Shown: positions 1 through 64,000 of the stretch, piece after piece
How the letters are laid out: every line of letters starts with the position of its first letter
How positions within the stretch are numbered: the stretch's first letter is position 1
DNA from: an uncultured Alphaproteobacteria bacterium
Lineage (GTDB): Bacteria; Pseudomonadota; Alphaproteobacteria; Rhizobiales; Beijerinckiaceae
Direction of reading: 5' to 3'
NCBI GenBank assembly: GCA_963806935.1
Contig: CAWEAT010000011.1
Location: forward strand, 140,347 to 204,346
Length of the DNA stretch: 64,000 bases
Notes under the pieces: model-generated
What the model was told of the DNA's origin: nothing
The model's database searches: none
The model's input: only the letters and a program-made list of their open reading frames with translations
Made by a program: the position numbers and the translations under genes

Positions 1-4
1 TCAC

Positions 5-286
5 ATGAACGCCAGATCCGCGATCACCGCCGCCGCGCTCGCGGCCTCCCTCGCCGGGGCGCTTGCGACCGTCGCGAAGGCGGGCCCTGCCCCGGCCCAG
101 CCCGGCGCCGACAAATGCTACGGCGTCGCGCTTGCAGGCAAGAACGACTGCGCCGCCGGCGCCGGCACGACCTGCGCCGGCACCTCCACCGTCGACTACG
201 ATCCAGGGCACTGGAAATATGTCGCCAAAGGCACCTGCGAAGCCATGAAGACGCCGAAGGGCCACGGCTCGCTGACCGCGATGTGA
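5..286 (+). CDS. DUF2282-family secreted Cys-rich protein (BufA1/bufferin precursor-like)
   Basis: Signal peptide followed by [25 protein letters not shown]...W..V.KGTC, the four-Cys DUF2282 pattern. Confidence 0.85.
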
Positions 287-307
287 GCTTTCGGGCCCGC
301 TTCTTTC

Positions 308-333
308 CGGCCCCGCTCGCGTGAGCGGGGCCG
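308..333. terminator. Hairpin between convergent genes, likely intrinsic terminator
   Basis: Perfect 11-bp stem CGGCCCCGCTC-gcgt-GAGCGGGGCCG flanked by T-rich bases. Confidence 0.6.
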
Positions 334-351
334 CTTGTTGGCGCGAAGCTA

Positions 352-2065
352 TTATTCCGGAAAATCCTCGATCCTGAACTCCGATTCCGCCCTCTCGCCG
401 CGTTCAGCGAGCGCGGATTCGCGCATGCGCAGCTCAACTCGCCGGATCTTGCCCGATATGGTCTTCGGCAGTTCGTAAAACTCGATGCGCCGCACGCGTT
501 TATAGGGTGAGAGCCGCTCGCGGAGGTGGGCGAAGATCGCGGCAGCGGTTGCGCGGTCTCCAGCAAAGCCGGCGGCAAGCGTGACATAGGCCTTCGGAAT
601 GGTGTGGCGCACCGGGTCGGGCGCCGGCACGACTGCGGCTTCCGCGACCGCCGCATGTTCGATCAGCACGCTTTCGAGTTCGAATGGGCTCAGGCGATAG
701 TCGCTCGATTTGAAAACGTCATCGGCGCGACCGATGAAGGCGATGTGGCCTTCAGCGTCGCGCGAGGCGACGTCGCCGGTCCGGTAATACTCGCCCTCGA
801 TCTGCATGAGGTCGCCATTCTCGTTCTGATAGCCGCGCATCAGGCCCACAGGCCGCGGGCGCAAGGGAATCGCGATCTCGCCGTTGTCGCTCTCGAGCCC
901 GTCGGCGTCGAGGAGCGCGATGCGATAACCGGGCAAGGGTCGCCCCATCGACCCCGGGACGACCGCCTGTCCGGGCGAGTTGCCGATCATCATCGTGGTC
1001 TCGGTCTGGCCGTAGGAATCGCGCAAGGTTAGGCCCCAGGCGCGTCTCACCTGCTCGATGATCTCGGGGTTCACGGGCTCGCCGGCCGCGTTGACCTCGC
1101 GGAGCGCGACTTTCCATTGTCCGAGGTCGTGTTGGATCAGCATCCGCCACACGGTCGGCGGCGCGCAGAATGTCGTGACCTCATGTTCGATCAGCGCATC
1201 GAGCGTCGCCCGCGGGTCGAACCGCCCCGCGAACGCGATTACCGTCGCTCCGGCGTTCCACGGCGCAAAGACGCTTGACCAGGCATGCTTGGCCCATCCG
1301 GGCGACGAAATGTTGAGATGTGCGTCACCGGGCATGAGACCCAGTCCGTACATCGTCGACAAATGCCCAATCGGGTAGCTCGCATGGCTGTGCACAACCA
1401 GCTTCGAGCGCGCGGTCGTACCCGAGGTGAAATAGAGGAGCATCGGGTCGTCGGCCTTGGTCGGACCGTCGGGCTCGAAGCGCTCGGCGCCGCCGAGAAG
1501 CGCGTCGTAGGATCGCCAGCCGAGTGGCGCCTCGCCAATCGCGATCCGCTCGATCGTTCCTCCGGCGCGCGCGAATTTCTCCGCCTCGGCGCCGTGGGTG
1601 ATCAGGAACTTCGCCCTGCCGCGGTCCAACCGGTCGGCGATGTCGACTGGGGCGCAGCGCCGGCATCGCCGGGATCAGCACCAGGCCGAGTTTCATCGCG
1701 GCCAGCATTGTCACCCATAGCTCCGGGACCACGCCCAGCATCATCAGGAGCCGGTCGCCGCGCCTCGCCCCGAGCGCGCGCAGACCATTGGCGAGCCGCG
1801 ACGATTCCCGGCTGAGGTCGGCGAAGCTCCTCGTTTCGACGCCGTCGCCGATGACTTTCAGCGCCGGCTTGAGGCCGTCCTCGCCGGCCGCGAGTTCCGC
1901 GTCGAACCAGTCGAGCGCCCAGTTGAACCGCTCCGGACGCGGCCAGACGAACGCCGCCCTCGCGCCGTGATAGTCGCCGCGAAAGTTGAGGAGCAGGTCC
2001 CGCGCCTCGCGAAAGGTCGGCGCCTTACCTGAACTGGCGGAGGATGAGAACGAGACCTGAGACAT
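352..2065 (-). CDS. AMP-binding acyl-CoA synthetase (acetate/short-chain CoA ligase family); one frameshift near 1650
   Basis: YFTSGTT AMP-binding motif, YGQTET, GRADDVFKS, LPKTISGKIRR; split across ORFs 1325-2065 and 352-1629. Confidence 0.85.
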
Positions 2066-2289
2066 CCGTTGAACGTCACTCCCCTTGACGGAGCCGACTT
2101 ACCGCCGCCACAAAGAATTTGAGAGGCTGGCGCCAATCACAGCCCTTGTCGAGGCCTCTTAGGCGTCGTGGATGGAGCGGACGTCAATCCCGACAGCCTG
2201 GCGCGCGTGCGCTCGCCCGAAAACGGCTACAGGTCCGTGACCTTCGCCAAGGACGTCGAAGCATCGATGCGAATCAGCGGCAGCGAGCG

Positions 2290-3700
2290 TCACGAGCCGC
2301 GCCTCTTCTTCCCCGCGTACGGGTTCTCGCCGCCGGAGCGCAGCGAAAGGCGGATCGGCACGCCGAACAGGCCGAAGGTCTCGCGCAGGCCGTTCACGAG
2401 GTAGCGCTTGTAGCTTTCGGGAATGCTGGCGACGGAATTGCCGAACAGGACGAAGAACGGCGGACGCGCCTTGGGCTGGGTCATGTAGCGGATCTTGACC
2501 CGCCGCCCCGAGACCGCCGGCGGCGGCGTCTCGTCGACGACCGGCTGAAGCCAGCGGTTGAGCCGCCCGGTCGAGATGCGCATGTTCCAGATTGCGTCGG
2601 TGGCGATGATTGCCTCCATCAGCTTGTCGACATGCGAGCCGGTCAGGCCTGAAACCGGAATCACCCGCGCGCCGCGCAATTGGGGCAAGAGACGGTCGGC
2701 CTCGGCGCGCAATTCGCGCGCCCTGTCGCTCTTGTTGTCGATCAGGTCCCACTTGTTGAGCCCAATGACGAGCGCCCTGCCCTCCTGTTCAACCAAATCA
2801 GCAAGGGTCAGGTCCTGCTTCTCAAAGGGGATCGTGGCGTCCAGCAAAAGCACCACGACTTCGGCGAACCTGACCGCCCTCAGCGCATCGGCGACGGCAA
2901 GCTTCTCGATCTTGCCGACGATGCGCGAGCGCCGGCGCAGGCCAGCCGTGTCGAAGATCTTGAGCCTGCGCCCGCCCCATTCGGCGTCGAGCCCGATCGA
3001 ATCGCGGGTGATGCCGGGCTCGGGGCCGGTCAAGAGCCGCTCCTGCCCGAGGACGCGGTTGATGAGCGTCGATTTGCCCGCGTTCGGCCGCCCCAGCACC
3101 GCGATGCGCAGGGGCTTGGCAAGGTCTAGCTCGCTGCCGTCCTCTTCCTCGCCCAGGATCAACGGCTCGGTGCTGCTCTCTTCGTCTTCGCCGACGCGGG
3201 CGGCTGGCGGCAGAACGGCGGCGAGTGCATCATAGAGTTCGCCCAGGCCCTCGCCGTGCTCGGCGGAAAATGCGATCGGATCGCCGAGGCCGAGCCCGAA
3301 TGCCTCGTAGACGCCGTCCCGCGCGCCCGCTCCCTCAGCCTTGTTTGCAACGACGATGATTGGCTTGCCGGCGCGGCGCACGCCGGAGGCGAAATGCCGA
3401 TCAGCGGCGGTGAGGCCGGAGCGCGAGTTCGACGACGAACAGGATCGCGTCGCAATCCTTGAGAGCCTCCTCCGTCTGTGCGCGCATGCGCCCGGCGAGC
3501 GTTTCGGGATCGCCCTCCTCGAGGCCCGCCGTGTCAACGATCGTGAATGCGAGATCGGCAAGTCGCGCGTCGCCTTCGCGACGGTCGCGGGTGACGCCCG
3601 GCTCGTCATCGACCAGCGCGAGCTTGCGTCCCACCAGACGGTTGAACAGCGTCGATTTGCCGACGTTCGGCCGGCCGATAATCGCGACCCTGGCGCTCAA
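2290..3700 (-). CDS. der: Ribosome biogenesis GTPase Der (EngA); one frameshift near 3428
   Basis: Two GTPase domains ([28 protein letters not shown]) plus C-terminal KH-like domain; an extra A in GTCGAACTCGCG explains the split. Confidence 0.95.
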
Positions 3701-3744
3701 TCTCGCCTCAAACCGGTTCGGCCGGTCGCGGCCAGAGTGGACAA

Positions 3745-4407
3745 TTACTTCGCGGCCGTCCGGTTCGCGGCCACAAGTCCAAGCCAGCGCGACGCCAACT
3801 GCCGCTCGTCCGGCGACACTTCGGGATCCCCAAGCACGAGATCGAGCTCCCTGGCGGCGTCGTCATAGTCCTTCCTCGCCAACGCCAGCGCCGCGAGATC
3901 GAGCGCGGCCAGGCGCCGAAAAGGTCCCTCGGCGGCGGAAAGTGCAGTCAGCTCTGCTTCGCCCTTCTGCTCCTCGCCGGGAATGTCCGCCCTGATCAGC
4001 GCCGCGCGAAGACGGGCGGCGTCGCGCAAAAGCGGATCGATCGCGGCGTCGCCGGCGACCGCATCGAAAGCGGCCGCCGCACCCGGCGGATCGCTCTGGG
4101 CCCTGGCGCCAGCCGCCGCCATTTGCGCGAGCGCCCGATAGCCGCTCGGCCCCTCCGCCGCGATCTTGTCGAAACCCGCTTTCGCCTCGTCGAGCTTGCC
4201 GCCCTCGAGCGCGGCGAGCGCCTGCTGGAACTGATCCCCAGCGGCCTGCTGCGCCCGTTCGCGCTCATATTGCCAATAGCGAAACCCGGCCGCGGCGAGC
4301 ACGATCAGCGCCGCGCCGGCCAGGATCAGGTTTTGGTATTTCTTCCAGAACTCCGCCGCCTTGTCGCGCCGGACTTCCTCGTCAACTTCCTGAAAAATGT
4401 CGCTCAT
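3745..4407 (-). CDS. YfgM-like TPR membrane protein
   Basis: [15 protein letters not shown] start, single TM helix, TPR-like helices, position upstream of der. Confidence 0.8.
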
Positions 4408-4539
4408 GCTTGACGCTCGGACCGACGCTTACTCGCCCCTCCGGGTCTCGCAGGCGTTTGGCGGATTCGGGCCGCACTATCACAAGCAGAGGGCGAAAGC
4501 GAGTTTACGCGCTAACGCCCAAGACCCAAAGGGGCTCAT

Positions 4540-4645
4540 GGAGGGAACGTCGACACCGACACGAACATCATCGAGTGGACGGCCGCCTATTCCGACCTCG
4601 CGACGGAGCCGATCGGCTCCCATTTCCGCGGCCCCGTCTCGGATG
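4540..4645 (+). pseudogene. Possible degenerate CHRD-domain fragment
   Basis: Frame reads NVDTDTNIIEWTAAYSDLATEPIGSHFRGPV, resembling the CHRD pattern D..T..L.W...YS.L......AHFHGP; no start codon or full domain. Confidence 0.4.
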
Positions 4646-5157
4646 GCCTCCCCGGACGCCGAAGAATGACGAACAGAGTAGGGACCTGAAGTTTTCCTAT
4701 GGGCAATGCTCGCCGCCACGGTGGTCGGCGAGTTCGACGAGCGGGTACATAGAGTTGGATCGGACGCGCAGTGGTGATGAACCCAGCGGGCGCGCCCTAT
4801 TCCTTTTTCGACGCGTCGAAGCCCGATCTCGGACTCTGGCCGACGTTTGGCCCGCCCGACACGCTCCCTGTCAGTAAGCAAAACCCGCCCAAAATCGACC
4901 CTCAGCCGATGCAGGTGGTGCGCAGGCATCCGATCCATGCCTCGACCATGGCGATGAAACGCTCTCCCGGCAACCATGGTGCTATTGAGACGCGCAGGGC
5001 AAGCGGCGGGGCGGCGCCGTTCGCAGCGCCAATTGGCCGCGGACAGTGGCGATTGACTGCGCGCGAATTTAGAATCATTCTAAACAGTGGTAGAGTGGCG
5101 GCCCTCAAGCGAGATCCACCACTTCTGGTGTCAATCCAATCCGTCAATGAGGCGCCC

Positions 5158-5421
5158 ATGCGTGAGAGCTGCAGAAATTCCGGCGTCAGCCGGCGCTCCG
5201 TCCTTTTGGCCGCGGCCGGGGCCGCGCCGCTCCTCGCGCTGACTGGCAGCGAAGCGCAGGCGAAGCTGGCGCAGACCGCAGTCAAGTATCAAACCGATCC
5301 GAAGGACGGCAAACAGTGCGACGGCTGCAATTTTTTCGTCGCCCCGAATTCGTGCAAGATGGTCGATGGCGACATTTCGCCGACCGGCTGGTGCAGTCTG
5401 TGGGTGAAGAAGCCGGCGTGA
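5158..5421 (+). CDS. High-potential iron-sulfur protein (HiPIP), Tat-exported
   Basis: SRRSVL twin-arginine signal; C-x2-C...C...GWC pattern (QCDGCNFF...SCKMVDGDISPTGWC). Confidence 0.85.
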   Translation: MRESCRNSGVSRRSVLLAAAGAAPLLALTGSEAQAKLAQTAVKYQTDPKDGKQCDGCNFFVAPNSCKMVDGDISPTGWCSLWVKKPA

Positions 5422-5605
5422 GGCCATGCTCGGGCGGCTTCGGCGCCGCCCGATGTCCAACCAGCGCTTACCCAAGGGGCGAGGCGCGCGTCTCTGCTTC
5501 GATTTCGACGTCACTTCGGGCTTCAGAACGCCGAGACGACGACTCGTCCTGCACTTGCGCCGGATTGCAAGGCGTCAGGGCGAGTGCGCAGCCGCACGAC
5601 GCCTT

Positions 5606-7610
5606 TCATCCGAACTCCATAATCACCGCATCGACCGCCAGAGAATCGCCTTCCTTGGCGAGGATCGCCTTCACCGTCGCGTCACGTTCGGCGTTCAGCA
5701 CATTCTCCATCTTCATCGCTTCGACGATGCAAAGCTGCTCTCCCGTCTTCACCTCCTGCCCGACCTTGACGGCAATCGCCTTGACGAGACCGGGCATCGG
5801 GCACAGGAGGAAGCGCGAGCCGTCCACGACCTTGCGCTCGATCATGAGCGCGGCCAGCGCCGCCTCGCGACGGGTATAGACGCGCGTGTCGACCGCAACT
5901 CCGGCGTGGGAAAGCGCATAGCCGTTGAGGATGGGGCGCGCCTGTACGGCGATCTCGACGCCGTCGACGGTCCCGCGCCAGAGCGGATCGCCAGGCCTCC
6001 AATCCGAGTGAACCGCGACTCTGCGGCCGTCACCAAACACAATCTCGACGACGCCCTTCTTTGGGTCGATTTCGAGCTCGATGCGGTTCTTACCCATTGC
6101 GACCACCCGCTTGAGCTCGAAGCGCATCCGCTCGGGCTCGCGCAACTGACCGGAAATGTGGCGCTTTCGCTCGTTCAGCGTGTGGTCGATATGCGCGGCC
6201 GCCACGGCCAGTCTGAGCTCGGTTTCGCCTTTAGCGACCAACGGATGGAAGCCACCAGGGAATTCCTCAGCGATGAAGCCAGTCGAAAGCCGCCCTTCGC
6301 GCCAGCGCGGATGCTGCATCAGCGCCGACAGGAAGGGAATGTTGTGGCGGATACCGTCGATGACGAAGGCATCGAGCGCGGTCGCCTGAGCGTCGATCGC
6401 GCCCGCCCGATCGGGCGCGTGGGTCACGAGTTTGGCGATCATCGGATCATAATGGATGGAGATCTCCCCGCCCTCGTAGACGCCGGTGTCGTTGCGAACG
6501 GTGACGCCGTGATGCGTCCCCTCGGGCGGCGGGCGATATTTCACCAGGCGTCCGGTCGAGGGTAGGAAGCCGCGCGTCGGGTCCTCGGCGTAGACTCGGC
6601 TCTCGACCGCCCAGCCGGAAAGTTTGACGTCGGTCTGCTTTAGGCGCAGTGGCTCGCCCGCGGCGCTCCGGATCATCTCCTCGACCAGATCGACGCCGGT
6701 GACGAGTTCGGTCACGGGATGCTCGACTTGCAGCCGGGTGTTCATCTCGAGGAAATAAAAGCTCCGGTCCTGGCCGGCGACAAACTCGACGGTGCCGGCA
6801 AAATCGTACTGGACCGCCTGGGCGAGCGCGACTGCCTGTTCGCCCATCTTTCGGCGCGTCTTGGCGTCGATCAGCGACGAGGGCGCTTCCTCGATCACCT
6901 TCTGATTGCGGCGCTGGATCGAGCATTCGCGCTCGCCGAGATAGATGACATGGCCGTGCTTGTCGCCCAGCACCTGGATCTCGATATGGCGCGGATTGAC
7001 AATGAATTTCTCGACGAACACCCGGTCGTCGCCGAACGAGGATTTCGCCTCCGAGCGGGCGCGGGCGAAGCCTTCCGACACCTCGCGGCGGGAGTGGGCG
7101 ATCCGCATGCCCTTTCCGCCGCCGCCAGCCGAGGCCTTAATCATGACCGGATAGCCGATCTCGTCGGCGATCTCGGCCGCTCGCTCAGGCGATTCGATCA
7201 CCCCGAGATAGCCAGGCACAGTCGAAACCTTGGCGGCGTTGGCGAATTTCTTCGAATTCAATCTTGTCGCCCATCGCCTCGATGGCGCCGGCGTTAGGTC
7301 CGATGAAAACGATTTTCGCTTCGGCGAGGGCATGGGCGAATGCGGCGCGCTCGGAGAGAAACCCGTAGCCGGGATGGACCGCCTCGGCGCCGGTCGTCTT
7401 GCAGGCGTCGACGATCTTGTCGATCACGAGATAGGACTGAGCGGCGGCCGGGGGACCGATGGCGACGGCCTCATCGGCCATTTCGACATGGAGCGCGTCC
7501 TTATCGGCTTCCGAATAGACCGCGACGGTCTTGATTCCCATGCGTCGCGCCGTCTTGATTATGCGGCACGCGATTTCGCCTCGGTTGGCGATGAGAATCT
7601 TCTTGAACAT
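5606..7610 (-). CDS. pccA: Propionyl/acetyl-CoA carboxylase alpha subunit (biotin carboxylase + BCCP); one frameshift near 7255
   Basis: [50 protein letters not shown] biotin motif. Confidence 0.9.
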
Positions 7611-7879
7611 CGGCGCCCCTGCGAGAAAAGCGCTGGGCTCTCCCCTCAGGGCGTTTCTATTGGAACGACCGAAGCGCGTAAACAACCACGACCACAAGGC
7701 CCGCGCCCGTCGCGCCGCTCAATGTTAATAGTTTTCTATGTCCAACTTACGTAGGCTTGCGCCCGCGCGCAGACACGCGCCAACCGGGCGAGGGCCGCCG
7801 GCTATTCTACACAACATTTCAGCCGGAACGCTCGGGCGCTACCCGTGCGTGGGCTTGCCGGTCACTTCCGGGCCGCGCT

Positions 7880-8143
7880 TCAAGAGCAGACTTCGACCAA
7901 CCGCCAAGCGCCTTTTAGCCTGAGTCGCGTGCGCGAGACGTAGCAACCATATGACGGCGCCCGGATCGGCCAGGCGAATGGCGGTCCGGGCCACGGATAT
8001 CCGCTGAAGCCAAAGTAGCCGGGGCCGACAATCCAAGCGACCGGGTAGGGCGGATATGTGAACGGCTCAGCGCGTACCGAACTCGGCGGAAAGAAAGCGC
8101 CGAGCGCGAGAGCGGCTACGAACGAGGCTGCAGCTTTCGTCAC
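7880..8143 (-). CDS. Small secreted Pro/aromatic-rich hypothetical protein
   Basis: Signal peptide ending VRA, Pro/Tyr/Trp-rich body, C-terminal C...C pair typical of small rhizobial proteins. Confidence 0.5.
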   Translation of the reverse strand: MTKAAASFVAALALGAFFPPSSVRAEPFTYPPYPVAWIVGPGYFGFSGYPWPGPPFAWPIRAPSYGCYVSRTRLRLKGAWRLVEVCS

Positions 8144-8257
8144 GCAGAGATTCTCCAGCCCAAAACGCGTGCGCTGGCAACCGGACGCGCACCGCTATTG
8201 GATAATGCGCTTAGCAGCGCGCGGCAAGGAAATCCGACGCCTGCCGGCCCCGCTATA

Positions 8258-8707
8258 CTACCCGGTGATCGCGGCAGGGAGCGCTTCCACGACGCTTCGG
8301 CAGCCGTCCAAGGCGCGCGCCTTTCCCGCATCGAGAAACCACTGCGGCACGCTGTGCGCTTCGGCAAGCACGTGGACCAGCGCGGCCAGGGCTTCAACCG
8401 ACTTGCATTCGTCCACACGGGTCAATAGCCAGGAGGCCCGCTCTTCGCTGACCAGGCCCGCGGGGTGGGACTGCCGGACGACATGACGGGCGATCATTTC
8501 AACGAAGAATTTTTTCCACTCAGGCGCATTGTCCATGTCCGCTCGCGCCACGGCGAACAACTCGTCAGCCTCCTCCCGCGTCACGACGCCGTCGGCGAAA
8601 ACTTCCCGCCTCAGCCAAGCAACGTCTTGCGCTGTCACCCGGCGGCCTAGGACCATCGCGCTGATGATCGTGCGGCTCCTCTCGATTGCGAAACCCATCC
8701 TACGCAC
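8258..8707 (-). CDS. Conserved hypothetical protein
   Basis: DVAWLRREVFADGVVTREEADELF resembles an alphaproteobacterial hypothetical family; start uncertain. Confidence 0.5.
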   Translation of the reverse strand: MRRMGFAIERSRTIISAMVLGRRVTAQDVAWLRREVFADGVVTREEADELFAVARADMDNAPEWKKFFVEMIARHVVRQSHPAGLVSEERASWLLTRVDECKSVEALAALVHVLAEAHSVPQWFLDAGKARALDGCRSVVEALPAAITG

Positions 8708-9359
8708 CTGCTCTACACTCGATCTGTTCGCTCGCCGGGACTGTTCGGACGCCGGTAGGGAACCTGCGCTTCAATATTTTCTGGCAGGTGAATCCGACCG
8801 TAACGTAATGAAATGCATCGCGGCACAGTTAAGCTTCAGCAAAGCGTCATGGTAACGTGAAGATGAAGGCCCCCGTTAACGACAAGTAAAGAGGGCCCCG
8901 AGTTCACGCTTTGTCGTTGGACTGCTGCGGTGGCGATTTAGCGGTCGATTCGGTTAGAAGCGCGCGATGAGAGATTCGTTCACGAAACCGCCTCTCCGCT
9001 GTCGCCACGGCGGCCGTTTTGATCTGGCGTCGCGCGCTGGCGGCTCTACGTGAGGGCCGACAATTCTGCACGCCTGCTCAGCTCGTTTTGGCTCCGAAAA
9101 CGACGCCTTCCCCGACACGAGGGGCATTCCTCGCAGCGGTTAACGCCCGCGCCGCGGACTTGCGGCGCTTCGGGGGCTGAGGGCGCCTTGTATTACCCCG
9201 CCGACTTCAGCTCGCTGATCGCGCAGGGACACTCGGAGCGGGTTTGCCGCCTCGTAGCACGGCGGCCTCCGGAGGGGCGCTTGTGGCAGGACGCGGTCGA
9301 TTGTGCCACAATTGATAGTTAGCCTGTGGACGTGGCTGCGAAGCACTAAGGAGGAGTCG

Positions 9360-9497
9360 ATGGCGAAGGGCCAGCTGAGAGGTAACAAAGAAGCCAAGAA
9401 GCCAAAGGCGGACAAGCCTAAGAGCTCGGTGTCCGAATACAAGAAGTCGCAGGGAGTGACGGGTCAGGCTCTAAATCCGCCGGGGAAGAAATCCTGA
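9360..9497 (+). CDS. Small basic (Lys-rich) hypothetical protein
   Basis: Strong RBS AAGGAGGAG before ATG; MAKGQLRGNKEAKKPKADK. Confidence 0.6.
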   Translation: MAKGQLRGNKEAKKPKADKPKSSVSEYKKSQGVTGQALNPPGKKS

Positions 9498-9641
9498 ACC
9501 AGGAACTTGGCGGTCAGCGAGCCCGGCGCCCAATCGCTGGAGCTGCTTTGCTGCGTCGATATGGCGGACTCACGGAGAAGGCTCGAGCGCGTTGAAGTCC
9601 ACGATCGGGGGCGTCCGCGGGTTCGCTCCGGTGGTGAGTGG

Positions 9642-11174
<1,533 letters not shown>

Positions 11175-11263
11175 AGTCTTGCGGCTTCCTTGCGAAAAAC
11201 TCGGCCTGATCCCGCATAGCATGGCGCGGGCCGCGCGTAACGCAGACGGCCCGGCACTAGATG

Positions 11264-12022
11264 TCAGCGCCAGTCGCCCGCCGCCAGGGCCGCCGCTTCG
11301 AACTCCCTCCAGCGCGCCTCGCGCCGCGCCGTCGCCTCCTGGTCCGCGCCCCAGCGCTCGGCCTGAAAGCTTTCGTCGACATGCGCCGCCAGCCACGCCT
11401 CCTCGGGCGAGAGCCGTCCGCGCGCGACCGCAAGCGCAAGGAGAGCCGAGCCTGTCAGCGTCGTCATGGCGCTGAGCGCGGCGAGTGCGACTGGATCGTC
11501 GAAATCCCCAACCGCCGACCGAACAGCGGCGATTGACTCCGACGGCTGCTCGACATGGATAATGCCCGAGGTCAGGACAAAACGCGCGCCAAGCGCCTCT
11601 GCCGCCCACGCTAGGATCGGATCAAAAGCGAGCCGCTGGCGTTCGGCCAGCGCTTCCGGCTCCTCAGCGCGGTAGAAGAGCAGATCGGAGCCGGCATATT
11701 TCACCACTTCCGCGCGCGTCTCGGCCATTGTGGCCGAGACGCCGTCCACCGCCGAGTTGATAAGCCGGGTCAGCGGCATTTCGCCGGGATCGAGTGTATC
11801 GCGCTGCCGGTCCCATTCGGCCGCGACCTTGAGCATGAGGGCCCGATTCTTCGCGGTTAGCGGCTTGCCGCCGGGCGTCCGCGCGCCACGGCCGTCGAGC
11901 GTGAGGGTGTGCTGGCCGCCCGCGGCCTCGCGGATATCGACGGACCCATAGAAGCGCTTGATCGCGGCCGGACGCATATTCGCCTGCGCCGCCCGCATCG
12001 GATCGCGTGGCGCCTCACTCAT
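11264..12022 (-). CDS. ATP12-family chaperone
   Basis: [38 protein letters not shown]...WG..D motifs. Confidence 0.85.
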
Positions 12023-13103
12023 CGGGCGCATCCTCGATTGGATCGCGCTCGCTCAAGTCGAACCCGAACATGGCGAAGCTTTTCTTCATATGCTCCGGCA
12101 GGGGCGCGGTCACGTCGATGATTCCGCCGCGCGGATGGGGAAGGACCAAGCGGCGCGCCAAAAGGTGCAGCTTCGGTTCAAGCCCGGGTGGAACGGCGCG
12201 TAAAGGATCGCTGCGGGCCGGATCGTTGGCGGGACGGCGGTTGTATTTCGGATCGCCGACAATCGGATGGCCAATTGCCTCGCAATGGGCGCGCAGCTGA
12301 TGAGTCCGGCCGGTCACCGGGCGCATGGAAACCCACGCGAGCCGGGGCGCGACCTTGTCGACGACCGCATAGAGCGTCAAGGAATGTTGCGCATCTTTGT
12401 CGCCATGACTGGCGACCCGCACCCGCTCGAGAGCCGCCCTGGCCGGCCCGTGGCCGCGCGCTTCGCCCATGCCTTCGCCTTTCGCAAGAAACATCGAGAT
12501 GCGCCCCAGCGCCGGTTTCGGCACGCCTTCGACAAGCGCCCAGTAGATCTTGCGCGCGCCGCGGGAGCGGAAGATCTCGCCAAGTTCCGCCGCCATCTTG
12601 CGCGACTTGGCGATCAGCAGCACGCCCGAAGTATCGCGATCGATCCGATGGACGAGAACGGGGCGCTCGCCCTGCCTGTTGGAGAGTGCTTCGAGCATTC
12701 CGTCAATGTGACGCTTCGTTCCCGAGCCGCCCTGCACCGCGAGGCCGTAGGGCTTATTGAGCACGATAACGTCCCGGTCTTCGAACAGCGTCATCGCCCG
12801 GATCGCCTCGCAGTCGCCGGGACTGGCGCGGCTGGCCGGCTGCCCCTGCCCTGCCGCCGGCCGGAGCGGCGGCACGCGCACGCTTTCGCCGGCCCCGAGC
12901 CGGGTCGATACGTCAGCGCGCCGGCCTGCGACGCGCACCTCGCCCTTGCGCACGATTTTCATCAAGTGCGAAATCGAGATCAACGGAAATCGGCGGCGGA
13001 GCCAGCGATCGAGCCGCATGCCTCCTTCATCCTCGCTGACTGCAAGCGTTGCCGCCCGTTCGAACGCCCCCCGCCCCGGCGCAATCGTCTTGTCCTGCCG
13101 CAT
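12015..13103 (-). CDS. RluA-family 23S rRNA pseudouridine synthase (RluC-like)
   Basis: S4 domain, NKPYGLAVQGG, catalytic HRIDRDTSG, TGRTHQLRAH. Confidence 0.9.
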   Translation of the reverse strand: MRQDKTIAPGRGAFERAATLAVSEDEGGMRLDRWLRRRFPLISISHLMKIVRKGEVRVAGRRADVSTRLGAGESVRVPPLRPAAGQGQPASRASPGDCEAIRAMTLFEDRDVIVLNKPYGLAVQGGSGTKRHIDGMLEALSNRQGERPVLVHRIDRDTSGVLLIAKSRKMAAELGEIFRSRGARKIYWALVEGVPKPALGRISMFLAKGEGMGEARGHGPARAALERVRVASHGDKDAQHSLTLYAVVDKVAPRLAWVSMRPVTGRTHQLRAHCEAIGHPIVGDPKYNRRPANDPARSDPLRAVPPGLEPKLHLLARRLVLPHPRGGIIDVTAPLPEHMKKSFAMFGFDLSERDPIEDAPDE

Positions 13104-13481
13104 GCAGCAGGTGATAGCGCAGCAACCTTGGGCCGCATAGGGGCCGACGCTGGCTCAAGCCGGCCGAGCCGTGGGATATCCCCGCCCGGCATAGTCGAAG
13201 TCGCGCAGTTTCTGCGGCATGCGTCGATATAGCGTCTGATGGCGCGCTCGATATCGGCGTGTCGGTCGACTCTGACATGACGGCGCTCCACGCTTCTTCC
13301 GGCGGGCGATCGAAGCACCAAATTGATAGACTCGAAAGTCCTCCTGGCAGCCGTGCGGACGCCCCCGCCCGCTATGCTCTGAAGGGTGCGGCGGGAACGC
13401 ATAAGGCCTGTCAATGACAGAGGTCATTGCAGTGCGTTAGATTGGCGGCGAGAGGGTTTTCCGGGGCGAAAGGGAGGCGGC

Positions 13482-13865
13482 ATGGCGCATCATTTTCACG
13501 CGGTCGTCTGGATCGACCGCAAGCAGGCGCGCATTCTTCACTTCAACGTCGACGAGGCGGACCGGGCTGTGGTCCGCGACCATGTGGCGCGCGACCTCCA
13601 CGTGAGAGAGCCCCGCACCGGTCATCGGATCGAGGAGAACAAGCCGTTCTTTGAGGATGTCGCCGCGGCGATCGCGGACGCTGGCGCCATCCTCATCGTC
13701 GGCCCGGCGCAGGAGAAGGATTTCTTCGCCAAATTCCTCGCCGCGAAGCATCCCGCGATTCGCGCCCACGTCGAGGGGATCGAGAAAGCCGACCATCCGA
13801 CCGACGGCGAACTCATCGACTTCGCCCGCCGCTACGCAAAGGCCGCCGACCGCATGCGGCCTTGA
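13482..13865 (+). CDS. eRF1-domain-2-like small protein ('translational machinery protein' family)
   Basis: HAVVWIDRKQARI...ILIVGPAQEK...DHPTDGELIDFAR pattern; RBS GGAGG. Confidence 0.7.
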   Translation: MAHHFHAVVWIDRKQARILHFNVDEADRAVVRDHVARDLHVREPRTGHRIEENKPFFEDVAAAIADAGAILIVGPAQEKDFFAKFLAAKHPAIRAHVEGIEKADHPTDGELIDFARRYAKAADRMRP

Positions 13866-13907
13866 TGGGTGGGACGTGAGGGGCGGCGGACGGAAAGGAG
13901 GTGCGTG

Positions 13908-14663
13908 ATGGCCTATGAGCTCTTTTATTGGCCCAGTATCCAGGGCCGAGGCGAGTTCGTACGCCTCGCGCTGGAGGCGGCCGGCGCGCCTTACGTCGAT
14001 GTCGCCCGCGAGCGCGGGACCGGCCGCGGAGTCAAGGCGCTGATGGCGATCCTCGAAGGAAAGGCGGCGCCGTTCACGCCGTTTGCGCCGCCGATCCTGC
14101 GCGACGGCGAGATCGTCGTCTCGCATGTCGCCAACATCCTCTTCTACCTCGGGCCGAAACTCGGGCTCGCACCGGCCGGCGAGGCAGCGCGCCTGTTCGC
14201 CCACGGGCTCGAGCTCACCATTACCGATTTCGTCGCCGAGATTCACGACACGCATCATCCGATCTCGACCGAGCTCTACTACGAGGACCAGAAGAAGGAG
14301 GCCAAGGCCCGCACGGGCGCCTTCCTCGCCCATCGCGCGCCGAAATATCTCGGCTATTTCGAGCAGGTGCTGAACGACAATCCAGCGGGAAAGGCGCACG
14401 CGGTGGGGGACAAACTGACCACCGAGGATCTCTCGCTGTTCCAGGTCTGGGCCGGCCTGTCTTATGCCTTCCCCCGCGCCTTCGCCGAGGCGGGCAGGCA
14501 TTACCCGGCACTGGCCGCGCTGGTCGCCGAGGTCGCCGCCCATCCGAAGGTCGCCGCCTATCTCGCCTCGGAGCGCCGGATTCCCTTCAATGAATCCGGC
14601 GTGTTCCGCTGCTATCCGGCGCTCGATGAACGGCCGCCGAAGGCGGGGCGGCGCAAGCAGTAA
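13908..14663 (+). CDS. Glutathione S-transferase family protein
   Basis: YELFYWPSIQGRGEFVRLALE, PFAPP, DLSLFQV, RIPFNESGVFRCYP. Confidence 0.85.
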   Translation: MAYELFYWPSIQGRGEFVRLALEAAGAPYVDVARERGTGRGVKALMAILEGKAAPFTPFAPPILRDGEIVVSHVANILFYLGPKLGLAPAGEAARLFAHGLELTITDFVAEIHDTHHPISTELYYEDQKKEAKARTGAFLAHRAPKYLGYFEQVLNDNPAGKAHAVGDKLTTEDLSLFQVWAGLSYAFPRAFAEAGRHYPALAALVAEVAAHPKVAAYLASERRIPFNESGVFRCYPALDERPPKAGRRKQ

Positions 14664-14751
14664 CCGGCTGATTGGCTTTCGTCAGGTTACAATCCCCGCT
14701 TCGCTCGTTAGCTCAACTGTCCGAGCTCGGATGGCGCCCCAGCCTCGAGAC

Positions 14752-14784
14752 TTGACGGGAACATAAAAAGAACATATAGTGAAC
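14752..14784 (+). promoter_or_regulatory. Sigma70-type promoter overlapped by tandem alphaproteobacterial LexA boxes
   Basis: TTGACG-17nt-TATAGT; GAAC-N7-GAAC-N7-GAAC at 14759, 14770, 14781. Confidence 0.8.
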
Positions 14785-14801
14785 TAGGCAAGATCGAGGA
14801 G

Positions 14802-14909
14802 ATGAAAATGCACATCGCTGTCCAAGCCATTCGCGACACGGCCGAACTCGCCTCGCTTGGCGCGTTTCTGATCATGATCGCGCTCGCCGCCCGCGCGCTC
14901 GGCGCGTGA
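14802..14909 (+). CDS. 35-aa single-TM protein, SidA-like SOS division inhibitor candidate (absent from ORF track)
   Basis: RBS GAGGAG; MKMHIAVQAIRDTAELASLGAFLIMIALAARALGA; directly behind the LexA-boxed promoter and upstream of dnaE. Confidence 0.6.
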   Translation: MKMHIAVQAIRDTAELASLGAFLIMIALAARALGA

Positions 14910-15200
14910 CCCGCGAGGATCGTCGGGCGCCGCGCGTCGAGTTTCGCTTACGAGCGGCGCGGCGACGCCGCGGCGGCGAGGAGCCGACGTTGAGTGCGAG
15001 CGAAATTGACCCAAAAGAGACCTTTAACCCACTGAAATCATTGCCGCGCGACCAACAAATCTGCACAAGCCCGAATCGCCGCGGGCGGCCCTCAATCTGC
15101 GCAGTGAGGGCGGCCTTTGCGCAAGACCATCCGCCCGCCGTCCCCATCATCCACAGGGCTAGGCCCTCGACCCATTCCCGCGCGCTTGCGACAATGATCC

Positions 15201-18200
15201 ATGGACCCCGCGATTCTCAAGGCCGTCGGCTTCGTGCATCTGCATGTGCACAGCGCATATTCGCTCCGCGAGGGAGCGCTTACGATCGAGACGCTCGCCA
15301 AGCTCGCCGCCGCCGACGCCATGCCGGCGCTGGCAATCGCCGACACTAATAACCTGTTCGGCGCCCTCGAGTTTTCGGAGAAGCTTGCCAAGGCGGGGGT
15401 CCAACCGATCATCGGCGCCCAAACGACGCTCGATTTCGCTGACGCCGCCCCCGCCTTGCTGCGCGCCGTCGAACGGGACGACGCGCGAGCTCCGATCGTA
15501 CTGCTGGCGCAGAACGAAGCCGGCTACCGCAATCTAATGCGCCTCGTCTCGGGCTTATGGCTCGATCCGACCGACGGCGACGAGCCGCATATCGAGTTCG
15601 CCGCCTTGCGCGACACCGAGGGCCTCATTGCGCTCACCGGAGGGCCTGCCGGACCGATCGACCGGGCGCTGAGACGCGGGCTTGGCGACGTCGCCGAAAC
15701 CCGGCTCAAGCGCCTCGTCGAGACGTTCGGCTCGCGCCTCTATGTCGAGATTTCAGCGTCACGGCCTCGACGGCGAGCGAGTGGTCGAGCCTGCGCTCAT
15801 TGGACTCGCCGACCGCTTGGGGGTTCCCCTCGTCGCGACCAACGAGCCCTATTTCGCCTATGCCTCCGACTACGACGCCCATGACGCTCTGCTATGCGTC
15901 GCCGAAGGGGCGCTGGTCTCGGCGTTGGAACGGCGGCGCCTCTCGCCGGAGCATCGGTTCAAGACCCGCGCCGAGATGATCGAGCTTTTCGCCGACCTTC
16001 CCGAGGCGGTGGAAGCCAGCGTCGAGATTGCGGTGCGCTGCGCTTATCGGCCGCTGACGCGAAAGCCGATCCTGCCTCGCTTTTCAGTGGCCGGAGGCGC
16101 TGCTGTCGACGAGGAACAGGAGCTCAGGCGCCAGGCGCGTGAGGGCTTGCGCGCGCGTCTCGGCGCCCATGGCCTCGCGCCCGAACGCACGGCGGAGGAC
16201 TACGAGAAGCGCCTCGCCTTCGAGCTCGACGTCATCGTCAACATGACCTTCGCCGGCTATTTCCTCATCGTCGCTGATTTCATCCAATGGGCGAAGGCGC
16301 AAGGGATTCCGGTGGGGCCAGGCCGCGGTTCGGGCGCGGGCTCACTGGTCGCCTGGGCGCTCACGATCACCGACCTCGATCCGTTGCGCTTCGGCCTCCT
16401 GTTCGAGCGGTTCCTCAATCCTGAGCGGGTGTCGATGCCGGATTTCGACATCGATTTCTGCCAGGAGCGCCGCGACGAAGTGATCGCCTATGTGCGCGAC
16501 CGCTACGGCGCTGATCGAGTGGCGCAGATCATCACCTTTGGCTCGTTTCTGGCCCGGGGCGTAGTCCGCAACGTCGGCCGGGTGCTCGAAATGCCGCTCG
16601 GCCAGGTCGACAAGCTCGCCAAGCTCGTGCCGCAGAACCCCGCCCATCCAGTGACGCTGAAGCAGGCGGTGGCCGACGAGCCACGGCTCCAGGAGGCGGC
16701 GAAAGCCGACGAGAAAGTCGCCCGGATGCTGGCGATCGCCGAGCGGCTCGAGGGCCTCTATTCCAACGCCTCAACCCATGCAGCCGGCGTCGTGATCGGC
16801 GACCGGCCGCTGATCGAGCTCGCGCCGCTCTACCGCGATTCAAAGTCGGCGATGCCGGCGACGCAATTCAACATGAAATGGGTCGAACCGGCGGGGCTGG
16901 TGAAGTTCGACTTCCTCGGTCTGAAGACGCTGACCGTCCTCAAGCGGGCGGTCGATCTGCTGGCGCGGCGCGGCATCGCGGTCGACCTCGGCAAGATCCC
17001 GCTCGACGACGCGAAGACCTATCAGATGCTGGGCCGTGGCGAGGTGGTCGGCGTGTTCCAGGTGGAAAGCGGGGGCATGCGGAAGGCGCTGGTGGAGATG
17101 CGCGCTGACCGGTTCGAGGACCTGATCGCGCTGGTCGCGCTCTACCGCCCGGGGCCGATGGCCAACATTCCCGTGTACTGCGCTCGCAAGCTCGGCCGGG
17201 AAAAGGTCGAATACGACCATCCGCTCCTGGAGCCGATCCTCATGGACACCTTCGGCGTCATTACCTATCAGGAGCAGGTGCAACAGATCGCAAAGGATCT
17301 CGCTGGCTATTCACTGGCGCAGGCCGACATCCTGCGCCGCGCGATGGGCAAGAAGATCAAAAAGGAGATGGACGCGCAGCGCGAGCGTTTCGTAACGGGA
17401 GCGGTCGATCGCGGCATCGATAAAATAACCGCCGACGCTATTTTCGACGCCTGCGCCAAATTCGCGGAATACGGCTTCAACAAGTCGCATTCAGCGCCTT
17501 ACGCTTTCATCACCTACCAGACCGCGTGGTTCAAAGCCAACCATCCGGCTGAATTCCTCGCCGCCTCGATGACTCTGGACAAGTCGAACACCGACAAGCT
17601 CGCCGAGTTCCGCGCCGAGGCGCTGCGCCTCGGGATCAAGGTCGACGCCCCGTCGGTCAATGATTCGCTGGTCGATTTCGACGTGCGGGCGACCAACGGC
17701 GGGGGGCCGACGATCCATTACGCCCTGAGCGCGATCAAGGGTGTCGGCGAAGCCCAGGCTGACGCGCTGGTGTTGGCGCGTGGAAAGCGCGCGTTCGCTT
17801 CGCTCCGCGAGATGGCGGCGCGGCTCGATCCCCGCGCTGTCAACAAGAAGGCGCTTGAGAGCCTAGCCGCCGCCGGGGCGTTCGACTGCTTGGAGGGAGA
17901 CCGCGCGAGCGCGTTTGCGGCGATCGAACCGATGCTGGCGATCGCCAGCCGCGGGGCTACAGAGAAGGCGGCGGGCCAGAACGCGCTCTTCGGCGAGACC
18001 GAGACCGAGCCTTTGGGGGCGCGTGCTGCGCCATGGCCGGATTCGGAGCGGCTCAGGCGCGAGTTCGATGCCGTCGGCTTTTTCCTCTCGGGCCATCCGC
18101 TCGAGGTTTATAAATCGGCTCTCAAGCGGCTCAGGGCCACGCGCTGGGCCGATTTCGCCCGCTCGGTGCGTGCCGGCGCCTCGACCGCGAGGCTTGGCGC

Positions 18201-18660
18201 GACTGTCCTCGACCGCTACGAGCGGCGCGCGCGCAGCGGCGGCAAGATCGGCGTCGTGCAGCTGTCCGATCCGTCAGGCCGCTATGAGGCGATCCTGTTC
18301 CAGGAGGGGCTGAGCCAGTTCCGCGATCTTCTGGAGAAGGGCGCGGACGTGCTGGTGACGCTCCAGGCGGCGGTCGAGGGCGAGGACGTGCGGGCGCGGA
18401 TCGTTAACGTCGAGCGGCTGACCGACGCCGCCGCCAAGGTGCAAAAGGGCCTCAGAGTGTTCGTTCGCGACGAGACCCCGCTCAATTCGATCGAGCGGCG
18501 CTTAAGCGCGCGCGGCGACGGCGAGGTATCGCTCGTGGTCATCCTCGGCCCACAGGACGGCGAGGTTGAAATCCGTCTGCCCGGCCGCTACGCGGTCAGC
18601 GCCGCAGTCGCCGGCGCGCTCAAAGCGGCGCCCGGCGTGGTCGCGGTGGAGCAGGTCTGA
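15201..18660 (+). CDS. dnaE: DNA polymerase III alpha subunit; one frameshift near 15752
   Basis: PHP motif FVHLHVHSAYSL, GPGRGSGAGS, MPDFDIDF, KFDFLGLKTL, GFNKSH, OB fold; GAGATTTCAG has one T too many for EIQRH. Confidence 0.95.
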
Positions 18661-18747
18661 AGCGGTGAGAAGCGCTTGCGCCAACGCGCCCGCTTCGCTA
18701 TTGACGCCCCCGTCGCCCGCGGGATAACCCGCGCCTTGAGCGCCGAT

Positions 18748-18821
18748 TGGGGGATAGTTCAACGGTAGAACAGCGGACTCTGACTCCGTCAATCTTGGTT
18801 CGAATCCAGGTCCCCCAGCCA
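18748..18821 (+). tRNA. tRNA-Gln(CTG)
   Basis: Acceptor stem TGGGGGA/TCCCCCA, anticodon loop CT-CTG-AC, GGTTCGAATCC T-arm, encoded CCA; TTGACG promoter hexamer at 18701. Confidence 0.97.
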
Positions 18822-18937
18822 GCTTTTTCCTAAGCTCTTATAAAGGCTCAGCTTTCGCCCTAGCCGATTCTGCGGTTGGCGCCGATTGCTACAACTCGCT
18901 GCTACAAAGTCCGCGCCCGCGCGGCGAAGGCGCAGTT

Positions 18938-21379
18938 GTGGCTTCCATCGGAAACGTCGTGCAGCGGCGCGGCATTTTTCACTTTCGGCGCGTCGTCCCG
19001 ACCGACCTGCGCATCAGGATTGGGCGCTGCGAGCTCGTCCGCTCGCTCGCCACCGGCGACCCCCGCGATGCCAAGATGCGCGCGTCTCAGCTATACCTCG
19101 TCTCCGAACGCCTCTTTGTGGCCGTCCGACGGGATCCGATGCTAACCGACGCTCAACTGGCCGGCCTGGTTCAAGCTTTCTTTGTGCACGTCCTCGAAGA
19201 AGAGAACAGACGCCGGCTCTCAGGCTCCTATTTGACGGCGGAAGTTCGCGAGGCGAGGCGCGACTATTGGGACGCAGTCGCGGCGAAATCGAAGGAGTCG
19301 TTGGCGTGCAACCGTCTCGAAGACGCTTCGTGGGTCGCCGAGGCGATGCTTCGAAAGCAGCGCTTGCCGCGGTCGAGTCTGAGCCAAGGAGAAATTGCCC
19401 AGGTCAAGCAGGCGATGCTGCGTGCCGGCGTCGATCTCGCAGAGGCCTTGAAAGCAAGGTACGACGGCAACTTCAACTATGACCCGCGCGACAAATTACT
19501 CAAGCTAAAACTGGCCGAGGCGCCCCAACTCGGCGGCCCGGCGGCGACGCCTGCAGCGGCGACGACCGTTCAACAGACAGTTGCGCCCGGACCTTTGATG
19601 TCCGACGCTGGCAAAGCATTCCGAGAGCGCCAAGTCGCCACAAAGAGTTGGGACCTTCAAACCTCGGCGCAGGCTAGCATGGCAAGCGTTCTGCATGGCA
19701 GCGCCCGCACGACGCCGCGTATTCGAGCCGAGCTCCAAGCGTCGAAAGAGAGCGCCCGCTCCCTTGCAGCGCGCTACGACCTGAACCCCAAGACTGTGCG
19801 GAAGTGGCGCCAGCGGACCACGACGGCCGATGCGCCGATGGGGCCGAAGGCTCCGAAGAGCACGGTGCTGACGCCAGCCGAGGAAGCCATCGTGGTGGCG
19901 TTCCGCCAGAAGACGCTGTTGCCGCTGGACGACGTGCTGGGCTGCCTGAGGGATACCATTCCCAATCTCAGCCGGAGCGCCCTACACCGTTGCCTCCAGC
20001 GGCATGGGATCTCCAGGCTGCCCAAGCGAAGAGGCCAGCGAGCAAGCGCAACCGGTTCAAGAGCTACCAGATCGGCTATGTCCACATCGACAGCTGCGAA
20101 CTGCGACACACCGACGGCAAGCTGGTCATGTTCCTGGCGATCGACCGGGTCTCGAAATTCACCTACGTCGAGTTCCACGACAGCGCCGGAAAGAAGGAGG
20201 GCGCAGCTTTTTTGAGAAATGTCGTGGCCGCCTTCCCCTACAAGATCCACACCGTGCTAACCGATAACGGTATGGCCTTCGCCGATCTGCCCAAGAATCG
20301 CGAAGGCCCCAGCCGGCGTTTCCTCGGCCCGCACATCTTCGATCGCGTCTGCATCGAACATGGGATCGAGCACCGGTTGGCCACATATCGTCTCTTCATC
20401 GATGTATGTGGAGACAAGCCGATCGGTTCCTATTCTCGGCAGGATGCTGGCCGCTTTCGTGAGCAAATCGAAAGGCTGCCCAACGACTACGGGCGGTCCG
20501 CCGCCTCAAAATCTCTCCCCGTAGTTGCAATCACCGCAACGCACGCGGCTCTTCCCCCGGCGACCCGTTCCGCGGTGATTTCGCAGAAGACGGTAAAGCG
20601 CCATTTCTCCGCTCTGTCAGCGCTCTGGGCCCAGGCAGTCCCAAAAGGCGAAGCCGCGGAGAATATCTTCAAGGGCTTCAGTTTCGCCGGGGGCAAGTCC
20701 CCAGTTGATCAACGGCAGATGTGGGACGGCGAGGCGCTTGCCGAACTTTTTGCAACGCCCGTCTGGAAGGGTTGCAAGTCGGAGGCGCGACGAACCAAGC
20801 CGGGGACGTACGTACTGAGGGACGCCCGATTTTGGCTGCCGCTCATCGCCGTATTCTGGGGCATGCGCGAGGAAGAAATCTGTCAGCTACAACTCGAAGA
20901 TATCCGTGAGGAAGCAGGAGATCTGGTTCATGGACATCAATGGCCGGGCGCCGCGCAAATTGAAAAACTCCGTGGCTGTTCGCAGAGTGCCGATCCACCC
21001 CGAGTTGATCCGGATCGGATTTCTCGATTGCGTGGACGCACAGCGCTCAAAGGGGATGAGCCGCGTATTCCCCGACCTCAAACCTGGCGGGGCGGACGGT
21101 CGATTGGGACACGGCTTCGCGAAGTGGTTTAGTCGTTACCGCCAGGAGGTGGGTATCTTCCGCCCTGGGCTCGACTTTCACTCCTTCCGGCACACTGCAA
21201 CGACGCTGATGCACCAAGCCGGAATTGAGCATGCCGTTCTCGACCATTTGACGGGGCACGTCACCCCAGGCGAGACTTCACGCTATACGAAGGGTTCGAT
21301 CTTGCCTCAGCTCGCAAGAGCCATAGAATCGATACGAATCAAGGTCGATTTTTCGGCTTTGTATGTCGGCTGTTGTTGA
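18938..21379 (+). pseudogene. DUF6538-domain tyrosine integrase, interrupted by an IS481 fragment and frameshifted near 20905
   Basis: N-terminal IFHFRRVVP.DLR..IGRCELVRSL; catalytic GMREEEI..L, K, HSFRH, GH, RY; sits directly after the tRNA. Confidence 0.85.
19679..20379 (+). mobile_element. Internal fragment of an IS481-family transposase, no terminal repeats
   Basis: MASVLHGSARTTPRIRAELQAS...YDLNPKTVRKWR...GYVHID...TVLTDNGMAF...IEHRL, cut before the catalytic Glu region. Confidence 0.85.
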
Positions 21380-21877
21380 TCGGGGCCGCGAGACGCCAGT
21401 CTGCGCGACCGGTTCTCACGTTGGCATAGCTCGCTGCCGCCGGTCTCGCACGAACGCCGCTTATCGATGTCCGGGGTTCGAGGCGGCGCTCAAGACCCAA
21501 GGCAAGTACATCAGCCCGGTGCTCCTGGAGCTGGGGTGGCGGCGCAAACGGATATGGAGCACGACAGGGCAGTATCATCGCTACTGGGAACCGCCCCGCG
21601 GCGCACGGATTGACCGAGGTGCTGTGGCTAGGGGTGAAAAACTCCGGTGTCTCAGACGGTCGGAGTCGACGCAGAGCACCCGTTGCGGATCGCGGCCTTG
21701 GACGCCTCAATTGGGCGGATAGCGGCCCTTGGCCGAACGGCAGGAAATGGGAGAATAGCGGGCGTAGAATGCTGCCACGGAAGGCGCGGAGTCCGCCCGA
21801 AGTAGACCTTCGTTTGTGGGGTCGCGAAGACGATCGGGCGTCGTGCAGCGCCGCCTTCGTCAGCCCCGCGCCTCAGA

Positions 21878-21979
21878 GGCGACAAAACTCGTCGCGGTCG
21901 TTAATGTGACGACTGCCGGGCGCTCGGCGTCGAAATCCCGCCGACGCTGCTCGAGGGCGCGGACGAGGTGATCGAATGA
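21878..21979 (+). pseudogene. C-terminal remnant of an ABC-type solute-binding protein
   Basis: ATKLVAVVNVTTA..ALGVEIPPTLLEGADEVIE* tail only. Confidence 0.65.
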
Positions 21980-22935
21980 GGCGGCGCGACTTTCTTGCCC
22001 TGATGGGCTGCGCGGCTTCAGGGCCGCTCGGGGCTGCGGCGCAGAAGAAGCCGGCGCCAGTGATCGGAATGCTCGATCCCGACGTGAGCTTCGTCTTCGA
22101 CGCCTTCGTCGAAGGCATGCGCGATCTCGGCTATGTCGAGGGGCGGAACATCGCCTATTCGCGCAAGGTCTTGCATGGGAACTTCGCCGTCGTCCCCGCG
22201 CTCGCGGCCGAGTTGGTCGATCAGAAGGTGGACGTCGTCGTGACGGTGTCTCCGTCGCTTATTCGCGCCGTCGAGCGCGCGTCGAATACGATGCCGATCG
22301 TAGTCCTCGCTAGCGCCGATCCCGTCTCGGCCGGCTTCGCCATAAGCTTCGCGCATCCCGGCGGCAATATCACGGGCGTGTCTTTCGTAGACGAAGAATT
22401 GGCCGCGAAGCGGCTCGATCTGTTGCACGCGCTGGTTCCCAATCTCCGCGACGTCGCCGTGTTCTGGTGGGGCGACCCGAAGGGCCAGGGCCTGACGTCC
22501 GCGGAGAGGGCCGGACAGGCGCTCGGCCTGCAACTTAACCGCTGGGAACTGGCGAGCGTGGACGCGTTCGAACCCGCGTTCCGGGAAGCCGCCGCGGCGA
22601 AGATGGACGGGGCTTATGCGCTGGCCTATCCGTTCTTCAACGCGAACCGGGCCCGGTTCGCTGAACTCGCCGCGAAATACCGGCTGCCGGCGGTCTACGA
22701 ATCCGCGGACTACGTCCGCTCGGGGTGCCTGATGGGTTACGGGCCGGTGTTCACCGATATGGGTCGGCGCGGCGCCTATTTCGTTGACAGAATTCTGAAG
22801 GGGGACAAGCCCGGCGATCTACCCTTCGAAGTGACGACCAAGTTCGAGCTGTCGATCAATCTGAAAGCCGCCGAAGCGCTCGGTCTCGCCGTCCCGCCAA
22901 CGCTGCTCGCCGGCGCCGCCCAGGTGATCGAATGA
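21976..22935 (+). CDS. ABC_sub_bind (PF04392-like) solute-binding protein 1
   Basis: MRRRDFL leader, DPVSAGFAISFAHPGGNITG, KRLDLL, G.LMGYGP, KPGDLPFE, INLKAAEALGL. Confidence 0.85.
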   Translation: MRRRDFLALMGCAASGPLGAAAQKKPAPVIGMLDPDVSFVFDAFVEGMRDLGYVEGRNIAYSRKVLHGNFAVVPALAAELVDQKVDVVVTVSPSLIRAVERASNTMPIVVLASADPVSAGFAISFAHPGGNITGVSFVDEELAAKRLDLLHALVPNLRDVAVFWWGDPKGQGLTSAERAGQALGLQLNRWELASVDAFEPAFREAAAAKMDGAYALAYPFFNANRARFAELAAKYRLPAVYESADYVRSGCLMGYGPVFTDMGRRGAYFVDRILKGDKPGDLPFEVTTKFELSINLKAAEALGLAVPPTLLAGAAQVIE

Positions 22936-23906
22936 GGCGGCGGGAGTTCATCGGTCTTCTCGGCGCGGCGGCGGCCACAGCGTCCGCGGCGTGGCCGGCG
23001 CCGGCGCGGTCGCAGGAGAAAATTCCGCGCATTGGCTATTTCTGGAACGATTTTCCTGACCCGAACGTGGGCGTCGCAGGCCTGCGCCAGGGGCTTCAGG
23101 AACGCGGATACGTCCTCGGCCGCAATCTTCTCCTGGAGGAGCGCTATGCGGAGGGAGACCCGTCGCGAACGCGCGACCTTATTACGGAGCTTCTTGCGCT
23201 CGGGGTCGACGTGCTGGTGACAGGGGACTTCGCGTTGATCCAGGCCCATACGCTGACCGCCACGGTTCCGATTGTCGGCGTTGCGGGGGATTTCGTCGGC
23301 GTCGGTCTTGCGGCGACACTCTCCCGGCCGGGTGGCAACGTCACGGGCCTATCGCTGTTGTCGGCCGATCTCAGCCCGAAATGGCTCGAGCTCCTGCAGG
23401 CGGCAGTCCCGAACCTCAATCGCGTCGCCTTCCTCGGGGATTACTCCGGGCTCACCGCCGAGGAAAAGCGAGGACTGGACCAAGCCGCACCGCGCTTTCA
23501 CGTTACGCTGACGCAGCTGGATATGTATCGCGCCAACTTCGAGGCGAGCCTCGAGGCGATCACGAGCGAAAGCTTCGACGGGCTCGTCGTGTCCGGCGAA
23601 TCCGACGCCGAATTCTCTCATTCCGCGGATTGTCGCGCACGCCGCGCAAAGCCGCATGCCAACGATCTACGGGACCAGCACAGCCGTCAGTCAGGGCGGC
23701 CTCATGTCCTACTCGGCCGATTCCTTCGAGCTCTGGCGCCAAGCCGCGGGCTACATAGACCGCATCCTCAAAGGCGCGAAGCCCGGCGACTTGCCGATCG
23801 AGCAGGCGACCGCGATCAAGTTCGCCATCAATCTCAAGACGGCCTCGGCGCTCGGCATCGAGATTCCCCGACGCTGCTCGCCGCGGCCGACGAGGTGATC
23901 GAATGA
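22932..23906 (+). CDS. ABC_sub_bind solute-binding protein 2 (frameshifts near 23625 and 23870)
   Basis: MRRREFIG leader, [32 protein letters not shown] tail. Confidence 0.8.
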   Translation: MRRREFIGLLGAAAATASAAWPAPARSQEKIPRIGYFWNDFPDPNVGVAGLRQGLQERGYVLGRNLLLEERYAEGDPSRTRDLITELLALGVDVLVTGDFALIQAHTLTATVPIVGVAGDFVGVGLAATLSRPGGNVTGLSLLSADLSPKWLELLQAAVPNLNRVAFLGDYSGLTAEEKRGLDQAAPRFHVTLTQLDMYRANFEASLEAITSESFDGLVVSGESDAEFSHSADCRARRAKPHANDLRDQHSRQSGRPHVLLGRFLRALAPSRGLHRPHPQRREARRLADRAGDRDQVRHQSQDGLGARHRDSPTLLAAADEVIE

Positions 23907-24868
23907 AAAGACGCGCATTCCTATCGCCTCATGGGGCTTGCCGCTGCATGGCCGCTCGCCGTGCGGGCGCAGCAAATGAAGATTCCGCGGGTCGGATTCC
24001 TGTGGATCGGCCCGCCTGAACCCGAAACAACCACCAGCAAAGGCATCAAGAAAGGGCTCGCCGAGCACGGATATGTCCTCAGCCGCGATCTCATCTTCGA
24101 TGCGCGCTATGCCGAAGGGGAAACCGGAGGCGGTTCCCCGCGCTGATCGCCGAGCTTCTGGATGCCGGGGCCGACGTCATCTTGCCCCAGGGCAATGCGG
24201 CGGCGCTCGTGGCCCATAAGGTGACCGCGACGGTCCCCATCGTCACCATCGGCGACGACCTCGTCGGCGTCGGCCTCGCCGAAAGCCTCCCCCACCCGGG
24301 AGGCAACGTGACTGGCATCGAGGTTCAGGCCGTCGAAATCCGACCGAAATGGCTCGAAATCCTGAAGGCCGTGGCGCCGAACGTTCGCTCCGTTGCGGTG
24401 CTGGGGGATGCGAACGAGACGCCGGGCGTGCTGAAGCTCGAGGACATGAGCGCCGCGTTTCGGGGTGACGCTGACTTTCCTCTCGTCGCTGCCGCCGGAT
24501 TTGGACGCAAGCCTGGCCGCGATTGGGTCGGGGCGGTTCGACGGCCTGATCGTCAATGACAATCCCTCTCTCGTGCCGGAGACCCCCCGCATCGCCGCGG
24601 TGGCTGCCCAGAATCGAACGCCGGCCGTCTATGGGTTGCAGTGTCGCGCCCATCTGGGCGGTCTCATCGGCTATTCCTTCGACGCCTTCGAGGCCGGGCG
24701 ACGCGCGGCCGACTTCGTCGACAAGATCCTCAAAGGCGCGAAGCCCGGCGACCTGCCGATCGAGCGGGCGACCAAGTTCATCACGTCGTCAATCTCAAGA
24801 CCGCGGAGGCGCTCGGCCTCGAAATCCCGCCGACCGTCCTCGCCGCCGCCGACGAGGTGATCGAATGA
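23903..24868 (+). CDS. ABC_sub_bind solute-binding protein 3 (several frameshifts)
   Basis: MKRRAF leader, [32 protein letters not shown] across frames. Confidence 0.75.
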
Positions 24869-24975
24869 GGCGGCGCGCGTTCCGCGCCGCACTCGTCCGT
24901 CCCGCTGGCCGACCACGGCTTGTGCTCGTGCGCCACGGCCGCATAGTGCGACGGGTGGGAGGCACGGGAGGCCCT

Positions 24976-25956
24976 ATGCTCACGCGTCGTCGCGTCCTGA
25001 TCTCCCTTGCCGCGGCTTGCGCCGTGGCGGCGCCGTCCTTCGCTCAGACCGACACAACGCTTCGCCTGGGAGCGATCGGAGGGGGCAGCCCGATGGCCCC
25101 GGACTCCGCATTCGGCAAAATTCTGATCGCCGCCCTCGCGGACCTCGGCTACGAACTCGGCCGCAATCTCACCTTCGAGTCCCGTGGCGCGCTCGCGAAT
25201 GTCGCCAAATTGCCCGGCCTTATCGCCGAATTGACGGCGGCCGGGGCGAGGATCCTGGTCGCATCTGGCTATCCCAGCGCCGCGGCCGCCAAAGCCGCCG
25301 GCGTACCAACTGTGATCTTCCTGGGCGCCGGCGATCCCGTCGCGACCGGCCTCGTGGATAGCTGGGCGCATCCGGGCGGCGTCGTCACCGGCATTTCGGA
25401 CGTTGCCGCCACTCTGACCGTCAAGCGGCTCGAACTTCTGAAGGCCGTTTCGCCGCAACTGAAGCGGGTGGCGATGCTTTGGAACGCGCAGGATCGCGCC
25501 ATGACTTTGCGCTACGAGGCGTCGGCCGCGACGGCGAAAATGCAGGGGATCGTGGTGCAGGCGCTCGGCGTCCGGGAGCCCAACGACTTCAACGCGGCCT
25601 TTGCGGCGATGGACAGCGACAAACCGGACGCGATCCTGATGGTCGCCGATTTGCTGACGGTTCTCAACCGCAAGCGCGTGTTCGACTACGCGCTGGCCCG
25701 ACGGCTACCGGCAATCTACGAGCTTGACAGTTTCGCCAGGGAAGGCGGGCTCATGTCCTATGGCGCCGACCTCCACGAATCCCTGACGCGCGCGGCCTCG
25801 ATGGTCGATCGCATCTTCAAGGGGACGCGGCCCGGCGACATACCTTTCGAGACGCCGACGCGATATCTTTTCGTCATCAATCTGAAGACCGCGAGGGCAA
25901 TGGGTCTCGAACCTACCATGGACTTGCTTGGGCTGGCTGACGATGTGATCGAGTGA
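24976..25956 (+). CDS. ABC_sub_bind solute-binding protein 4
   Basis: MLTRRRVL leader, GDPVATGLVDSWAHPGGVVTG, GGLMSYG, INLKTARAMGL, ADDVIE*. Confidence 0.85.
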   Translation: MLTRRRVLISLAAACAVAAPSFAQTDTTLRLGAIGGGSPMAPDSAFGKILIAALADLGYELGRNLTFESRGALANVAKLPGLIAELTAAGARILVASGYPSAAAAKAAGVPTVIFLGAGDPVATGLVDSWAHPGGVVTGISDVAATLTVKRLELLKAVSPQLKRVAMLWNAQDRAMTLRYEASAATAKMQGIVVQALGVREPNDFNAAFAAMDSDKPDAILMVADLLTVLNRKRVFDYALARRLPAIYELDSFAREGGLMSYGADLHESLTRAASMVDRIFKGTRPGDIPFETPTRYLFVINLKTARAMGLEPTMDLLGLADDVIE

Positions 25957-26049
25957 CGGCCAGGCAGCCAACACCGCTCGTCTCGGGGATTGGGCATGCC
26001 CCGATCCCGCCTTGCCAATTTCGGAGGTCTGTCGCAGTTTCGCCTGCGC

Positions 26050-26105
26050 AGTTGGCGTGACGATCCCGCGGCGATCCGGGTGAGGCCGAAGACGTGATCG
26101 AGTGA
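26050..26105 (+). pseudogene. Second C-terminal solute-binding-protein remnant
   Basis: With one indel reads GVTIPAAI.GEAEDVIE*, overlapping the kinase start. Confidence 0.5.
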
Positions 26106-29100
26106 CCATACGAGGCGCAATCCGCTCGTCGGACCCGGACGTAGCGCTTGATGCGGCGGCTGAGGCCCGCAAATCGACGCCGCGCCGGGCGTTGCGCGTT
26201 CCGCTGGCGGCGAAACTGGCCGCGGCGCTGGTCGGACTGGTCGGCCTCGTTCTTCTGGTCAACGGCGCCGTCAACACCTGGCTGAACTACAATCAGGCCA
26301 AGGACGCAGCCCTCGAGGTTCAAGAGGAAAAGGCCCGATCCGCGGCGGTTCGCGTCGGCGAATTTCTGGCCGACATCGAGACGCAGCTCGGCTTTACCAC
26401 CGGCGCCGAATGGCGCTTCGCCAAGCCCGATCAGCAGCGCTATGATTTCGTCCGGCTCTTGCGGCAGGTCCCGGCGATCACCGAGCTTTCCTATCTCGAC
26501 GGCCAGGGCAAGGAGCAGCTGAAGGTTTCGCGCCTCGAACCGGACTCGGTCGGGAGCGGCAAGGATTTTTCAACTGACCCGCGCTTCACGCAAGCCGTGT
26601 CCGACAAGATCTGGTTCGGTCCGGTCGAATTCCGCCGCGGCTCCGAGCCCTATATGACGATCGCGCTCGCCCATGTCGGCAAGAACTCCGGCGTGACCGT
26701 CGCCGACGTGAACCTGAAGCTCATCTGGGACGTCATCAGCGCCATCCGCGTCGGCGACAAAGGCTACGCCTTCGTCGTCGACGGCAAGGGCCGGCTCATC
26801 GCCCATCCGGATTTGAGCCTCGTTCTGCGCGACACGGATTTCTCCGAGCTTCCGCAGGTCCGGCAGGCGCTCGACGCCAACGCCCGCGCGGAGCCCGGCG
26901 CCGCCGCGACCCCGGGGCCCAGCGTCGGCGCGGCCGAGATCGCGACCGCTTTCGACGGGGGTAAGGTCCTAACCGCTTACGCGGTCGCGCCGCGCACGCA
27001 CTGGATCGTCTTCGTGCAGCAGCCGCTCTCCGAGGCGCTGGCTTCCGTCTATACGTCCCTGCTCCAGACCACCCGCGCCAGATAAGGGTGCGTCAGGGCC
27101 TCGCTCTCGTCGCCGTAGAGGAGGATGATGTCGCCGGCTTCGGCCTGAGCTTTGCGCAGTTGAAGGCGCAGTCCCACGCGTTCGATCTCGGCGGCAATCT
27201 GGCGGCCTTTCAGCGTGTGCCGGGGCCGCCGCCAGCGGAAGTTTTTTTTCGCAACGCCTTGGACAACTGCGACTTGCCGATCTTGACGCCCTCGCGCGCC
27301 TCGATCTCGGCCATGAGGCGCGGGATCGTCCAGTTGGGCCGGTCGGCGACGGGAGCTTCGAGCAGAGGCGCGACGACACGCAGCGCGGCTTCGGTCTTTA
27401 CCGGTGGCGGGCCGAGCGCCACGGTCGCCTTCAACGCCTCGACACCGCCGCGCGTGAACTCGCTGCGCCAAAGACGCACCGTGTCTTCGCGCACGCTGAA
27501 GGCTTCCGCAATGCGCGGGCTGGTCCATCCCGACAACGTCAGCAATATCGCCCGCGCCCGATCAGCCTCGCCCCGTGGCCCTGCTCGGCCTTGGCCTGCT
27601 GCTGGCGCTCACCGCCGGCGGACTCCTGGCGCGGCGGATGGTGGTGCCGATCCGCCGCCTGCAACAAGGCGCCGAAAAACTCGGGGCCGGCGATCTCGCC
27701 CAGCGCCTCGACATTCACACCGGTGACGAGATCGAGACGCTGGCCGACCGCTTCAACCAGATGGCGGGCCGAATCCAGGAGAGCTACGAAACCCTCGAAG
27801 CCAAGGTCGAGGCGCGCACGCGCGATCTCAACGAAGCGCTGCAACAGCAGACCGCGACCGCCGAGGTGCTGAAAGTCATCAGCGGCTCGGCGTTCGACCT
27901 GCAGCCGGTGTTCGATGCGCTCGTGTCCTCGGCGGTCGAGCTCTGCAATGCCCGTAGCGGGCTCATCTGCATCCGCGACGGCGAGGTCTTCCGCTATCGG
28001 GGCAGCGCCGGCGCGGGGCAAACCGAGTCCCTGATGACATATCTCGAGCACCATCCGGCGACGCCGGGGCGAGGCACGATCGCCGGCCGGGTGATGCTGT
28101 CGGGCCGGATCGAAGCCATTCCCGATCGCCTCGAAGACGCGGAATTCGCCGTGCCGCTGTCCTCCCTCGGCAATGAGGCGCGCGCCCTGCTCGGCGTGCC
28201 GCTCCTGCGAAACGACGCGGTCGAGGGCGTCCTCATCGTGTCGCGTCTGGAGCCGGGTCATTTCGCGCCGCGGCAGATCGAAGTCTTGCAAACCTTCGCC
28301 GATCAAGCCGTCATCGCGATCGAAAACGCCCGGCTGTTCGAGGAAGTGCAGGCGCGCACGCACGAACTCGCCGCAATCGCTCGACGATCTGCGCAAGGCC
28401 CAGGACCGGTTGATCCAGTCGGAGAAAGCTCGCCTCGCTCGGCCAGCTCACCGCCGGCATCGCCCACGAGATCAAGAACCCGCTCAATTTCGTCAACAAT
28501 TTCTCGGCGCTGTCGCGCGAGCTGATCGACGAGCTTCGCGAGCTCATCGCCAAGGCGCCGCTCGACGAGGCCGACCGCGACGAGGCGCAAGAGCTGATCG
28601 GCATGGTCGACGCCAATCTCGACAAGGTCGAAACCCACGGCAAGCGCGCCGACTCGATCGTCAAGAACATGCTGCTCCATTCGCGCGAGGGCTCCGGCGA
28701 GCGGACGCGCGTCAACGTCAACGCGATGGTCGAGGAGGCGCTGAACCTCGCCTATCACGGCGCGCGGGCCGAGAAGCCGGGCTTCAAGGTGACGATCGAA
28801 AAATCGCTCGATCCCGATGCGGGCAGCGTCGATCTCTACGCGCAGGAGATGACGCGCGTGCTCCTGAACCTGATTTCCAACGGCTTCTACGCGACGACCA
28901 AGCGCGCGCAGGGCGAGCCGGACGGGACTTACGAGCCCACCCTCGCCGCCTCGACGCGCAATCTGGGCGATCGCGTCGAAATCGCGCATTCAGGACAACG
29001 GAACCGGAATTCCCGACGAGGTGAAGGCGAAGATCTTCAACCCGTTCTTCACCACCAAGCCCGCCGGCGAGGGCACCGGGCTCGGCCTTTCGCTGAGCTA

Positions 29101-29227
29101 CGACATCGTCGTCAAGCAGCATGGCGGGACGCTGGAGGTCTCGACCGAGCCCGGCGCCTTCACCCGCTTCGCCATCGTCCTGCCGCGCGCCGGCCAGGCC
29201 CAGGCCAAGAATGGGGGTCAAAGTTGA
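26102..29227 (+). pseudogene. Cache-HAMP-GAF sensor histidine kinase, interrupted by an IS630 fragment plus further frameshifts
   Basis: TM-Cache (YLDGQGKEQLKVSR, FVVDGKGRLIAHPD)-TM-HAMP (GDEIETLADRFN)-GAF-HisKA (GIAHEIKNPLNF)-HATPase ([20 protein letters not shown]). Confidence 0.85.
27071..27574 (-). mobile_element. Internal fragment of an IS630-family transposase, no terminal repeats
   Basis: GEADRARAILL.LSGWTSPRIAEAF...NWTIPRL...KKK slippery A-run...RWRRPRHTLKG...YGDESEALTHPYLARV. Confidence 0.85.
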
Positions 29228-29613
29228 GCGTCCTGGTTCTGGTGGTCGACGACGAGCCCGACGTCGAGGCGCTGTTTCGCCAGCATTTCCGTCGGGATCT
29301 GCGTTCCGGGCGCTTGCGGATGGAGTTTGCGATGTCCGCGGCGGATGCGCTCGCACAAGTCGCGCGCGCATCGGAAAGCTCGCTGATCCTTATCCTCTCC
29401 GACATCAACATGCCGGGCATGACCGGGCTCGAAATGCTGCCGAAAGTGAAGGCGTTGCGACCCGAAGTGCCCGTCATCATGATCACCGCCTACGGCGATC
29501 CCGAGACCAAGCGCCGGGCGATCGAAGGCGGGGCCGACGGGCTGCTGACCAAGCCGATCGACTTTGCGACGCTGAGGGGAGAAATCGACCGGCGGCTGGA
29601 GCAGACGGCGTGA
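29224..29613 (+). CDS. Single-domain response regulator
   Basis: [28 protein letters not shown]; TTG start overlaps the kinase stop. Confidence 0.85.
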
Positions 29614-30119
29614 CGAATGAACGCGGCTCTGGTCGCGAGGTCAGTCAGATCAAAAGCCGTTTGCGCCGTAGAGGCGACGGCACAATGTGCAATTACTTCG
29701 GATGAATGCCGCGCTTCGGTCGAACTGACGCGTTCGATTGTCATTTCGGGAACGGCCGCTCCTGTGCAGGTTTTTGGACGCCGGCGGGGCCGATCTCTGC
29801 GGGCGCTCGGACGGCCGGCGTCCAAAAAGCGCCAGGGCACGAAGTCGCGGTCAGCCGGGGCGGCGGCTGGGAGTCGAGCGCTATGGGGATTTCAGGGTGG
29901 CGGCGCATTCGTTGAAGGCGGGACACCGGGGCGACGCGACCCGAATGCCTGCATGTGGCGGCGGGCGAGGGAGAGGAAGAAGCGTTCCGGCAGGGTCTGA
30001 GGGGTATCGACGGGCGCCTGGCGGATGGATTGCCCGGAATCGGGTCGAGAGGGATCGCCGCCGGCGTGGAGCCAGTGCAAGGGAACGGCAAAGCGGCGGC
30101 GCTGACAGGCGGGTCTGGC

Positions 30120-31331
30120 TCATGACGTGTCGTTTGTGCCCGGCGTCGGCCGCCACCTCGGCTCGCAGCCGCGCGCGAAGACCTCGATGACGATCATGCG
30201 GGCGCCGCAGCGCGGGCATGGGCAGGGCGCCGCGCGCGGCGCGTCCGGCGTGACGTCCGGCTGCGGTTGCGGGTCGGCGGCGGGCGGGTCGGCGCCGAGC
30301 AGCGCGCGGGCGGTCGCGATGTTCTCGGCTCGCTTGGCGTTGGCGAAGAGCCCGTAATGGCGGATGCGGTGGAAGCCCCTGGGCAGCACGTGCAGGAGAA
30401 AGCGCCGGATGAACTCGTGGGGATGAAGCCGCATCGTCTTCCAGCGGTCCGGCCCGGCGATGCGAGTATCCTTCCAGCGGAACGCGACGCCGGCGTCGTC
30501 GGCCGCGACGATGCGGCGGTTCGAGATCGCGACCCGGTGGGTGTAGCGGGAGAGATAGCGCAGCACCTGCTTGGGCCCGGCGAACGGCGCCTTGCAGTAG
30601 ACGACCCACCTGATGCGCCGCAGCGGGGCGATGAAGCGCTTGAACGCGGTCTTGTCGGCGAGCCCGGCGTGCGCGTTGAAGAACGTCAACCGGCCGGCGT
30701 CGTGGGCGTCCGCGAGCATCGCCAGCATCCTGCCGCTGAACAGGCGCGCCAGCAGGTTGACGTGCACGAGGAAGTCGGAGCGGCAGGCGACCCATCGCGA
30801 CCCGTCGGGCGACAACCCTCCGCCGGGCACGATCATGTGCACGTGCGGATGATGGGTGAGGGTCGAGCCCCAGGTGTGCAGCACGGCGGTGACGCCGATC
30901 CTGGCGCCGAGGCGCCTGGGATTGGCGGCGATGGCGAGCGTCGCCTCGGCCGCCGCCTTCATCAGGAGGTCGTAGATCACTCGTTTATTCTGCCAGGCGA
31001 TGTCGCGCAGCTTGCCCGGCAGCGTGTAGACGACGTGAAAGTACGGGACCGGCAGCAGCTCCGCTTCCCGGTCGGCCAGCCATCGGCGCGACGCCGCAGC
31101 CTGACACTTCGGGCAATGCCGATTCCGGCACGAGTTGTAGGCGACGTGCGTGTGGCCGCACGCCGCGTTCTCGCAGCGCGCCACGTGGCCGCCGAGCGCC
31201 GCCGTGCGGCAGCGCTCGATTGCGCTCATCGCCTTGAGCTGGTCGAGGCTCGCGTGACCGCGGTTGGCCTCGCGCCAGGCGGGACCGTGCTCGCGGAAGA
31301 TGTCCGCGAGCTCCAGAACGGGCCGAACCAT
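30120..31331 (-). CDS. IS91-family (Zn-binding + Y2/HUH) transposase
   Basis: YNSCRNRHCPKCQ, HTWG...HPHVH HUH motif, YLSRY Y2 motif, GFHRIRHYG. Confidence 0.9.
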   Translation of the reverse strand: MVRPVLELADIFREHGPAWREANRGHASLDQLKAMSAIERCRTAALGGHVARCENAACGHTHVAYNSCRNRHCPKCQAAASRRWLADREAELLPVPYFHVVYTLPGKLRDIAWQNKRVIYDLLMKAAAEATLAIAANPRRLGARIGVTAVLHTWGSTLTHHPHVHMIVPGGGLSPDGSRWVACRSDFLVHVNLLARLFSGRMLAMLADAHDAGRLTFFNAHAGLADKTAFKRFIAPLRRIRWVVYCKAPFAGPKQVLRYLSRYTHRVAISNRRIVAADDAGVAFRWKDTRIAGPDRWKTMRLHPHEFIRRFLLHVLPRGFHRIRHYGLFANAKRAENIATARALLGADPPAADPQPQPDVTPDAPRAAPCPCPRCGARMIVIEVFARGCEPRWRPTPGTNDTS

Positions 31332-31342
31332 GACCGGCGGCG

Positions 31343-32263
31343 CTATCGCGCCGGCGGCTTCTCGAGGTTCCGCGTGGCCTGCCTGTGGCGCGGCGTGATC
31401 AGGCGCGCGATCGGGCTCTCGACCTTGGCGATGAGGCCCGTCGCCACGCGGGTGTAGCGCGCCGTCGTGTCCAGCTTCTCGTGTCCGAGCAACGCCTGGA
31501 TCAGGCGAATATCCTTGCCGTCCTCGAGCAGGTGGGTCGCGAAGGAATGACGCAGCGAATGAAGGGAGACCGCCTTGCGCAGCCCCGCCGCTTTCGTCGC
31601 GTCCTTGAACAGCCGGCCGAACTGGCGCGTCGTCAGATGACCGGCGCGACCGGGAAAAAGCCAGCGCTGTTGCGGCGTCACGCCGGCGTCACGCCGTTTC
31701 GGCCGCGCCTTCCACCATTGTCGCAGCAGGTCGAGGATCTCGGGCGGAAGCATCACGTTCCGGTCCTTGCGGCCTTTCGACTGCACGACGCGAATGATCA
31801 TCTGGTCGCTGTCGATGTCGCACACCCGCAGCCGCGTCACCTCGCTGGCCCGCAGCCCGCAGCCATACGCGACCGACAGCATCGCCCGCGCCTTGAGGCT
31901 CGTCGCCATGGTCAGGACGCGCCTGATCTCCTCGGGGCTCAGCACCGGCGGCAGCTTCAGCGGCTCCTTCATGTGCCAGATCTCGGCCGCCAGGTCGTGG
32001 CGGCGCAGCGTGACCCGGAACAGGAAGCGCACCCCGGTCACGATCCGGTTGCGGTTGCAGATGCTCGCGCCGCTCTCGACGAGGTGCAGTTGGAAGAGGC
32101 GCACCTCGTCCGCCGTCGCCGTGTCCGGCGAACGCCCGAGCCAGGCGGCGAACCGCTTGCAGCTGGAAAGGTGGCCGCGTTGCGTGTGCGGGTCGAGCTT
32201 GCGCGCGGCCATGTCGTCGATCATACGCTGACGCAGTGGGCTGACAGTGTCGGTCTTGCTCAT
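31343..32263 (-). CDS. Tyrosine recombinase (XerC/D-like, SAM-like N-terminus)
   Basis: YGCGLRASEV, KGRKDR, HSLRHSFATHLLE, LGH, TTARYT. Confidence 0.9.
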   Translation of the reverse strand: MSKTDTVSPLRQRMIDDMAARKLDPHTQRGHLSSCKRFAAWLGRSPDTATADEVRLFQLHLVESGASICNRNRIVTGVRFLFRVTLRRHDLAAEIWHMKEPLKLPPVLSPEEIRRVLTMATSLKARAMLSVAYGCGLRASEVTRLRVCDIDSDQMIIRVVQSKGRKDRNVMLPPEILDLLRQWWKARPKRRDAGVTPQQRWLFPGRAGHLTTRQFGRLFKDATKAAGLRKAVSLHSLRHSFATHLLEDGKDIRLIQALLGHEKLDTTARYTRVATGLIAKVESPIARLITPRHRQATRNLEKPPAR

Positions 32264-32769
32264 GGAGAGCTCCATCCTGAGTGAGGTTCGCAACGCCTCG
32301 ATCTCAGGACGGGGCTCTCCGTAGCGCCATCGCTATTCTATCCGCCTGCTACCCAGCCTCCCGGCTCACGCCACCCCGCGCAGCGGGGCCGGAGCGGAGC
32401 GACTTCGTGCTTTGTGCAGGTTTTTGGACGCCGGCGGGGCCGATCTCTGCGGGCGCTCGGACGGCCGGCGTCCAAAAAGCGCCAGGGCACGAAGTCGCGG
32501 TCAGCCGGGGCGGCGGCTGGGAGTCGAGCGCTATGGGGATTTCAGGGTGGCGGCGCATTCGTTGAAGGCGGGACACCGGGGCGACGCGACCCGAATGCCT
32601 GCATGTGGCGGCGGGCGAGGGAGAGGAAGAAGCGTTCCGGCAGGGTCTGAGGGGTATCGACGGGCGCCTGGCGGATGGATTGCCCGGAATCGGGTCGAGA
32701 GGGATCGCCGCCGGCGTGGAGCCAGTGCAAGGGAACGGCAAAGCGGCGGCGCTGACAGGCGGGTCTGGC

Positions 32770-33981
32770 TCATGACGTGTCGTTTGTGCCCGGCGTCGGC
32801 CGCCACCTCGGCTCGCAGCCGCGCGCGAAGACCTCGATGACGATCATGCGGGCGCCGCAGCGCGGGCATGGGCAGGGCGCCGCGCGCGGCGCGTCCGGCG
32901 TGACGTCCGGCTGCGGTTGCGGGTCGGCGGCGGGCGGGTCGGCGCCGAGCAGCGCGCGGGCGGTCGCGATGTTCTCGGCTCGCTTGGCGTTGGCGAAGAG
33001 CCCGTAATGGCGGATGCGGTGGAAGCCCCTGGGCAGCACGTGCAGGAGAAAGCGCCGGATGAACTCGTGGGGATGAAGCCGCATCGTCTTCCAGCGGTCC
33101 GGCCCGGCGATGCGAGTATCCTTCCAGCGGAACGCGACGCCGGCGTCGTCGGCCGCGACGATGCGGCGGTTCGAGATCGCGACCCGGTGGGTGTAGCGGG
33201 AGAGATAGCGCAGCACCTGCTTGGGCCCGGCGAACGGCGCCTTGCAGTAGACGACCCACCTGATGCGCCGCAGCGGGGCGATGAAGCGCTTGAACGCGGT
33301 CTTGTCGGCGAGCCCGGCGTGCGCGTTGAAGAACGTCAACCGGCCGGCGTCGTGGGCGTCCGCGAGCATCGCCAGCATCCTGCCGCTGAACAGGCGCGCC
33401 AGCAGGTTGACGTGCACGAGGAAGTCGGAGCGGCAGGCGACCCATCGCGACCCGTCGGGCGACAACCCTCCGCCGGGCACGATCATGTGCACGTGCGGAT
33501 GATGGGTGAGGGTCGAGCCCCAGGTGTGCAGCACGGCGGTGACGCCGATCCTGGCGCCGAGGCGCCTGGGATTGGCGGCGATGGCGAGCGTCGCCTCGGC
33601 CGCCGCCTTCATCAGGAGGTCGTAGATCACTCGTTTATTCTGCCAGGCGATGTCGCGCAGCTTGCCCGGCAGCGTGTAGACGACGTGAAAGTACGGGACC
33701 GGCAGCAGCTCCGCTTCCCGGTCGGCCAGCCATCGGCGCGACGCCGCAGCCTGACACTTCGGGCAATGCCGATTCCGGCACGAGTTGTAGGCGACGTGCG
33801 TGTGGCCGCACGCCGCGTTCTCGCAGCGCGCCACGTGGCCGCCGAGCGCCGCCGTGCGGCAGCGCTCGATTGCGCTCATCGCCTTGAGCTGGTCGAGGCT
33901 CGCGTGACCGCGGTTGGCCTCGCGCCAGGCGGGACCGTGCTCGCGGAAGATGTCCGCGAGCTCCAGAACGGGCCGAACCAT
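32770..33981 (-). CDS. IS91-family transposase, copy 2
   Basis: Protein identical to 30120-31331. Confidence 0.9.
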   Translation of the reverse strand: MVRPVLELADIFREHGPAWREANRGHASLDQLKAMSAIERCRTAALGGHVARCENAACGHTHVAYNSCRNRHCPKCQAAASRRWLADREAELLPVPYFHVVYTLPGKLRDIAWQNKRVIYDLLMKAAAEATLAIAANPRRLGARIGVTAVLHTWGSTLTHHPHVHMIVPGGGLSPDGSRWVACRSDFLVHVNLLARLFSGRMLAMLADAHDAGRLTFFNAHAGLADKTAFKRFIAPLRRIRWVVYCKAPFAGPKQVLRYLSRYTHRVAISNRRIVAADDAGVAFRWKDTRIAGPDRWKTMRLHPHEFIRRFLLHVLPRGFHRIRHYGLFANAKRAENIATARALLGADPPAADPQPQPDVTPDAPRAAPCPCPRCGARMIVIEVFARGCEPRWRPTPGTNDTS

Positions 33982-33992
33982 GACCGGCGGCG

Positions 33993-34913
33993 CTATCGCG
34001 CCGGCGGCTTCTCGAGGTTCCGCGTGGCCTGCCTGTGGCGCGGCGTGATCAGGCGCGCGATCGGGCTCTCGACCTTGGCGATGAGGCCCGTCGCCACGCG
34101 GGTGTAGCGCGCCGTCGTGTCCAGCTTCTCGTGTCCGAGCAACGCCTGGATCAGGCGAATATCCTTGCCGTCCTCGAGCAGGTGGGTCGCGAAGGAATGA
34201 CGCAGCGAATGAAGGGAGACCGCCTTGCGCAGCCCCGCCGCTTTCGTCGCGTCCTTGAACAGCCGGCCGAACTGGCGCGTCGTCAGATGACCGGCGCGAC
34301 CGGGAAAAAGCCAGCGCTGTTGCGGCGTCACGCCGGCGTCACGCCGTTTCGGCCGCGCCTTCCACCATTGTCGCAGCAGGTCGAGGATCTCGGGCGGAAG
34401 CATCACGTTCCGGTCCTTGCGGCCTTTCGACTGCACGACGCGAATGATCATCTGGTCGCTGTCGATGTCGCACACCCGCAGCCGCGTCACCTCGCTGGCC
34501 CGCAGCCCGCAGCCATACGCGACCGACAGCATCGCCCGCGCCTTGAGGCTCGTCGCCATGGTCAGGACGCGCCTGATCTCCTCGGGGCTCAGCACCGGCG
34601 GCAGCTTCAGCGGCTCCTTCATGTGCCAGATCTCGGCCGCCAGGTCGTGGCGGCGCAGCGTGACCCGGAACAGGAAGCGCACCCCGGTCACGATCCGGTT
34701 GCGGTTGCAGATGCTCGCGCCGCTCTCGACGAGGTGCAGTTGGAAGAGGCGCACCTCGTCCGCCGTCGCCGTGTCCGGCGAACGCCCGAGCCAGGCGGCG
34801 AACCGCTTGCAGCTGGAAAGGTGGCCGCGTTGCGTGTGCGGGTCGAGCTTGCGCGCGGCCATGTCGTCGATCATACGCTGACGCAGTGGGCTGACAGTGT
34901 CGGTCTTGCTCAT
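33993..34913 (-). CDS. Tyrosine recombinase, copy 2
   Basis: Protein identical to 31343-32263. Confidence 0.9.
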   Translation of the reverse strand: MSKTDTVSPLRQRMIDDMAARKLDPHTQRGHLSSCKRFAAWLGRSPDTATADEVRLFQLHLVESGASICNRNRIVTGVRFLFRVTLRRHDLAAEIWHMKEPLKLPPVLSPEEIRRVLTMATSLKARAMLSVAYGCGLRASEVTRLRVCDIDSDQMIIRVVQSKGRKDRNVMLPPEILDLLRQWWKARPKRRDAGVTPQQRWLFPGRAGHLTTRQFGRLFKDATKAAGLRKAVSLHSLRHSFATHLLEDGKDIRLIQALLGHEKLDTTARYTRVATGLIAKVESPIARLITPRHRQATRNLEKPPAR

Positions 34914-35199
34914 GGAGAGCTCCATCCTGAGTGAGGTTCGCAACGCCTCGATCTCAGGACGGGGCTCTCCGTAGCGCCATCGCTATTCTATCCGCCTGCT
35001 ACCCAGCCTCCCGGCTCACGCCACCCCGCGCAGCGGGGCCGGAGCGGAGCGACTTCGTGCTTTGGCGCAACGGACGCCTTGAGCCGAAGTCCGCTTTGTT
35101 GCGCATCCCTTCCGTTGCAGGGACGGGCTGGATCGTCTGCAAACGGACGGGCTGGATCGTGTGCAAAGTGTGGAACTTTCGCGTTGGACGCTGGGCCAA

Positions 35200-35700
35200 C
35201 GAATGACCGGTTCAGTTCTATCTAATCGACATCCATGACAAAGACGGCAATGCCTTCGATGGCGATAGCACCTACCGCTTGACCGTTCCTGCCAACGTGC
35301 CGGTCCAGCAATATTGGTCAGTGACAGCCTACGATCGCGAGACGCATGCTCTCATCCGCAACATGCCGCGCGCGAGTCGGTCCTCGCAGATTGCCGAGAT
35401 GGCGAAGAACGCTGACGGCTCCGTTGATATCTGTTTTGGACCGAAGGCGCCCCACGGCAAAGAGGCCAATTGGGTGCCGACCGACGCGGCGCGGAGGTTC
35501 GAATTGATGTTCGGGCTTCGCGGCCGACTAAAGCGCTCTCCGACAAAGCGTGGAAGTTGCCGGATGTTGAGAAGATCGCCGATGTCTCACCGACGACAGA
35601 TGCCCTTCCGGACGCCGCAGTACCCGTCACCGCCGATAACTTCCCCCGTGCCGAAAGCGACCTCTACTTCTCCATCATCGCGAAGCGCGGAGGCCTCGAT
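35200..35700 (+). pseudogene. Remnants of DUF1214 (C-terminus) and DUF1254 (N-terminus) genes
   Basis: YRLTVPANVPVQQYWSVTAYD...NADGSVDI.FGP.AP.GKEANWVPT; then VPVTADNFPRAESDLYF. Confidence 0.65.
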
Positions 35701-35745
35701 AGCAATATATCCTTTTCGGAAGATAGCCGACTTGTAGTTGCAAAC

Positions 35746-37127
35746 TGAACTGGACCCCATTCGTGGGACCGCGGGGGGTTGGATTTAAGGTGTAATCTCG
35801 CCTGCCCTTGTCCTTCAATAATCAAGCCGCCTGTTGCTGCTTCTGCTTTTGCTGTGGGCATGTGGGCAACGCGTTTGCGTTGTCCAAGCGAAGCGGCATA
35901 TCCACAGCCCTCGCCGCCGCCTCGATTTTGTCCATGCCGGCCCGCCACACCGCCATCGGCATCTGGTTGTTCATCGCCTGGTGCGGGCGTCGAAAATTGT
36001 AAAAACTCATCCAGGAACCGATGCCGGCCCGCGCCTCGCGGCCATCGGCGTAGGCTTTCAGATGCACCTCTTCATACTTGATTGAGCGCCACAGCCGTTC
36101 GATGAAAATGTTGTCCATGAAGCGGCCGCGTCCGTCCATCGAAATTGCGCCGCCAGCCGCCGCGAGCCTGCCGGCGAAAGCCTCGGCGGTGAAAGTGGAG
36201 CCCTGATCGGTATTGAAAATCCGTTCCGAACCGAAGCATCGCCTCCTCCAGCGCCGCCGCGCAGAAGCTCGCATCGTTGGTGTTCGACAGCCGCCATGCC
36301 AGAACCGCCCGGCTTGCCCAGTCGATGATCGCCGCCAGATAGAGGAAGCCGCACGCCATCGGGATAAAGGTCACGTCGGCCGCCCACACGTGGTTCGGCT
36401 CGACAATCTTCAGGCCGCGCAGCAGGTAAGGGTATATCTTGTGCTCGGGCGCGGCTTTGCTCGTGCCAGGGCGTGGAACCAGCGCCTCGATCCCCATCAC
36501 CCGCATCAGCCGCCGCACGCGCTTGCGGTTGACTCCACGGCCTTTCTTGTTGAGTTCGAAGGTCATTCGCCGCGAGCCGTAGAACGGAAGTTCGAGATGC
36601 AGTTCGTCGATCCGGCGCATCACCGCCAGATCGTCCACGCTGGTGACGGGCTTAGGGCGGTAGACCCCCGAGCGCGCCACGCCCACAAGCGCGCATTGAC
36701 GGCGCACCGACAGGTCCTTGCCAGGCCGTTCGACCATCGCTCTTCGATCGGGCGCGCTCATCGCCCTGGCCTCCTGGCCAAGAAATCCCGTTCGACCGTC
36801 AGTTGGCCGATCTTGGCGTAAAGCTTGACCGTCTCGCGCTCGCGCTCCTCCTCGCCATCGCCCGAACCGCTCGCTCCTCGCGCGAACAGGCTCGCGACGT
36901 TGTCAAGAACCTGCTTCTTCCAGGCATAAATCTGGTTAGGATGCACCCCGTGCCGCTTCGCCAGTTCCGGAACCGTCGCATCCTCGCGCAGCGCCTCAAG
37001 CGCAATCTTCGCCTTGAACGCCGCATCAAACTTCTTGCGTGACTTCGTCATGTCTCGCTCCATCGGTTGCGACAGAGCAGGACATTTCACACCCTAGCCT
37101 ATGGTCCTAAATCCGGGGTCCAGCTCA
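35746..37127 (-). mobile_element. IS3-family element, copy 1 (1382 bp), orfB frameshifted
   Basis: IRs TGAACTGGACCCC / GGGGTCCAGCTCA, 3-bp TSD AAC; orfA 36758-37051 (HTH), orfB rve (WAADVT, NTDQGS, ERLWRSIKYE). Confidence 0.92.
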
Positions 37128-37339
37128 AACAGCGCGAGGAAACCAACGCGAGTTTTGCAGTTGCCCGCGCAGGCCGCGCATCTTCTGCAGAGTGCGAACA
37201 CAATAATCTCCAAGCTGTCCCGATGAATTAAGCAAATAACAGTCGCCGGCAGCGAAGACGAGAAGACGGTTGGTCCAGAGCGCGCAGCGCAGCAATGTGT
37301 GACAGGCGCCCAGAGGTCGAGAACCGATGGCACGCCGAG

Positions 37340-37435
37340 TGGCGAGAGCGGCCTTTCGCAGGCGGCCGCGGCTCGGTTGTTTGACACGACGCCGAAGACC
37401 GTCGCGAAGTGGATCGGGTGGTTTGAAGCCGAGGG
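37340..37435 (+). pseudogene. IS481-family N-terminal HTH remnant
   Basis: GLSQAAAARLFDTTPKTVAKWIGWFEAEG, cut by the IS256 end. Confidence 0.6.
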
Positions 37436-37703
37436 GGGAGTGTCAGGAATCTTGTGCGTGGGGCCATAATCGCACCGATGGAGGGCGAGAATGGCGATCA
37501 AGAAGGACACGTTGGATGATCTTCTGGCGGGGCGCGACCCGAAGGCTGTGTTTTCGAAGGACGGTCTTTTCGATGAGCTGAAGAAGGCTTTGGTGGAACG
37601 AGTGCTGAACGCTGAGCTGGACGACCATCTTGACCATGATGCAGCGGAGGGGTCGCGGAACCGTCGCAACGGCTATTCGAAGAAGACGGTCCTGACGGAG
37701 ACG
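37436..37703 (+). mobile_element. IS256-family 5' fragment
   Basis: GGGAGTGTCAGGAATCTTGTG end; MAIKKDTLDDLL...ERVLNAELDDHL...NRRNGYSKKTVLTE then truncated. Confidence 0.8.
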
Positions 37704-38013
37704 GCGGATCCCATTTCTCTACCCGCGGAAGCCATGACGGTGGCCCCCGCGGAATAGGTCGGCAAGCTCTGCATCGCGCAAGGTCCGCTTCGCGCGTTCG
37801 TCTGTGAAGCAATCTCTGGGAGAGCGTCCATGCGGCGTTGCCGTCCGAACAAAAGGAAACTGCGCAAAACCGACATTTCGGTGTCGTTTATTGCGCCTCC
37901 CTCTCCGATAGAATTTGGACGGCGGCTGCCGAAGTCTCCCTCGCCAATGGGTGGTGGATGACCCCGCGACGAAATGGGGGCAATCCTTTGCGCCGCAACT
38001 GAGGCTGAGCGCC

Positions 38014-38348
38014 ATGAGCAACAGCTCCTTCGAGAGCTCCGAACCACAACTTCAAGATCTTTTGGGGGAGCCGATTGTTCGCTTGATCATGCAGGCTGAC
38101 AACGTCGACGAGCGTAGGCTGCGTACCCTTATTGAGCAAACCGCGGCGCGCATAAGAAAATGGGGCGATGTCCCGCGCCTGGCAAAGGACTCCCAGGGGG
38201 ACAAGTCGACGCAATCGGATGACGGTTACCGCCTCGGCGTAGGGATCATGCTGCTCAACAGCCGAGGCAATATCTTTGTCGGCCAGCGAATCGACGTGAA
38301 TGAAGAGGCTTGGCAGATGCCGCAGGGCGGCGTTGAGGAAGGGGAAGC
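38014..38348 (+). pseudogene. RppH-like Nudix hydrolase with N-terminal extension, truncated by IS3
   Basis: [20 protein letters not shown]...[13 protein letters not shown] ends inside the Nudix box at the IS3 IR. Confidence 0.75.
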
Positions 38349-39730
38349 TGAACTGGACCCCATTCGTGGGACCGCGGGGGGTTGGATTTAAGGTGTAATC
38401 TCGCCTGCCCTTGTCCTTCAATAATCAAGCCGCTTGTTGCTGCTTCTGCTTTTGCTGTGGGCATGTGGGCAACGCGTTTGCGTTGTCCAAGCGAAGCGGC
38501 ATATCCACAGCCCTCGCCGCCGCCTCGATTTTGTCCATGCCGGCCCGCCACACCGCCATCGGCATCTGGTTGTTCATCGCCTGGTGCGGGCGTCGAAAAT
38601 TGTAAAAACTCATCCAGGAACCGATGCCGGCCCGCGCCTCGCGGCCATCGGCGTAGGCTTTCAGATGCACCTCTTCATACTTGATTGAGCGCCACAGCCG
38701 TTCGATGAAAATGTTGTCCATGAAGCGGCCGCGTCCGTCCATCGAAATTGCGACGCCAGCCGCCGCGAGCCTGCCGGCGAAAGCCTCGGCGGTGAAAGTG
38801 GAGCCCTGATCGGTATTGAAAATCCGTTCCGAACCGAAGCATCGCCTCCTCCAGCGCCGCCGCGCAGAAGCTCGCATCGTTGGTGTTCGACAGCCGCCAT
38901 GCCAGAACCGCCCGGCTTGCCCAGTCGATGATCGCCGCCAGATAGAGGAAGCCGCACGCCATCGGGATAAAGGTCACGTCGGCCGCCCACACGTGGTTCG
39001 GCTCGACAATCTTCAGGCCGCGCAGCAGGTAAGGGTATATCTTGTGCTCGGGCGCGGCTTTGCTCGTGCCAGGGCGTGGAACCAGCGCCTCGATCCCCAT
39101 CACCCGCATCAGCCGCCGCACGCGCTTGCGGTTGACTCCACGGCCTTTCTTGTTGAGTTCGAAGGTCATTCGCCGCGAGCCGTAGAACGGAAGTTCGAGA
39201 TGCAGTTCGTCGATCCGGCGCATCACCGCCAGATCGTCCACGCTGGTGACGGGCTTAGGGCGGTAGACCCCCGAGCGCGCCACGCCCACAAGCGCGCATT
39301 GACGGCGCACCGACAGGTCCTTGCCAGGCCGTTCGACCATCGCTCTTCGATCGGGCGCGCTCATCGCCCTGGCCTCCTGGCCAAGAAATCCCGTTCGACC
39401 GTCAGTTGGCCGATCTTGGCGTAAAGCTTGACCGTCTCGCGCTCGCGCTCCTCCTCGCCATCGCCCGAACCGCTCGCTCCTCGCGCGAACAGGCTCGCGA
39501 CGTTGTCAAGAACCTGCTTCTTCCAGGCATAAATCTGGTTAGGATGCACCCCGTGCCGCTTCGCCAGTTCCGGAACCGTCGCATCCTCGCGCAGCGCCTC
39601 AAGCGCAATCTTCGCCTTGAACGCCGCATCAAACTTCTTGCGTGACTTCGTCATGTCTCGCTCCATCGGTTGCGACAGAGCAGGACATTTCACACCCTAG
39701 CCTATGGTCCTAAATCCGGGGTCCAGCTCA
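38349..39730 (-). mobile_element. IS3-family element, copy 2 (1382 bp), no matching TSD
   Basis: Same IRs and ORFs as copy 1; flanks AGC versus TCG; differs from copy 1 at two positions seen. Confidence 0.92.
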
Positions 39731-39749
39731 TCGACCACGACCGCCGACA

Positions 39750-40130
39750 TCAAGAAACTTGAGCGGCGCGGGAGGGTTTGACGTCGCAGAACGACCTATA
39801 GAGCACGTCGATAACGGCGCGCACCTTATCGTTGGCGATGCTGTAATAGATCGTCTTGCCGTCGCGGCGCGCGGCGACGAGGCCTTCGAGACGCAACCGC
39901 GCCAACTGCTGGGACACCGTCGACTGGCGCAACGATAGGAACTCTTCCAACTTGCCGACGGACTTTTCGCCCTCCAGCAAATTGCACAGAATTAGGAGCC
40001 GCGACTCATGGGCCAGCGCCTTGAGAAACTCGCTAGCTTCGCGGGCGCTCTCGGCCATCTGTTCGATGTCCATTGTGTGTTGCATCGGCTCGAGCGGCTT
40101 CGCGAGGGCCATGGGATGATCACCGTTCAT
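39750..40130 (-). CDS. ArsR/SmtB regulator, SqrR/BigR-like persulfide sensor
   Basis: LKALAHESRLLILCNL...VSQQLARLR.EGLV..RRDGKTIYY...YRSFC; Cys pair matches SqrR/BigR positions. Confidence 0.85.
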   Translation of the reverse strand: MNGDHPMALAKPLEPMQHTMDIEQMAESAREASEFLKALAHESRLLILCNLLEGEKSVGKLEEFLSLRQSTVSQQLARLRLEGLVAARRDGKTIYYSIANDKVRAVIDVLYRSFCDVKPSRAAQVS

Positions 40131-40212
40131 TTTCGTATATGAGAATATCCTACTGTCGATAAATCGGCAATCCTATGGAAGCCCCTGGCGCTCGATGGGG
40201 AAGCCCTCAAAC

Positions 40213-41364
40213 TCATCGGGCGGCAAGCAGCCACAGGAGCGGAACGACGAACATCATTGCCGTCGTGCTCAGCACAACCAACATGTGCCTCGGCCCGACG
40301 CGGAGAAGCGCTCCTAGCGACGTGTTCAAACCAAGGGCTGCGATCGCGATCAGCAGACCCCACCGCGACGCCTCGACCAGGGCGGACTTCACCGGCAGCG
40401 CAATGAGGTCGAGCGAGTTGATGACAACGAAAGCCAGGAACATGATAGCAAAGACGGGGACCGGAACCTTGGCGTTGTGCGAATCGCCGCCTTGCGAGGA
40501 GAACCACCAGCCGACCCCGAGCACCACAGGCAGCAACATGAAGACGCGGAACAACTTGACGATCGTCGCGACGTTTCCTGCGGTGTCGGAAACGGCATAA
40601 CCCGCGCCGACGACCTGAGCGACGTCGTGGATCGACGCGCCAAGGAATATGCCGGTTGTGCGCTGATCGAATCCGAGAGCCATGCAGATCGGCGGGTAGA
40701 CGACCATCGCGACAGTCGCCAGGATATTGACGGTGATGGCGACGAAAACGGTGTCGGATTCGCGGTCCTTATAATGGGGCAGAACGGAAGCTGCCGCCAA
40801 CGCGGCCGAAGCGCCGCAGACGGCCGTCGCGGCCCCCGCCAGGGCGCCATAAAGATCGCCGCGGCCGAACAGACGCGCGAACAGAACGCCGGAGACGAGA
40901 GTGACCGCCATCGCGACCACGACCATGACCGCCGTTCCGACGCCCAGGCCAATGATGTCGGCAAGAGCGATTTTCAGGCCAAACGACGCGATCGCCCAGC
41001 GCAGGATTTTCTTGATGGCGAAGGTCGTGCCGACGGTGAACGCCGGCCGGTCCGCGACCGGATGCAGGACCACGCCGATCAGAAGCGCGATGACCGGCGC
41101 CGTGATCGTGATTTTCCTGCCGACGATCGCTAACGCGAACTTAGTCGTCATCGGCTCGATCTGGACGGCCAGAAGCGCGAGCGCGCCCGCCAAAATCAGC
41201 CCGGGCGCGAGTTTGGCGAGGAAGCCGAAGGAGTCCGCCGCGCTGATCCAACCGACAGACCGGCTCGCCGTGGCTTGCTTTAATCGGATCCCACCGGCAG
41301 GGTCGGGAAGGCTGTCGCGCATCGGCTTCGTTCGTTCTGACGACATTCGAATTTTGACCCCCAA
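40213..41364 (-). CDS. YeiH/UPF0324 putative sulfate exporter family membrane protein
   Basis: ATAVCGASAA, GASIHDVAQVVGAG, ATIVKLFRV, multiple TM helices; start uncertain. Confidence 0.85.
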   Translation of the reverse strand: MGVKIRMSSERTKPMRDSLPDPAGGIRLKQATASRSVGWISAADSFGFLAKLAPGLILAGALALLAVQIEPMTTKFALAIVGRKITITAPVIALLIGVVLHPVADRPAFTVGTTFAIKKILRWAIASFGLKIALADIIGLGVGTAVMVVVAMAVTLVSGVLFARLFGRGDLYGALAGAATAVCGASAALAAASVLPHYKDRESDTVFVAITVNILATVAMVVYPPICMALGFDQRTTGIFLGASIHDVAQVVGAGYAVSDTAGNVATIVKLFRVFMLLPVVLGVGWWFSSQGGDSHNAKVPVPVFAIMFLAFVVINSLDLIALPVKSALVEASRWGLLIAIAALGLNTSLGALLRVGPRHMLVVLSTTAMMFVVPLLWLLAAR

Positions 41365-42035
41365 CGAGGACGCCGACCAAGCCGGGCGACCGCTGCGACG
41401 CTACGGTCCGTTCATATAGTCACATTCGATTATTAGTATTTTTTGCTTGATGCGTCTACCCCTGAGAAAACCAGAGCATTCAAGACGCCGCAGTTCTCGG
41501 CGCCCCCGACTGGCGGCGGATCGTCCCGACGAGCAAATGTCTTACGCGCCACATCGATCGACCTGATCGAAGGCCGTCCGGAGGATTTGCTGACATGGTC
41601 TGATGCCGCATCCCTTGTCAGGTTGGCCGCGCGACAAGTCGGCGCGATGCGGAATCCTCGCCGCTGATCTTCTTTCGATCCCCCGAGCCTGCAACGATCA
41701 GGCACCTTGCGCGGCCGGCCTATGCGGGCGTTCCGCTCACCCATCGCGACCATGCGCTGGCCCGCGTCTTCCCGAAATATGGAATACGCGTCTCACGACC
41801 TCGAGAGAACAGAAGGGTTTTTACGGCCTCTTCCTCCTGGATCCCTCGAAGCCCGGCGGACGGATCGCCAGCCTACGGAAAAGTCGGAGAAGGACGGCTA
41901 CGGTTAGGGCGCGCGCAGAAATTTTCACGCGACATTTCATCACAGGGGCTTGACCAGAGGTTGTAACGATATATTCGACTATGATAATGCAATCAGGAAA
42001 GTCCGCCAACGGTGCGACCGAGGGAGGGTTATGTC

Positions 42036-42536
42036 ATGTCGTCCGTCGAATCCGCCAACGCCAAGACGATGACGATTATCGTCACGAAAGGCTCGCTCGA
42101 CTGGGCGTATCCGCCCTTCATCCTTGCGACAACGGCTGCCGCGATGGGCGTCGACGTCACCATGTTCTTCACCTTTTATGGTTTGCCCCTGCTGCTCAAG
42201 AAGCTCGATCTGCAGGTGACGCCGCTCGGGAATCCGGCGATGAAAATGCCGATGATGGGCATGCACATGGCGATGCCGAACCTCGTCGGCATGTTGCCCG
42301 GAGTGACCGCGGGCGCGACGACAATGATGAAGAATCTCATCGCAAGGAAAGGCGTCGCCTCGATCGAGGATCTGCGCGAAGCCGCCATCGAATCAGACGT
42401 CAAGATGATCGCCTGCCAAATGACGATGGACCTGTTTGAATACAAGCTCGAAGACATGATCGAGGGACCGACCCTCGGCGGCGCCGCAACCTACCTGGAA
42501 AATGCGCTGAAGTCCGACATCAATCTCTTCATTTGA
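42036..42536 (+). CDS. DsrE/DsrF/DrsH-like (DsrE2/3-type) sulfurtransferase
   Basis: TKGSLDWAYPPFILATTAAAMG...FFTFYGL...IACQMTMDLF...GGAATYL. Confidence 0.88.
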   Translation: MSSVESANAKTMTIIVTKGSLDWAYPPFILATTAAAMGVDVTMFFTFYGLPLLLKKLDLQVTPLGNPAMKMPMMGMHMAMPNLVGMLPGVTAGATTMMKNLIARKGVASIEDLREAAIESDVKMIACQMTMDLFEYKLEDMIEGPTLGGAATYLENALKSDINLFI

Positions 42537-42589
42537 TCGCCGCAGGGTCCGTGGAGCCGCGGGACCAAAACATCGGAAGAAAGGATCTC

Positions 42590-42817
42590 ATGGCTGAACA
42601 TCTTCTCGACGCGAAGGGGCTCAACTGCCCGCTGCCGATTCTCAAAGCCAAAAAGGCGCTAAAGGATTTGGCCACCGGCGAAATGCTGCGCATTCTGGCT
42701 ACCGATCCCGGCGCCGCCGCGGATTTCCAGGCTTTTTGCCGCACGACCGGCAACGAGCTGGTGGAGTCGAAGCAGGACGGCGGCGCCTATAGTTTTCTTA
42801 TCAAGCGACTGGCGTAA
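42590..42817 (+). CDS. tusA: TusA-family sulfur carrier
   Basis: LDAKGLNCPLPILK, ATDPG..ADF.AFC. Confidence 0.92.
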   Translation: MAEHLLDAKGLNCPLPILKAKKALKDLATGEMLRILATDPGAAADFQAFCRTTGNELVESKQDGGAYSFLIKRLA

Positions 42818-42897
42818 AGCGTCGAACGAGAAGCGAGGGCGACGATCGGCTCTACCCATCGCTTGGGTTTGCGCCGGCATTACCAGGAGAAACAAAA

Positions 42898-43677
42898 TTG
42901 AAAACGACGGAAATCGGGCGACGTTCGGCTCTTTTGTCGATGGGGCTGGGCCTGGCGGCCGGCGCATCGAGTTTCGTCACCGAAGCGAGCGCTGGCGAGA
43001 CGATGACGCTGCCCAGCAGCGCCGACACGCTCGCGGAGCTTGCCGCGCGCCTCGCCAAAGCGCCGCGACGACGCGACTTCAAGACCGTGCCGATGATCCT
43101 CACCTCTCCCGACGCGTGGGACCATGAGGCGATCGGCGAGGTGCTCGCCTATCGCGGCGCACCGAAGCAGGTGTTTGACAACGTCGACATTGCGGGCCCC
43201 TGGCTCAATCTGATGCGCAATTCGTCGAACGCTCAGGTGTGGGCGTTCCAGCATCCGAATTTCCTCTGCGTTTCCGCGACCCACGCAACCGCGCATCTCG
43301 CCCTGCTCGATCAGGCGATGTGGGACAAGTATCAGCTCGTGAAGCTCGCGAAAATCGACCGCAACACGTTTATCGTGGAGCAGAAAGCGGCCGAAGCGGA
43401 CGCCAGCGACTTCCAAAATCCGGATGGCGTGTTCTCCGGACACAACAATTCCATTCCCGCGCTGCAACGGCGCGGCGTCGTCTTCATGGGTTGCCATAAC
43501 TCGATCTGGGAAGTGACCGAGAAGCTGATGGGCGCGCACGTCAATCCCGACAAGCTGTCGCACGAAGCGATGGCGGCCGAGCTTACCAATCATCTTATCC
43601 CCGGGGTCGTGCTGACTCCGGGAATGGTCGGAACGTTGCCCGAGTTGGCGACGGCCGGCTTCTCCTTCGCGAAATAA
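42898..43677 (+). CDS. Tat-exported DsrE-like protein of unknown function
   Basis: GRRSALL twin-arginine signal; GVVFMGCHNS Cys motif resembling the DsrE fold. Confidence 0.65.
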   Translation: MKTTEIGRRSALLSMGLGLAAGASSFVTEASAGETMTLPSSADTLAELAARLAKAPRRRDFKTVPMILTSPDAWDHEAIGEVLAYRGAPKQVFDNVDIAGPWLNLMRNSSNAQVWAFQHPNFLCVSATHATAHLALLDQAMWDKYQLVKLAKIDRNTFIVEQKAAEADASDFQNPDGVFSGHNNSIPALQRRGVVFMGCHNSIWEVTEKLMGAHVNPDKLSHEAMAAELTNHLIPGVVLTPGMVGTLPELATAGFSFAK

Positions 43678-43687
43678 GAGCGACGCG

Positions 43688-44683
43688 ATGCTAGGTGCTT
43701 GCGGGCGGGCGGTATTCGCCGCGCTGTTGGGACTTTCCGTCGGCGTCGCCGGGTCGGCGCACGCTGGGACCGCGCCCACGCCAGTGGAAAGGCCCGACCT
43801 CTATCCGCCATGGCGACACGGCGAAAATAGCGACGTCGCCGACAAGGGTCTTGAGTTTACCGAGCCGGAGATCGACGATCTGGCCGATTTCCATGGCGAT
43901 CCGATGGATCCCAGGCTCTCGCTCTTCGTCGGCGGCAATTACTTCTTCGCCATGGCGCCGCTGGTGCGCAAGTTCGAGGAACTGCATCCAGAATTCAAAG
44001 GCAGGATTTACTGGGAAACGATCCCGCCAGGCTTGCTTGTCAAGCAGATTCAGTCCGGCGGCACAATCACTTCAGGCAACATGACCTGGACGGTGAAGGC
44101 CGACGCCTATTTCGCCGGCTTCAACAAGGTCAAACAACTGGTGTCCGACGGACTGCTGATCGGTCCACCCACGCCTTACGTCACGAATACGCTGACGATC
44201 ATGATCCCGAAGGCCAATCCGGCGCATGTCACGGGGCTTGCCGATCTCGGGAAGCCGGACGTCAAGCTTGTCATGCCCAATCCGGCCTACGAGGGCATCG
44301 CACGTCAGATCAAGGCGGCGCTGACCAAGGCCGGCGGCGAGTCGCTCGCGAAAGCCGTCTACGACGACAAGGTCGCGAACGGGACGGCGATACTCACCCA
44401 TATCCACCACCGCCAGACGCCGCTCTATCTCATGCTGGGCCGCGCCGACGCGGGCGTCACATGGCAATCCGAAGCGGTCTTTCAGGAAGAGGCGGGTCAC
44501 CCGATCTCGCACGTCGACATCCCGGACGCGCAAAACAACACAGCGATCTATGCGGGCGCCGTTCTCGCCAGCGCCCCGCATCCCGACGCGGCCAAGCTGT
44601 GGCTCGATTTCATCCGCTCGGCAGACGGCCTGAAGATTTTCGAGCACTACGGGTTCAAGCCGTATCAGGGGAATGGCGGCTAA
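43688..44683 (+). CDS. ModA-like periplasmic oxyanion-binding protein
   Basis: Signal peptide, NTLTIMIPKANP..VTGLADL..PDV..MPNP, GRADAGVTWQSEA, IFEHYGF. Confidence 0.8.
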   Translation: MLGACGRAVFAALLGLSVGVAGSAHAGTAPTPVERPDLYPPWRHGENSDVADKGLEFTEPEIDDLADFHGDPMDPRLSLFVGGNYFFAMAPLVRKFEELHPEFKGRIYWETIPPGLLVKQIQSGGTITSGNMTWTVKADAYFAGFNKVKQLVSDGLLIGPPTPYVTNTLTIMIPKANPAHVTGLADLGKPDVKLVMPNPAYEGIARQIKAALTKAGGESLAKAVYDDKVANGTAILTHIHHRQTPLYLMLGRADAGVTWQSEAVFQEEAGHPISHVDIPDAQNNTAIYAGAVLASAPHPDAAKLWLDFIRSADGLKIFEHYGFKPYQGNGG

Positions 44684-44739
44684 TCAAGGACCGTAGCCCT
44701 CCTTCGCGTTGAAGGAGCGCTCATACGAGGGAGCGAACG

Positions 44740-45309
44740 ATGTCGTCGATGGCTGAGCCGATCGTCCGAAGGTCCGCGGCGGCGCGGCGGATCGACTTCT
44801 CGCCCTATCTCGTTGGCGTCGGGCTCGGCGTTCTCAGCTGGATCGCCTTCGCCGTCGCGAAGGACCCGCTCGGCGTCACCACGGCGATGTCGCGCGTCGC
44901 GCAGCCAATCGCGGCGATTTTTATTGCGCCGGAAGCGGCGGCGAAAAACGCCTATTGGGCGCCGATGCCCTTCTCTTGGGATTATGGCGTCCTGTTCCTG
45001 GTCGGCGCCCTTGGCGGCGCCCTCTTCGGCTCATTGATGGCGGGGACGTCCCGCATCGAACTCGTGCCGCGGTTCTGGCGCGAACGCTTCGGCGGCTCGG
45101 TCCCGAAGCGCTTCGCGGCCGCATTCCTCGCCGGCGCCGCGATCATGTATGGCGCAAGGCTCGCAGGCGGCTGCAGCAGCGGTCACGGCCTTTCAGGCGG
45201 GATGCAGCTGGCGCTCTCGAGCTGGGTGTTCCTCCTCGTGATGGTTGCGAGCGCGCTGGCTGCCTCGGCGCTGGTGTTTGGACGTGGACCGACAGGAGCG
45301 CGCCGATAA
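44740..45309 (+). CDS. YeeE/YedE sulfur-compound transporter subunit 1
   Basis: PLGVTT, FLVGALGGA, YGARLAGGCSSGHGLSG. Confidence 0.85.
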   Translation: MSSMAEPIVRRSAAARRIDFSPYLVGVGLGVLSWIAFAVAKDPLGVTTAMSRVAQPIAAIFIAPEAAAKNAYWAPMPFSWDYGVLFLVGALGGALFGSLMAGTSRIELVPRFWRERFGGSVPKRFAAAFLAGAAIMYGARLAGGCSSGHGLSGGMQLALSSWVFLLVMVASALAASALVFGRGPTGARR

Positions 45310-45848
45310 TTGCGGGCAGCGCCGCCACGGGATTTGCATTCGGATGGCTCTTGCAACGCGCCAGACTGACGGACTGCAACGTCGTAGAAGGCCAGTTTCG
45401 CCTTACTGACTTCACCATGATCAAGGTGATGCTGTCTGCGATCATCATCGGCGGGCTCGGCGTCCTTGCATTGATCGATTTAGGCGACGCAAAATACTAC
45501 ATCAAGGACGCCAACCTGCTTGCGGTGGCGCTCGGCGCCGCCCTGTTCGGATTCGCCCTGGTATTCTGGGGTTATTGCCCCGGCACGGGCCTGGCGTCCG
45601 TGGCGACGGGCAGCGTGCACGGACTCGTCGGCGTGATCGGCATGGCGTTCGGCGCGATCCTCTACGCGCTCACCTACGATTGGGTCAAAGCGCGCATCCT
45701 CCCGGTCGCGGCCTATGGGAAGGTCCGAATCCCGGACATCACCGGCATCCCCGATATCGTTTGGTTTCTGGCCCTCGCAGTCGCGTCGGTCGCATTGTTC
45801 TACTGGGTTGAAAGGCCAGAATCCGAACGGTTTTCACGGGACACGTAA
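45306..45848 (+). CDS. YeeE/YedE sulfur-compound transporter subunit 2 (start codon unclear)
   Basis: GFAFGWLLQRA, LFGFALVFWGYCPGTGLAS; ATA/ATT where an overlapping ATG would be expected. Confidence 0.8.
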   Translation: MIAGSAATGFAFGWLLQRARLTDCNVVEGQFRLTDFTMIKVMLSAIIIGGLGVLALIDLGDAKYYIKDANLLAVALGAALFGFALVFWGYCPGTGLASVATGSVHGLVGVIGMAFGAILYALTYDWVKARILPVAAYGKVRIPDITGIPDIVWFLALAVASVALFYWVERPESERFSRDT

Positions 45849-45882
45849 CAGAGCGGTCAAAGAACCGGGCGAAGGGGGACCC

Positions 45883-47916
45883 ATGAAGCGGCTCGTTGTC
45901 GGCGGCATGGCGGTTGTTGTGGGTCTCGGAGCCGCGCTTTGGGTCCTGACGCCGCCGTCTGCGCCGACGTCGATGCTAGCGCCTCCAGCGCTTGATGATG
46001 CGACCGTCGCGCGCGGGGCCTATCTCGCGCGGCTCGGCGATTGCGGCGCCTGCCACACCAGCGAAGGCGGCAAGGAGATGGCCGGCGGCCTCGCATTTGA
46101 CACCCCGATCGGCCGCATCTATTCGACCAACATCACGCCCGATCCGAAGTCTGGCATAGGCGGATACACGCTCGCCCAATTTGAGGGGGCCCTCCGGCGC
46201 GGCGTCAACGCCAATGGCGCAAATGTGTATCCCGCGATGCCCTACCTGTCATTCGCCAAGATTAACGACGACGACGTTAAGGCGCTCTACGCGTACTTCA
46301 TGAAGGGGGTGGAGCCGGTCGAGCAGGCGAACAAGCCCAACGAAATGAGGTTCCCCTTCAACATCCGACTCGGGCTTGGACTCTGGAGGACCGCCTTTCT
46401 GAACAATCGTCGATTCGCTGAAGATTCGTCCAAGGACGAGCAGTGGAATCGTGGCGCTTACATCGTCGAGGGGCTCGGCCATTGCGGCGCTTGCCACACG
46501 CCGCGCGGCATGGGCATGCAGGAGACGGCAACGAGCGAGGATGGCAAGTCCTACCTCTCGGGTTCGACCATCGCGCCGTGGCGCGCAGTCAGTCTTCGCA
46601 ATTTGTGGAGCGAAAAGGAGGTTGTCCAATTCTTGAAAACCGGCGCCAATGCTCATGCCGCCGCCTACGGAAACATGACTGAAGTCGTGCACGACAGTAC
46701 GCAGTATTATACCGACGCCGACCTCGCCGCGGTCGCACACTTTCTGAAATCTCTCTCGACCGACGAAGCCGCGCCGACCATCGCGGCAGAAGCGATTCCG
46801 GAAACCCTCTTTACGACTCGTGGAGGGCTCGGCTACGACCAGTTTTGTTCCTCGTGCCATCAGCGGGACGGGCGCGGCGCGCCCGGCGTCTTCCCGCCGC
46901 TCGCGGGCAATGATTCCGTACTGTCCGACGATCCGATCTCCGTCATTCATGTCGTGCTGACCGGCTGGACGGAGGCGGCGACGCAGTTTTCGAAGCACGC
47001 ATTCGCTATGCCCGAATACAGTTCGCTTAGCGACGCGGAGCTTGCGGAAATCCTGACCTTCGTGCGCACGAGTTGGGGCAACAAAGGCGAGGCGGTCACC
47101 GCCGCGCAGATCAAGGAGCAGCGCGACGCGCTTGCCCCCGTGTCGACCGCGCCAGCGAAATTCTCGGCGGCGCGCTTCGCCGAGATGCTCGCGGCGCCGA
47201 ACGCCGATCAACTCATCCTCGGCATGCGCCTCATGACGGAAACGAAGACCCTCCTGCCCGATCATGTCGGCAACGAGATGAGCTGCGCCAGCTGCCATCT
47301 GGACGGCGGCACCGTCGCTATGGGCTCGCCCTTCAACGGCGTCGCGGCTCTGTTTCCGATGAACAACCCTCGGGCAGGACGGGTCATTTCTCTCGAGGAG
47401 CGGCTCAACGGCTGCTTCTTGCGCTCGATGAACGGGACACGGCTTGCCGACGATTCCAAGGACATGAAGGCCATGATTGCGTTCGTGGCGTGGATGAAGG
47501 GCGATGCGGCCGCGAACGGCAAGATCCCGGGGCGCGGGATCGGCGCGGTGAACGCCGGGCTCATCCCCGATCCGGTTCGCGGCAAAGCGCTGTTCGAGAC
47601 GAACTGCGCCGTCTGCCACGGATCTGATGGGCAAGGCATGAAATCCAGCGACGGCGGCTGGCTCTTCCCGCCGCTTTGGGGCAACGCCTCATTCAACATC
47701 GGCGCTGGAATCGCGCGGACGTTCACCGCCGCGTCCTTTGTCAAGGCGAACATGCCGATCGCGCACACGACCAAATATCCGCAGGGTCAGGGCGGCCTCT
47801 CCGATCAGGACGTTGTCGACATCGCTGAGTACTTCACCCATCAACCGCGACCGGATTTCCCCGCCAAGGTCAGCGACTGGCCGAAAGGGGGAAAGCCTAA
47901 GGATGCAAGATATTGA
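45883..47916 (+). CDS. Five-heme c-type cytochrome: membrane-anchored triheme domain fused to a TsdA-like thiosulfate dehydrogenase
   Basis: CxxCH x5 (CGACH, CGACH, CSSCH, CASCH, CAVCH); TsdA signatures [27 protein letters not shown]. Confidence 0.85.
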
Positions 47917-47924
47917 CGATCGAC

Positions 47925-48015
47925 GCCCTCCGCAGTGCTGCGATGTTGCCGCATAGGCCGTGCGACCGCCCTTGAACACGGCCGAGCCGGCGACCAGAGC
48001 CTCGGCCCCGTTGGC
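47925..48015 (-). pseudogene. C-terminal fragment of ribulose-phosphate 3-epimerase (cbbE/rpe)
   Basis: [20 protein letters not shown](ANIAALR with one indel). Confidence 0.65.
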
Positions 48016-48204
48016 GATCATATAGGCGATTGCCTTGTCGGCGGCTTCACCTTCCATTTTGCCGAAGCCCATCGTGCCGACCTGGATGCCCGAGGTGCCC
48101 TGCAGTCGCGCCATCTTGGCGAGGACAAACCCGGTGTAGCCGCGCTTCGACCGCGGCGAGGTCACGGCTCCGTGGCCGGCGTGGTGATAGTGCAGATACT
48201 GCTT
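48016..48204 (-). pseudogene. cbbM: Internal fragment of form II RuBisCO (cbbM)
   Basis: [59 protein letters not shown] matches the form II segment as recalled ([53 protein letters not shown]). Confidence 0.85.
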
Positions 48205-48209
48205 AAGGC

Positions 48210-48992
48210 TCAGAGGCCCCGCGCAGACACGTAGACGCCGACGGCCACGACCGCCGAGCCGAACACAATTCGCAACGCGCCTCTCCGCTTCGCAAGAGCC
48301 CCGGCAAGTCTCACTCCGACCGCACCGCCTGCGAGGCCGCCCGCGATAAACAGCGCCGCGATCCGCCAGTCGACCAGACCGGAGACGGCGTAGCTGGCGG
48401 CAGTCGTCGCGCCGAAGGCGGCGACCGAAACGAGCGAGGTGCCGATCGCCGCGACCATCGGCATGCCGGTCGCCGCGATCAGGCCCGGCACGATCAGGAA
48501 TCCGCCGCCAATACCGAAGAATCCGGCGAGGAGCCCCACCCCGAACCCCATCGCGATCAACGGAGGGAGGAGACGTCCCGCTGTCGCCGAGGTAAGCTCG
48601 ACGTCGGCATGCTTGATCTTGCGCGGCCCTATCAGCATGACCGCTCCGACGACGATCATGAGCAGCCCGAACAAGAGCAGCAGACGTTGGCCGTCGACCA
48701 TTTTGGCGACGCTGGAACCGAAGAATGCGCCGAGGACCCCGGCTGTGGAGAAGACGCCCGCGCACGGCCATTTGACATTGCCCGAGCGCGCATGAGCCAG
48801 AAGATTGGCGATCGCGCTGATGCTGACCGCGATGGCGCTGGTCCCGATCGCGACATGAGGCGAAGGAACCCCGACGCCGTATACCAGCAACGGAACTGCA
48901 AGAACCGATCCGCCGCCGCCGACGAGGCCGAGAACCCCGCCGACGAGGCCTCCGACGGCCACCGTTGTAAAATCCGAGATCGACAACACCAT
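48210..48992 (-). CDS. TauE/SafE sulfite exporter family protein
   Basis: Repeated GxxxGxxGxGGG motifs ([14 protein letters not shown]; [14 protein letters not shown]), AIGTS. Confidence 0.88.
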
Positions 48993-49155
48993 CGATCCTC
49001 GCAAGGTCACAACTGGAGCTTGCAAATCAGAATCGCCCGAACCCGGTTCCGGCGCTCTCGCACTGAAAGCCCTCGAGGTGTTGCGACACCGTCTTGATGT
49101 CTTTGACCTTGCTGCGGCACGTGCGAACAATAGACCAAGGAGGACAAGTGCTCGA

Positions 49156-50445
49156 TCACGTGGTCTCGAATTCGACGGCCTTGAGCTTCTCGATCCCGAG
49201 CAGGTTGAGAGCCAGAGACTCGTAGAAAGGCTCGCTTTCGCCCTTGCGCATCTTGCGCAGGAAGTATTTCTCGAAGCCGATCTTGGCAGCGTGAACCCAC
49301 TTCCCCGAAGAGGACCAGTTGACGTTGCGCGGCGGAATCTGGGGCTGGGCGACGAAGGCGATACCCGAATCGCCGAAGTCGGCGAGGCACACCGCGTTCC
49401 AGGTGCCCTGGAACCTGGGCTTGGCGCCCCGCAGGATCTGCCCGAGGTTTCGAGCGGTCGCCGTCACCATCAATTCGATCATGAAGCCAGTCTTTGGCAC
49501 GCCGCAAGGCACCGGGGTGGGGCCGACCGGCGGGATCGCGACGCAGACGCCGACAGAAAAGACGTTCCGGAATGTTGGGTTCTGCTGGTGCTCGTCGACG
49601 ATAACGAAACCCCGCGGATTGACAAGTCCCTCCACGCCGCGCAGCGGCGCGATGCCGCGGAACGCGGGCAGGATCATCGAGAAGCCGAAGGGCAGTTCGC
49701 GGGTTGCCTTGACGGTGCCGTCATCGCCGACCTCCTCGACCGTCATCTTGCCCTGCTCGACTTTCTTGATGCGGGCGCTCGTGATCCACTTGATGTGATG
49801 ATCGCGCATCTCGCTTTCGAGCAGGCCTTTCGTATCTCCGACCCCGTCGAGGCCGAGGTGGCCGATGTAGGGTTCGGCGGTGACAAAGGTCATCGGGACC
49901 TTGTCGCGGATTTTGCGGCGGCGCAGTTCGGTCTCGAGAATGAACATGAACTCGTAAGCAGGTCCAAAGCAGGACGCGCCCTGCGCGGCGCCGATCACGA
50001 CCGGACCGGGGTCCTTGCAGAACGCCTCGAAATTGTCCGCCGCCTTCTCGGCATGGTCGATGTGGCAGATCGAGTTCGTGAAGCCGTCGGGGCCGAGCCC
50101 TTCGACTTCATCGAACGCCAGTTCGGGCCCTGTCGCGATGATCAGGTAATCGTACCGGATCGACGAACCGTCCGCCGTCTCGACCGTGTTCTCCTTTGGC
50201 GACGCTTTCGCCACCGCGCTCGGCTTGAAGCCAATTCCGCGCTTGGCGAATGTCCGCGCGAGATCAACCTGAATCAACTCGCGCGTTCTCCATCCGACTG
50301 GAACCCACGGATTGGACGGAACGAAATGATAAAGCGGATCCTTGGTGACGACAGTCAGCCTGTCCTCAGGGCGCATCTGATCCTTCATCTCGTAGGCCAT
50401 GATCGCGCCGCTGAGCCCGGCGCCCATGATCACGATGTCAGCCAT
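49156..50445 (-). CDS. sqr: Sulfide:quinone oxidoreductase, type I (SqrA-like)
   Basis: GAGLSG FAD site, FVPSNPWV, SICH, ASCFGPAYE, VPKTGFMIE, AVCLADFG; close to R. capsulatus SQR as recalled. Confidence 0.93.
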   Translation of the reverse strand: MADIVIMGAGLSGAIMAYEMKDQMRPEDRLTVVTKDPLYHFVPSNPWVPVGWRTRELIQVDLARTFAKRGIGFKPSAVAKASPKENTVETADGSSIRYDYLIIATGPELAFDEVEGLGPDGFTNSICHIDHAEKAADNFEAFCKDPGPVVIGAAQGASCFGPAYEFMFILETELRRRKIRDKVPMTFVTAEPYIGHLGLDGVGDTKGLLESEMRDHHIKWITSARIKKVEQGKMTVEEVGDDGTVKATRELPFGFSMILPAFRGIAPLRGVEGLVNPRGFVIVDEHQQNPTFRNVFSVGVCVAIPPVGPTPVPCGVPKTGFMIELMVTATARNLGQILRGAKPRFQGTWNAVCLADFGDSGIAFVAQPQIPPRNVNWSSSGKWVHAAKIGFEKYFLRKMRKGESEPFYESLALNLLGIEKLKAVEFETT

Positions 50446-50543
50446 CTGTTTCTCTCCCCATACGGAACCGTTCAGTGGCCCAGCTGATTTTCGCCGAAAC
50501 CCTCGTTATTCTATAATATCTGAATTCGTCAATATTTAATGCT

Positions 50544-51620
50544 GGCGCTTATAGCGATACCTGTTGATATATGAAGGCTGAAGAGTTCGTCGTTTTCGGG
50601 CGTTGGGCGGCTGAGCGTCGAGCAACGCCGGGAAGTGGCGGCCGCTTTGGCGAATCTGGATGGCGGGCTCAGACGGGCGGGAGAAACGGAGGCCTCCGCG
50701 GCCGGCGGGGCGAGGTACAACGGCGCGCAGCGGGGTCGTCGTGCGGATGCTTTGGGGACGAGCGGCCATGAGCGCGTGGCGAGCCAAGGCTGTCCCCATT
50801 GCGCAGGACGAGCGATCGTCGCCTGGGGACGCTCGCATGGGCTTTCGCGGTTCCGCTGCAAGAGCTGCGGGCGCACCTTCAATGCGCTCACCAAGACGGC
50901 GATGGCGCATCTGCACAAAAGGGAGCGTTGGTTCGACCACGCTCGGGCGATGATCGAGGGCAAAAGCCTGGCCAGGACGGCCGAGCTTTGCGGAGTGCAT
51001 CCGACGACGGCGTTTCGCTGGCGGCATCGGTTTCTGAGCGCTCCGGGCGCCGACAAGCCCAGAAAACTGAGCGGAATCGTCGAGGTGGACGAAACCTTCA
51101 TCCTTGAATCCTTCAAGGGCCGGTGGTCTGATCTGCCGCGCAAGGCTTAGCAAACGGGGCGGGCCGGCCAGGCATCCGGGCCTCCATTCGGACAACATTC
51201 CCGTTCTCGTCGCCCGCGACCGGCGGGGCGCGACCTTCGACGCAGTCCTGCCGCACGACGACAGCGCCTCGATCGGAGCGGCGCTGGCCGGCGTCGTGAC
51301 GGGCGAAAATATCTCATCGGCGACGGCGGGAAGGCGATCGCCGCCTTCGCCCGCAAAGCCAACATCCCCTTTCACGCCGTGCCTGCGCCGGGCAAGCCGA
51401 CCGCCGAGGCGCCTCACCTCCACATCAACAACGTCAACGCCTATCACGGCCGCCTCAAGCAGTGGCTCAATCGCTTCAACGGCGTCGCCACCAAGAACCT
51501 GCCCAACTATCTTGGCTGGCGCCGCGCTCTCGAAGCCTGGGGCGATCAAGCCACGCCCCAGACCTGGATCAAGGGCGCAATCGGAAACGGCCCATATCAA
51601 CAGGTACCGCTATAAGCGCC
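50544..51620 (+). mobile_element. IS1595-family element, transposase decayed
   Basis: 27-bp IRs GGCGCTTATAGCG(A/G)TACCTGTTGATAT; TSD TTAATGCT/TTAATGCC; Zn ribbon CPHC...RFRCKSC, VEVDET, HINNVNAYH; several frameshifts. Confidence 0.9.
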
Positions 51621-51769
51621 TTAATGCCGATCTGCAACAAATTGTCCATTGCAAGGGGTCTTCGCCTGTTGATTTCCACTGAGAGGTGACCCGGGCGCCA
51701 CGGGTTTTTCCACCGAGAACTGACCCATGTTCGAACCCTTCCCCCTTGGCCTAGGCGGGGGACGATGGA

Positions 51770-53311
51770 GTGATCGACATGGAGTTACTGAGCGTCATCC
51801 GACGCTGGCACTGCCGGGACCATTTCTCGATCCGAGAGATATCGCGGCGCACGGGGCTGTCGAGGAACACAGTCCGCAAATATCTGCGCTCGGACACCGT
51901 TGAACCGAGGTTCAACATCCCTGACCGCCCGAGCAAGCTGGACCCTTACGCCGACAAGCTGTCGCATATGCTGCGGCAGGAGGCGGGGAAGTCCCGCAAG
52001 CAGAAGCGGACGACCAAGCAATTGCACGCCGATCTGGCCGCCCTCGGTTACGACGGCTCCTACAATCGCGTGGCGGCCTTCGCTCGCGACTGGAAGGCCG
52101 CTCGGCAACAGGAACAGAAGACGTGCGGCCGCGGCGTGTTCGTGCCGCTGGCGTTTTTGCCGGGCGAGGCGTTCCAGTTCGACTGGTCGGAAGATTGGGC
52201 GATCATTGCCGGCGAGCGAACCAAGCTGCAGGTCGCTCACTTCAAACTGTCCTGCAGCCGCGCCTTCTTCCTCCGGGCCTACCCGCAGCAGACCCACGAG
52301 ATGCTGTTCGACGCCCATAACCACGCCTTCCGCGTGCTGGGCGGCGTTCCCCGGCGAGGCATCTACGACAACATGCGCACTGCGGTCGACAAAGTCGGGC
52401 GCGGCAAGAACCGCCAGGTCAACGCACGGTTCGCAGCCATGGTCAGCCACTTCCTGTTCGAGGCGGAGTTCTGCAATCCGGCGTCCGGTTGGGAGAAGGG
52501 GCAGATCGAGAAGAACGTCCAGGACGCCCGCCATCGGCTCTGGCAGCCCATGCCCAGCTTCCCCTCCCTGGCGGCGCTGAACGACTGGCTGGAGATGCGA
52601 TGCAGGGAGCTGTGGGAGCAGACGCCGCACGCCTCGCATCCTGGCGCGATTGCCGACGCCTGGGCCGAAGAGGTCCAGCATCTGATGCAGCCTTCGCGCC
52701 CGTTCGACGGCTTCGTCGAATACGCCAAGCGCGTGTCGCCGACGTGCCTGGTCCATCTGGACCGCAATCGCTATAGCGTGCCGGCCTCCTTCGCCAATCG
52801 TCCAGTCAGCGTACGAGTTTATCCCGAACGCATCGTTGTCGCCGCCGAGGGACAAGTCGTCTGCGAACATCGCCGCGTTTTTGCCCGCTCCCACCAACGC
52901 AAGAGCACGACCACCGTTTTCGACTGGCGGCACTATCTGGCGGTCATTCAGCGCAAACCGGGCGCACTCCGCAACGGCGCGCCGTTCGCCGAACTCCCGC
53001 CTGCCTTCCGTGCCTTGCAACAGCGCATGCTCAAGACGCCGGGCGGCGACCGCGAGATGGTCGAGATTCTGGCTCTCGTCCTCCAGCATGACGAGCAGGC
53101 CGTGCTCACTGCCGTCGAACTGGCTCTGGAGGCCGGCGTGCCGACCAAGACGCACATTCTGAACCTGCTGCACCGATTGATCGACGGCAAGCCGATCGAC
53201 CCACCAGCCGTGAAGCCGCCTAATGCTTTGACCCTCACCACCGAACCGCAGGCCAACGTCGAACGCTACGATGCGCTGCGCAAGGCTCGAGAGGCGCGCC
53301 ATGCGTCATAA
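51770..53311 (+). CDS. istA: IS21 transposase IstA
   Basis: [22 protein letters not shown]. Confidence 0.92.
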
Positions 53312-54095
53312 TCCCGCCGCCGGCGCCGTCGTCATCATGCTGCGAACCCTCAAGATGCACGGTATGGCTCAGGCGGTCGGCGAGCTGACCGAGCAAGGCT
53401 CCCCGGCCTTCGAAGCCGCAGTGCCGATCCTGTCGCAGCTTCTGAAAGCGGAGACGGCCGATAGGGAGGTGAGATCGACGGCCTATCAGCTCAAGGCCGC
53501 CCGCTTTCCGAACTATCGCGACCTTGCCGGCTTCGACTTCGCCAGCAGCGAGGTCAACGAGGCGCTCACACGTCAACTCCATCGTTGCGAGTTCCTGGAA
53601 GACGCCCACAATGTCGTCCTGGTCGGCGGCCCCGGCACGGGCAAGACGCATCTCGCCACCGCGATCGGCGTCCAGGCGATCGAGCATCATCGCAAGCGCG
53701 TCCGCTTCTTCTCCACCGTCGAACTCGTCAACGCTCTCGAACAAGAGAAGCTTCAGGGCAAGCCAGGACAGATCGCCGCCCGGCTCACTCACTCCGATCT
53801 CGTCATCCTCGACGAGCTTGGCTACCTGCCGTTCAGCGCCTCCGGCGGGGCGTTGCTCTTCCATCTGCTGAGCAAGCTCTACGAGCGTGCCAGCGTCATC
53901 ATCACAACCAATCTCAGCTTCGGCGAGTGGGCAACCGTGTTCGGCGACCCGAAGATGACGACCGCTCTACTCGATCGTCTCACCCACCGCTGCCACATTC
54001 TCGAAACCGGAAACGACAGCTTCCGCTTCAAGAACAGCTCGGCGAAAGCCGCCAAACCCGCAAAGGAGAAACCTCGAAACTTGACGAACGCCTGA
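53301..54095 (+). CDS. istB: IS21 helper ATPase IstB
   Basis: [30 protein letters not shown]. Confidence 0.92.
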
Positions 54096-54169
54096 TCCCA
54101 AAACCATCATCAAGCCGGGTCAGTTCTCAATGGAAATCCCGGGTCAGTTCTCGACGGAAATCGACATTC

Positions 54170-54430
54170 GCCTTCAGCGTGCCGGCGAAGTCGATTTCTG
54201 TCAGCACTGTGCGTGCGCCTTGCTGAACGCGCTGCGCGAGCGCATGCCGGAGTAGCAGATCAGCACCACCCGTTTTTCGGAAGGCATGCGCTGCGGGTTG
54301 AGGGCGGCATGTTGAGCGACCTCGGCATATGCGCCGAGGCGAACTCGTGCGCCTCGCGCACGTCGACCACGCACTTGCCGGCCTCGACGGCCTGCTCGAA
54401 TTCCTCATGTTCGATTGTCCGCGGATCGGG
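54170..54430 (-). pseudogene. Rhodanese-like sulfurtransferase remnant
   Basis: IEHEEFEQAVEAGKCVVDVREAHEFASAHMP.SLNMP, then after a frameshift EKRVVLICYSGMRSRSA active-site loop; abuts IS21. Confidence 0.75.
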
Positions 54431-54482
54431 TCCAGACCGATCTTTTTTAAGTCAACCTTCGGTCTTCCACATGAAATATCAT

Positions 54483-54509
54483 TTGGCACTCTCTTGCAAC
54501 GAGTGCTGC
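54483..54509 (+). promoter_or_regulatory. CIRCE-like HrcA operator
   Basis: TTGGCACTC-N9-GAGTGCTGC upstream of groES. Confidence 0.75.
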
Positions 54510-54606
54510 CAACCGCCATATTGAGATTTGGATCGAGCCGAACAGCAGCGTTCCGTGAAGCGATTTCGCTTCTCCTGTTGATGCCTGCCGACCAGAAAAG
54601 AGTCCC

Positions 54607-56605
<1,999 letters not shown>

Positions 56606-56717
56606 GCGCCCTTTAAAGAGAAGACCTGCTGGGCCTCGGCGACGGCTCCACTGGAATGTGTCGCCTGATACTCAGAAAGGGGCGGAATTTTTCCGCCCCG
56701 ATCGGGAGGAGAGGCTC

Positions 56718-57083
56718 ATGCAAAATGTGGCTTGGTATCAGGGTGACGCGCTGAAGCGGCTCCTGCAGGGCGCCGCTGTCGGCGTCGCCGCGACTGTCGC
56801 CATCGGCTTCGGCTGGGGCGGGTGGATGCTCGGAAGCTCGGCGAAGACCCTGGCGGAGAGCACAGCCAGCAGCGCCGTGGTCGCCGCGATCGCGCCGATC
56901 TGCGTCGACCAGTTCCAACGCAGCGCCGACGCCGCAATGAACCTGACAGCGCTGAAAAAGACCAACTCCTGGCAGCAGGCGGCTTATGTCGAAAAAGGCG
57001 GCTGGGCCGTGATGCCTGGCAGCAAGGCGGCCGATTCCGGCGTGCCCCAGGCATGCGCCGCTCTGCTCAGCAACCTGAAATAG
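56718..57083 (+). CDS. Conserved hypothetical membrane-anchored protein
   Basis: RBS GGAGG; IGFGWGGWM..., PICVDQF...ACA pattern. Confidence 0.65.
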   Translation: MQNVAWYQGDALKRLLQGAAVGVAATVAIGFGWGGWMLGSSAKTLAESTASSAVVAAIAPICVDQFQRSADAAMNLTALKKTNSWQQAAYVEKGGWAVMPGSKAADSGVPQACAALLSNLK

Positions 57084-57296
57084 GTTCGCTCGGCGACGCC
57101 GAGCACGACGATCGACGGTCGGCGCGATGTTCGCGGCTAAACGCATGCTCATCGGGTCGGCCAGTCAGGGACATCCGCGACGCTGTTTCGTCCCGCAGCT
57201 GTAGCGCGCCCCATCAATCGGTTACTGTGGCTTTCCGGCGAGTTCGGCGCGGCGCGCGCCCGTCGCTCGTCTTCAACGGCGCGCGCCTTGCACAAC

Positions 57297-58385
57297 TTAG
57301 CCGGTAAGGCGCGCCCGCGGCACGCTAAGCCGAATGACGAGGCCTTCCGGCTTCCAATCCCGCGAGACGTCTCCTCCAAGCTGGCCCGATACAGTCGCGC
57401 GAACGAGAACCTCGCCGAATCCGCTCGCCCCATTAGGGGGAGAGACAGAAGGTCCTCCGCGCTCTGACCAGGTAATGACAACGGTTTCGGCCTTATCCGC
57501 GCAATGAATTTGGACTTGGCCGGCAGTCGTGGAAAGCGCGCCATACTTTGCAGAATTTGTGGCGAACTCGTTCAGCAGCAGCGCAAGGCTGGAGATCGAT
57601 GACCCCGAAATCTCCATATCGCAGCCCACGATCGAAAGTCGGCGCGCGGCTCCATCGTGGTCGTGGTAAGGCGCGATAATCGCCTCGATGAGAGAATGCA
57701 GCGTGGCCGGCTTCGCGGCATGCGCTGGGTCGGCGGGAATGTGCGCCAAAGTCAGTGAATGCGCCCGCGCAAGGGCTGACAGACGAGCGCTCGCGGACTC
57801 AATAAGTTGCGAGACGCTGCCAGCGGAGCGAGCGCTCAAACTCAGGACGCTGATCGCGAGAGCGAACAGATTCTTGATGCGGTGATCCATTTCGCGAAGG
57901 AGAAGCTCTTGTCGCGCCCGCGCCCGTTTGCTCTCGCTGATGTCACGGGCGATTTTCGAGGCGGCGACGACTTCGCCCTTCTCGTTTTTGATCGGCGAAA
58001 CGGTGAGGGAAATATCGACGAGGCTCCCGTCCTTGCGCCGTCGAATCGTCTCATAGTGATCAACGCCTTCGCCGCGGCGGACACGTTCGAGGATCATGGG
58101 CTCTTCGTTGTGGAGATCCTCCGGAATGAGGATCGTAACGGGCCTCCCCACGGCCTCTTGCGCGCTATAGCCGAAGAGGAGCTCGGCGCCACAATTCCAA
58201 GTCAAAATAATGCCGTTCAGATCCTTGGAAAGGATCGCGTCGTCCGACAATTCAATGATGGCCGCATAGTGCTGCGCGGCGCCTTCGCCGGTTAGACCCT
58301 CCGGCGCTCGCGTAGGGCCTGATCCTCCTGCTATGGTCCGCCCTCCAGTTGCCTCCAGTCGTCCGGATGGTTGCTCACCCGCCAC
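57297..58385 (-). CDS. PAS-domain HWE-family histidine kinase
   Basis: PAS (SDDAILSKDLNG...WNCGAE), REMDHRIKNL H-box, NEFATNSAKYGAL, WSERGGP. Confidence 0.88.
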   Translation of the reverse strand: MAGEQPSGRLEATGGRTIAGGSGPTRAPEGLTGEGAAQHYAAIIELSDDAILSKDLNGIILTWNCGAELLFGYSAQEAVGRPVTILIPEDLHNEEPMILERVRRGEGVDHYETIRRRKDGSLVDISLTVSPIKNEKGEVVAASKIARDISESKRARARQELLLREMDHRIKNLFALAISVLSLSARSAGSVSQLIESASARLSALARAHSLTLAHIPADPAHAAKPATLHSLIEAIIAPYHDHDGAARRLSIVGCDMEISGSSISSLALLLNEFATNSAKYGALSTTAGQVQIHCADKAETVVITWSERGGPSVSPPNGASGFGEVLVRATVSGQLGGDVSRDWKPEGLVIRLSVPRARLTG

Positions 58386-58447
58386 GATGCACGACTACTA
58401 TATGGGCGCGCCGTCCGCCGCGAGTCTAGTTCGACCCGGAGCCATCG

Positions 58448-60031
58448 CTATCGCGCTGCGGACAGGAGCCGGCGGCAGGTCTGCATAAGCTCTGGAGCGG
58501 CGACGGGCTTGCTCAGAAAAATACTGTCCGGGACACGACGGCCATCGACGCTCGGCCCCGCGGAGGCATAAATCACGGAAAGCAAGGGGTGCAGCGCTCG
58601 GGCGGCTTGCGCCACATCCCACCCCGTCGTGCTGTCGGCGAGGGCAATGTCGGTGACGAGGCCATCGATGGTCTTGATTTGCGTAAGCAACTGGAACGCG
58701 CCAGCGCCGGTAGCGGTCTCCAGCACCGTCAGGGCATGATCATGAATCGTTAACATGCGAGCAAGGCGGTTCGGAACTGGGGGTTGATGGCGGCTTTGAG
58801 GCGTTTTCGCTTGATGGGGATTTGGGTTGGCTCGCGGGTGAGGATATTGAGGGCGGCGTGGCGGATCACGGCCAGATTGATTGCGGCGCAGTCCTTGCGC
58901 ATTCGGCATTCATCCTCGCGGAAAGTCACATCGAGCCGCCAATGCAAGTTGTTCTCGATGCTCCAATGCGACCGGCAAGCGGTGAGCAGCAGGGCCGGAT
59001 CGGGCGGCAGGGAGGAGATAAAGAGCCGCGTCTCGGTCGAGGTCGCGCCGGTCTTCTTGTCGGTCCGCGTTGCGCTGATCGCGACAATGGAGCGCAAATC
59101 CGCCCATCGCGGATGCCGTTCGGCGAGCCAGGCTGCGTCGGCGGCGCGGGCCAGGCGATCCTCGATCCGTCCATGCCCGGCTTCGATCCGCCGGCATTGC
59201 GGACAGGCCGAAGCGAGCGCCGGATCGGCGAAGAAATCCGCCACATCGGCGCAAAGGGAGCCCTGGTTGTTCTTCAGCGTGAGGAGGTAGTCGGCCTTTT
59301 TGGCGAGGATCGTCCTGGCGATGGCCTCTTGCGTCCCGATCGCGTCGATGGTGACGATCGCCCCTTCGATCGCCAGCATGCCGAGAAGCTCGGGGATGGC
59401 GGTGATTTCGTTGCTCTTGGCTTCGACCGCCCGGGCGGCCAGCACCAGGCCGGCCTCGTGCGCATAGGCCGACACGACATGCACGGCGCCCGCCCCGCTC
59501 TTGTCCCGCTTCGTGCCGCGCAAGGTCTTGCCGTCGATCGCCACCACGCCCGACACCTTCGCCTTGAGGCTGGCGACCCAACCCGAAAAGGCTCGCTCAA
59601 GCGCCTTCGGATCGAGCGCCCGCAGAACTCGGCGCAAGGTCTGCGCCGGCGCGACGCCATGGCGAAAGGGAAGAAACCGACGCAACCAATCAAGCTGCTC
59701 CTCGCCGAACATCGCGATCTCGTCGAAATCCTCCGTCCGGCACAAAAGACCAGTCAGAACGGTCAGCAGCACCTCGTCCAGGGGGTAAGTCGTCATTCCG
59801 GGGATGCGGTGATCCTCAACCGTCTTGATGTGATCCAAAAACGTCATGCCCATCGCCGATCTCCTGCTTCGGCGACTTGAATCCTTTTCCCCCCTCAGGG
59901 CATTAACGATTCATGATTCCGCCTGCCAGCACCGTCCATCCTTCTTGTCGAAATCCGTCGGCGAGATCCTCACGCAGGAACCAGTCATCCTCGACAACCA
60001 GCGCGGTCAGGCCTTGGAAAGCATCCCTCAT
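58448..60031 (-). pseudogene. Single-domain response regulator split by ISAs1
   Basis: 5' part MRDAFQGLTALVVEDDWFLREDLADGFRQEGWTVL joins in frame to ETATGA...LVTDIAL...GWDVA...SKP once the IS and one TSD are removed. Confidence 0.85.
58730..59925 (-). mobile_element. ISAs1-family element, copy 1; transposase ORF 58750-59853
   Basis: IRs CAGGGCATGATCATGAAT / ATTCATGATTCCGCCTG; 10-bp TSD CCAGCACCGT; AIDGKTLRG, KSNEITAIP, RSHWSIEN.LHWRLD. Confidence 0.93.
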
Positions 60032-60446
60032 AGACGAGCTCCGCCGGTGCCTAGCTGGGAGAAGGCTTCGGTGTCGAAACGCGAGAACCGGCGCGATCGT
60101 TCCGGGATCTCGCGGTCAAGGGCAGGGCGCGGCGGCTTTTCGATGACCGGCGGCGCGAAGAGGGGAACGCGGGTCGAGGAGGGTCGGCGCCCAAATTCCT
60201 AAAGGCTGCGCGGGTCCTTCCCGCCGCCCCCCCGCGCGTCGCAAGGCGGGGGTATTCCGATAATCCGGTCGCGGGACGCTCGTTGGGTCAACCTGGTCCA
60301 GCGACCCAGGGCGGATTTCTTTCCACACGCGCAACCTACGAGGCGCCCCGCCCTTGCGGCGGCGCCGCCGTTCCCCTAACCGACCGACTGAAGCGGGGGC
60401 AGGGCGCGAGCGACCACCCGCGCACCCTCCCTAATTTGAAGACCCC

Positions 60447-61517
60447 ATGATCTCAGCCCTCCGACCCCGCCGCCTGACCGGCCCCCAAGCTCTCATCGAC
60501 GCGGGGCTGGCGGCGCCGGCGCAGCTCGCCGAACTCGCGGCGATCGCCGATCGCTACGCCATCGCGCTGACCCCGGCCTTCGCCGCCCTCATCCGGCCCA
60601 AGGATCCCGCTGACCCGATCGCGCGTCAGTTCGTGCCCGACCCGCGCGAACTCATCCGCGACCCCGCCGAGCGGGACGATCCGATCGGCGACGACGCCAT
60701 GAGCCCCGTGAAGGGTTTGGTGCACCGCTATCCCGATCGCGTGCTGATCAAGCTCGTCGCCGTTTGCGCGGTCTATTGCCGCTTCTGCTTTCGCCGCGAG
60801 CGGGTGGGTCCGGGTTCGGGGTCGCTCAGCGCGGCTGACTTCGCCGCGGCGCTGGAGTACGTGCGCGGCCGCCCGGGGATTTGGGAGGTCATACTCACCG
60901 GCGGCGATCCCCTGACTCTGTCGCCGCGCCGCATCGCCGAGGCGACCAAGGCGCTCGCGGCGATCCCTCATGTTAAGGTGCTGCGCTGGCACACGCGCAT
61001 GCCCGTCGCCGCGCCGGAGCAGGTGACGAAAGCGGTGGCGCGCGCTCTCAGGGTCGAAGGCAAGACGACGGTGGTCGCGGTTCACGCCAACCATCCGCGC
61101 GAACTCACCCAAAGCGCCCGCGCCGCCTGCCGTCGCCTGGCTGGCCAAGGCGCAATGCTGGTCAGCCAGAGCGTCCTGTTGAAGGGGGTCAATGACGATG
61201 CTGAAACACTCATCGATCTGATGCGCGCTTTCGTCGAGGCGGGTGTCAAGCCTTACTATCTCCATCACGGCGACCTCGCGCCGGGCACCGCGCACTGGCG
61301 CGTTCCGATCGCCAGGGGGCAGGAGTTGATGCGGATCTTGCGCGCCCGTCTGTCGGGGCTGGCGGCGCCGAACTACATGCTCGACATCCCCGGGGGCCAT
61401 GGCAAGGCGCCGATCGGGCCGCAATGGATTCATGGCGGCGGCAACGGAGAGCATGTCGTCACCGACCCTCAGGGAGTTGAACACGTTTACGCCGATCGGC
61501 TGGGCGCGGACGGATAG
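60447..61517 (+). CDS. KamA/EpmB-family radical SAM enzyme (lysine 2,3-aminomutase-like)
   Basis: HRYPDRVL, CAVYCRFCFRR, ILTGGDPL, QSVLLKGVND, PYYLHH, DIPGGHGKAP. Confidence 0.9.
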   Translation: MISALRPRRLTGPQALIDAGLAAPAQLAELAAIADRYAIALTPAFAALIRPKDPADPIARQFVPDPRELIRDPAERDDPIGDDAMSPVKGLVHRYPDRVLIKLVAVCAVYCRFCFRRERVGPGSGSLSAADFAAALEYVRGRPGIWEVILTGGDPLTLSPRRIAEATKALAAIPHVKVLRWHTRMPVAAPEQVTKAVARALRVEGKTTVVAVHANHPRELTQSARAACRRLAGQGAMLVSQSVLLKGVNDDAETLIDLMRAFVEAGVKPYYLHHGDLAPGTAHWRVPIARGQELMRILRARLSGLAAPNYMLDIPGGHGKAPIGPQWIHGGGNGEHVVTDPQGVEHVYADRLGADG

Positions 61518-61894
61518 CCTCGGTTCTTCAGATTGCAGCACTTGCCCAGCAATCAAGGGACGACACAAATTGAGCGCCCGCCGGGCGCCCCCTTGAGCCA
61601 CGGTCTTCGCACCCCGCCCGCGCCAAGGGATAGAGGATGAACCCGACGTTATAGGCCAGCAAGGCGGCCAACGAGCCTAGAGCCTGGCTTACCTTTGGAT
61701 TGACGCGCCCGGCGATTGACGCCTCGTCCTGGCGCGGCCGTTCACGCCTTGCGCCTCCATTTCGCGACGGGTCCGGGCGTCGGATCGGGCGCGCCGCGCA
61801 GCCTTGGCCCCGTCACGGATCCCGGGACAACCAGGGCGCGAGCCTCCGCGACAGCCACTGAAAACAAAACGCTCGCAAACGCTAGTAAACGGGC

Positions 61895-61934
61895 ATAAAC
61901 GTTAGTAAAATAGCTTGCATTTACTAACGTTTAT
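61895..61934. repeat. Perfect 15-bp AT-rich inverted repeat
   Basis: ATAAACGTTAGTAAA-10nt-TTTACTAACGTTTAT. Confidence 0.85.
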
Positions 61935-62100
61935 TTTTGCGAATCGAGCTTTTTCAAGGGGTTGCGAGCGATCCAAATAAAAAATTTCTTCCTCGCTTCC
62001 CGGCTCGCGCGCCGGTTGTGGTTGAGCCAGCCTTTTCAAATAGCCGCGGCTTCTTCCCCGTCAGCCTGGCTGACCGGGCGCAAGATAGGACTCCGTAGAA

Positions 62101-62132
62101 GAACATATAGAGAACATTACTGCTCTTGTCAA
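62101..62132 (-). promoter_or_regulatory. Leftward sigma70-type promoter overlapped by a LexA box
   Basis: Minus strand TTGACA-17nt-TATATG; GAAC-ATATAGA-GAAC at 62101-62115. Confidence 0.6.
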
Positions 62133-62144
62133 GGGAAAAGTCCC

Positions 62145-63341
62145 CAGGGCATGATCATGAATCGTTAACATGCGAGCAAGGCGGTTCGGAACTGGGGGTT
62201 GATGGCGGCTTTGAGGCGTTTTCGCTTGATGGGGATTTGGGTTGGCTCGCGGGTGAGGATATTGAGGGCGGCGTGGCGGATCACGGCCAGATTGATTGCG
62301 GCGCAGTCCTTGCGCATTCGGCATTCATCCTCGCGGAAAGTCACATCGAGCCGCCAATGCAAGTTGTTCTCGATGCTCCAATGCGACCGGCAAGCGGTGA
62401 GCAGCAGGGCCGGATCGGGCGGCAGGGAGGAGATAAAGAGCCGCGTCTCGGTCGAGGTCGCGCCGGTCTTCTTGTCGGTCCGCGTTGCGCTGATCGCGAC
62501 AATGGAGCGCAAATCCGCCCATCGCGGATGCCGTTCGGCGAGCCAGGCTGCGTCGGCGGCGCGGGCCAGGCGATCCTCGATCCGTCCATGCCCGGCTTCG
62601 ATCCGCCGGCATTGCGGACAGGCCGAAGCGAGCGCCGGATCGGCGAAGAAATCCGCCACATCGGCGCAAAGGGAGCCCTGGTTGTTCTTCAGCGTGAGGA
62701 GGTAGTCGGCCTTTTTGGCGAGGATCGTCCTGGCGATGGCCTCTTGCGTCCCGATCGCGTCGATGGTGACGATCGCCCCTTCGATCGCCAGCATGCCGAG
62801 AAGCTCGGGGATGGCGGTGATTTCGTTGCTCTTGGCTTCGACCGCCCGGGCGGCCAGCACCAGGCCGGCCTCGTGCGCATAGGCCGACACGACATGCACG
62901 GCGCCCGCCCCGCTCTTGTCCCGCTTCGTGCCGCGCAAGGTCTTGCCGTCGATCGCCACCACGCCCGACACCTTCGCCTTGAGGCTGGCGACCCAACCCG
63001 AAAAGGCTCGCTCAAGCGCCTTCGGATCGAGCGCCCGCAGAACTCGGCGCAAGGTCTGCGCCGGCGCGACGCCATGGCGAAAGGGAAGAAACCGACGCAA
63101 CCAATCAAGCTGCTCCTCGCCGAACATCGCGATCTCGTCGAAATCCTCCGTCCGGCACAAAAGACCAGTCAGAACGGTCAGCAGCACCTCGTCCAGGGGG
63201 TAAGTCGTCATTCCGGGGATGCGGTGATCCTCAACCGTCTTGATGTGATCCAAAAACGTCATGCCCATCGCCGATCTCCTGCTTCGGCGACTTAAATCCT
63301 TTTCCCCCCTCAGGGCATTAACAATTCATGATTCCGCCCTG
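62145..63341 (-). mobile_element. ISAs1-family element, copy 2; transposase ORF 62165-63268
   Basis: Same IRs; 10-bp TSD GAAAAGTCCC; protein identical to copy 1. Confidence 0.94.
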
Positions 63342-63708
63342 GAAAAGTCCCTTCCCGACCGGCGCGCGCCGACGGGGGCCGGGGCCGTCTTGAGAGCCGT
63401 TTGACCGGGAAGGCTTCGCCCCTTCCCGCCGCGCCGGATACAAAGCTCCCCGAGCGGGCGCCCCGTCTCGGCTCGACCCAAAAGCAGGAGAGCCTTGGAC
63501 TTGATGGTCCGCGCTGGCGGCGGCGCGTGTGTGCGACGCGTCCCTTCCATGCGAAATGGCGGCGATCGCCGTCAGGCGATGCGGGTTCGGCGGCTCCCAG
63601 CTCCAAAGAATGAGCTCGCCGTTCTCGCCGCCTTTCTTCCGGCCAGCACAGTGCCTGAACTGTGCCTTCTTCGGCATCCCCTCGATTCAGCGAAACCAAA
63701 TCTCGCTT

Positions 63709-64000
63709 TTAAAGTCGCTTCTCGAACCAGTGATCGGCGTACGGATTGTCATTGAAGCGGGGGATCTCCCGGTAGCCTTCGCTCCGGTAAAGCGCATGGG
63801 CTTCGGTTAGCGCCCGGTTGGTGTCCAGGCGAAGCACCTTCAGCCCTGCTTCGCGGGCCGTAGCTTCAAGCATTCGGATCACCCGGCGCGCGACGCCCAG
63901 TCCCCGGGCGCTCGGGGCGGTCCAGACCCGCTTGATTTCTCCCGTCGCCTTGCCGGCGCGCTTGAGGGCGCCGCATCCGACCGCCTCGCCGTCCAACCGG
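63709..64000 (-). CDS. GNAT acetyltransferase C-terminal part (runs off window edge)
   Basis: VGCGALK...GEIKRVWTAP.ARGLGVARR...LRLDTN..L.EA.ALY...GY. Confidence 0.8.
   Translation of the reverse strand, partial: RLDGEAVGCGALKRAGKATGEIKRVWTAPSARGLGVARRVIRMLEATAREAGLKVLRLDTNRALTEAHALYRSEGYREIPRFNDNPYADHWFEKRL

Follow-up and report, generated by a model that had tools for sequence, protein, structure and literature searches.

A conserved micro-gene under a predicted LexA operator upstream of dnaE in the Roseiarcus group, a probable diverged counterpart of Caulobacter sidA

Does the very small reading frame that lies beneath a cluster of LexA half-sites upstream of dnaE in an uncultured alphaproteobacterium encode an SOS-controlled brake on cell division? 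To our knowledge, SidA is the textbook case of an SOS division inhibitor from outside the gamma-proteobacteria and has been studied only in Caulobacter, where it is reported as a 29-aa SOS-induced inner-membrane division inhibitor acting on FtsW (PMC4211646). The 64,000-nt stretch analysed here, termed the window, was described in a first-pass annotation as encoding, next to dnaE, a small SidA-like membrane peptide under SOS control, and this description holds as far as the sequence goes, being consistent with the selection on the peptide, the type of operator, the synteny and a profile link to SidA. The explanation that we consider probable, although far from certain, is that the locus constitutes the Roseiarcus version of sidA, in which a strong sigma-70-type promoter under a LexA operator would drive the production of a 33-residue inner-membrane peptide causing a SidA-like delay of division. 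The features of the small gene and its control region are as follows.

14752..14757, plus strand: -35 hexamer TTGACG (promoter scan, 17-nt spacer; orthologous loci keep TTGAC immediately 5' of the LexA box)
14759..14784, plus strand: LexA operator GAAC-N7-GAAC-N7-GAAC, two overlapping alphaproteobacterial boxes (motif scan and conservation)
14775..14780, plus strand: -10 hexamer TATAGT, within the second LexA box (promoter scan; an ATA..TG-type -10 is kept in orthologues)
14796..14801, plus strand: Shine-Dalgarno sequence GAGGAG, 6 nt 5' of the ATG at 14808 (read from the sequence; a GGAGG-type site stands at equal spacing in nearly all orthologues)
14808..14909, plus strand: small gene of 33 codons and a stop, MHIAVQAIRDTAELASLGAFLIMIALAARALGA (conservation, codon statistics, hydropathy, profile match and a 33-aa gene call)

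The open reading frame at 14802-14909 translates to 35 residues (MKMHIAVQAIRDTAELASLGAFLIMIALAARALGA), which was the length first assigned to the peptide. The Shine-Dalgarno sequence directly abuts the first ATG (14802) and is suitably spaced from the second, while all of the approximately 70 orthologues begin at the equivalent ATG, nine to ten codons before an invariant Asp and behind a GGAGG-type site; the existing gene call at this position (P0024) also represents the 33-aa form. The true start is thus almost certainly the second ATG, giving a product of 33 aa, and the ATG at 14802 is probably unused, so that the reading frame originally proposed stands but its length does not. Its description as unannotated was likewise only partly true of the family, since the orthologue of Roseiarcus fermentans has been deposited as the hypothetical protein DFR50_1325.

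A six-frame search recovered the micro-peptide, devoid of internal stops, in 22 of the 25 genomes of the genus, and a pattern scan of public species-representative genomes yielded 76 loci labelled as Roseiarcus, Hyphomicrobiales, Beijerinckiaceae and Methylovirgula MAGs, which disposes of the concern that the frame might not be conserved and identifies the source of the window as a soil Roseiarcus that has not been cultured. In the 24-codon core of 70 distinct sequences, the column entropy by codon position amounted to 0.62/0.31/1.15 and the Nei-Gojobori dN/dS to ~0.19; the micro-peptide is under purifying selection. Residues D10, E13, L17, A19, F20, M23 and A28 were invariant in the first alignment of 20 sequences. 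The peptide has one hydrophobic helix, L14-A28, with R9/D10/E13 before it and R29 after it, and its best 15-residue hydropathy is 2.45, against 2.19 for SidA. Membrane insertion is predicted from these properties, and the spanning of the bilayer is put forward only as a likelihood because the uncharged core comprises just 15 residues. The window peptide and seven class-level peptides matched nothing in Pfam or NCBIfam, and a homologue search gave 162 small proteins, of which the named hits were all termed hypothetical protein except for one evident mis-annotation, none of the 162 being named SidA. The micro-ORF is a real, conserved gene for a predicted membrane peptide.

The control region of this gene, which reads acTTGACGgGAACATAAAAAGAACATATAGTGAACtaggcaagatcGAGGAGATGAAAATGCAC... 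in the window, has the layout of a candidate SOS promoter, in which alphaproteobacterial LexA boxes (GAAC-N7-GAAC / GTTC-N7-GTTC) overlie the promoter. The near-consensus promoter first described, TTGACG-17-TATAGT, is indeed present at 14752-14780, where it agrees with the consensus at 10 of 12 positions, and the promoter scan of a 1.2-kb region revealed two such sites against 0.1 expected. The GAAC half-sites at 14759, 14770 and 14781 form the boxes 14759-14773 and 14770-14784 with the middle half-site common to both, exactly as had been claimed, and the operator spans the promoter spacer, the -10 hexamer and the expected transcription start, so that bound LexA would be expected to occlude the whole core promoter. 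The bare GAAC-N7-GAAC pattern is found four times in the window against 2.0 expected, a count of at least four being reached in 17 of 100 shuffles; since the pattern is this common by chance, the case is built on placement and conservation rather than on the number of motifs. A perfect LexA box occurs in 62 of the 69 orthologous loci, directly 3' of TTGAC and at a near-fixed distance from the ATG, its start lying at -49 in most loci (range -39 to -65). The third half-site in the arrangement of the window is present in 18 of the 69 loci, while four more bear an extra half-site over the -35 hexamer, and the third GAAC half-site is a lineage feature. LexA binding and damage induction at the small gene are predicted from this arrangement.

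The same class of operator was traced elsewhere in the genome (4.9 Mb, 65% G+C), which contains 145 GAAC-N7-GAAC sites, 23 of them with at least five A/T in the spacer; a binomial estimate puts the chance number of such AT-rich-spacer boxes at ~8. These boxes precede the divergent UvrA/SSB pair, RecA, a ParE-type topoisomerase subunit, a radical-SAM protein, RmuC and ComM/ChlI, the identities of which were confirmed by Pfam, and lexA of the same genome has GAACAAGCCGTGAAC upstream. For Caulobacter, the SOS box consensus is given as GTTC-N7-GTTC (PMC12700426). The set of box-carrying genes overlaps the Caulobacter regulon, as defined by experiment, in recA, uvrA, lexA, the radical-SAM gene ccna_01391 and chlI (ccna_00139). 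The operator at the small gene is consequently of the same type as those at recA, uvrA/ssb and lexA in this genome. No second copy of the micro-gene was found in the genome, and other AT-rich-spacer boxes, such as that at C5:74311, are not followed by any small hydrophobic ORF.

For comparison, the sidA locus of Caulobacter was recovered, SidA of Caulobacter crescentus/vibrioides being CCNA_02004 / CC1927 and represented by the NCBIfam equivalog model NF033228 (div_inhib_SidA). The first published sidA box was searched in 401 Caulobacterales genomes, and a Caulobacter relative was located with a CtrA sequence, which served for that purpose only. Genomes of the genus Caulobacter contain both published boxes, a GGAGG site, a 29-codon ORF and then dnaE ~40-50 nt further on; the boxes stand in tandem as GAACATCTTGTGAAC, GAACAAAAGAGGAAT and GAACAAAACAAGAAA. 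The recovered 29-aa peptide is SidA, because it scores 72.3 bits to NF033228 over its full length. In the published regulon, ccna_02004 (sidA) and ccna_02003 (dnaE) are neighbours that both belong to the Caulobacter SOS regulon, with GTTCACAAGATGTTC and TTTCTTGTTTTGTTC listed as the two sidA boxes, and 40 min of mitomycin C led to log2 fold changes of 3.42 for sidA and 1.18 for dnaE, the latter being 1.45 in a lexA sidA double mutant (PMC12700426). CC1926 corresponds to dnaE (PMC1839093). The sidA-dnaE synteny put forward in the first-pass annotation is thereby shown to be correct by both the published adjacency and the recovered loci.

In a second genus of the Caulobacter family (genomes of 2.4-3.7 Mb, 12 loci), the exact sidA box GAACATCTTGTGAAC was encountered as the recA operator, followed by a second box, GAACAAACC[A/G]TGCAC, which indicates that sister genera reuse the same 15-mer at different SOS genes.

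The two loci have much in common. Both encode a tiny single-helix peptide (29 aa in SidA and 33 aa in the window), place its promoter under several LexA boxes, and have the ORF, with a Shine-Dalgarno site in front, immediately before dnaE in the same orientation. They differ in that the LexA boxes of the window share a half-site whereas those of Caulobacter sidA stand side by side, and in that Caulobacter dnaE has a GGAGG site shortly after sidA, whereas dnaE of the window lies 291 nt downstream, lacks a Shine-Dalgarno site and is preceded by a promoter-like block of its own.

At the level of the peptides themselves, the relation is much less obvious. The window peptide and seven Roseiarcus-family variants gave no hit at E<=10 against NF033228 (cut-off 35 bits) with hmmscan, and a six-frame search with the same model through this genome and 24 relatives brought nothing over the cut-off and did not find the window ORF. 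A Roseiarcus HMM scored SidA at a weak 3.3 bits, reached by 121 of 3000 shuffles (p ~0.04); alignment of the two by hhalign was similarly weak (probability 10.8%, P 0.0028), and direct alignment of the window peptide with SidA displayed 6 identities in 24 positions. An intermediate profile was more informative, namely an HMM of 27 order-level peptides that leaves out Roseiarcus and Caulobacter and has members chosen partly for hydrophobicity. This profile scored the window peptide at 18.7 bits, which was reached by one of 3000 full shuffles and by none of 3000 segment-preserving shuffles, the latter keeping the polar head and the hydrophobic tail apart, and it scored SidA at 16.6 bits, reached by one of 3000 shuffles of either kind. 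Moreover, the profile alignment sets both peptides in a single register, in which R9-D10-L14-F20 of the window equals R6-E7-L11-F17 of SidA, and hhalign picks the same register; the residues that it brings together are R/K-D/E, Leu and Phe. Common descent of the window peptide and SidA is supported by these scores, helices of 30 residues being unable to give proof. As a probable diverged counterpart, the window gene extends a known system rather than founding a new one, and it is best regarded, on this profile evidence, as a diverged member of the SidA-type peptides.

A further stretch recurred as a weak match in the six-frame NF033228 search, IRIARKSLTLVSVGPV, and was rejected as a relative of SidA because it has no start codon, hydrophobic helix or LexA box. 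As (S)IRIARKSLTLVSVGPV(TT), the stretch is common to several families of the order (six loci, five genomes), where it adjoins a convergent gene; it matches the SidA model weakly by chance and may be a conserved RNA or DNA element.

The breadth of the arrangement was surveyed in DNA of up to 900 nt upstream of dnaE, taken from the genomes of the 100 best alphaproteobacterial matches to the window DnaE (about one per family) and from 64 order-level genomes (likewise about one per family). A region counted as positive when a GAAC-N7-GAAC box was succeeded by a Shine-Dalgarno site, with a hydrophobic ORF of 22-70 codons behind it. Such a module lies upstream of dnaE in 29 of the 64 order-level genomes (~45%) and in 13 of the 100 class-level genomes; reverse-complement and shuffled controls gave 0 detections, these controls covering 135 of the 164 regions (100 class-level and 35 order-level). 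The order-level micro-ORFs belong to the same module and family as the window peptide (the 18.7 bits given above), and their consensus is MRAFVKDAAALVALALFVATIAVWLDALAGLG. Annotated module peptides, such as DFR50_1325 and entries from Sneathiella and Parvibaculaceae, are all called hypothetical protein, and the literature searched gave no description of a wider SidA-like family. The combination of LexA box, micro-ORF and dnaE is widespread in Alphaproteobacteria, the sidA-dnaE pair of Caulobacter included.

Whether the SOS promoter also serves dnaE is a separate question, for which the following features are needed.

15083..15118, plus strand: GC-rich hairpin with the core GCCCTCA/TGAGGGC, followed by only TTT (read from the sequence; in the minimum-free-energy fold)
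15146..15154, plus strand: DnaA-box-like TCATCCACA upstream of dnaE (alignment of the 110 nt before dnaE, 32 loci)
15165..15195, plus strand: conserved promoter-like block CTCGAC-N-CTTGCGACAAT, with its end 5 nt short of the dnaE ATG (conserved columns of the 32-locus alignment)
15201..18660, plus strand: dnaE, DNA polymerase III alpha subunit (Pfam PHP, DNA_pol3_alpha, finger, HHH_6 and OB domains)

The stop of the micro-ORF at 14909 and the dnaE ATG at 15201 lie on the same strand, with a spacer of 291 nt, the fold of which is not unusual as a whole (z = 0.40). The hairpin may act as a weak terminator or as the RNA-end hairpin of a short transcript; it was not called by the terminator scan, which reported 0 sites in the region. 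The promoter-like block was not reported by the sigma-70 consensus scan. Its conservation before the ATG, together with the absence of a Shine-Dalgarno site, suggests that dnaE is probably transcribed from a promoter of its own into an mRNA that is leaderless or nearly so. In the orthologous loci, the spacer after the micro-gene varies from 76 to 742 nt with no conserved block before the dnaE promoter region, and dnaE is found within 3 kb downstream in 40 of the 69 loci and is absent there in 29. Where dnaE is unlinked, the micro-gene keeps its LexA promoter, and the next gene is an IS110-type transposase, an ispDF-like gene or a convergent pyrH-like gene (names from translations only). Retention of the micro-gene and its LexA promoter without dnaE downstream points to the peptide, not the control of dnaE, as the selected function. 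The suggestion that read-through could make dnaE damage-inducible is accordingly weaker here than in Caulobacter, and an SOS boost of dnaE by this route, although possible, is doubtful in this lineage because dnaE has its own conserved promoter-like block.

Several observations on this region may be recorded in their own right. The separation of the micro-gene from dnaE concerns ~40% of the Roseiarcus-group species (five loci may serve as examples). Nine loci with long spacers carry CCCTCTCCCC...GGGGAGAGGG-type palindromes resembling REP-like repeats, to which much of the spread in spacer length is due. At the DnaA-box-like site, ATCCACAG or GTCCACAG is present in 32 of 32 aligned Roseiarcus-group loci, the call on TCATCCACA resting on the known consensus, TTATNCACA; together with the CTCGAC...CTTGCGACAAT block, it suggests a DnaA-modulated, leaderless dnaE transcript. 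In addition, dnaE is split in the assembly into the frames 15201-15884 and 15682-18660. Comparison with an intact relative located the frame switch to one extra T (ATT>ATTT) at ~15752-15754 in GAGATTTCAGCG, where relatives read ...YVEIQRHG... in one frame, and the split is likely a homopolymer assembly error, given an essential gene in a MAG.

Taking the favoured SidA-like reading as a working model, LexA bound to the three GAAC half-sites would keep the promoter shut in undamaged cells, covering its spacer, -10 hexamer and transcription start, and RecA-stimulated cleavage of LexA upon DNA damage would free it. A short transcript with a leader of ~20 nt would then be made, and the peptide, once inserted into the membrane, would by analogy with SidA bind to the late divisome (FtsW/FtsI/FtsN) and delay constriction until repair is done. 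Inhibition of division and a divisome target are predicted for the window peptide by the same analogy, the function of SidA having been tested in Caulobacter only.

The peptide might nevertheless have taken up a different job. A SOS-induced, SidA-related membrane peptide with another partner or inverted topology, and with no FtsW-dependent block of division, is unlikely, though the charge reversal makes it the likeliest of the rival explanations. Relative to other order-level peptides, the Roseiarcus clade has Ala in place of the consensus Trp (W-x-D becoming A-A-R), a longer and more acidic N-part, and a gene that is often apart from dnaE. Position 29, directly after the helix, is Arg (or His/Lys) in the clade; the order consensus has Asp there, and SidA has Asn. 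Across 65 Roseiarcus-family members, the N-part bears a net charge of -1.0 and the C-tail one of +0.94 around the 15-residue uncharged core, whereas the head of SidA carries +1 and its tail no charge, and the window peptide further differs from SidA in three extra N-terminal residues and in having no match to NF033228. The positive-inside rule relates flanking charge to membrane orientation, and the reversed charges combined with the short core suggest that the topology or the partner may differ from those of SidA. These features are balanced by the locus, regulation and size, which are common with SidA, and by the N-terminal [R/K]-[D/E]-x2-A/x-L...F motif of the wider family; the gene neighbourhood suggests no alternative partner either, because the downstream genes vary. 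A broader proposal, for which we hold out a limited chance, is that the module is an old alphaproteobacterial SOS checkpoint of which SidA is one tip, and that the Roseiarcus peptide has been rewired, maybe by inverted insertion or towards a target other than FtsW; the lost Trp, the change from Asp to Arg just behind the helix, the inverted charge bias and the gene's frequent separation from dnaE would all be in keeping with it.

The remaining rivals fare worse. With its LexA control, ~30 residues and one hydrophobic helix of few charges, the peptide recalls TisB and DinQ of E. coli, and a SOS type I toxin, acting by membrane depolarisation and leading to dormancy or persistence after DNA damage, would look much the same. 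TisB resembles the window peptide in size, helix and LexA control, and DinQ is described as a LexA-controlled small hydrophobic peptide of E. coli (PMC3567139). TisB and DinQ, however, work by depolarising the membrane and are paired with antisense or sRNA regulators, and neither such an RNA nor any sequence similarity was found at the window: there is no Rfam match in 14500-15400, no conserved non-coding block except for the dnaE promoter region, and upstream a GST gene ends ~90 nt before the SOS promoter. Moreover, the peptide matches no Pfam or NCBIfam toxin family and fits the SidA-linked profile, which makes a toxin quite improbable. A functionless leader or upstream ORF that tunes SOS read-through into dnaE would account for the place of the gene just before dnaE, in the same orientation and without a canonical terminator separating the two, as well as for the mild SOS induction of Caulobacter dnaE behind sidA; it is very hard to reconcile with the strong amino-acid selection, with the 29 of 69 loci that keep the gene and its LexA promoter without dnaE within 3 kb, and with the promoter-like block and missing Shine-Dalgarno site of dnaE. 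That the frame arose by chance, the LexA boxes regulating something else or nothing, has a negligible probability. Spurious ORFs are common in GC-rich genomes (104 ORFs within 8 kb here) and the window shows no enrichment of the box motif taken alone, but the frame, start, Shine-Dalgarno site and stop are kept in ~70 distinct sequences with a coding pattern of substitution, and the box holds its near-fixed distance from the ATG.

The SidA-like reading would also place the peptide among other small damage-induced membrane proteins that act on the late divisome, namely DidA of Caulobacter and YneA/SosA of Firmicutes. These are longer than the window peptide (71 aa in DidA), have periplasmic or extracellular domains, are encoded at other loci and show no sequence relation to it; their regulation also differs, that of DidA being DriD-dependent and SOS-independent.

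To a specialist the gene itself would be unsurprising; what is useful is how widely the module occurs, the link to SidA given by the profile, and the variant seen in Roseiarcus. The curated SidA model recognises close relatives only, while a simple intermediate profile ties unnamed peptides to SidA and offers a way to annotate micro-genes that are often missed or labelled hypothetical. The survey suggests that a damage checkpoint aimed at FtsW may be a general trait of Alphaproteobacteria, residues that may matter for function are marked by the conserved R/K-D/E...L...F motif, and the charge-reversed Roseiarcus variant amounts to a natural experiment on what such a peptide needs to work.

One more LexA-type box, GAACATATAGAGAAC, was observed in the window at 62101-62135, where it lies on the minus strand inside TTGACA-17-TATATG. 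The DNA downstream on the minus strand is AT-rich with no obvious ORF, and a plus-strand ORF starts ~25 nt after the box.

Follow-up and report, generated by a model that had tools for sequence, protein, structure and literature searches.

The window, by which we mean the whole 64,000-nucleotide stretch of DNA analysed, contains a chain of PF04392 (ABC_sub_bind) binding-protein genes that runs into genes for a sensor histidine kinase and a receiver protein. From sequence comparisons we consider it fairly likely that this locus was acquired horizontally and is a copy, by now partly decayed, of a three-part signalling operon that is conserved in soil Hyphomicrobiales. The binding-protein array, kinase and receiver would together probably act as a multi-input sensor. 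The copy in this genome has most likely lost its function: the kinase is split by a stop-bearing IS630 fragment and by frameshifts, and one binding-protein gene, G3, has become a pseudogene. The genes for G1, G4 and the receiver remain intact in the window. The features of the locus are as follows.

18748-21379, + strand: tRNA-Gln, then a DUF6538-type tyrosine integrase broken by an IS481 fragment (ARAGORN, Pfam, translation)
21795-21877, + strand: leader U, conserved non-coding; 82-90% identity with the sequence preceding the first binding-protein gene at L054
21878-21979, + strand: T0, PF04392 tail remnant, reading ...ATKLVAVVNVTTA / RALGVEIPPTLLEGADEVIE and stop; one frameshift, no start codon
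21976-22935, + strand: G1, type A binding protein; PF04392 138.9 bits, profile 18-293; intact, 319 aa
22932-23906, + strand: G2, type B binding protein; open frame, matching only 17-166 of the 293 PF04392 profile positions
23903-24868, + strand: G3, type C pseudogene; at least four frameshifts, near 23926, 24131, 24457 and 24785
24865-24975, + strand: head remnant (MRRRAF...) of a lost binding-protein gene; its ATG at 24865 overlaps the G3 stop
24976-25956, + strand: G4, type D binding protein; PF04392 152.8 bits, profile 20-292; intact, 326 aa
26050-26105, + strand: T5, tail remnant, reading VGVTIP / AAIRVR / AEDVIE and stop over three frames; GTGA overlaps the kinase start
26102-29227, + strand: histidine kinase, disrupted; TM1, dCache_1, TM2, HAMP, GAF, HisKA, HATPase
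27071-27574, - strand: IS630-family transposase fragment, 504 bp; HTH_32, HTH_23 and HTH_29 matches
29224-29613, + strand: CheY-like single-domain receiver; Response_reg 81.8 bits; intact

Results

Binding-protein genes and remnants

The earlier note counted four full ABC_sub_bind genes in the array. Two of these, G1 and G4, are intact (the Pfam cut-off for PF04392 is 25.9 bits), but G2 is doubtful and G3 is a pseudogene. G1 starts with the twin-arginine-like sequence MRRRDFL and shares only 34-38% identity with G2, G3 and G4; P0121 (98% identical) and P0123 (86% identical) are full-length 319-aa orthologues of G1. Orthologues of G4 are 96-97% identical at L042, L043, L044 and L047, 80-83% identical at L048 and L054, and 77-78% identical at L052, where gene and kinase start overlap. 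The solved structures nearest to G4 are 3LFT, 3LKV and 6HNI.

Indels shift the frame of G2 by +1 at 23613 and by -1 at 23867, which leaves the middle of the gene (23613-23867) out of frame. The L042 orthologue is intact and encodes 322 aa, and both indels are private to the window in this comparison; at L043 the GAATC site of a G2 lesion carries a +1 as well, but a different one. As both G2 indels lie at GANTC sites, base-calling errors are possible, and G2 may be intact in the cell. The pieces of G3 are spread over three frames and give only partial Pfam matches. Following G3, the MRRRAF head leads into sequence with no similarity to the family, which now forms a spacer ahead of G4; 24-nt and 2-nt indels in L042 and L043 indicate that this remnant is not conserved as coding sequence.

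Two tail-only remnants had also been reported, and both are real, at 21878-21979 and at approximately 26050-26105, and each is itself frameshifted. The last codons of T0 provide GAGGTGATC and the ATGA start of G1, and a remnant orthologous to T0 lies ahead of the first gene in every related array (alignment A1). In relatives, the remnant upstream of G2 had been taken for a G1 tail on the basis of a BLAST extension at 95% identity; multiple alignment identified it as the T0 orthologue. T5 is present from L042 to L048, in continuous alignments of 93-95% identity for L042-L047 and of approximately 83% for L048, and is absent from L052 and L054, where the type D gene directly overlaps the kinase gene. 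Leader U could also be aligned in L042, L043, L044 and L047. No sigma-70-like promoter scored in it, and a promoter and terminator scan of the operon gave nothing in the leader above shuffled expectation. Folding of the spacer between G4 and the kinase was no better than that of shuffled sequences (z = -0.6).

The junction motif

The 12-nt sequence GTGATCGARTGA occurs six times in the window, on the + strand only (at 21968, 22924, 23895, 24857, 25945 and 26094). The number expected by chance is 0.78, and a count of 6 was reached in none of 100 shuffles. The motif closes the four gene-length PF04392 units and the two tail remnants; a common 3' motif in all six units, as described previously, is therefore real, at positions about 6 nt to the right of the earlier coordinates. 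The reported ATGA/GTGA stop-start overlaps are present at five of the six copies. The exception is the copy at the G4 stop (25945-25956), which is followed by a 146-nt spacer with no coupled downstream gene.

The encoded hexapeptide ADEVIE is the consensus C terminus of this PF04392 subfamily: it is terminal in 51 of 120 homologues, and the final residue is E in 98 of the 120. The 3' end of the 16S rRNA of this genome is GGATCACCTCCTT, to which the ADEVIE codons GAGGTGATC are perfectly complementary; they lie 7 nt ahead of the overlapping start codon of the gene that follows. This form of the codons was found in 21 of 32 tails. The valine of the tail is encoded by GTG in 29 of the 32, compared with 30% of valine codons genome-wide. 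Read from its sequence, GA(C/G)GAGGTGATCGA(A/G)TGA is a subfamily C terminus, a 9-nt Shine-Dalgarno match and an overlapping start of the next gene combined. This triple role would account for the conservation of the junction at synonymous sites, and tails would outlast deletions because the ribosome-binding site of the next gene sits in them. The motif would thus be a case of a C-terminal protein consensus locked in by the ribosome-binding site of the following gene.

The same motif had been proposed as a special recombination point, a role that its sequence does not call for, since the consensus C terminus, Shine-Dalgarno sequence and start codon explain it fully. In its strongest form, that proposal would make the ADEVIE-coding motif a dedicated recombination site and the binding-protein genes integron-like mobile cassettes exchanged by site-specific recombination. 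We regard this as highly improbable, although several observations point in its direction. Array content differs between close relatives and, as the earlier note expected, varies among relatives generally, from one to five binding proteins; deletions leave tails behind; and at L043 a group II intron lies 20 nt beyond a junction. The prediction that breakpoints would fall in the motif held in part. Two classes map to the stop-start junction at a resolution of approximately 20-40 nt: one is associated with type A loss, and the other marks where a middle-slot replacement begins on its left. Other breakpoints lie inside genes or approximately 155 nt before a stop. No recombinase adjoins the arrays at L042, L048 and L054, so that neither of the integron-like features, an own recombinase and a specific site at every boundary, is found. 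The paralogues are also ancient (34-50% identical) and collinear across lineages, unlike freely shuffled cassettes. Their divergence and their collinearity with the orthologues of other lineages likewise led us to reject the idea that the array arose by recent tandem duplication. Units would instead be added, removed or swapped at junctions by ordinary homologous recombination, which would favour junctions because these are the longest near-identical stretches common to the paralogues.

The kinase and receiver

The earlier note had the chain running straight into a Cache-HAMP-GAF kinase and a receiver protein. The domains were confirmed and the receiver is intact, but the kinase gene is disrupted. 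Pfam matches to the kinase were obtained for dCache_1 (79 bits, residues 65-305), HAMP (61.5 bits) and GAF (55.3 bits). The dCache_1 domain is flanked by the hydrophobic stretches LAAKLAAALVGLVGLVLLV and VALLGLGLLLALTAGGLLA, the arrangement of an extracytoplasmic domain set between two membrane-spanning helices; the periplasmic domain covers approximately residues 58-322. The gene also carries three 1-nt insertions, at 28373, 28428 and 28987, which are private to the window. Reading through the lesions gives a protein of 872 aa, the length of the intact orthologues P0002 to P0004. Intact kinase orthologues, 95-99% identical, carry HisKA (PF00512) and HATPase_c (PF02518); in the window this core is split by the frameshifts at 28428 and 28987, and neither domain was recovered by Pfam from the open reading frame pieces.

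The IS630 fragment comprises the HTH part of the transposase up to the first DDE region. It sits between the Cache domain and TM2 and places stops in the kinase frame. It is missing, with contiguous alignment, from L042, L043, L044, L047 and L048. The TTG start of the receiver gene overlaps the kinase stop (TTGA), and the receiver is the same as that of L042 except for the last few residues.

Decay or assembly error

An alternative is that the module is intact and functional in the living organism. On this view, errors in the consensus or assembly of a long-read metagenome-assembled genome would account for the frameshifts and possibly for the IS630 insert. The assembly is indel-prone: frameshift-like switches occur at 142 per Mb, compared with 40 per Mb in a good genome of the same genus, a 3.5-fold higher density. 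These switches were scored with a detector that positions them only to within tens of bases, using G004 and G024 as controls (G027, with a GC content of 55% and only 37% recognised as coding, was unusable). The essential gene dnaE is also frameshifted, at a GATTC site, so that some lesions at the locus may be artefacts. Of the 12 indels private to the window, four are at GANTC sites, among them one kinase lesion and the two in G2; the intactness of the 95-99% identical kinase orthologues fits the same explanation. Other observations are hard to reconcile with it. A 504-bp foreign, stop-bearing insert is not a base-calling error, and the assembly contains no second copy of the IS630 fragment from which a chimera could have arisen. 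The array region received six automatic frameshift calls in 8 kb, where approximately 1.1 would be expected. Three assemblies carry independent breaks in G3, and two of them have one lesion in common; the L042 and L043 orthologues carry a shared -1 at 23911 plus private lesions, and the three-way alignment contains 12 indel events in the 1 kb of G3, compared with none in G4 and the kinase N terminus. We therefore think it quite unlikely that assembly error explains the state of the locus as a whole, and favour genuine decay.

Genomic setting

The tRNA-Gln and integrase stretch upstream of the array marks the left boundary of a region that is plastic and island-like. A direct repeat of the tRNA-Gln (attR-like) that would delimit an island was found neither in the window nor elsewhere in the genome. 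Among same-genus genomes, 3 of 24 have a PF04392 match above the cut-off, and one more has a sub-threshold match. Near-identical modules, at approximately 93-98% nucleotide identity, are present at L042, L043, L044 and over most of L047, and occur in at least four other flanking contexts. As decaying cargo of a plastic region, the locus probably carries little weight for this genome.

Conservation of the binding protein-kinase pairing

Eight related kinases, 63-99% identical to the window kinase in the Cache region, were compared. All eight have one or more PF04392 genes directly upstream on the same strand, and the nearest of these genes either overlaps the kinase gene by 4 nt or ends no more than 150 nt before it. 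A receiver gene follows downstream in seven of the eight, L047 being the exception. The order of the arrays is collinear, A-B-[variable]-D-kinase, with one to five binding proteins. Type D, to which G4 belongs, is the conserved kinase-proximal partner, and the positions upstream of it are evolutionarily labile.

The pairing is weaker beyond this group. More distant homologues of the Cache kinase (32-52% identical) have a same-strand PF04392 gene directly upstream in 2 of 20 cases. In G318, the complete genome of a relative, genes for a kinase, a receiver or a Cache protein are lacking within 5 kb of about 16 of the 18 PF04392 loci. A sensory role for the whole orphan subfamily was considered and dropped, as most G318 copies are solitary; clearly, the PF04392 subfamily also has other roles or partners.

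Search for a transporter

The absence of a permease or ATPase gene from the operon, noted earlier, was borne out, and a homologue of the canonical PF04392-linked permease is also absent assembly-wide. As references we used G039 and G040, in which canonical 345-bit PF04392 genes each have an adjacent permease gene. Searching the whole genome with the G039 permease gave a best match of only 27% identity (E 1.7e-9), and at E<=1e-15 no canonical permease was detected in this genome (G000) or in G010, G065, G290 and G318. None of the eight related kinase loci contains a permease or ATPase gene inside the operon.

The binding proteins could nevertheless serve a shared or non-homologous transporter encoded elsewhere, with the kinase regulating them or with one protein having a dual role. 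The Bug/TctC expansions, which have few membrane partners, would be a parallel for the first case and BctC-BctE one for the dual role. The family is annotated as ABC substrate-binding protein, its solved members bind aromatic amino acids, and the 25 orphan copies in G318 are mostly solitary, away from signalling genes. Moreover, this genome is only about 93% complete, so that a transporter could have been overlooked. Set against these points, the family's own permease is missing both here and in three complete genomes that hold 10-25 PF04392 copies, the operon is free of transporter genes at every related kinase locus, and in this genome PF04392 is confined to the kinase-linked array. Such a transport function therefore seems unlikely, and a sensory function remains our preferred reading. 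The earlier suggestion of a sensory rather than a transport module thus stands for the kinase-linked operon, where synteny is conserved at 8/8 loci with no transporter, but cannot be extended to the whole subfamily.

Discussion

The conserved pairing of binding protein and kinase, together with the lack of a canonical permease, leads us to infer a LuxP/LuxQ-like sensory role as the best interpretation of the operon; the argument is one of conserved synteny and transporter absence. The components would be one or more periplasmic PF04392 proteins with twin-arginine-like signal peptides, a membrane-bound dCache-HAMP-GAF-HisKA-HATPase kinase, and a stand-alone CheY-like receiver. Each binding protein would capture its own small ligand in the periplasm and would dock onto the dCache domain of the kinase, like LuxP on LuxQ or HptA on HptS. 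Docking would alter autophosphorylation and phosphotransfer to the receiver, and the divergent paralogues (34-50% identical) would supply a single kinase with several inputs. dCache domains commonly bind ligands directly, and the binding proteins may therefore be dispensable for sensing.

More tentatively, the PF04392 orphans of soil Alphaproteobacteria might represent an unrecognised signalling family, in which arrays of divergent paralogues serve as interchangeable ligand antennas for a single dCache kinase. The junction, being C terminus, extended Shine-Dalgarno sequence, stop and start in one, would both couple translation and channel recombination, and strains would gain, lose or swap complete units that can be expressed. 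We rate this broader proposal as possible, though doubtful. If the pairing of binding protein and kinase at this type of locus works as we infer, it would add a new binding-protein family to the mechanism of kinase stimulation and provide a case of multiple inputs into one kinase. It would also suggest what at least the kinase-linked members do among the many PF04392 genes that lack a transporter in soil bacteria resembling Bradyrhizobium and Methylobacterium. The chromosome of Methylobacterium brachiatum (CP033231, at about 3.394-3.398 Mb) has an intact version with a single binding-protein gene, which opens the idea to experiment.

Characterised pairs of binding protein and kinase number about ten, and the families shown to signal do not include PF04392 (PMC9602780, PMC8050422); our literature search likewise found no report of PF04392 in signalling. 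Binding-protein genes whose products stimulate sensor kinases typically adjoin signalling genes, and the dCache-like domains of LuxQ, HptS and ChiS bind such proteins (PMC8050422).

The array proteins share their Pfam family and fold with the TrpX-type importers (3LFT, 3LKV, 6HNI), whose solved members have L-Trp, L-Tyr and L-Phe as ligands (PMC10443332). Canonical members of this type score approximately 345 bits and lie beside genes for a BPD_transp_2 permease and an ATPase. By contrast, the subfamily in the window scores approximately 140-150 bits, has the ADEVIE end and Tat-like signal peptides, and lacks a cognate permease in the genome; the BPD_transp_2 permease and ABC ATPase genes of a canonical importer operon are absent from this locus.

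In the BctC/BctE system and the Bug (TctC) expansions of Bordetella, orphan binding proteins far outnumber their membrane partners, as they do here, and one Bug member signals to a sensor kinase (PMC9602780). That system differs in its protein family and in the sensor domain of its kinase, 2CSK_N. BctC also serves a transporter, whereas none is evident at this locus.

Convergence of distinct periplasmic binding proteins on one transmembrane receptor is familiar from Escherichia coli, where Tar receives MBP and Trg receives both RBP and GBP. Tar and Trg are chemoreceptors rather than kinases, however, and their binding proteins are true transporter components, encoded elsewhere and not in a tandem array within the receptor operon.

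The closest parallels are LuxP/LuxQ, which responds to AI-2 in Vibrio, and HptA/HptS, which responds to glucose-6-phosphate in Staphylococcus aureus. In both, as here, a transporter-less binding protein is encoded beside a membrane kinase. The periplasmic domain of LuxQ and HptS is bimodular and dCache-like, and the ligand-loaded partner modulates the kinase (PMC8050422). The present system differs in that its binding proteins belong to PF04392 rather than to Peripla_BP_4 and other families, in that its kinase has a bona fide Pfam dCache_1 domain together with HAMP and GAF, and in that up to five divergent binding proteins, in putative interaction, accompany each kinase instead of one. The arrangement that marks the LuxPQ and HptAS pairs, a binding-protein gene adjacent to and co-oriented with the kinase gene, recurs in the relatives of the window module at all eight loci.

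Structure of the array

Array parts were delimited by three-frame translation and Pfam searches, which gave the following features.

Features of the array and of the kinase operon (window positions)
Upstream end of the array, ahead of T0: conserved leader
21878-21979, + strand: T0, tail-only remnant
21976-22935, + strand: G1 (type A), intact, 319 aa; PF04392, 138.9 bits across the entire model
22932-23906, + strand: G2 (type B); PF04392 match stops at profile position 166
23903-24868, + strand: G3 (type C), pieces in three frames, at least four frameshifts
24865 (ATG), + strand: head remnant, MRRRAF
24976-25956, + strand: G4 (type D), intact, 326 aa; PF04392, 152.8 bits across the entire model
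After G4: spacer of 146 nt, terminating in tail remnant T5 (about 26050-26105)
26102 (GTG start), + strand: kinase; TM1, dCache_1, TM2, HAMP, GAF (Pfam)
27071-27574, opposite strand to the kinase: IS630-type transposase gene piece, 504 bp
29224-29613, + strand: receiver, 129 aa; TTG start overlaps the kinase stop

The pattern GTGATCGARTGA was counted six times in the 64-kb window, always on the + strand and between 21968 and 26105; 0.78 copies were expected by chance, and none of 100 shuffles gave six. The six-fold end motif described in the earlier note is therefore confirmed, and the two tail-only remnants that it had proposed were resolved as T0 and T5. Its four full genes were borne out for G1 and G4, but G2 is shifted by indels and G3 is split over three frames. 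The G2 match ends at profile position 166 because the middle of the gene is out of frame between a +1 indel at 23613 and a -1 indel at 23867; the open frame across the shifted middle is due to chance only. The array structure is real.

The ATG of the head remnant is in frame with G4 in the window assembly (24865-25956), so a ribosome coupled from the G3 stop could make G4 with an N-terminal extension of 37 aa, which would precede its signal peptide. This frame is not kept in the related loci L042 or L043.

The kinase gene and its insert

The IS630-type piece brings in-frame stops into the kinase, and single-base insertions at 28373, 28428 and 28987 disrupt its catalytic half. Read through the insert and the frameshifts, the kinase has 872 aa, the same length as intact orthologues. 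The fragment cannot be a base-calling artefact: five related loci lack it and align without a break across the site, and a second copy is not present elsewhere in the assembly. Both this fragment and an IS481 fragment (19679-20379) are transposase-gene pieces lacking ends, lie cleanly inside host genes and are each found only once in the assembly. The IS630 piece stands in for one kinase base, a net gain of 504 nt. Their embedding looks like capture of filler DNA rather than transposition. A paralogous multi-GAF kinase with a receiver is present elsewhere in the genome (G000:C32:33058-36926), approximately 75% identical in nucleotides to the window kinase's catalytic half and its receiver, and might replace or cross-talk with the broken kinase.

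Sequence lesions and probable assembly errors

The window's assembly (G000) is indel-prone. Just upstream of the array the essential gene dnaE is frameshifted, GATTC being read as GATTTC at 15750 (region 15745-15755). Frame switches well ahead of a stop were counted with a GC3-based Viterbi frame decoder, giving 142 frameshift-like switches per Mb in G000, 40 in a 98%-complete genome of the same genus (G004) and 189 in another (G024). Several few-contig genomes of the genus were also low in completeness. Together, the decoder counts and low completeness point to indel-rich assemblies throughout the genus. The array region, with six decoder switches in 8 kb against approximately 1.1 expected, is among the densest clusters of the genome.

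The module was aligned with L042 and L043, two metagenome contigs nearly identical to it (96.5% and 97%, respectively). The kinase indels and both G2 indels were found in the window only, and no indels were seen in G4 or in the N-terminal 1 kb of the kinase. In G3 there were 12 indel events in 1 kb; a -1 at 23911 was common to L042 and L043, and each of the three sequences had lesions of its own. On these grounds G3 is a genuine pseudogene in the clade of the three.

GANTC is the methylation motif of CcrM. Such sites hold four of the 12 window-private single-base indels (approximately 0.35 expected by chance), namely both G2 lesions (23613 and 23867), kinase 28987 and dnaE 15750; L043 has a different +1 at a GAATC site that is also hit in the window. 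These four indels are probably artefacts of base calling, and G2 may thus be intact in the cell. Their position at GANTC sites, together with the L043 insertion, suggests that base-calling errors in such long-read-style assemblies are linked to methylation. The copy of the module in G000 is decaying.

Conservation of the binding-protein and kinase pairing

A search with the Cache region returned thousands of homologues, and neighbourhoods were inspected for eight kinases, 63-99% identical, including that on the complete Methylobacterium brachiatum chromosome (CP033231). All eight had one or more same-strand PF04392 genes immediately 5′, either in a 4-nt overlap with the kinase start or at most 150 nt apart. 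A single-domain receiver followed the kinase in seven, being missing in L047.

Number of binding proteins per array
One: L051, L052
Two: L047
Three: L042, L044-46
Four: L048-50, window
Five: L054

Identity matrices gave 34-38% for G1 against the others, 49% for G2 against G3 and 36-37% for G4 against the others, and by these values the paralogues are old. The arrays are collinear. Type A leads (86% identical to G1 in L054, 98% in L053), type B is second (89-98%), and then comes the variable middle slot, filled by G3 in L042 and L043 and by unrelated types in L044, L048 and L054. The gene adjoining the kinase is always type D (77-97%).

The link weakens at larger distance. Among 20 Cache-domain homologues of 32-52% identity, two had PF04392 directly upstream on the same strand, five more had it within 1.5 kb and 13 had none. 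In the complete genome G290, about nine PF04392 copies are crowded round a Cache kinase (6.919-6.934 Mb).

The shared gene end

Among 120 G1 homologues the C-terminus read ADEVIE in 51, VIE in 74 and E in 98, and most started MRRR(D/E)F. In protein terms, both sides of the junction simply follow the family consensus. At the nucleotide level, GAGGTGATC was read in 21 of 32 tails taken from the window and eleven other loci, and the Val codon was GTG in 29 of the 32 (genome-wide in G000, GTG 30% and GTC 61%). The 16S rRNA of G000 ends in GGATCACCTCCTT, making GAGGTGATC a perfect 9-nt Shine-Dalgarno match, located 7 nt ahead of the stop-overlapping start codon (ATG or GTG). The seven type D tails followed by a spacer, with no coupled gene, had one or two mismatches and the start GAT or GAC.

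We conclude from these comparisons that the motif is held by three joint constraints, as it serves as C-terminus, as ribosome-binding site and as the next gene's start; this also accounts for the survival of tails. T0 is non-coding, yet it is conserved ahead of the leading gene in all arrays, and T5 supplies the kinase start. The motif is explained.

Recombination and genomic context

Breakpoints were mapped from pairwise identity profiles. The proposal that arrays vary with breakpoints at the motif was upheld in part: arrays hold one to five proteins, and two edges fall at a junction. In L042-type arrays type A is lost and T0 is fused to type B at the junction, identity with L042 climbing to 95% at 22923. 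For the middle-slot swap seen in L044 and L048, the left edge coincides with the G2/G3 junction, identity dropping at approximately 23899. However, the right edge of the swap, mapped for L044, lies approximately 155 nt upstream of the G3 stop, and L053 is truncated mid-G2, at 23460. L043 carries a group II intron with RVT_1 and GIIM genes (L043:5546-7861, corresponding to window 23925-23930), inserted approximately 20 nt into the G3 orthologue, counted from its start codon, and just beyond the G2/G3 stop-start junction motif. No recombinase accompanied the array in L042, L048 or L054. Such a pattern would be expected if tandem paralogues recombined homologously through their best-conserved stretches and selection favoured units that can be expressed.

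PF04392 was not found elsewhere in the 4.9-Mb G000 assembly; among 24 genomes of the genus, three had it above the family cut-off and one more below threshold. The array is preceded by tRNA-Gln and a DUF6538 integrase interrupted by the IS481 fragment. The receiver gene is directly followed by a 2650-bp element present as an exact tandem dimer (29763-35064), each unit encoding a tyrosine recombinase together with an IS91-like (Y2) transposase. Near-identical modules (approximately 93-98% in nucleotides; L042, L043, L044 and most of L047) were seen with four or more other sets of flanking sequence, often including integrase or IS genes, and one 94%-identical database match is labelled Roseiarcus sp. 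The array is carried as cargo by a plastic region that is exchanged horizontally.

Transport or sensing

Canonical PF04392 genes (approximately 345 bits) were found in two genomes of the same order, and that of G039 has a BPD_transp_2 permease and an ATPase as neighbours, as expected. This permease has no counterpart in G000 (best match 27% identical, E 1.7e-9). At E<=1e-15 it had one match each in G039 and G040, and none in G000, in G010 (with 17 copies of the family) or in the complete genomes G318, G290 and G065, which belong to a single genus of that order and carry 10-25 PF04392 genes each. On this basis, and as far as homology tells, the window's subfamily is truly transporter-less. The absence of permease and ATPase in the earlier note held beyond the window, as none of the eight related operons contained either. 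Given such a subfamily and the conserved operon, a LuxP/LuxQ-like or HptA/HptS-like mechanism is the best inference. The sensory reading is plausible, and conserved synteny and the absent transporter support it.

Genes of kinase-stimulating binding proteins lie with signalling genes, dCache-like domains are recurrent docking partners of such proteins, and only about ten binding-protein/kinase cases have been characterised, PF04392 not included (Krell-group reviews; PMC8050422, PMC9602780, PMC10443332). Literature searches on the PF04392 family, COG2984 and orphan binding proteins found no published study of a PF04392 binding-protein/kinase pair. In the complete genome G318, neither a kinase nor a receiver or Cache gene was present within 5 kb of approximately 16 of 18 PF04392 loci, so other partners or roles must exist for the orphan subfamily taken as a whole. 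In L056 (G010:C23:1-9623) and L084 (G318:C1:5076500-5091500), PF04392 arrays flank or adjoin a soluble 1126-aa SAM/adenylate-guanylate cyclase/AAA_16 (STAND-like) protein, giving the subfamily a second type of signalling neighbour.

Set against the binding-protein-stimulated sensor kinases, the window module would be a variant of that kind. It differs from the known examples in using PF04392, a family without an earlier link to signalling, and in having a variable multi-protein array.

Follow-up and report, generated by a model that had tools for sequence, protein, structure and literature searches.

Within the window, the 64,000-nucleotide stretch of DNA that was analysed, two abutting 2650-bp units are probably two head-to-tail copies of a single IS91-family insertion sequence, of the catalogued subgroup in which a tyrosine recombinase (TR) gene immediately precedes the HUH-Y2 transposase gene (tnpA). 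This degree of confidence applies to the explanation as a whole, which comprises the identity of the element, the nnTG rule at its ends, its target and the origin of the tandem at a pseudo-target. Exact tandem pairing is a recurring habit of TR-carrying IS91 elements, and no new system is involved. For annotation, this means that exact tandem IS91-type pairs represent a family habit and are not necessarily assembly errors or new composite systems.

Structure and gene content of the tandem

Comparison of the window with itself returned an exact 2652-nt self-match with a period of 2650, in which positions 29763-32414 equal positions 32413-35064. Together with the gene families, this repeat delimits copy 1 at 29765-32414 and copy 2 at 32415-35064, both on the minus strand and 100% identical, each running from TGCAGG to GTGC-TTTG. 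The order across the tandem is ...CCGCTCC TG / unit / unit / GCGCAA..., and the internal joint reads GTGCTTTG|TGCAGG. The original prediction had described an exact head-to-tail dimer of 2650-bp units with a tyrosine recombinase and a Y2 transposase, and both statements hold: in each unit the ORFs for TR and for the HUH-Y2 transposase, which is of the IS91 family, are intact. The two genes are co-oriented on the minus strand inside the element ends at 29765-32414, with 11 nt separating the TR stop from the start of tnpA, and the two reading frames are open in most of 25 full-length relatives. No promoter or terminator beyond chance is created at the joint, where two terminator-like matches fall within chance expectation; the sole promoter-like site lies within the element (32247-32220, minus strand). 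A search of 27-38 kb against Rfam returned zero family matches.

The transposase gene (30120-31331, and 32770-33981 in copy 2, minus strand) encodes 403 aa with Zn_Tnp_IS91 and Y2_Tnp domains. The product matches PF14319, the N-terminal zinc-binding domain (5.5e-32), and PF04986, the Y2 domain (2.1e-66), scores 425 bits against the NF033538 equivalog (cutoff 125), and carries the motifs HVH (HUH) and YLSRY (YxxxY). Its dN/dS is 0.17-0.33, and no solved structure of the transposase was found.

The longest ORF of the TR gene (31343-32293, and 33993-34943 in copy 2, minus strand) spans 316 aa and matches the Phage_integrase family (PF00589) and PF13495; the actual start is probably a downstream ATG. 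Its catalytic residues R, K, HxxR, H and Y align with those of the XerD structure 1a0p. The best NCBIfam matches are integron integrase (TIGR02249, 176 bits, cutoff 265), XerC (168 bits, cutoff 335) and XerD (164 bits, cutoff 330); each score lies under its cutoff, which places TR outside the IntI family and outside both Xer equivalogs with its catalytic residues kept. PRK15417 (109 bits, cutoff 435) is matched as two stretches that skip the IntI insertion, and the IntI-specific insertion is therefore absent from TR. The TRs of IS91 elements have been placed in an integron-like subgroup of simple tyrosine recombinases (10.1101/542381). A dN/dS of 0.11-0.46 indicates that TR is under purifying selection, and an intact gene maintained in this way would be expected to contribute to the spread of the element. 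The step in which it acts may be target capture, integration of a folded single strand or multimer resolution; our literature search found no paper testing the role of this second enzyme in recombinase-carrying IS91 elements.

Element ends, target site and terminal tetranucleotides

The ori-type end, downstream of tnpA (29765-29828, and 32415-32478 in copy 2, plus strand), consists of the tip TGCAGG and a hairpin, TTTTTGGACGCCGGC / GCCGGCGTCCAAAAA, with a 15-bp stem at 29771-29828. A compensatory change from T-A to C-G distinguishes 13 from 31 of 44 sequences in this stem. Adjoining it is a left subterminal block, GCGCCAGG plus GCACGAAGTCGC (29829-29848, and 32479-32498 in copy 2, plus strand), which repeats in inverted orientation the right end together with an ideal tetranucleotide and right flank. 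The pairing of this block with the right-end repeat includes a compensatory change from C-G to T-A that holds in 44/44 sequences. The ter-type end (32399-32414, and 35049-35064 in copy 2, plus strand) is made up of a 12-nt repeat, GCGACTTCGTGC, and the terminal tetranucleotide TTTG. The original prediction recognized no inverted repeats, and on this point it must be corrected: a 12-bp inverted repeat is present, with its right copy terminal (GCGACTTCGTGC, 32399-32410) and its left copy subterminal (GCACGAAGTCGC, 29837-29848, 73-84 nt inside).

Near the ter-type end lies a GC-rich stem-loop, CCCCGC-GCA-GCGGGG (32374-32388, and 35024-35038 in copy 2, plus strand), whose CCCGCGCAGCGGG is kept in most of 44 aligned ends; a comparable structure, likewise GC-rich and close to ter, is known from the IS91 family (PMC3189936). 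MITE-like derivatives are abundant and keep the ori-type end, and the minimal cis sequences do not exceed 114 nt at the left end and amount to about 51-85 nt at the right end. When single-stranded, the head-to-tail joint GCGACTTCGTGC-TTTG|TGCAGGTTTTTGG (32399-32427, plus strand) is predicted to lie inside a long hairpin (-65.9 kcal/mol, z = -5.05) that comprises two stems with an unpaired internal bubble at or near the crossover.

The left half of the target, ACGGCCGCTCCTG (29752-29764, plus strand), ends in the tetranucleotide CCTG that adjoins the ori-type end, and the right half, GCGCAACGGACGCCTT, occupies 35065-35080 (plus strand). Across 118 left flanks from other genomes, the logo is A-n-G-T-C-C-G-C-T-n-n-T-G, with about 10 bits and with T at 95% and G at 97% in the last two positions; the 42-45 right flanks yield G-C-n-C-(A/T)(A/T)..C-G-G-A-C, with about 9 bits. 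Collecting other insertions, as had been suggested at the outset, thus gave 118 that define a target of about 19 bits for the family, AnGTCCGCTnnTG|GCnC...CGGAC, which is roughly dyad-symmetric (GTCCG-N14-CGGAC).

The insertion lies 3' of ...CCGCTCCTG and interrupts a host repeat of about 150 nt that is specific to the genus and is intergenic in this copy (left part 29680-29764, right part about 35065-35160, plus strand). The joined flanks, CCGCTCC-TG-GCGCAA, had been predicted as the empty site, and they are indeed colinear and ungapped with about 20 uninterrupted repeats in genomes of the same genus, one of which reads ACGGTCGCTCCTGGCGCAACC. A target consisting of a high-copy REP in the own genome was rejected, as only 2 further, partial copies occur there and the repeat family is a genus-level one. 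Empty paralogous sites hold a single TG, and in nearly all insertions the tetranucleotide on the left is unlike the one on the right. The element was therefore inserted without duplicating its target, and both TG and 4 nt were rejected as candidate duplications.

The end downstream of tnpA adjoins a target nnTG in 95-97% of the 118 flanks, while the element terminates in its own GTGC-nnTG. The ori end of IS91 and IS801 likewise adjoins a target tetranucleotide, and their ter end bears a tetranucleotide of the same kind (PMC3189936). In this IS91-family tetranucleotide the shared TG forms the invariant half, derived from the target at the ori end and from the element at the opposite terminus. 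The original prediction regarded this TG as the crossover core of a tyrosine recombinase and the element as unlike classic IS91; neither view is supported, since TG fits the IS91/IS801 tetranucleotide architecture and the presence of nnTG at both ends is that same architecture (PMC3189936).

Among near-identical copies, the terminal nn is about 20-fold more variable than the remainder of the element, a pattern that would not be expected if a transposase-cut end were simply inherited. Derivation of the terminal tetranucleotide from the left flank of the parent, or from heteroduplex resolution to either side, was rejected as a general rule. Two observations speak against such an origin: the 27 MITE copies of one genome have ATTG as the right tetranucleotide in 16 cases and as the left flank in 1, and one metagenome contig (L200) has TTTG as its left flank but GTTG at its joint. 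Guide-type target recognition by the internal GCGCCAAG block was also rejected. Covariation between guide and target nn is nonsignificant (Fisher p = 0.07-0.19), elements with a CTTG guide have a CTTG target in only 3/79 cases, and the terminal tetranucleotide equals the guide in some lineages only (ATTG in 16/27 MITEs). The hairpin variant (TTTTT/TTTTC-GGAC) shows no covariation with the target arms.

Origin of the tandem

We scanned the 9.8 million positions of the own genome with a target PWM trained on other genomes only. The joined attB scored 17.3 bits, placing it in the top 9 of all positions, and attR, the element's own right junction, scored 10.9 bits (top 264), versus -4.2 bits for attL; these scores express likeness to the target and do not discriminate between attR and attL as the site actually re-used. 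We attribute exact tandems to this rank of the right junction among the strongest genomic targets. By analogy with IS91 and IS801, the transposase would cut one strand 3' of nnTG, both at the two ends and in the target, and the cut strand would then be moved by rolling-circle transposition. Cleavage at this position would make the recurring TG the invariant part of a cleavage tetranucleotide and not a recombinase overlap. The cuts are assigned to enzymes on the model of classic IS91. Once the element is in place, its right end (..TTCGTGCnnTG) and the intact right half of the target would together form a strong pseudo-target, into which a second copy would insert exactly. That the tandem arose by such a second insertion is, in our judgment, an evenly balanced proposition, and a dimeric rolling-circle product or circle that was inserted or recombined in is a possible, less likely source.

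Head-to-tail joints also occur in 3/125 left ends of other genomes (L045, L132 and L138), and 11 metagenome contigs (L191-L201) bear the same joint, several of them as circular permutations of one unit. The identification of the internal joint with that of a circle or tandem is thus borne out by these three assemblies and 11 contigs, and such joints in 14 other assemblies lend indirect support to the proposed rolling-circle, single-strand transposition. In the long-read MAG L138, the two abutting copies are 97.4% identical (64 mismatches) and have unlike terminal tetranucleotides, and they must therefore be separate insertions. A full element abuts a 670-bp MITE in L045, and L132 is a further contig with the joint. 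Head-to-tail joints are explicable without any recombinase.

A doubtful but serious alternative, that of the original prediction, is that the HUH-Y2 protein only replicates or excises a circle, which TR would integrate site specifically by exchange at or next to TG. The joint would then be attP, AnGTCCGCTnnTG|GCnC..CGGAC would be attB, and the dimer would represent either a circle integrated at the resident attR/attL or an unresolved concatemer. We consider equally tentative a CTXphi- and integron-like division of labor, in which HUH-Y2 would make single-stranded circles and TR would insert the attC-like folded joint by single strand exchange into a dyad-symmetric site of about 25 bp. This division would account both for the high specificity of targeting and for the hypervariability of nn beside an invariant TG, and tandem copies would be preferred donors of new circles and no accidents. 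Integration by TR is favored by the target itself, which resembles a recombinase core site in its rough dyad symmetry and, at about 19 bits, is far more specific than the classic IS91 tetranucleotide, with nnTG acting like a variable spacer. It also accords with the purifying selection on TR, with its proximity to integron integrases and Xer (10.1101/542381), enzymes that exchange one strand of folded single strands, and with the two-stem fold of the joint with its bubble at the crossover. CTXphi provides a precedent for an HUH replicase combined with Xer integration, in which tandem arrays form through a site re-created on the right (PMC4439123). However, the joints follow the classic IS91/IS801 tetranucleotide rule, which requires no recombinase, and the would-be overlap of attP and attB shares only TG, which makes a normal two-strand exchange unlikely. 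Furthermore, the right end of the element has no GTCCG arm, transposase-type ends are kept in MITEs, no covariation links the target to the internal guide or to the hairpin variant, and our literature search found no experimental support for integration by TR.

An assembly artefact is an unlikely source of the dimer, and we give it little credence. An assembler could have traversed twice the loop of a single integrated copy, perhaps accompanied by free circles or strain variants; the two copies show 100% identity, they come from a MAG (92.9% complete, 4.6% contamination), and several short-read metagenome contigs with the joint are mere circular permutations of one unit. However, the same assembly places eight internal repeat copies, 2.6-3.4 kb long and with identities of 99.4% or more, and has an N50 of 153 kb, indicating that it is long-read based and able to span 5.3 kb. 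The nonidentical tandem pair in the other long-read MAG cannot be an artefact, and an artefact would still need real molecules bearing the joint. A tandem duplication of a resident copy in situ, by replication slippage or unequal exchange and independent of transposition, is hardly credible: the copies are identical and share terminal TG microhomology, yet 2 nt of homology is a negligible substrate, the limits of the duplicated segment agree to the base with the element ends established from over 100 independent insertions, and this exact joint also connects nonidentical elements with each other and an element with a MITE.

Comparison with known systems

TR-carrying IS91 elements abound among soil and plant-associated proteobacteria, with 388 matching plasmid records. 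Pairs of an IS91 family transposase and a tyrosine-type recombinase/integrase number in the hundreds on alphaproteobacterial and betaproteobacterial plasmids. The present element has the same two-gene layout as these, with the TR gene immediately upstream of tnpA. PGAP labels one relative (H6) as IS91-like element ISMno24 family, to which the nucleotide identity is only about 66%; the closest record found is on a plasmid of Bradyrhizobium sp. CB82, at 80% identity. We take ISfinder entries such as ISMno23/24, ISAzo26 and ISSod25 to represent the TR-carrying IS91 subgroup. A literature search returned no published account of the target motif, of how the ends are built, of MITEs or of tandem pairing in this element lineage, and searches on ISMno24, ISAzo26 and similar names gave incidental mentions only. 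With its exact ends, target of about 19 bits, minimal cis sequences, MITEs and reproducible joint, the locus and its relatives offer a framework to probe the second enzyme.

The element resembles IS91, IS801 and IS1294 in its transposase (family NF033538, PF04986 and PF14319, HUH and YxxxY motifs), in the lack of a target duplication, in an ori end that adjoins a target tetranucleotide of the same kind as at the other end, in the GC-rich stem-loop near ter and in miniature derivatives mobilized in trans. It departs from classic IS91 in its second gene, in the far longer target motif in place of a bare tetranucleotide, in the long left-end hairpin and the subterminal copy of the right end, and in its size (2.65 kb versus about 1.5-1.8 kb). 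The two ORFs and the extended target therefore place it within the IS91 family in the TR-carrying subgroup, not the classic type.

The combination of an HUH rolling-circle protein with Xer-type tyrosine recombination recalls CTXphi and IMEX, where the attachment site is a folded single strand and its re-creation on the right leads to tandem arrays (PMC4439123). CTXphi, however, is a filamentous phage that uses host XerCD at dif, in contrast to a 2.65-kb IS with its own recombinase, and the comparison would be one of logic only. As with IntI and attC, the best NCBIfam match of TR is the integron-integrase subfamily and the joint folds as two stems with a bubble; unlike in integrons, an attI, a cassette array and a GTTRRRY core are all absent here, and TR scores below the IntI cutoff and lacks the IntI-specific insertion. 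Finally, PMC9333248 describes (IS)2 dimers of IS30, IS21, IS911 and IS2, in which abutted ends are likewise a natural recurrent form. Those are DDE elements whose abutted inverted repeats and short spacer form a hyperactive junction, whereas the units described here are direct, lack a spacer and employ HUH/tyrosine chemistry.

A recombinase-carrying IS91 element in exact tandem

The element belongs to the recombinase-carrying subgroup of the IS91 family and is present here as an exact tandem pair. A self-identity scan recovered a single exact run of 2,652 nt at a period of 2,650 (29763-32414 equals 32413-35064), and each of the two units (29765-32414 and 32415-35064) carries both open reading frames, confirming the original reading of a head-to-tail dimer with a tyrosine recombinase (TR) and a Y2 transposase. 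The plus strand reads ...GGCCGCTCC-TG / TGCAGG...GTGCTT-TG / TGCAGG...GTGCTT-TG / GCGCAACGG....

Both genes lie on the minus strand of each unit and look functional by sequence. The TR (316 aa; Phage_integrase and Phage_int_SAM_4 domains) aligns to XerD with its catalytic set R, K, HxxR, H, Y present, and its top family matches are integron integrase, XerC, and XerD, every score falling under its cutoff. A published survey assigns recombinases of IS91 elements to the integron-like subgroup of simple tyrosine recombinases and describes them as without the IntI-specific insertion (10.1101/542381). The transposase frame (403 aa; Zn_Tnp_IS91 and Y2_Tnp domains) begins 11 nt downstream of the TR frame, scores 425 bits against an NCBI IS91 equivalog cutoff of 125, and carries an HUH motif of HVH and paired tyrosines in YLSRY. 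Both frames are open in most full-length relatives and pairwise dN/dS is 0.11 to 0.46 for the TR versus 0.17 to 0.33 for the transposase, so selection maintains the TR as strongly as the transposase.

We consider it improbable that an assembly artefact explains the dimer. The assembly comprises 51 contigs (N50, 153 kb), and eight copies of another 2.6- to 3.4-kb repeat, at least 99.4% identical to one another, are resolved within contigs. Long reads must therefore underlie it, and such reads are able to cover 5.3 kb. In another long-read MAG (locus L138), a sister element is likewise present as a pair of abutting full copies at only 97.4% identity, with 64 mismatches, 5 gaps, and different terminal tetranucleotides, which makes an assembly loop impossible for that pair. 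This indirect evidence favors a real tandem in the window. One copy at that locus (L138:3429-6075) and L142:1090-3736 are mosaic elements: the transposase genes are near-identical (dS, 0.004) whereas the TR genes have diverged (dS, 0.154), indicating recombination between sister elements.

Relatives and miniature derivatives

The locus itself is ordinary. The nearest record, on a Bradyrhizobium plasmid, is 80% identical, and a 66% relative is labeled "IS91-like element ISMno24 family" by PGAP. Scanning one genome per species with the left-end query TGCWGGTTTTYGGACGCCGG identified 119 loci with 125 left tips, chiefly in soil Hyphomicrobiales. MITE-like derivatives of ~200 to 780 bp retain only the first ~113 to 156 nt and the last ~51 to 85 nt. 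In one 13-Mb bin (G356), a 622-bp MITE has reached 27 or more full copies, 93 to 100% identical, a burst derived from the element's IS family.

A second lineage of IS91 elements with a recombinase, 66% identical, is represented by ~9 near-identical copies (L007, at 282.6 to 286.0 kb of contig C4 in genome G000; L006 and L008 to L012). Four lie within a 3.4-kb unit that has inverted repeats at its borders (CTAGGCCGTGGTGAC... / ...GTCACCACGACCTAG), and three others have different flanks common to all three; the arrangement suggests that a transposon of another type carries, or has fused with, an IS91-type element. The studied element also has a copy at G000:C4:21849-26101, 88% identical, that is split by a second-lineage insertion (C4:22526-23757); a left-end fragment of 587 bp occurs at C12:165218-165804. 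Two unusual arrangements were also found. At L144:6283-6378, a solo ~70-nt palindromic unit, a possible footprint or minimal mobile hairpin, consists of TGCAGG, the hairpin, and CCTGCA and is bordered on both sides by inverted left halves of the target (ATGTCCGCTTTTG ... CATTAGCGACCAA). At L151:2845-5564, an apparent element has a normal left end and an inverted left end opposite, that is, two ori-type ends.

The target site and the meaning of the shared TG

Collecting other insertions, as originally proposed, did define a target motif. Across 118 usable flanks, the left-flank logo is A-n-G-T-C-C-G-C-T-n-n-T-G directly ahead of TGCWGG, its final two positions being T in 95% and G in 97%. The right-end consensus is AGCGCAGCGACTTCGTGC-nn-TG, followed by a flank of G-C-n-C-(A/T)(A/T)-...-C-G-G-A-C. 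Combined, the flanks hold ~19 bits and form a loose dyad, GTCCG-N14-CGGAC. Under a weight matrix trained on genomes other than the window's, the joined flanks score 17.3 bits, a value reached at just 9 of 9.8 million positions in its own genome.

The target lies within a ~150-nt intergenic host repeat (29680-29764 and 35065-35160: ...GGAACGGTCGCTCCTGGCGCAACC.ACGCCTTCAGCCAAAGTCCGCTTTCTCGCGCTTCCCGCCCGTTCA...), which has no Rfam match, is multicopy in same-genus genomes (L171 to L190), and occurs ~3 times in the window's genome. The joined flanks, with one TG, are colinear across the insertion point with ~20 uninterrupted members from same-genus genomes (for example, ACGGTCGCTCCTGGCGCAACC). This alignment supports the predicted empty site with a single TG and indicates that insertion duplicates no target sequence. 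Another target-like motif, AAGTCCGCTTT, is present within the repeat. Immediately to the right of the insertion, a 24-nt unit, GGACGGGCTGGATCGT(C/G)TGCAAA, occurs twice in tandem (35121-35167), followed by a DUF1214 frame of 152 aa (35279-35737) whose match to the Pfam profile begins only at position 24; lacking the usual N-terminal part, it may be a truncated gene.

The TG was originally read as the crossover core of the recombinase. One target tetranucleotide of IS91 and IS801 is CAAG, which is CTTG on the opposite strand and thus fits nnTG. In these elements, transposition begins at ori, an end that lies downstream of the transposase gene and must adjoin the target tetranucleotide, and stops at ter, which bears the same kind of tetranucleotide near a GC-rich stem-loop; one-ended events end at look-alike tetranucleotides (PMC3189936; general model in PMC5714925). 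Likewise, the end of our element downstream of tnpA adjoins target nnTG, and its far end bears its own nnTG and, 26 nt inside, a stem-loop, CCCCGC-GCA-GCGGGG. By this analogy, the TG at the left flank, internal joint, and right end is best read as the half of the family's cleavage tetranucleotide that does not vary, and the rule explains all three joints without any recombinase overlap.

Nor are the ends devoid of inverted repeats, as had been stated. The 12 nt leading up to the tetranucleotide (GCGACTTCGTGC) are present in inverted form at left-end positions +73 to +84, directly after a hairpin with a 15-bp stem, and the reversed left block resembles a right end followed by CTTG or CCTG and GCGC, an idealized right junction. 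Comparison of 44 distinct elements reveals one fully compensatory change in either helix, C-G to T-A in one and T-A to C-G in the other. A folded single strand would account for these changes, as would a protein that reads both copies of the repeat.

The two bases ahead of the terminal TG often differ among copies that are 98.6 to 99.9% identical (GTTG versus CCTG at 99.66%; TTTG versus CTTG at 99.4%). In the 27-copy MITE family, copies have for the most part inherited their tetranucleotide (ATTG in 16 of 27), and variants spread through the youngest clade arise ~20 times as fast as those at other sites. Tandem microduplications of 7 to 13 nt, such as (ATTGTGCA)x2 and (TATTGTGCAGGTT)x2, span the left junctions of four loci (L053, L056, L089, and L103), most starting 4 nt upstream of the tip. 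Both irregularities suggest that processing around the nick is error-prone, whichever enzyme carries it out.

The recombinase and the origin of tandems

Our literature search found no experimental paper on the recombinase of IS91-type elements. Three features would be in keeping with an integron- or Xer-like enzyme that acts on folded single-stranded DNA: the target is dyad-like and holds ~19 bits, the joint contains a hairpin, and the head-to-tail joint (attP) and joined flanks (attB) have nothing but TG in common. Three candidate rules were rejected: variation in the internal guide block is not matched by variation in the target nn, as base-paired recognition would require, hairpin variants do not covary with the target arms, and derivation of the terminal tetranucleotide from the parent's left flank is not systematic.

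Under the same target matrix, the right junction of the element (GCGACTTCGTGCTTTG/GCGCAACGG...) scores 10.9 bits, which ranks it among the genome's 264 best positions, compared with -4.2 for the left junction and -10.6 for the internal joint. Each insertion would thus re-create a good landing site on its right side, and a second copy landing there would produce a spacer-free pair exactly as observed. Both copies in the window terminate in TTTG, which fits a repeat insertion of the element as well as a rolling-circle product that was already dimeric. Elsewhere, a right end precedes 3 of the 125 left tips in other genomes (L138, L132, and L045, in the last of which a 670-bp MITE comes after a full element). 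Scanning metagenome contigs for the joint revealed 11 further head-to-tail joints; four of these contigs have terminal overlaps of 89 to 123 nt (L193, L198, L199, and L200), with L198 and L199 each representing one circularly permuted unit and L200 a flank, a unit, and a joint. The tandem arrays of CTXphi, in which a functional site is re-created to the right of the prophage, provide a documented parallel to tandem formation by this route (PMC4439123).

Follow-up and report, generated by a model that had tools for sequence, protein, structure and literature searches.

Does the sulfur gene block at positions 39750-54430 of the window (the whole 64,000-nucleotide stretch of DNA analysed) constitute an undescribed, self-contained and IS-bounded system, as the original prediction proposed, or is it put together from modules already known? 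Profile and PDB comparisons located every sulfur component that had been named (Table 1), and genome-wide model searches gave zero matches to sox, shdr, dsr or pdo inside the window, as had been claimed. The block is a horizontally acquired sulfide/thiosulfate oxidation gene island. It is an assembly of known modules that recurs in a few acid-soil bacteria, not a new kind of pathway, and its main novelty is an unstudied five-haem TsdA enzyme occupying the DoxDA slot of related operons.

Table 1. Features of the sulfur island and its edges (window coordinates)
Feature	Position	Strand	Evidence or remark
IS3-family element, second of two copies	38345..39700	-	abuts sqrR stop codon
sqrR, SqrR/BigR-type persulfide-sensing ArsR repressor	39750..40130	-	Pfam HTH_5; PDB 6O8L
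yeiH, PSE-family putative sulfate/anion exporter	40213..41346 (ORF to 41364)	-	PF03601 E 2e-61
Divergent promoter region, yeiH-sqrR versus dsrE2 operon	41347..42035	.	two imperfect SqrR-box-like sites
dsrE2, sulfur carrier protein	42036..42536 (ORF from 42012)	+	NF047629; PF13686 E 4e-50
tusA, TusA/YeeD-type sulfurtransferase, CPLP motif	42590..42817 (ORF from 42533)	+	PF01206 E 4e-23
tsd, Tat-exported 'thiosulfate dehydrogenase' family protein	42898..43677	+	NF052225
sbp, periplasmic ModA/CysP-like oxyanion-binding protein	43688..44683	+	SBP_bac_11, PF13531 E 3e-49
pmpA-like half of split YeeE/TsuA transporter	44740..45309	+	PF04143 profile positions 172-308
pmpB-like half of split YeeE/TsuA transporter	45276..45848, start approximate	+	TsuA positions 8-122, YedE family
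cyt5, AdhB-type trihaem domain fused to TsdA dihaem domain	45883..47916	+	five CxxCH motifs
Form II RuBisCO (cbbM) fossil joined to Rpe-like tail	47902..48228	-	PF00016 E 4.4e-20, stop-to-stop translation
tauE, TauE/SafE-family anion (sulfite-type) exporter	48210..48992 (ORF to 49130)	-	PF01925 E 2e-48
sqr, type I sulfide:quinone oxidoreductase	49156..50445	-	3SZ0, 3HYV
Palindromic SqrR-box-like site ATTCTATAATATCTGAAT	50508..50525	.	63 bp upstream of sqr
Insertion: transposase fragment (50635-51615) and IS21 (istA 51770-53311, istB 53271-54095)	50543..54166	+	Pfam
Single-domain rhodanese pseudogene, frameshifted	54190..54430	-	PF00581 E 4.7e-4 at 54293-54409

The product of sqrR matched best in the PDB to R. 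capsulatus SqrR (6O8L, E 2.8e-32), and its cysteines in LLILCNL and YRSFCD aligned with C41 and C107 of SqrR. With both sensing residues in place, the predicted SqrR/BigR type was borne out; against the BigR equivalog model the product scored 97.7 bits, under the cut-off of 155. The yeiH gene lies upstream of sqrR in the same direction of transcription and presumably starts at the first in-frame ATG; its product has eleven hydrophobic segments. For SQR, matches to the A. ferrooxidans (3SZ0, E 1.5e-139) and Aquifex (3HYV, E 1.6e-101) enzymes and three aligned cysteines (SICH, ASCFGP and AVCLAD) agreed with the type I assignment. Downstream of sqr lies tauE; in L173, a close strain, its annotated product has 260 aa.

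The published SqrR box is ATTC-x8-GAAT (bioRxiv 10.1101/2020.03.22.001966). An ATTC-N10-GAAT site was present upstream of sqr both here and in R. acidophilus (L004), its half-sites being 10 bases apart and not 8, and SqrR would presumably act there. Two imperfect SqrR-box-like sites in the divergent region, at 41424-41439 (ATTCGATTATTAGTAT) and 41973-41988 (ATTCGACTATGATAAT, overlapping the predicted -10), may serve as operators; a search of all frames of this region gave no Pfam domain. SqrR-box-like patterns were not enriched across the window, their count being no higher than chance, and therefore only the position of the site upstream of sqr is suggestive. The island resembles the R. capsulatus SqrR regulon and the BigR/PigS operons in its ArsR-type repressor with two sensing cysteines, in sqr lying behind an ATTC...GAAT palindrome, and in the PmpAB- and TauE-type transporters of the controlled set (PMC9774590, PMC11582611). 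Those operons combine arsR with pmpAB/YeeE, tauE and PDO-rhodanese, whereas the island block lacks a persulfide dioxygenase.

The genes from dsrE2 to cyt5 share a strand and either overlap or are separated by 10-80 bp, which is an operon-like arrangement. DsrE2 scored 213.8 bits against NF047629 (cut-off 210) and was 81-86% identical to the copies in R. acidophilus and in L001 and L009; together with the PF01206 match of TusA, whose start was placed by inference at an internal ATG, this agreed with the predicted pair of carriers. Tsd scored 385 bits against the NF052225 model (cut-off 300), a family that we take to be of the Acidithiobacillus ferrooxidans AFE_0042 type, and gave no Pfam match. 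Its twin-arginine motif is GRRSALL, and Cys199 (FxxCHN) was invariant in 31 sequences. An AF2 model (pLDDT 83.9) had DsrE-like proteins as its top PDB matches (2PD2, 1L1S, 3MC3 and 3PNX), and by this model the Tsd core is DsrE-like. The original prediction of a Tat-exported DsrE-like protein was thus right about the fold but missed the membership in the 'thiosulfate dehydrogenase' family. SBP carries an N-terminal signal segment and matched ModA and CysP weakly, and sbp has no ABC partner.

Kikumoto et al. (2013) reportedly dealt with the A. ferrooxidans Tsd. The tsd-sbp pair is part of the A. ferrooxidans 'thiosulfate-quinone oxidoreductase operon' AFE_0041-0046 (PMC2754497, PMC6335251), which is up-regulated on sulfur (PMC2754497). 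The A. ferrooxidans Tsd forms tetrathionate and reduces neither ubiquinone nor cytochrome c (PMC6335251), and therefore needs a partner. In both operons a Tat-exported Tsd of ~25 kDa is followed by a ModA-like SBP and then by a membrane-linked thiosulfate-oxidising enzyme, with a rhodanese and an anion transporter nearby. The island differs in lacking DoxDA, whose slot is taken by the split YeeE pair and the five-haem AdhB-TsdA fusion, in being headed by dsrE2-tusA with the SqrR repressor and SQR attached, and in its host, a neutral-to-acid soil alphaproteobacterium and not an extreme acidophile. The layout thus matches a characterised operon in part, namely in the tsd-sbp pair. The claim of an undescribed system was not upheld, since the tsd-sbp-X core corresponds to the sulfur-induced tsd-sbp-doxDA-rhd operon and the rest (sqrR-sqr, tusA-dsrE2, pmpAB and tauE) are already known modules.

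The choice of partner was also seen in metagenome loci with tsd. DoxDA, TsdA/TsdB or a five-haem fusion adjoined tsd in 37 of the 43 informative loci (22, 14 and 1, respectively). The arrangement was tsd-sbp-doxDA in a congeneric species and tsd-sbp-doxDA-tauE in Methylovirgula; in Noviherbaspirillum, tsd-sbp-tsdB-tsdA lies next to a BigR-like unit, arsR-pmpAB-tauE. The set tsd-sbp-cyt5 occurs on its own in Gallionella acididurans and one betaproteobacterial MAG. The five-haem fusion stands alone, with neither tsd nor sbp, in 71 of 80 genomes, so that cyt5 does not depend on them.

Residues 37-437 of cyt5 matched the alcohol dehydrogenase cytochrome subunit 8GY2_B (E 7e-104) and residues 441-665 matched TsdA (4WQC, E 4e-50), as expected for the predicted five-haem TsdA fusion. 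The C-terminal 240 residues correspond to a full TsdA, as in the TsdA and TsdBA fusion of Allochromatium vinosum (4WQ7) and Marichromatium purpuratum (5LO9), with two CxxCH, the Cys axial ligand motif and a Met ligand. Unlike TsdBA, the electron-accepting part is trihaem and not the dihaem TsdB; such trihaem modules link membrane dehydrogenases to ubiquinone (8GY2_B). A hydrophobic-segment scan found no membrane anchor beyond one N-terminal segment, and a search of the accessible literature found no experimental study of an AdhB-TsdA five-haem fusion.

On the basis of homology and gene order, a three-unit sulfur-oxidation island under SqrR control, with cyt5 in the role of DoxDA, is given a probability of about 0.55. 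In unit 1, sqr-tauE, SQR would oxidise sulfide to polysulfide and reduce quinone. Unit 2, dsrE2-tusA-tsd-sbp-pmpA-pmpB-cyt5, would be a modified version of the tsd-sbp-doxDA operon of A. ferrooxidans. Here the TsdA domain of cyt5 would use its Cys-ligated haem to convert thiosulfate into tetrathionate, and the AdhB-like trihaem domain would pass the electrons towards ubiquinone, which is the job of DoxDA elsewhere. Tsd, periplasmic and DsrE-folded with one invariant Cys, may join SBP as a partner in capturing or activating thiosulfate or tetrathionate, and the import of thiosulfate or sulfane sulfur to the cytoplasm would fall to PmpAB with the YeeD-like TusA and DsrE2. Through unit 3, yeiH-sqrR, SqrR would repress the set until persulfide appears, and YeiH and TauE would export the resulting oxyanions. 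The predicted coupling of sulfide and thiosulfate oxidation to the quinone pool, with sulfur traffic across the membrane, fits these homologies.

The direction of electron flow through cyt5 might be the opposite. It would then serve anaerobic respiration as a quinol:tetrathionate reductase; Tsd and SBP would handle tetrathionate, and PmpAB would import the thiosulfate that is formed. The ligands at haem 2 of its TsdA domain are Asn-Met (NMP) and not Lys-Met, as in the K208N variant of A. vinosum TsdA. The TsdA of C. jejuni, an enzyme that favours tetrathionate reduction, also has these ligands. TsdA enzymes are described as bidirectional in two reports (PMC6879331, PMC5146829), and the thiosulfate/tetrathionate couple is placed at +198 mV (PMC9562282). 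Since this lies above ubiquinone, electrons from thiosulfate would, under standard conditions, have to move uphill to reach quinone, and transfer from quinol to tetrathionate is downhill. Against reduction, Tsd is paired with a known thiosulfate-oxidising enzyme, DoxDA, in just over half of the informative loci, the A. ferrooxidans operon is induced in aerobic sulfur oxidation, and the cluster is linked to SQR and, in Rhodoblastus, to oxidative dsr, which makes a reductive role quite unlikely.

The transporter claims (YeeE pair, TauE and YeiH) were confirmed by profile matches. The pmpA-like product is of the C-terminal-half type, with Cys in GGCSSGHG and four hydrophobic segments, and the pmpB-like product is of the N-terminal-half type, with Cys in GYCPGTG; the PmpAB concept for such split pairs is taken from PMC11582611. 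As in YeeE-YeeD (TsuA-TsuB), a YeeE-family membrane protein is encoded with a TusA-family protein bearing the CPxP cysteine. In contrast to that system, two half-size genes together encode YeeE, SBP and DsrE2 are extra, and the context is dissimilatory. The E. coli pair serves assimilatory thiosulfate uptake, with YeeD as an essential partner of YeeE (PMC11073785). SBP, PmpAB, TusA and DsrE2 could likewise scavenge thiosulfate for cysteine, the redox enzymes being mere neighbours; the weak CysP and ModA matches of SBP would fit, as would the want of a dissimilatory sink in the genome. However, the block contains neither an ABC transporter nor cys genes, its links across genomes are to SQR, TsdA, DoxDA and dsr, and its regulator is of the SqrR and not the CysB type. 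A mainly assimilatory function is therefore very improbable.

The genome was searched with SoxB, SoxZ, CCG and metallo-beta-lactamase models and with Rhodoblastus Dsr proteins. These searches found no SoxB, sHdr, DsrAB, DsrEFH or DsrC. On another contig the genome does carry a PDO-like gene, apparently frameshifted, with a rhodanese gene after it. With Dsr and sHdr absent and pdo frameshifted, the genome offers no evident sink downstream for sulfur that is imported. The adjacent dsrE2 and tusA recall the rhd-tusA-dsrE2 relay feeding rDsr in A. vinosum and in the Methylovirgula thiovorans model, the latter proposing PmpAB as sulfur importer and TauE as sulfite exporter (PMC9371685). In this genome, by contrast, the relay has no Dsr proteins to feed, and the rhodanese of the island is a pseudogene that is not adjacent.

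R. acidophilus has the gene set in the order yeiH-tsd-sbp-pmpAB-cyt5-sqr-dsrE2-tusA, and two alphaproteobacterial MAGs carry it too (L009, with sqrR at 60% identity, and L001/L006); the cluster is therefore conserved. One metagenome contig (L094) has the window's divergent layout, sqrR-yeiH / dsrE2-tusA-tsd-sbp. Because the R. acidophilus copy adjoins dsrABEFHC, the set looks there like an rDsr accessory and not like a self-contained module.

Nor is the block cleanly IS-bounded. On the left, IS3 abuts sqrR; this copy is a 99-100% direct repeat of the sequence from 35742 onward, and its ORFs (38425-39693) carry HTH_Tnp_1, HTH_21, rve and rve_3. On the right, the transposase fragment and IS21 are a recent insertion inside the block and not a natural border: the segment is absent from the 98%-identical contig of strain L173, in which sqr continues directly into rhodanese and groESL. 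The predicted rhodanese remnant was recovered as a weak match split over two frames (...VVDVREAHEFASAHMPRSLNMP and ...VVLICYSGMRSRSAF), the second with the active-site loop CYSGMRS; in L173, only a 66-aa remnant is called. Copies of IS3, IS21, IS91 and ISAs1 surround the island.

The island may be a mosaic without functional unity, the remains, now in decay, of a more extensive photo- or lithotrophic sulfur cluster (compare Rhodoblastus, with dsr next to the set) that IS elements moved and shuffled. Only SqrR-SQR sulfide detoxification and perhaps a stand-alone TsdA activity would then still matter, and the other genes would be passengers. The cbbM/Rpe fossil, non-functional filler between two operons, agrees with this, as do the frameshifted rhodanese, the IS copies all around, a gene order that differs by rearrangement from that of R. 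acidophilus and the genome's lack of dsr, sHdr and sox. Among 36 other species of the genus, tsd was found in one and the five-haem gene in one, where it is broken. Decay is nevertheless not seen in the ten core genes, whose reading frames are all intact and which are 98% conserved in L173. At least three other lineages also have the set, with proteins 60-86% identical, and this points to selection acting on it as a whole. A mosaic is thus unlikely, though less so than the reductive or assimilatory alternatives.

For the organism, the three-unit island would probably provide supplementary electron gain and detoxification, and not complete oxidation to sulfate, in this genome without Sox, sHdr and rDsr.

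GC3-guided ORF calling combined with family searches recovered every component that the original prediction had listed for the block. On the plus strand, dsrE2, tusA, tsd (259-aa twin-arginine protein), sbp (a binding protein of the SBP_bac_11 family), a pair of half-size YeeE genes (pmpA and pmpB) and the five-haem cytochrome gene cyt5 follow one another, either overlapping or 10-80 bp apart. The genes sqr and tauE lie convergent to this operon. The dsrE2 product scored above the cut-off of the NCBIfam DsrE2 equivalog. The 650-bp spacer between yeiH and dsrE2 was considered as the location of the rhodanese remnant and rejected, as no Pfam match was found there in any frame; the remnant actually lies past the IS21 copy.

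Features of the block, its surroundings and the compared sequences
Feature	Sequence	Coordinates	Strand	Remark
Tandem duplicate	window	29763-35064		2650-bp unit
sqrR	window	39750-40130	-	ArsR family; best solved relative R. capsulatus SqrR (6O8L)
yeiH	window	40213-41364	-	upstream of sqrR
tsd	window	42898-43677	+	Tat protein
cyt5	window	45883-47916	+	five-haem cytochrome
cbb operon fossil	window	47902-48228	-	between cyt5 and tauE
Insertion	window	50543-54166		transposase fragment and IS21
Rhodanese remnant	window	54293-54409	-	split over two frames
Loss of CMD gene	window	~54437		~615 bp
Insertion	window	58731-59925		ISAs1 copy
SoxH-like and SoxYZ-like genes	own genome, contig C16	119300-121104		
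Second sqrR-sqr pair	own genome, contig C18	46494-48473		adjoins RND efflux system
PDO-like gene	own genome, contig C33	~94947-95978		apparent frameshift near FQNGD
Broken five-haem gene	L174, congener (G011:C6)	~9380-11325	-	three or four frames
tsd and SoxB-like gene	L092, MAG contig	10001-12662		

On a 98%-identical contig of a close strain (L173) lie tsd-sbp-pmpAB-cyt5, tauE-sqr, the rhodanese remnant with a carboxymuconolactone-decarboxylase-family (CMD) gene, and groESL; IS21 and ISAs1 are absent from it. Since the two insertions listed in the table are missing from this strain, they were taken to be recent. The ISAs1 copy is flanked on both sides by sequence that aligns to the same 11 bp of the empty site in the close strain, pointing to a target duplication. 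The same comparison indicates that the CMD gene has been lost from the window and that the block natively extends up to groESL. On the left side, an IS3 copy abuts sqrR. The earlier description of the block as IS-bounded was corrected, as the right-hand IS21 is an insertion inside it that the close strain lacks.

Between cyt5 and tauE, ~65 residues of a form II RuBisCO (PF00016, E 4.4e-20) were recognised as a fossil of a cbb operon. Its frame, read from stop to stop, runs into an Rpe-like C-terminus, and the close strain has the fossil too. Elsewhere in the window, genes for a tyrosine recombinase (Pfam Phage_integrase) and an IS91-type Y2 transposase (Y2_Tnp) make up a unit that is present in exact tandem duplicate.

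Among 36 other species of the genus, tsd was found in one, as tsd-sbp-doxDA. The five-haem gene was likewise found in one (65-74% identity), as a broken copy with the other island genes absent nearby. As each gene occurs in 1/36 congeners, the island was concluded to have been acquired horizontally.

The cyt5 product (677 aa) contains five CxxCH motifs and a single hydrophobic segment, which is N-terminal. Residues 37-437 bind three of the predicted haems and matched the trihaem cytochrome subunit of alcohol, glucose and fructose dehydrogenases that reduce quinone (8GY2_B, E 7e-104). With three CxxCH motifs and similarity over its full length, this portion is predicted to be an AdhB-type trihaem module, which in acetic acid bacteria serves as electron carrier to ubiquinone. 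Residues 441-665 matched TsdA (E 4e-50). Alignment of this part with 4WQC and 4V2K revealed two CxxCH motifs, a ten-residue Cys-ligand motif at haem 1 and NMP at haem 2. The C-terminal part therefore has the features expected of a TsdA, in which haem 1 would have Cys as axial ligand and haem 2 would have Met; Asn-Met at haem 2 also occurs in C. jejuni TsdA. A dihaem TsdB domain was not found at the N-terminus of the cyt5 product, as M. purpuratum TsdBA (5LO9) aligned solely to the TsdA part. No description of a five-haem AdhB-TsdA fusion was found by literature search.

Out of thousands of matches scored for cyt5, all 120 of those listed were full-length homologues, so the fusion is widespread. 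The 80 species genomes in which it was seen included Pseudomonas, Janthinobacterium, Xanthobacter, Rhodopseudomonas, Rhodoferax, Gallionella and others, and in 71 of the 80 the fusion had no tsd or sbp nearby. The search of neighbourhoods for a conserved cluster, as proposed earlier, was nevertheless positive for a small group. Rhodoblastus acidophilus carries yeiH-tsd-sbp-pmpA-pmpB-cyt5-sqr-dsrE2-tusA adjoining dsrABEFHC, and one MAG (L009) has the same gene order together with an sqrR at 60% identity. Another MAG locus (L001/L006) reads dsrE2-x-dsrE2-tusA-DUF4395-tsd-sbp-pmpAB-cyt5 and adjoins hydrogenase genes and dsrC. A metagenome contig (L094) shares part of the layout, with sqrR-yeiH and dsrE2-tusA-tsd-sbp arranged as in the window. 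In Gallionella acididurans and a betaproteobacterial MAG, tsd-sbp-cyt5 was found alone.

The neighbours were also surveyed from the side of tsd, in 80 metagenome loci, 43 of which had sufficient context. Among these 43, the neighbour was DoxDA in 22, TsdA/TsdB in 14 and the five-haem fusion in one; six had none. Named genomes displayed further arrangements: Methylovirgula has tsd-sbp-doxDA-tauE, and in Noviherbaspirillum pedocola an arsR-pmpA-pmpB-tauE unit and a metallo-beta-lactamase gene lie next to tsd-sbp-tsdB-tsdA. Together, the metagenome counts and the named genomes indicate that Tsd is regularly encoded next to thiosulfate enzymes that form tetrathionate, of which there are three unrelated types. 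On one MAG contig (L092), tsd is followed by a gene of the Metallophos/5'-nucleotidase type (SoxB-like), a fourth kind of neighbour, in place of sbp or a thiosulfate dehydrogenase gene.

The Tsd protein itself has no Pfam domain and matched NF052225, 'thiosulfate dehydrogenase', over its full length (259/259; 385 bits against a cut-off of 300). It has an RR motif and a mature mass of ~25 kDa, as a review describes for the A. ferrooxidans enzyme. We take NF052225 to be the family of AFE_0042, on the basis of size, Tat signal and gene order and not of the AFE_0042 sequence. The ~25 kDa AFE_0042 forms tetrathionate and reduces neither ubiquinone nor cytochrome c, and tetrathionate-forming activity of this type is known solely for the A. 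ferrooxidans protein (PMC6335251).

The Tat protein had originally been called DsrE-like. By sequence methods this was not borne out: no relation to DsrE was obtained from Pfam (E up to 5), from hhalign against DsrE and DsrE2, or from a PDB profile search. A first AF2 model, built on 20 close sequences, was discarded (pLDDT 60, with meaningless Foldseek matches). For a second model, nine more distant full-length representatives of the family and the tsd products of two further loci (L089 and L090) were added to the alignment, giving a pLDDT of 83.9 and a pTM of 0.79. Of the five top Foldseek matches in the PDB, four were DsrE/DsrF-like (2PD2, 1L1S, 3MC3 and 3PNX), with probabilities of 0.85-1.0, target TM scores of 0.50-0.72 and marginal E values (2e-3 to 0.13). 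In this model Cys199, which is invariant in 31 sequences, ends the strand 195-199 just before a helix. The second model thus supports the original assignment, and Tsd is predicted to adopt a DsrE/DsrF-like fold with a Cys at the strand-helix junction.

Among the closest known systems is the sulfur-induced operon AFE_0041-0046 of A. ferrooxidans (PMC2754497), in which AFE_0042 is accompanied by doxDA and by genes for a periplasmic binding protein, a transporter and a rhodanese-like protein (PMC6335251; PMC2754497). Unlike this tsd-sbp-doxDA operon, the block encodes no DoxD or DoxA domain in Pfam scans of its products, and the slot of DoxDA is taken by pmpAB and the five-haem cytochrome. Unlike the block, another genome of the same genus (G012) does encode DoxDA. 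PmpAB is a split YeeE (PMC11582611), and the window pair conforms to this: the two adjacent half-size genes encode C- and N-terminal YeeE halves, each with a conserved Cys and about four helices. The block combines a variant of the A. ferrooxidans tsd-sbp-doxDA operon with an SqrR-SQR unit, a tusA-dsrE2 relay and PmpAB, TauE and YeiH transporters. All component families are described and already figure in published models of sulfur oxidation. The proposal of an undescribed system was accordingly not upheld, as a variant assembled from described modules is not a new kind of pathway. What is new is the five-haem TsdA fusion in the DoxDA slot, the regular partnership of Tsd with three enzyme types, and the recurrence of the whole set in a few acid-soil Alphaproteobacteria.

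The repressor SqrR (HTH_5) aligned to 6O8L with E 2.8e-32, and both sensing Cys residues (SqrR C41 and C107) were aligned. It did not reach the NCBIfam BigR equivalog (97.7 bits against a cut-off of 155); by sequence it is nearer SqrR than BigR. The SQR matched the enzymes of A. ferrooxidans (3SZ0, E 1.5e-139) and Aquifex aeolicus (3HYV, E 1.6e-101), which are type I in the classification of Marcia et al. 2010. From this similarity and the alignment of all three catalytic Cys residues, the window SQR is predicted to be of type I. Such SQRs are described as monotopic enzymes that face the periplasm and release polysulfide (PMC9371685).

The published SqrR box is ATTC-x8-GAAT (bioRxiv 10.1101/2020.03.22.001966). 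An ATTC-N10-GAAT palindrome was found 63 bp upstream of sqr, with the same architecture upstream of R. acidophilus sqr, and the divergent promoter has imperfect SqrR-box-like sites only. Phylogenetic footprinting of this promoter against the L094 contig gave no alignment of the non-coding DNA. Because box-like patterns (ATTC-N7-11-GAAT) are not enriched across the window (four found, 5.3 expected), these sites suggest, at most, that SqrR controls the block. A second sqrR-sqr pair elsewhere in the genome (contig C18) shares 48% and 58% identity with the pair in the window, and a simple pattern search found no SqrR-box-like site there.

The rest of the genome (4.9 Mb, 93% complete) was searched for other sulfur oxidation genes, as the original prediction had advised. 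For SoxB the best match was 36 bits against a cut-off of 550. The sole SoxZ match was not accepted as Sox, being a Tat-exported SoxYZ-like fusion that follows a SoxH-like metallo-beta-lactamase on contig C16. This arrangement has been assigned to alcohol catabolism (PMC11582611); the link in the literature is to PQQ-dependent alcohol catabolism, not Sox. Two pairs of CCG-domain proteins, considered as sHdrB, were identified as LutA and GlcF, so sHdr is taken to be missing. DsrAB, DsrEFH and DsrC were not found by tblastn with the Rhodoblastus Dsr proteins. Given the 93% completeness, the absence of Sox, sHdr and rDsr is likely but not certain. On contig C33, a PDO-like gene (4YSB, E 5e-49) precedes a single-domain rhodanese gene; the PDO-like gene has an apparent frameshift, which may mark it as a pseudogene or stem from an error in the assembly. 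Three sulfite-oxidase-family genes are present. A non-exhaustive inspection of PQQ_2 matches for TetH yielded dehydrogenase-size ORFs of ~600 aa and one BamB-like protein, none of them a candidate.

For the most part, we infer the mechanism of the block. The TsdA domain of cyt5 would convert thiosulfate to tetrathionate, and the trihaem domain, by analogy, would pass electrons towards ubiquinone. As the fusion occupies the DoxDA slot of sister operons, it may do the job of DoxDA. The reaction could run in either direction, given that the thiosulfate/tetrathionate couple lies above ubiquinone and that haem 2 has Asn-Met. In the simplest reading, Tsd and the binding protein would be partners that capture or activate substrate or product. 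YeeE requires the TusA-type protein YeeD (PMC11073785); since PmpAB corresponds to YeeE in two halves, the TusA and DsrE2 encoded alongside it are probably acceptors in the cytoplasm. Tetrathionate-derived thiosulfonate is carried by DsrE3A and TusA in Metallosphaera (PMC4175335). A bolder reading, with a probability of roughly one in five, is that Tsd is a periplasmic DsrE-fold Cys carrier and not a stand-alone dehydrogenase. With the binding protein it would serve DoxDA, TsdBA and the AdhB-TsdA fusion alike, taking thiosulfonate or sulfane sulfur from the thiosulfate/tetrathionate reaction to import by PmpAB-TusA-DsrE2, much as Metallosphaera DsrE3A/TusA do, and cyt5 would be a haem-only thiosulfate:quinone oxidoreductase.

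If Tsd is such a carrier and cyt5 has this role, the two would define a way, independent of Sox, for thiosulfate in the periplasm to become protein-bound sulfur in the cytoplasm. Acid soils, peat and mine waters commonly harbour sulfur oxidisers that lack Sox, and the locus bears on how they link thiosulfate to the respiratory chain and bring sulfur into the cytoplasm. To our knowledge, the tsd-sbp pair has been known only from Acidithiobacillus; this locus and its relatives show that it accompanies thiosulfate-oxidising enzymes of three kinds. Its partner in a group of Alpha- and Betaproteobacteria is the five-haem TsdA fusion, which may replace DoxDA. The locus thereby supplies candidates both for the electron acceptor that Tsd still lacks and for a thiosulfate:quinone link based on haem, and these are found in cultivable hosts such as Rhodoblastus acidophilus.

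What the first reader, a model, noticed from the sequence alone, without database searches (positions are those of the whole stretch)
45883..47916. Triheme dehydrogenase-type cytochrome fused to TsdA: possible alternative thiosulfate:quinone oxidoreductase
The C-terminal diheme part keeps the TsdA catalytic Cys (NGCF) and the NMP ligand. The N-terminal three hemes, behind a membrane anchor, resemble the cytochrome subunit of gluconate/alcohol dehydrogenases, which passes electrons to ubiquinone. The characterised TsdBA fusion has a diheme TsdB and four hemes in total. A five-heme version could link thiosulfate/tetrathionate turnover directly to the quinone pool, a functional analogue of DoxDA.
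Basis: partly seen in the sequence, partly recalled or inferred. Interest (0 to 1): 0.75.

Follow-up and report, generated by a model that had tools for sequence, protein, structure and literature searches.

The report
Five-haem thiosulfate dehydrogenase fusion protein
This gene encodes a real five-haem protein that joins a thiosulfate-oxidising enzyme (TsdA) to a three-haem module which, in sugar and alcohol dehydrogenases, passes electrons to membrane quinone; the design is widespread, I found no lab study of it, and whether it really reaches quinone is still unproven.

Summary
Window 45883-47916 (+) encodes a 677-aa protein with five CXXCH motifs.

- **N-terminal part:** residues 37-437 match the trihaem cytochrome subunit of membrane-bound alcohol, glucose and fructose dehydrogenases (8gy2_B, E 7e-104).
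- **C-terminal part:** residues 441-665 match TsdA (E 4e-50). The Cys haem ligand and the Asn-Met site are invariant in the family.
- **Distribution:** this is not a one-off. Thousands of ~680-aa homologues exist, and the fusion arose once.
- **Literature:** I found no experimental paper on this architecture.

The quinone link remains an inference.

For it:
- Every characterised relative of the trihaem module reduces ubiquinone.
- This clade adds an N-terminal membrane anchor.
- The gene follows a conserved pair (a Tat-exported TSD protein plus a binding protein) that in other lineages is followed by doxDA.

Against it:
- The same slot is filled by tsdB-tsdA in two lineages.
- Most homologues have ordinary signal peptides.
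- Thiosulfate-to-ubiquinone transfer is about 100 mV uphill at pH 7, so it is feasible only near pH 5.

My odds are about 0.5 that quinone is the acceptor and 0.3 that cytochrome c, HiPIP or an oxidase is. I class it as a new variant of a known kind, of moderate to high interest.

The parts
45883..47916 (+). Gene for the 677-aa five-haem trihaem-TsdA fusion (P0001)
   Evidence: Translation; PDB and Pfam matches; full-length homologues
45871..45879 (+). Shine-Dalgarno-like GAAGGGGGA just upstream of the ATG
   Evidence: Read directly from the sequence
45883..45948 (+). aa 1-22: N-terminal hydrophobic helix, a likely uncleaved signal anchor in this clade
   Evidence: Only window with KD19 above 1.6; AF2 helix 2-20; no AXA site; 22 of 119 homologues share this type
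45949..45996 (+). aa 23-38: Pro-rich tether ([16 protein letters not shown])
   Evidence: Sequence; same feature in close homologues
45997..47142 (+). aa 39-420: AdhB-type trihaem cytochrome c module (haems 1c, 2c, 3c)
   Evidence: 8gy2_B E 7e-104; Foldseek TM 0.72 normalised to the target
46042..46056 (+). CGACH, haem 1 (aa 54-58); distal Met119 is invariant
46345..46407 (+). aa 155-175: conserved amphipathic segment ([21 protein letters not shown]) between the haem-1 and haem-2 domains. It corresponds to the loop missing from the ADH cytochrome chain in entry 9x0q. Candidate membrane or quinone-facing element.
   Evidence: Alignments; P158, R162, W168 and F172 invariant; low pLDDT at 153-159
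46483..46497 (+). CGACH, haem 2 (aa 201-205); distal Met265 is invariant
46846..46860 (+). CSSCH, haem 3 (aa 322-326); distal Met376 is invariant. This is the domain next to TsdA, and the only cytochrome domain kept in the natural three-haem versions.
   Evidence: in BcGDH the third haem domain is the first electron acceptor (PMC9727119)
47143..47217 (+). aa 421-445: conserved interdomain junction (P430, R431, L436 and L444 nearly invariant)
   Evidence: pLDDT 94-96 for aa 431-450
47203..47877 (+). aa 441-665: TsdA catalytic dihaem domain
   Evidence: 4wq7/4wqc E about 1e-50; Foldseek TM 0.83 normalised to the target
47284..47298 (+). CASCH, active-site haem (aa 468-472)
   Evidence: Aligned with AvTsdA CRHCH
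47413..47415 (+). Cys511 (LNGCF), the predicted sixth ligand of the active-site haem and the catalytic residue
   Evidence: Aligned with AvTsdA IGDCF; invariant
47605..47619 (+). CAVCH, the electron-transfer haem of TsdA (aa 575-579)
   Evidence: Aligned with AvTsdA CLACH
47749..47754 (+). Asn623-Met624 (KANMP); Met is the predicted haem ligand, and Asn replaces AvTsdA Lys208
   Evidence: invariant; the same Asn-Met occurs in CjTsdA (PMC5146829) and in MpTsdBA
42898..43677 (+). Context: Tat-exported TSD-type 'thiosulfate dehydrogenase' (AFE_0042 type) with a DsrE-like fold and an invariant Cys199
   Evidence: NF052225, 385 bits against a cut-off of 300; AF2 plus Foldseek matches to DsrE-like proteins
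43688..44683 (+). Context: orphan periplasmic oxyanion-binding protein (SBP_bac_11)
   Evidence: weak ModA, Sbp and CysP matches
44740..45309 (+). Context: YeeE/YedE half, PmpA-like (matches the C-terminal half of the Sulf_transp profile)
   Evidence: PmpA/PmpB naming from PMC11582611
45306..45848 (+). [quoted passage not shown]
49156..50445 (-). Context: sulfide:quinone reductase-like flavoprotein; it lies directly after the fusion gene in related loci
48210..49130 (-). Context: TauE/SafE sulfite exporter family protein
42012..42817 (+). Context: DsrE2 and TusA sulfur carriers
39750..41364 (-). Context: ArsR/BigR-type repressor and YeiH-type putative exporter

Best explanation
The gene encodes a periplasm-facing five-haem thiosulfate dehydrogenase. 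The C-terminal TsdA unit couples two thiosulfate molecules to tetrathionate at a His/Cys haem (Cys511). Electrons leave through the TsdA His/Met haem (Met624), enter haem 3c of the fused AdhB-type module, and pass to haem 2c and then haem 1c.

In this clade the protein is held at the cytoplasmic membrane by an N-terminal signal anchor and a Pro-rich tether. The final acceptor is most likely ubiquinone. That would make the protein a single-polypeptide, haem-only thiosulfate:quinone oxidoreductase, a functional analogue of DoxDA. It would work in a mildly acidic periplasm as part of an IS-bounded sulfide/thiosulfate oxidation island (TSD, binding protein, PmpAB, SQR, DsrE2, TusA, TauE).

Shown here: the architecture, all ten axial ligands, a single origin of the fusion, and the conserved operon. 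Inferred: the order of electron flow, the membrane location and the acceptor. My confidence is about 0.9 that it is a TsdA-type enzyme with a built-in trihaem wire, and about 0.5 for the full statement including quinone.
For: - **Homology of both halves:** E 7e-104 and 4e-50. Folds match at target-normalised TM 0.72 (8gy2_B) and 0.83 (4wq7).
- **Ligands:** five CXXCH, Met119/265/376, Cys511 and Asn623-Met624 are invariant in 56 homologues.
- **Junction:** it is conserved and confidently modelled, and overall pTM is 0.76. This points to a fixed geometry for internal electron transfer.
- **Entry point:** in BcGDH the third haem domain is the first electron acceptor (PMC9727119). Here TsdA is attached right after that domain, and the natural three-haem versions keep only that domain plus TsdA.
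- **Family behaviour:** the solved relatives are all subunits of membrane-bound dehydrogenases (PDB titles). The alcohol and aldehyde dehydrogenases reduce membrane ubiquinone (PMC12724360).
- **Conserved segment:** the fusion keeps the family-wide amphipathic segment at aa 155-175, which is absent from the ADH cytochrome chain in 9x0q.
- **Anchor:** this clade has a TM-like N-terminal helix.
- **Gene context:** tsd-sbp is followed by doxDA in L028, L030, L031 and L036. It is followed by pmpAB plus this fusion in the window, L001-L008, L011 and L035.
- **Own genome:** no DoxD and no SoxB above cut-off.
- **Other lineages:** the fusion gene sits without a nearby partner cytochrome gene (L021, L022).
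Against: - **Thermodynamics:** the tetrathionate/thiosulfate couple is +198 mV (PMC9562282 abstract). Ubiquinone is about +100 mV at pH 7 (textbook value). Thiosulfate-to-UQ transfer is therefore about 100 mV uphill at neutral pH and roughly even only near pH 5.
- **Ambiguous slot:** the tsd-sbp slot is filled by tsdB-tsdA, a cytochrome c route, in L029 and L032.
- **No general anchor:** most homologues have ordinary signal peptides. The C-terminal hydrophobic region named for FDH subunit C (9jqa title) is not matched here; TsdA follows the part that aligns with FDH subunit C.
- **Cytochrome c route exists:** the genome has a bc1 complex.
- **Not tested:** no quinone-site residues could be checked, and the model carries no haems, so no haem-haem distances were obtained.
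Confidence: 0.5

Rival explanations
1. The chemistry is the same, but the trihaem module is only a longer TsdB-like relay. It hands electrons to a high-potential periplasmic or membrane acceptor (cytochrome c, HiPIP, or a cbb3/aa3 oxidase directly), not to quinone.
For: - A downhill acceptor fits the +198 mV couple. CjTsdA haem 2 is at +172 mV (PMC6879331).
- tsdB-tsdA occupies the same operon slot in L029 and L032.
- Most family members have cleavable-looking signal peptides and no TM helix.
- The model superposes on TsdBA 5lo9 over about 488 columns, target-normalised TM 0.53.
- Natural three-haem versions with their own signal peptides look like soluble proteins.
- A bc1 complex is present in the genome.
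Against: - The three-haem versions show that one cytochrome domain is enough for a soluble relay. Yet most members keep the whole AdhB-type module, including the haem-1 domain and the amphipathic segment.
- I know of no characterised member of this trihaem family that serves a soluble acceptor (my own knowledge, not tested here).
- This clade adds a membrane anchor.
Confidence: 0.3
2. The physiological direction is the reverse. The protein is a quinol:tetrathionate reductase, with the trihaem module acting as a quinol dehydrogenase (as CymA or NapC do) and TsdA as the terminal reductase.
For: - Quinol-to-tetrathionate transfer is downhill at neutral pH.
- TsdA enzymes work in both directions, and CjTsdA (Asn-Met at haem 2, as here) is a tetrathionate reductase in vivo.
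- In other lineages the fusion sits next to a TtrS/TtrR-like sensor pair (L022).
- In a Geobacter MAG it sits next to rhodanese plus a ttrBCA-like Mo enzyme (L010). Geobacter uses menaquinone (my own knowledge), which thiosulfate could not reduce.
Against: - In this window and its relatives the operon partners are oxidative: TSD, SQR, DsrE2/TusA, PmpAB and TauE.
- MpTsdBA also has Asn-Met, so that motif does not indicate direction.
- TtrRS also activates the thiosulfate-oxidising tsdBA in V. parahaemolyticus (PMC11293645), so a neighbouring TtrSR says nothing about direction.
Confidence: 0.12
3. The fusion is mainly the electron sink for the neighbouring TSD protein. TSD has a DsrE-like fold and no predicted redox cofactor, and it handles thiosulfate or tetrathionate. 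DoxDA, TsdBA or the five-haem fusion are interchangeable exits for this TSD-SBP module.
For: - TSD of A. ferrooxidans forms tetrathionate but reduces neither ubiquinone nor horse cytochrome c, so its acceptor is unknown (PMC6335251).
- TSD here is an NF052225 equivalog with a DsrE-like predicted fold and an invariant Cys199.
- tsd or tsd-sbp is followed by one of three redox enzymes in 16 of the 17 distinct loci I examined, counting the window.
Against: - The fusion occurs without TSD in other lineages (L010, L021, L022).
- It keeps a complete TsdA active site, so it does not need TSD to act on thiosulfate.
- The Foldseek E-values for the DsrE-like fold are weak (6e-3 to 3e-2).
Confidence: 0.08

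Closest known systems
TsdA, the dihaem thiosulfate dehydrogenase/tetrathionate reductase (A. vinosum 4wq7/4v2k; C. jejuni TsdA)
   Same: The C-terminal 225 residues align end to end (E about 1e-50, about 37% identity, target-normalised TM 0.83). Both CXXCH motifs, the Cys ligand and the Met ligand are kept. Asn precedes Met, as in CjTsdA.
   Different: TsdA is a soluble protein of about 250-300 aa that needs a separate acceptor. Here it is the C-terminal third of a 677-aa protein with three extra haems and, in this clade, an N-terminal anchor.
TsdB-TsdA fusion of Marichromatium purpuratum (5lo9), a tetrahaem protein
   Same: It shares the idea of fusing TsdA to its electron-accepting cytochrome on the N-terminal side. 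The TsdA part matches (E 1e-34) and also has AANMP.
   Different: The N-terminal partner there is a dihaem TsdB. Its sequence does not match the trihaem module (the TsdB part of 5lo9 gives no significant alignment). Total haems: four against five.
Trihaem cytochrome c subunits of membrane-bound dehydrogenases (ADH subunit II 8gy2_B; FDH subunit C 7w2j_C; GDH beta 8hdd_B; ALDH 8gy3_A)
   Same: Full-length homology (44% identity to 8gy2_B). Three CXXCH plus three Met ligands. The amphipathic segment between the haem-1 and haem-2 domains is conserved. The catalytic partner sits at the haem-3 end.
   Different: The catalytic partner is fused rather than a separate PQQ, FAD or Mo subunit, and it is itself a c-type cytochrome. 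The FDH-type C-terminal hydrophobic region is not matched; TsdA follows the aligned part.
DoxDA thiosulfate:quinone oxidoreductase (TQO)
   Same: The proposed overall reaction is the same. DoxDA holds the same operon slot after tsd-sbp in other lineages (L028, L031; also after tsd alone in L030 and L036).
   Different: There is no sequence or fold relationship. DoxDA is an integral membrane protein and not a c-type cytochrome (the haem statement is from my own knowledge). This is an analogy only.

Membership tests
TsdA (SoxA/TsdA dihaem cytochrome family) | Two class-I cytochrome c domains with CXXCH, matching the family profile | tested here: met
   PF21342 scores 47.2 bits against a cut-off of 27; AvTsdA E about 1e-50 over 225 residues
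TsdA (SoxA/TsdA dihaem cytochrome family) | Cys as sixth ligand of the active-site haem (Cys96 in AvTsdA) | tested here: met
   Cys511 aligns with the Cys of AvTsdA IGDCF and is invariant in 56 homologues. Actual ligation is not testable here.
TsdA (SoxA/TsdA dihaem cytochrome family) | Strictly conserved Met ligand of haem 2 (Met209 in Av, Met255 in Cj) | tested here: met
   Met624 aligns with it and is invariant. PMC5146829 states that this Met is conserved in all TsdA sequences.
TsdA (SoxA/TsdA dihaem cytochrome family) | Thiosulfate oxidation or tetrathionate reduction activity | not testable with these tools
   Needs an enzyme assay
AdhB-type trihaem cytochrome c subunit of membrane-bound dehydrogenases | Three CXXCH with Met distal ligands in a three-domain fold | tested here: met
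   E 7e-104 to 8gy2_B; target-normalised TM 0.72; Met119/265/376 invariant
AdhB-type trihaem cytochrome c subunit of membrane-bound dehydrogenases | Works as a subunit of a separate PQQ, FAD or Mo catalytic subunit | tested here: not met
   No such gene lies in the operon. The catalytic unit is the fused TsdA.
AdhB-type trihaem cytochrome c subunit of membrane-bound dehydrogenases | Membrane association and ubiquinone reduction | not testable with these tools
   Only indirect signs: an N-terminal TM-like helix in this clade and the conserved amphipathic segment. The FDH-type C-terminal hydrophobic region is not matched.
TsdBA fusion (M. purpuratum type) | N-terminal dihaem TsdB domain, four haems in total | tested here: not met
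   Five CXXCH. The N-terminal part matches AdhB-type proteins, not the TsdB part of 5lo9.
DoxDA thiosulfate:quinone oxidoreductase | DoxD and DoxA domains | tested here: not met
   No DoxD or DoxA match in the protein or in the genome. The resemblance is functional analogy only.

The most novel reading that the evidence does not exclude
The five-haem fusion is a haem-only, single-polypeptide thiosulfate:quinone oxidoreductase (reversible to quinol:tetrathionate reductase). It would be the third interchangeable electron exit, beside DoxDA and TsdBA, of a conserved periplasmic TSD-SBP thiosulfate module. Its fused trihaem domain would then be a portable 'periplasm-to-quinone' entry port. The same role could apply to the closest stand-alone relative, which sits next to an MtrAB/PioAB-like porin-cytochrome pair (L024).
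Probability: 0.4. Interest if true: 0.75.

Novelty: new variant of a known kind. Interest (0 to 1): 0.6.

Why it matters
TsdA enzymes are widespread, but how their electrons enter respiration is known only for TsdB and HiPIP-type partners. Quinone coupling of thiosulfate oxidation is known only for the unrelated DoxDA.

A TsdA with a built-in dehydrogenase-type trihaem module would be a second, independent solution. It would change the energy yield assigned to thiosulfate/tetrathionate turnover in many soil, peat and mine-water bacteria. It would also affect metagenome annotation, because these genes are currently called plain 'tsdA'.

The tsd-sbp-X pattern found here also gives a testable lead on the missing electron acceptor of the Acidithiobacillus-type TSD.

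Tried and rejected
- **Literature:** four full-text searches for a description of the architecture (TsdA with triheme, pentaheme, five haem, or ADH cytochrome subunit) found nothing relevant. Kurth et al. 2016 (TsdB/TsdBA) is not held, so an earlier mention cannot be excluded. H. denitrificans TsdA is described as a dihaem protein, so it is not this fusion. The architecture of E. flavus TsdA could not be determined from the paper.
- **Asn-Met as a marker of direction:** rejected. It occurs in the reductase-biased CjTsdA and also in MpTsdBA.
- **TtrS/TtrR adjacency as a marker of direction:** rejected. TtrRS also induces the thiosulfate-oxidising tsdBA.
- **Respiratory chain of the host:** a bc1 complex is present, so this does not discriminate.
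- **Haem-haem distances:** model coordinates are not exposed and the model has no haems.
- **Quinone-site residues of ADH and FDH:** the structural papers are not in the library. PMC9727119 gave only the point about the haem-3 entry.
- **Genome-contig scan:** with a single protein as query it found only close relatives.
Full report
**1.

Window 45883-47916 (+) is an open frame of 677 codons. Its ATG follows a purine-rich GAAGGGGGA and lies 35 nt after the stop of the upstream gene. The longer ORF that starts at 45715 would overlap that upstream gene.

The protein (P0001) has five CXXCH motifs, at residues 54, 201, 322, 468 and 575.

Against solved structures:
- Residues 37-437 match the cytochrome c subunit of Gluconobacter alcohol dehydrogenase (8gy2_B, E 7e-104), glucose dehydrogenase beta (8hdd_B), fructose dehydrogenase subunit C (7w2j_C) and the aldehyde dehydrogenase cytochrome (8gy3_A).
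- Residues 441-665 match Allochromatium vinosum TsdA (E 4e-50 to 2e-49) and the TsdA part of Marichromatium TsdBA (5lo9, E 1e-34).

The Pfam SoxA/TsdA domain scores above its cut-off.

Residue by residue, LNGCF aligns with AvTsdA IGDCF, which carries the Cys haem ligand. KANMP aligns with KHKMP (Lys208-Met209).

**2. A real and large family with a single origin**

A word-indexed search returned 7,985 significant proteins among 8,000 scored candidates. The best 120 are almost all 661-698 aa long, at least 55% identical, and share the same Pfam pattern. Sources name them 'thiosulfate dehydrogenase' or 'c-type cytochrome'. Named hosts include Roseiarcus fermentans, Rhodoblastus, Xanthobacter agilis, Sulfuriferula and Rhodoferax, and one comes from a mine-drainage metagenome. 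Of 121 proteins, 119 have five CXXCH.

In an alignment of 56 of them the following are invariant: all five CXXCH, three Met residues (119, 265, 376; the expected distal ligands of haems 1-3), Cys511 and Asn623-Met624. The junction between the two halves is conserved as well.

The family is tight. At 50% clustering only one other representative covers the full length. It is also sparse: 3 of 401 evenly drawn genomes of the phylum carry it.

Shorter natural versions with their own signal peptides exist:
- three haems (the haem-3 domain plus TsdA);
- four haems.

In a tree of the TsdA domain, all fused forms make one clade (SH-aLRT 99) nested among stand-alone dihaem TsdAs. The three-haem forms fall inside the five-haem clade. 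So a whole trihaem gene was fused to tsdA once, and some lineages later lost the first two haem domains.

**3. Structure**

An AlphaFold2 model (pLDDT 73.7, pTM 0.76) matches 8gy2_B and 7w2j_C (target-normalised TM 0.72 and 0.71) and AvTsdA (TM 0.83). It also superposes loosely on TsdBA (TM 0.53 over about 488 columns).

The junction at aa 431-450 is modelled with pLDDT 94-96. Together with its conservation, this suggests a fixed interdomain geometry.

The model has no haems and its coordinates are not exposed, so haem-haem distances were not obtained.

**4. Probable direction of the internal wire**

In Burkholderia GDH the third haem domain is the first electron acceptor from the catalytic subunit (PMC9727119). 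Here TsdA is attached directly after that domain, and the truncated natural forms keep only that domain.

The likely path in the oxidative direction is: His/Cys haem, then TsdA haem 2, then haem 3c, 2c and 1c. This is an inference.

**5. Membrane anchor**

The only TM-like stretch is residues 4-22 (KD19 2.38). It is followed by [16 protein letters not shown] with no AXA site. About 22 of 119 homologues, the window's closest relatives, share this type. At least 64 have classic signal-peptide-like N-termini.

The C-terminal hydrophobic region named in the title of FDH entry 9jqa is not matched. TsdA follows the part that aligns with FDH subunit C.

The fusion does keep a family-wide amphipathic segment (aa 155-175; P158, R162, W168 and F172 invariant). 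This segment is conserved in stand-alone trihaem cytochromes too. It corresponds to a loop that is absent from the ADH cytochrome chain in entry 9x0q (alignment). Its role as a membrane or quinone element is my inference.

**6. Gene context**

The gene lies in an IS-bounded block:
- a BigR/ArsR-type repressor and YeiH;
- DsrE2 and TusA;
- a Tat-exported 259-aa protein;
- an orphan SBP_bac_11 binding protein;
- two YeeE halves (PmpA-like and PmpB-like);
- the fusion;
- TauE and an SQR-like flavoprotein.

In nine related alphaproteobacterial loci the order is conserved: Tat protein, SBP, PmpA, PmpB, fusion, usually followed by SQR, DsrE2 and TusA.

The Tat protein is an equivalog of NF052225 'thiosulfate dehydrogenase' (385 bits against a cut-off of 300). 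By my reading this is the Acidithiobacillus ferrooxidans AFE_0042 type. That enzyme forms tetrathionate but reduces neither ubiquinone nor horse cytochrome c, and it lies in a tsd-sbp-doxDA-rhd cluster (PMC6335251). Its predicted fold is DsrE-like with an invariant Cys199, although the Foldseek E-values are weak.

**7. The tsd-sbp-X pattern**

I followed TSD homologues into other genomes. The gene after tsd, or after tsd-sbp, was:

| X | Loci |
|---|---|
| doxDA | L028 (G003), L030, L031 (Methylovirgula MAG), L036 (beside a bo3-type oxidase operon) |
| tsdB plus tsdA | L029 (Noviherbaspirillum), L032 (G572) |
| pmpAB plus the five-haem fusion | the window, L001-L008, L011, L035 (frameshifted there) |
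| nothing relevant | L037 |

The window's genome has no DoxD and no SoxB above cut-off, so the fusion is its only recognisable haem or quinone-linked thiosulfate oxidase.

This pattern supports an oxidative, tetrathionate-forming role here. It shows that the fusion is interchangeable with DoxDA, but equally with TsdBA. So it does not settle the acceptor.

**8. Context in other lineages**

- The fusion has no sulfur or cytochrome genes nearby in a Sulfuriferula MAG (L021).
- It is next to a TtrS/TtrR-like pair (L022).
- It is followed by rhodanese and a ttrBCA-like Mo enzyme in a Geobacter MAG (L010).

TtrRS also activates the thiosulfate-oxidising tsdBA in Vibrio parahaemolyticus (PMC11293645). 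These contexts therefore do not fix the direction.

The closest stand-alone trihaem cytochrome (P0126, 54% identical) sits beside an MtrAB/PioAB-like pair and small cytochromes, with no dehydrogenase gene. That hints at a general role as an entry port from the periplasm to the membrane.

**9. Energetics**

- The tetrathionate/thiosulfate couple is +198 mV (PMC9562282) and does not depend on pH.
- Ubiquinone is about +100 mV at pH 7 and rises about 59 mV per pH unit as pH falls (textbook values).
- Thiosulfate-to-UQ transfer therefore costs about +17 to +21 kJ per pair of electrons at pH 7. It is about even near pH 5.
- Close named carriers come from acid-tolerant groups (Rhodoblastus acidophilus, Roseiarcus, Methylovirgula-type clusters, a mine-drainage metagenome). 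That they are acid-tolerant is my own knowledge.
- DoxDA, which faces the same thermodynamic problem, sits in the same slot in such organisms.
- At neutral pH, or with menaquinone, a quinone-linked enzyme could run only as a tetrathionate reductase.
- CjTsdA haem 2 (His/Met, with Asn before the Met as here) is at +172 mV, and the active-site haem is at -185 mV (PMC6879331).

**10. Verdict**

The protein is a TsdA-type enzyme with a built-in AdhB-type trihaem wire (about 0.9). That its acceptor is ubiquinone is the best single reading (about 0.5), ahead of a cytochrome c, HiPIP or oxidase acceptor (about 0.3).

It is a member of the TsdA family by every sequence criterion tested. It is not a TsdBA-type fusion and is unrelated to DoxDA.

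I found no experimental study of it, but key subscription papers were not readable. Earlier notes of this scan on other genomes reached a similar reading. I treated those notes as leads only. One of them, on the Tat-protein/binding-protein pair near doxDA, prompted the neighbourhood test above.

Noticed in passing
window 42898-44683; loci L028-L032, L035-L037: A Tat-exported TSD-type 'thiosulfate dehydrogenase' (NF052225 equivalog, DsrE-like predicted fold, invariant Cys199) is usually paired with an orphan SBP_bac_11 binding protein. It is followed by one of three redox enzymes in different lineages: DoxDA, TsdB+TsdA or the five-haem fusion. This may point to the unknown electron acceptor of TSD, or to a thiosulfonate-carrier role for it.
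   Followed up: partly
window 29763-35062: Two identical tandem copies (2,650-nt period) of a unit that encodes an IS91-family Y2 transposase and a phage-type integrase.
   Followed up: partly
window 35742-39424: Two copies (99-100% identical, 2,603 nt apart) of an IS3-like element (HTH_21/rve) lie just upstream of the sulfur block. An IS21-like istA lies at 51770-53311 downstream. The 39.7-50.5 kb sulfur module is therefore IS-bounded and probably mobile.
   Followed up: partly
L024 6001-7311: The closest stand-alone relative of the trihaem module (54% identity) has no dehydrogenase partner. It sits beside an MtrB/PioB porin, an MtrA-like multihaem protein, and monohaem and dihaem cytochromes. 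This looks like an iron-oxidation or extracellular electron-transfer cluster.
   Followed up: no
L010 9001-16786: In a Geobacter MAG the five-haem fusion is followed by a rhodanese and a TtrB/NrfD/molybdopterin (ttrBCA- or psr-like) set. A sigma-54 two-component system lies upstream.
   Followed up: no
L035 9048-10965: In this relative the five-haem gene is split between two reading frames near residue 150. This is either an assembly error or a pseudogene. Genes resembling dsrAB (NIR_SIR) and dsrE lie nearby.
   Followed up: no
G000 C4:95081-96322 and C9:32357-33511: The genome has two further AdhB-type trihaem cytochrome paralogues. One lies inside a 1,048-aa open frame, which suggests another fusion.
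   Followed up: no
window 47925-48204: An earlier first-reader note claims that a RuBisCO form II/Rpe gene fossil lies between the fusion gene and tauE. I did not check it.
   Followed up: no
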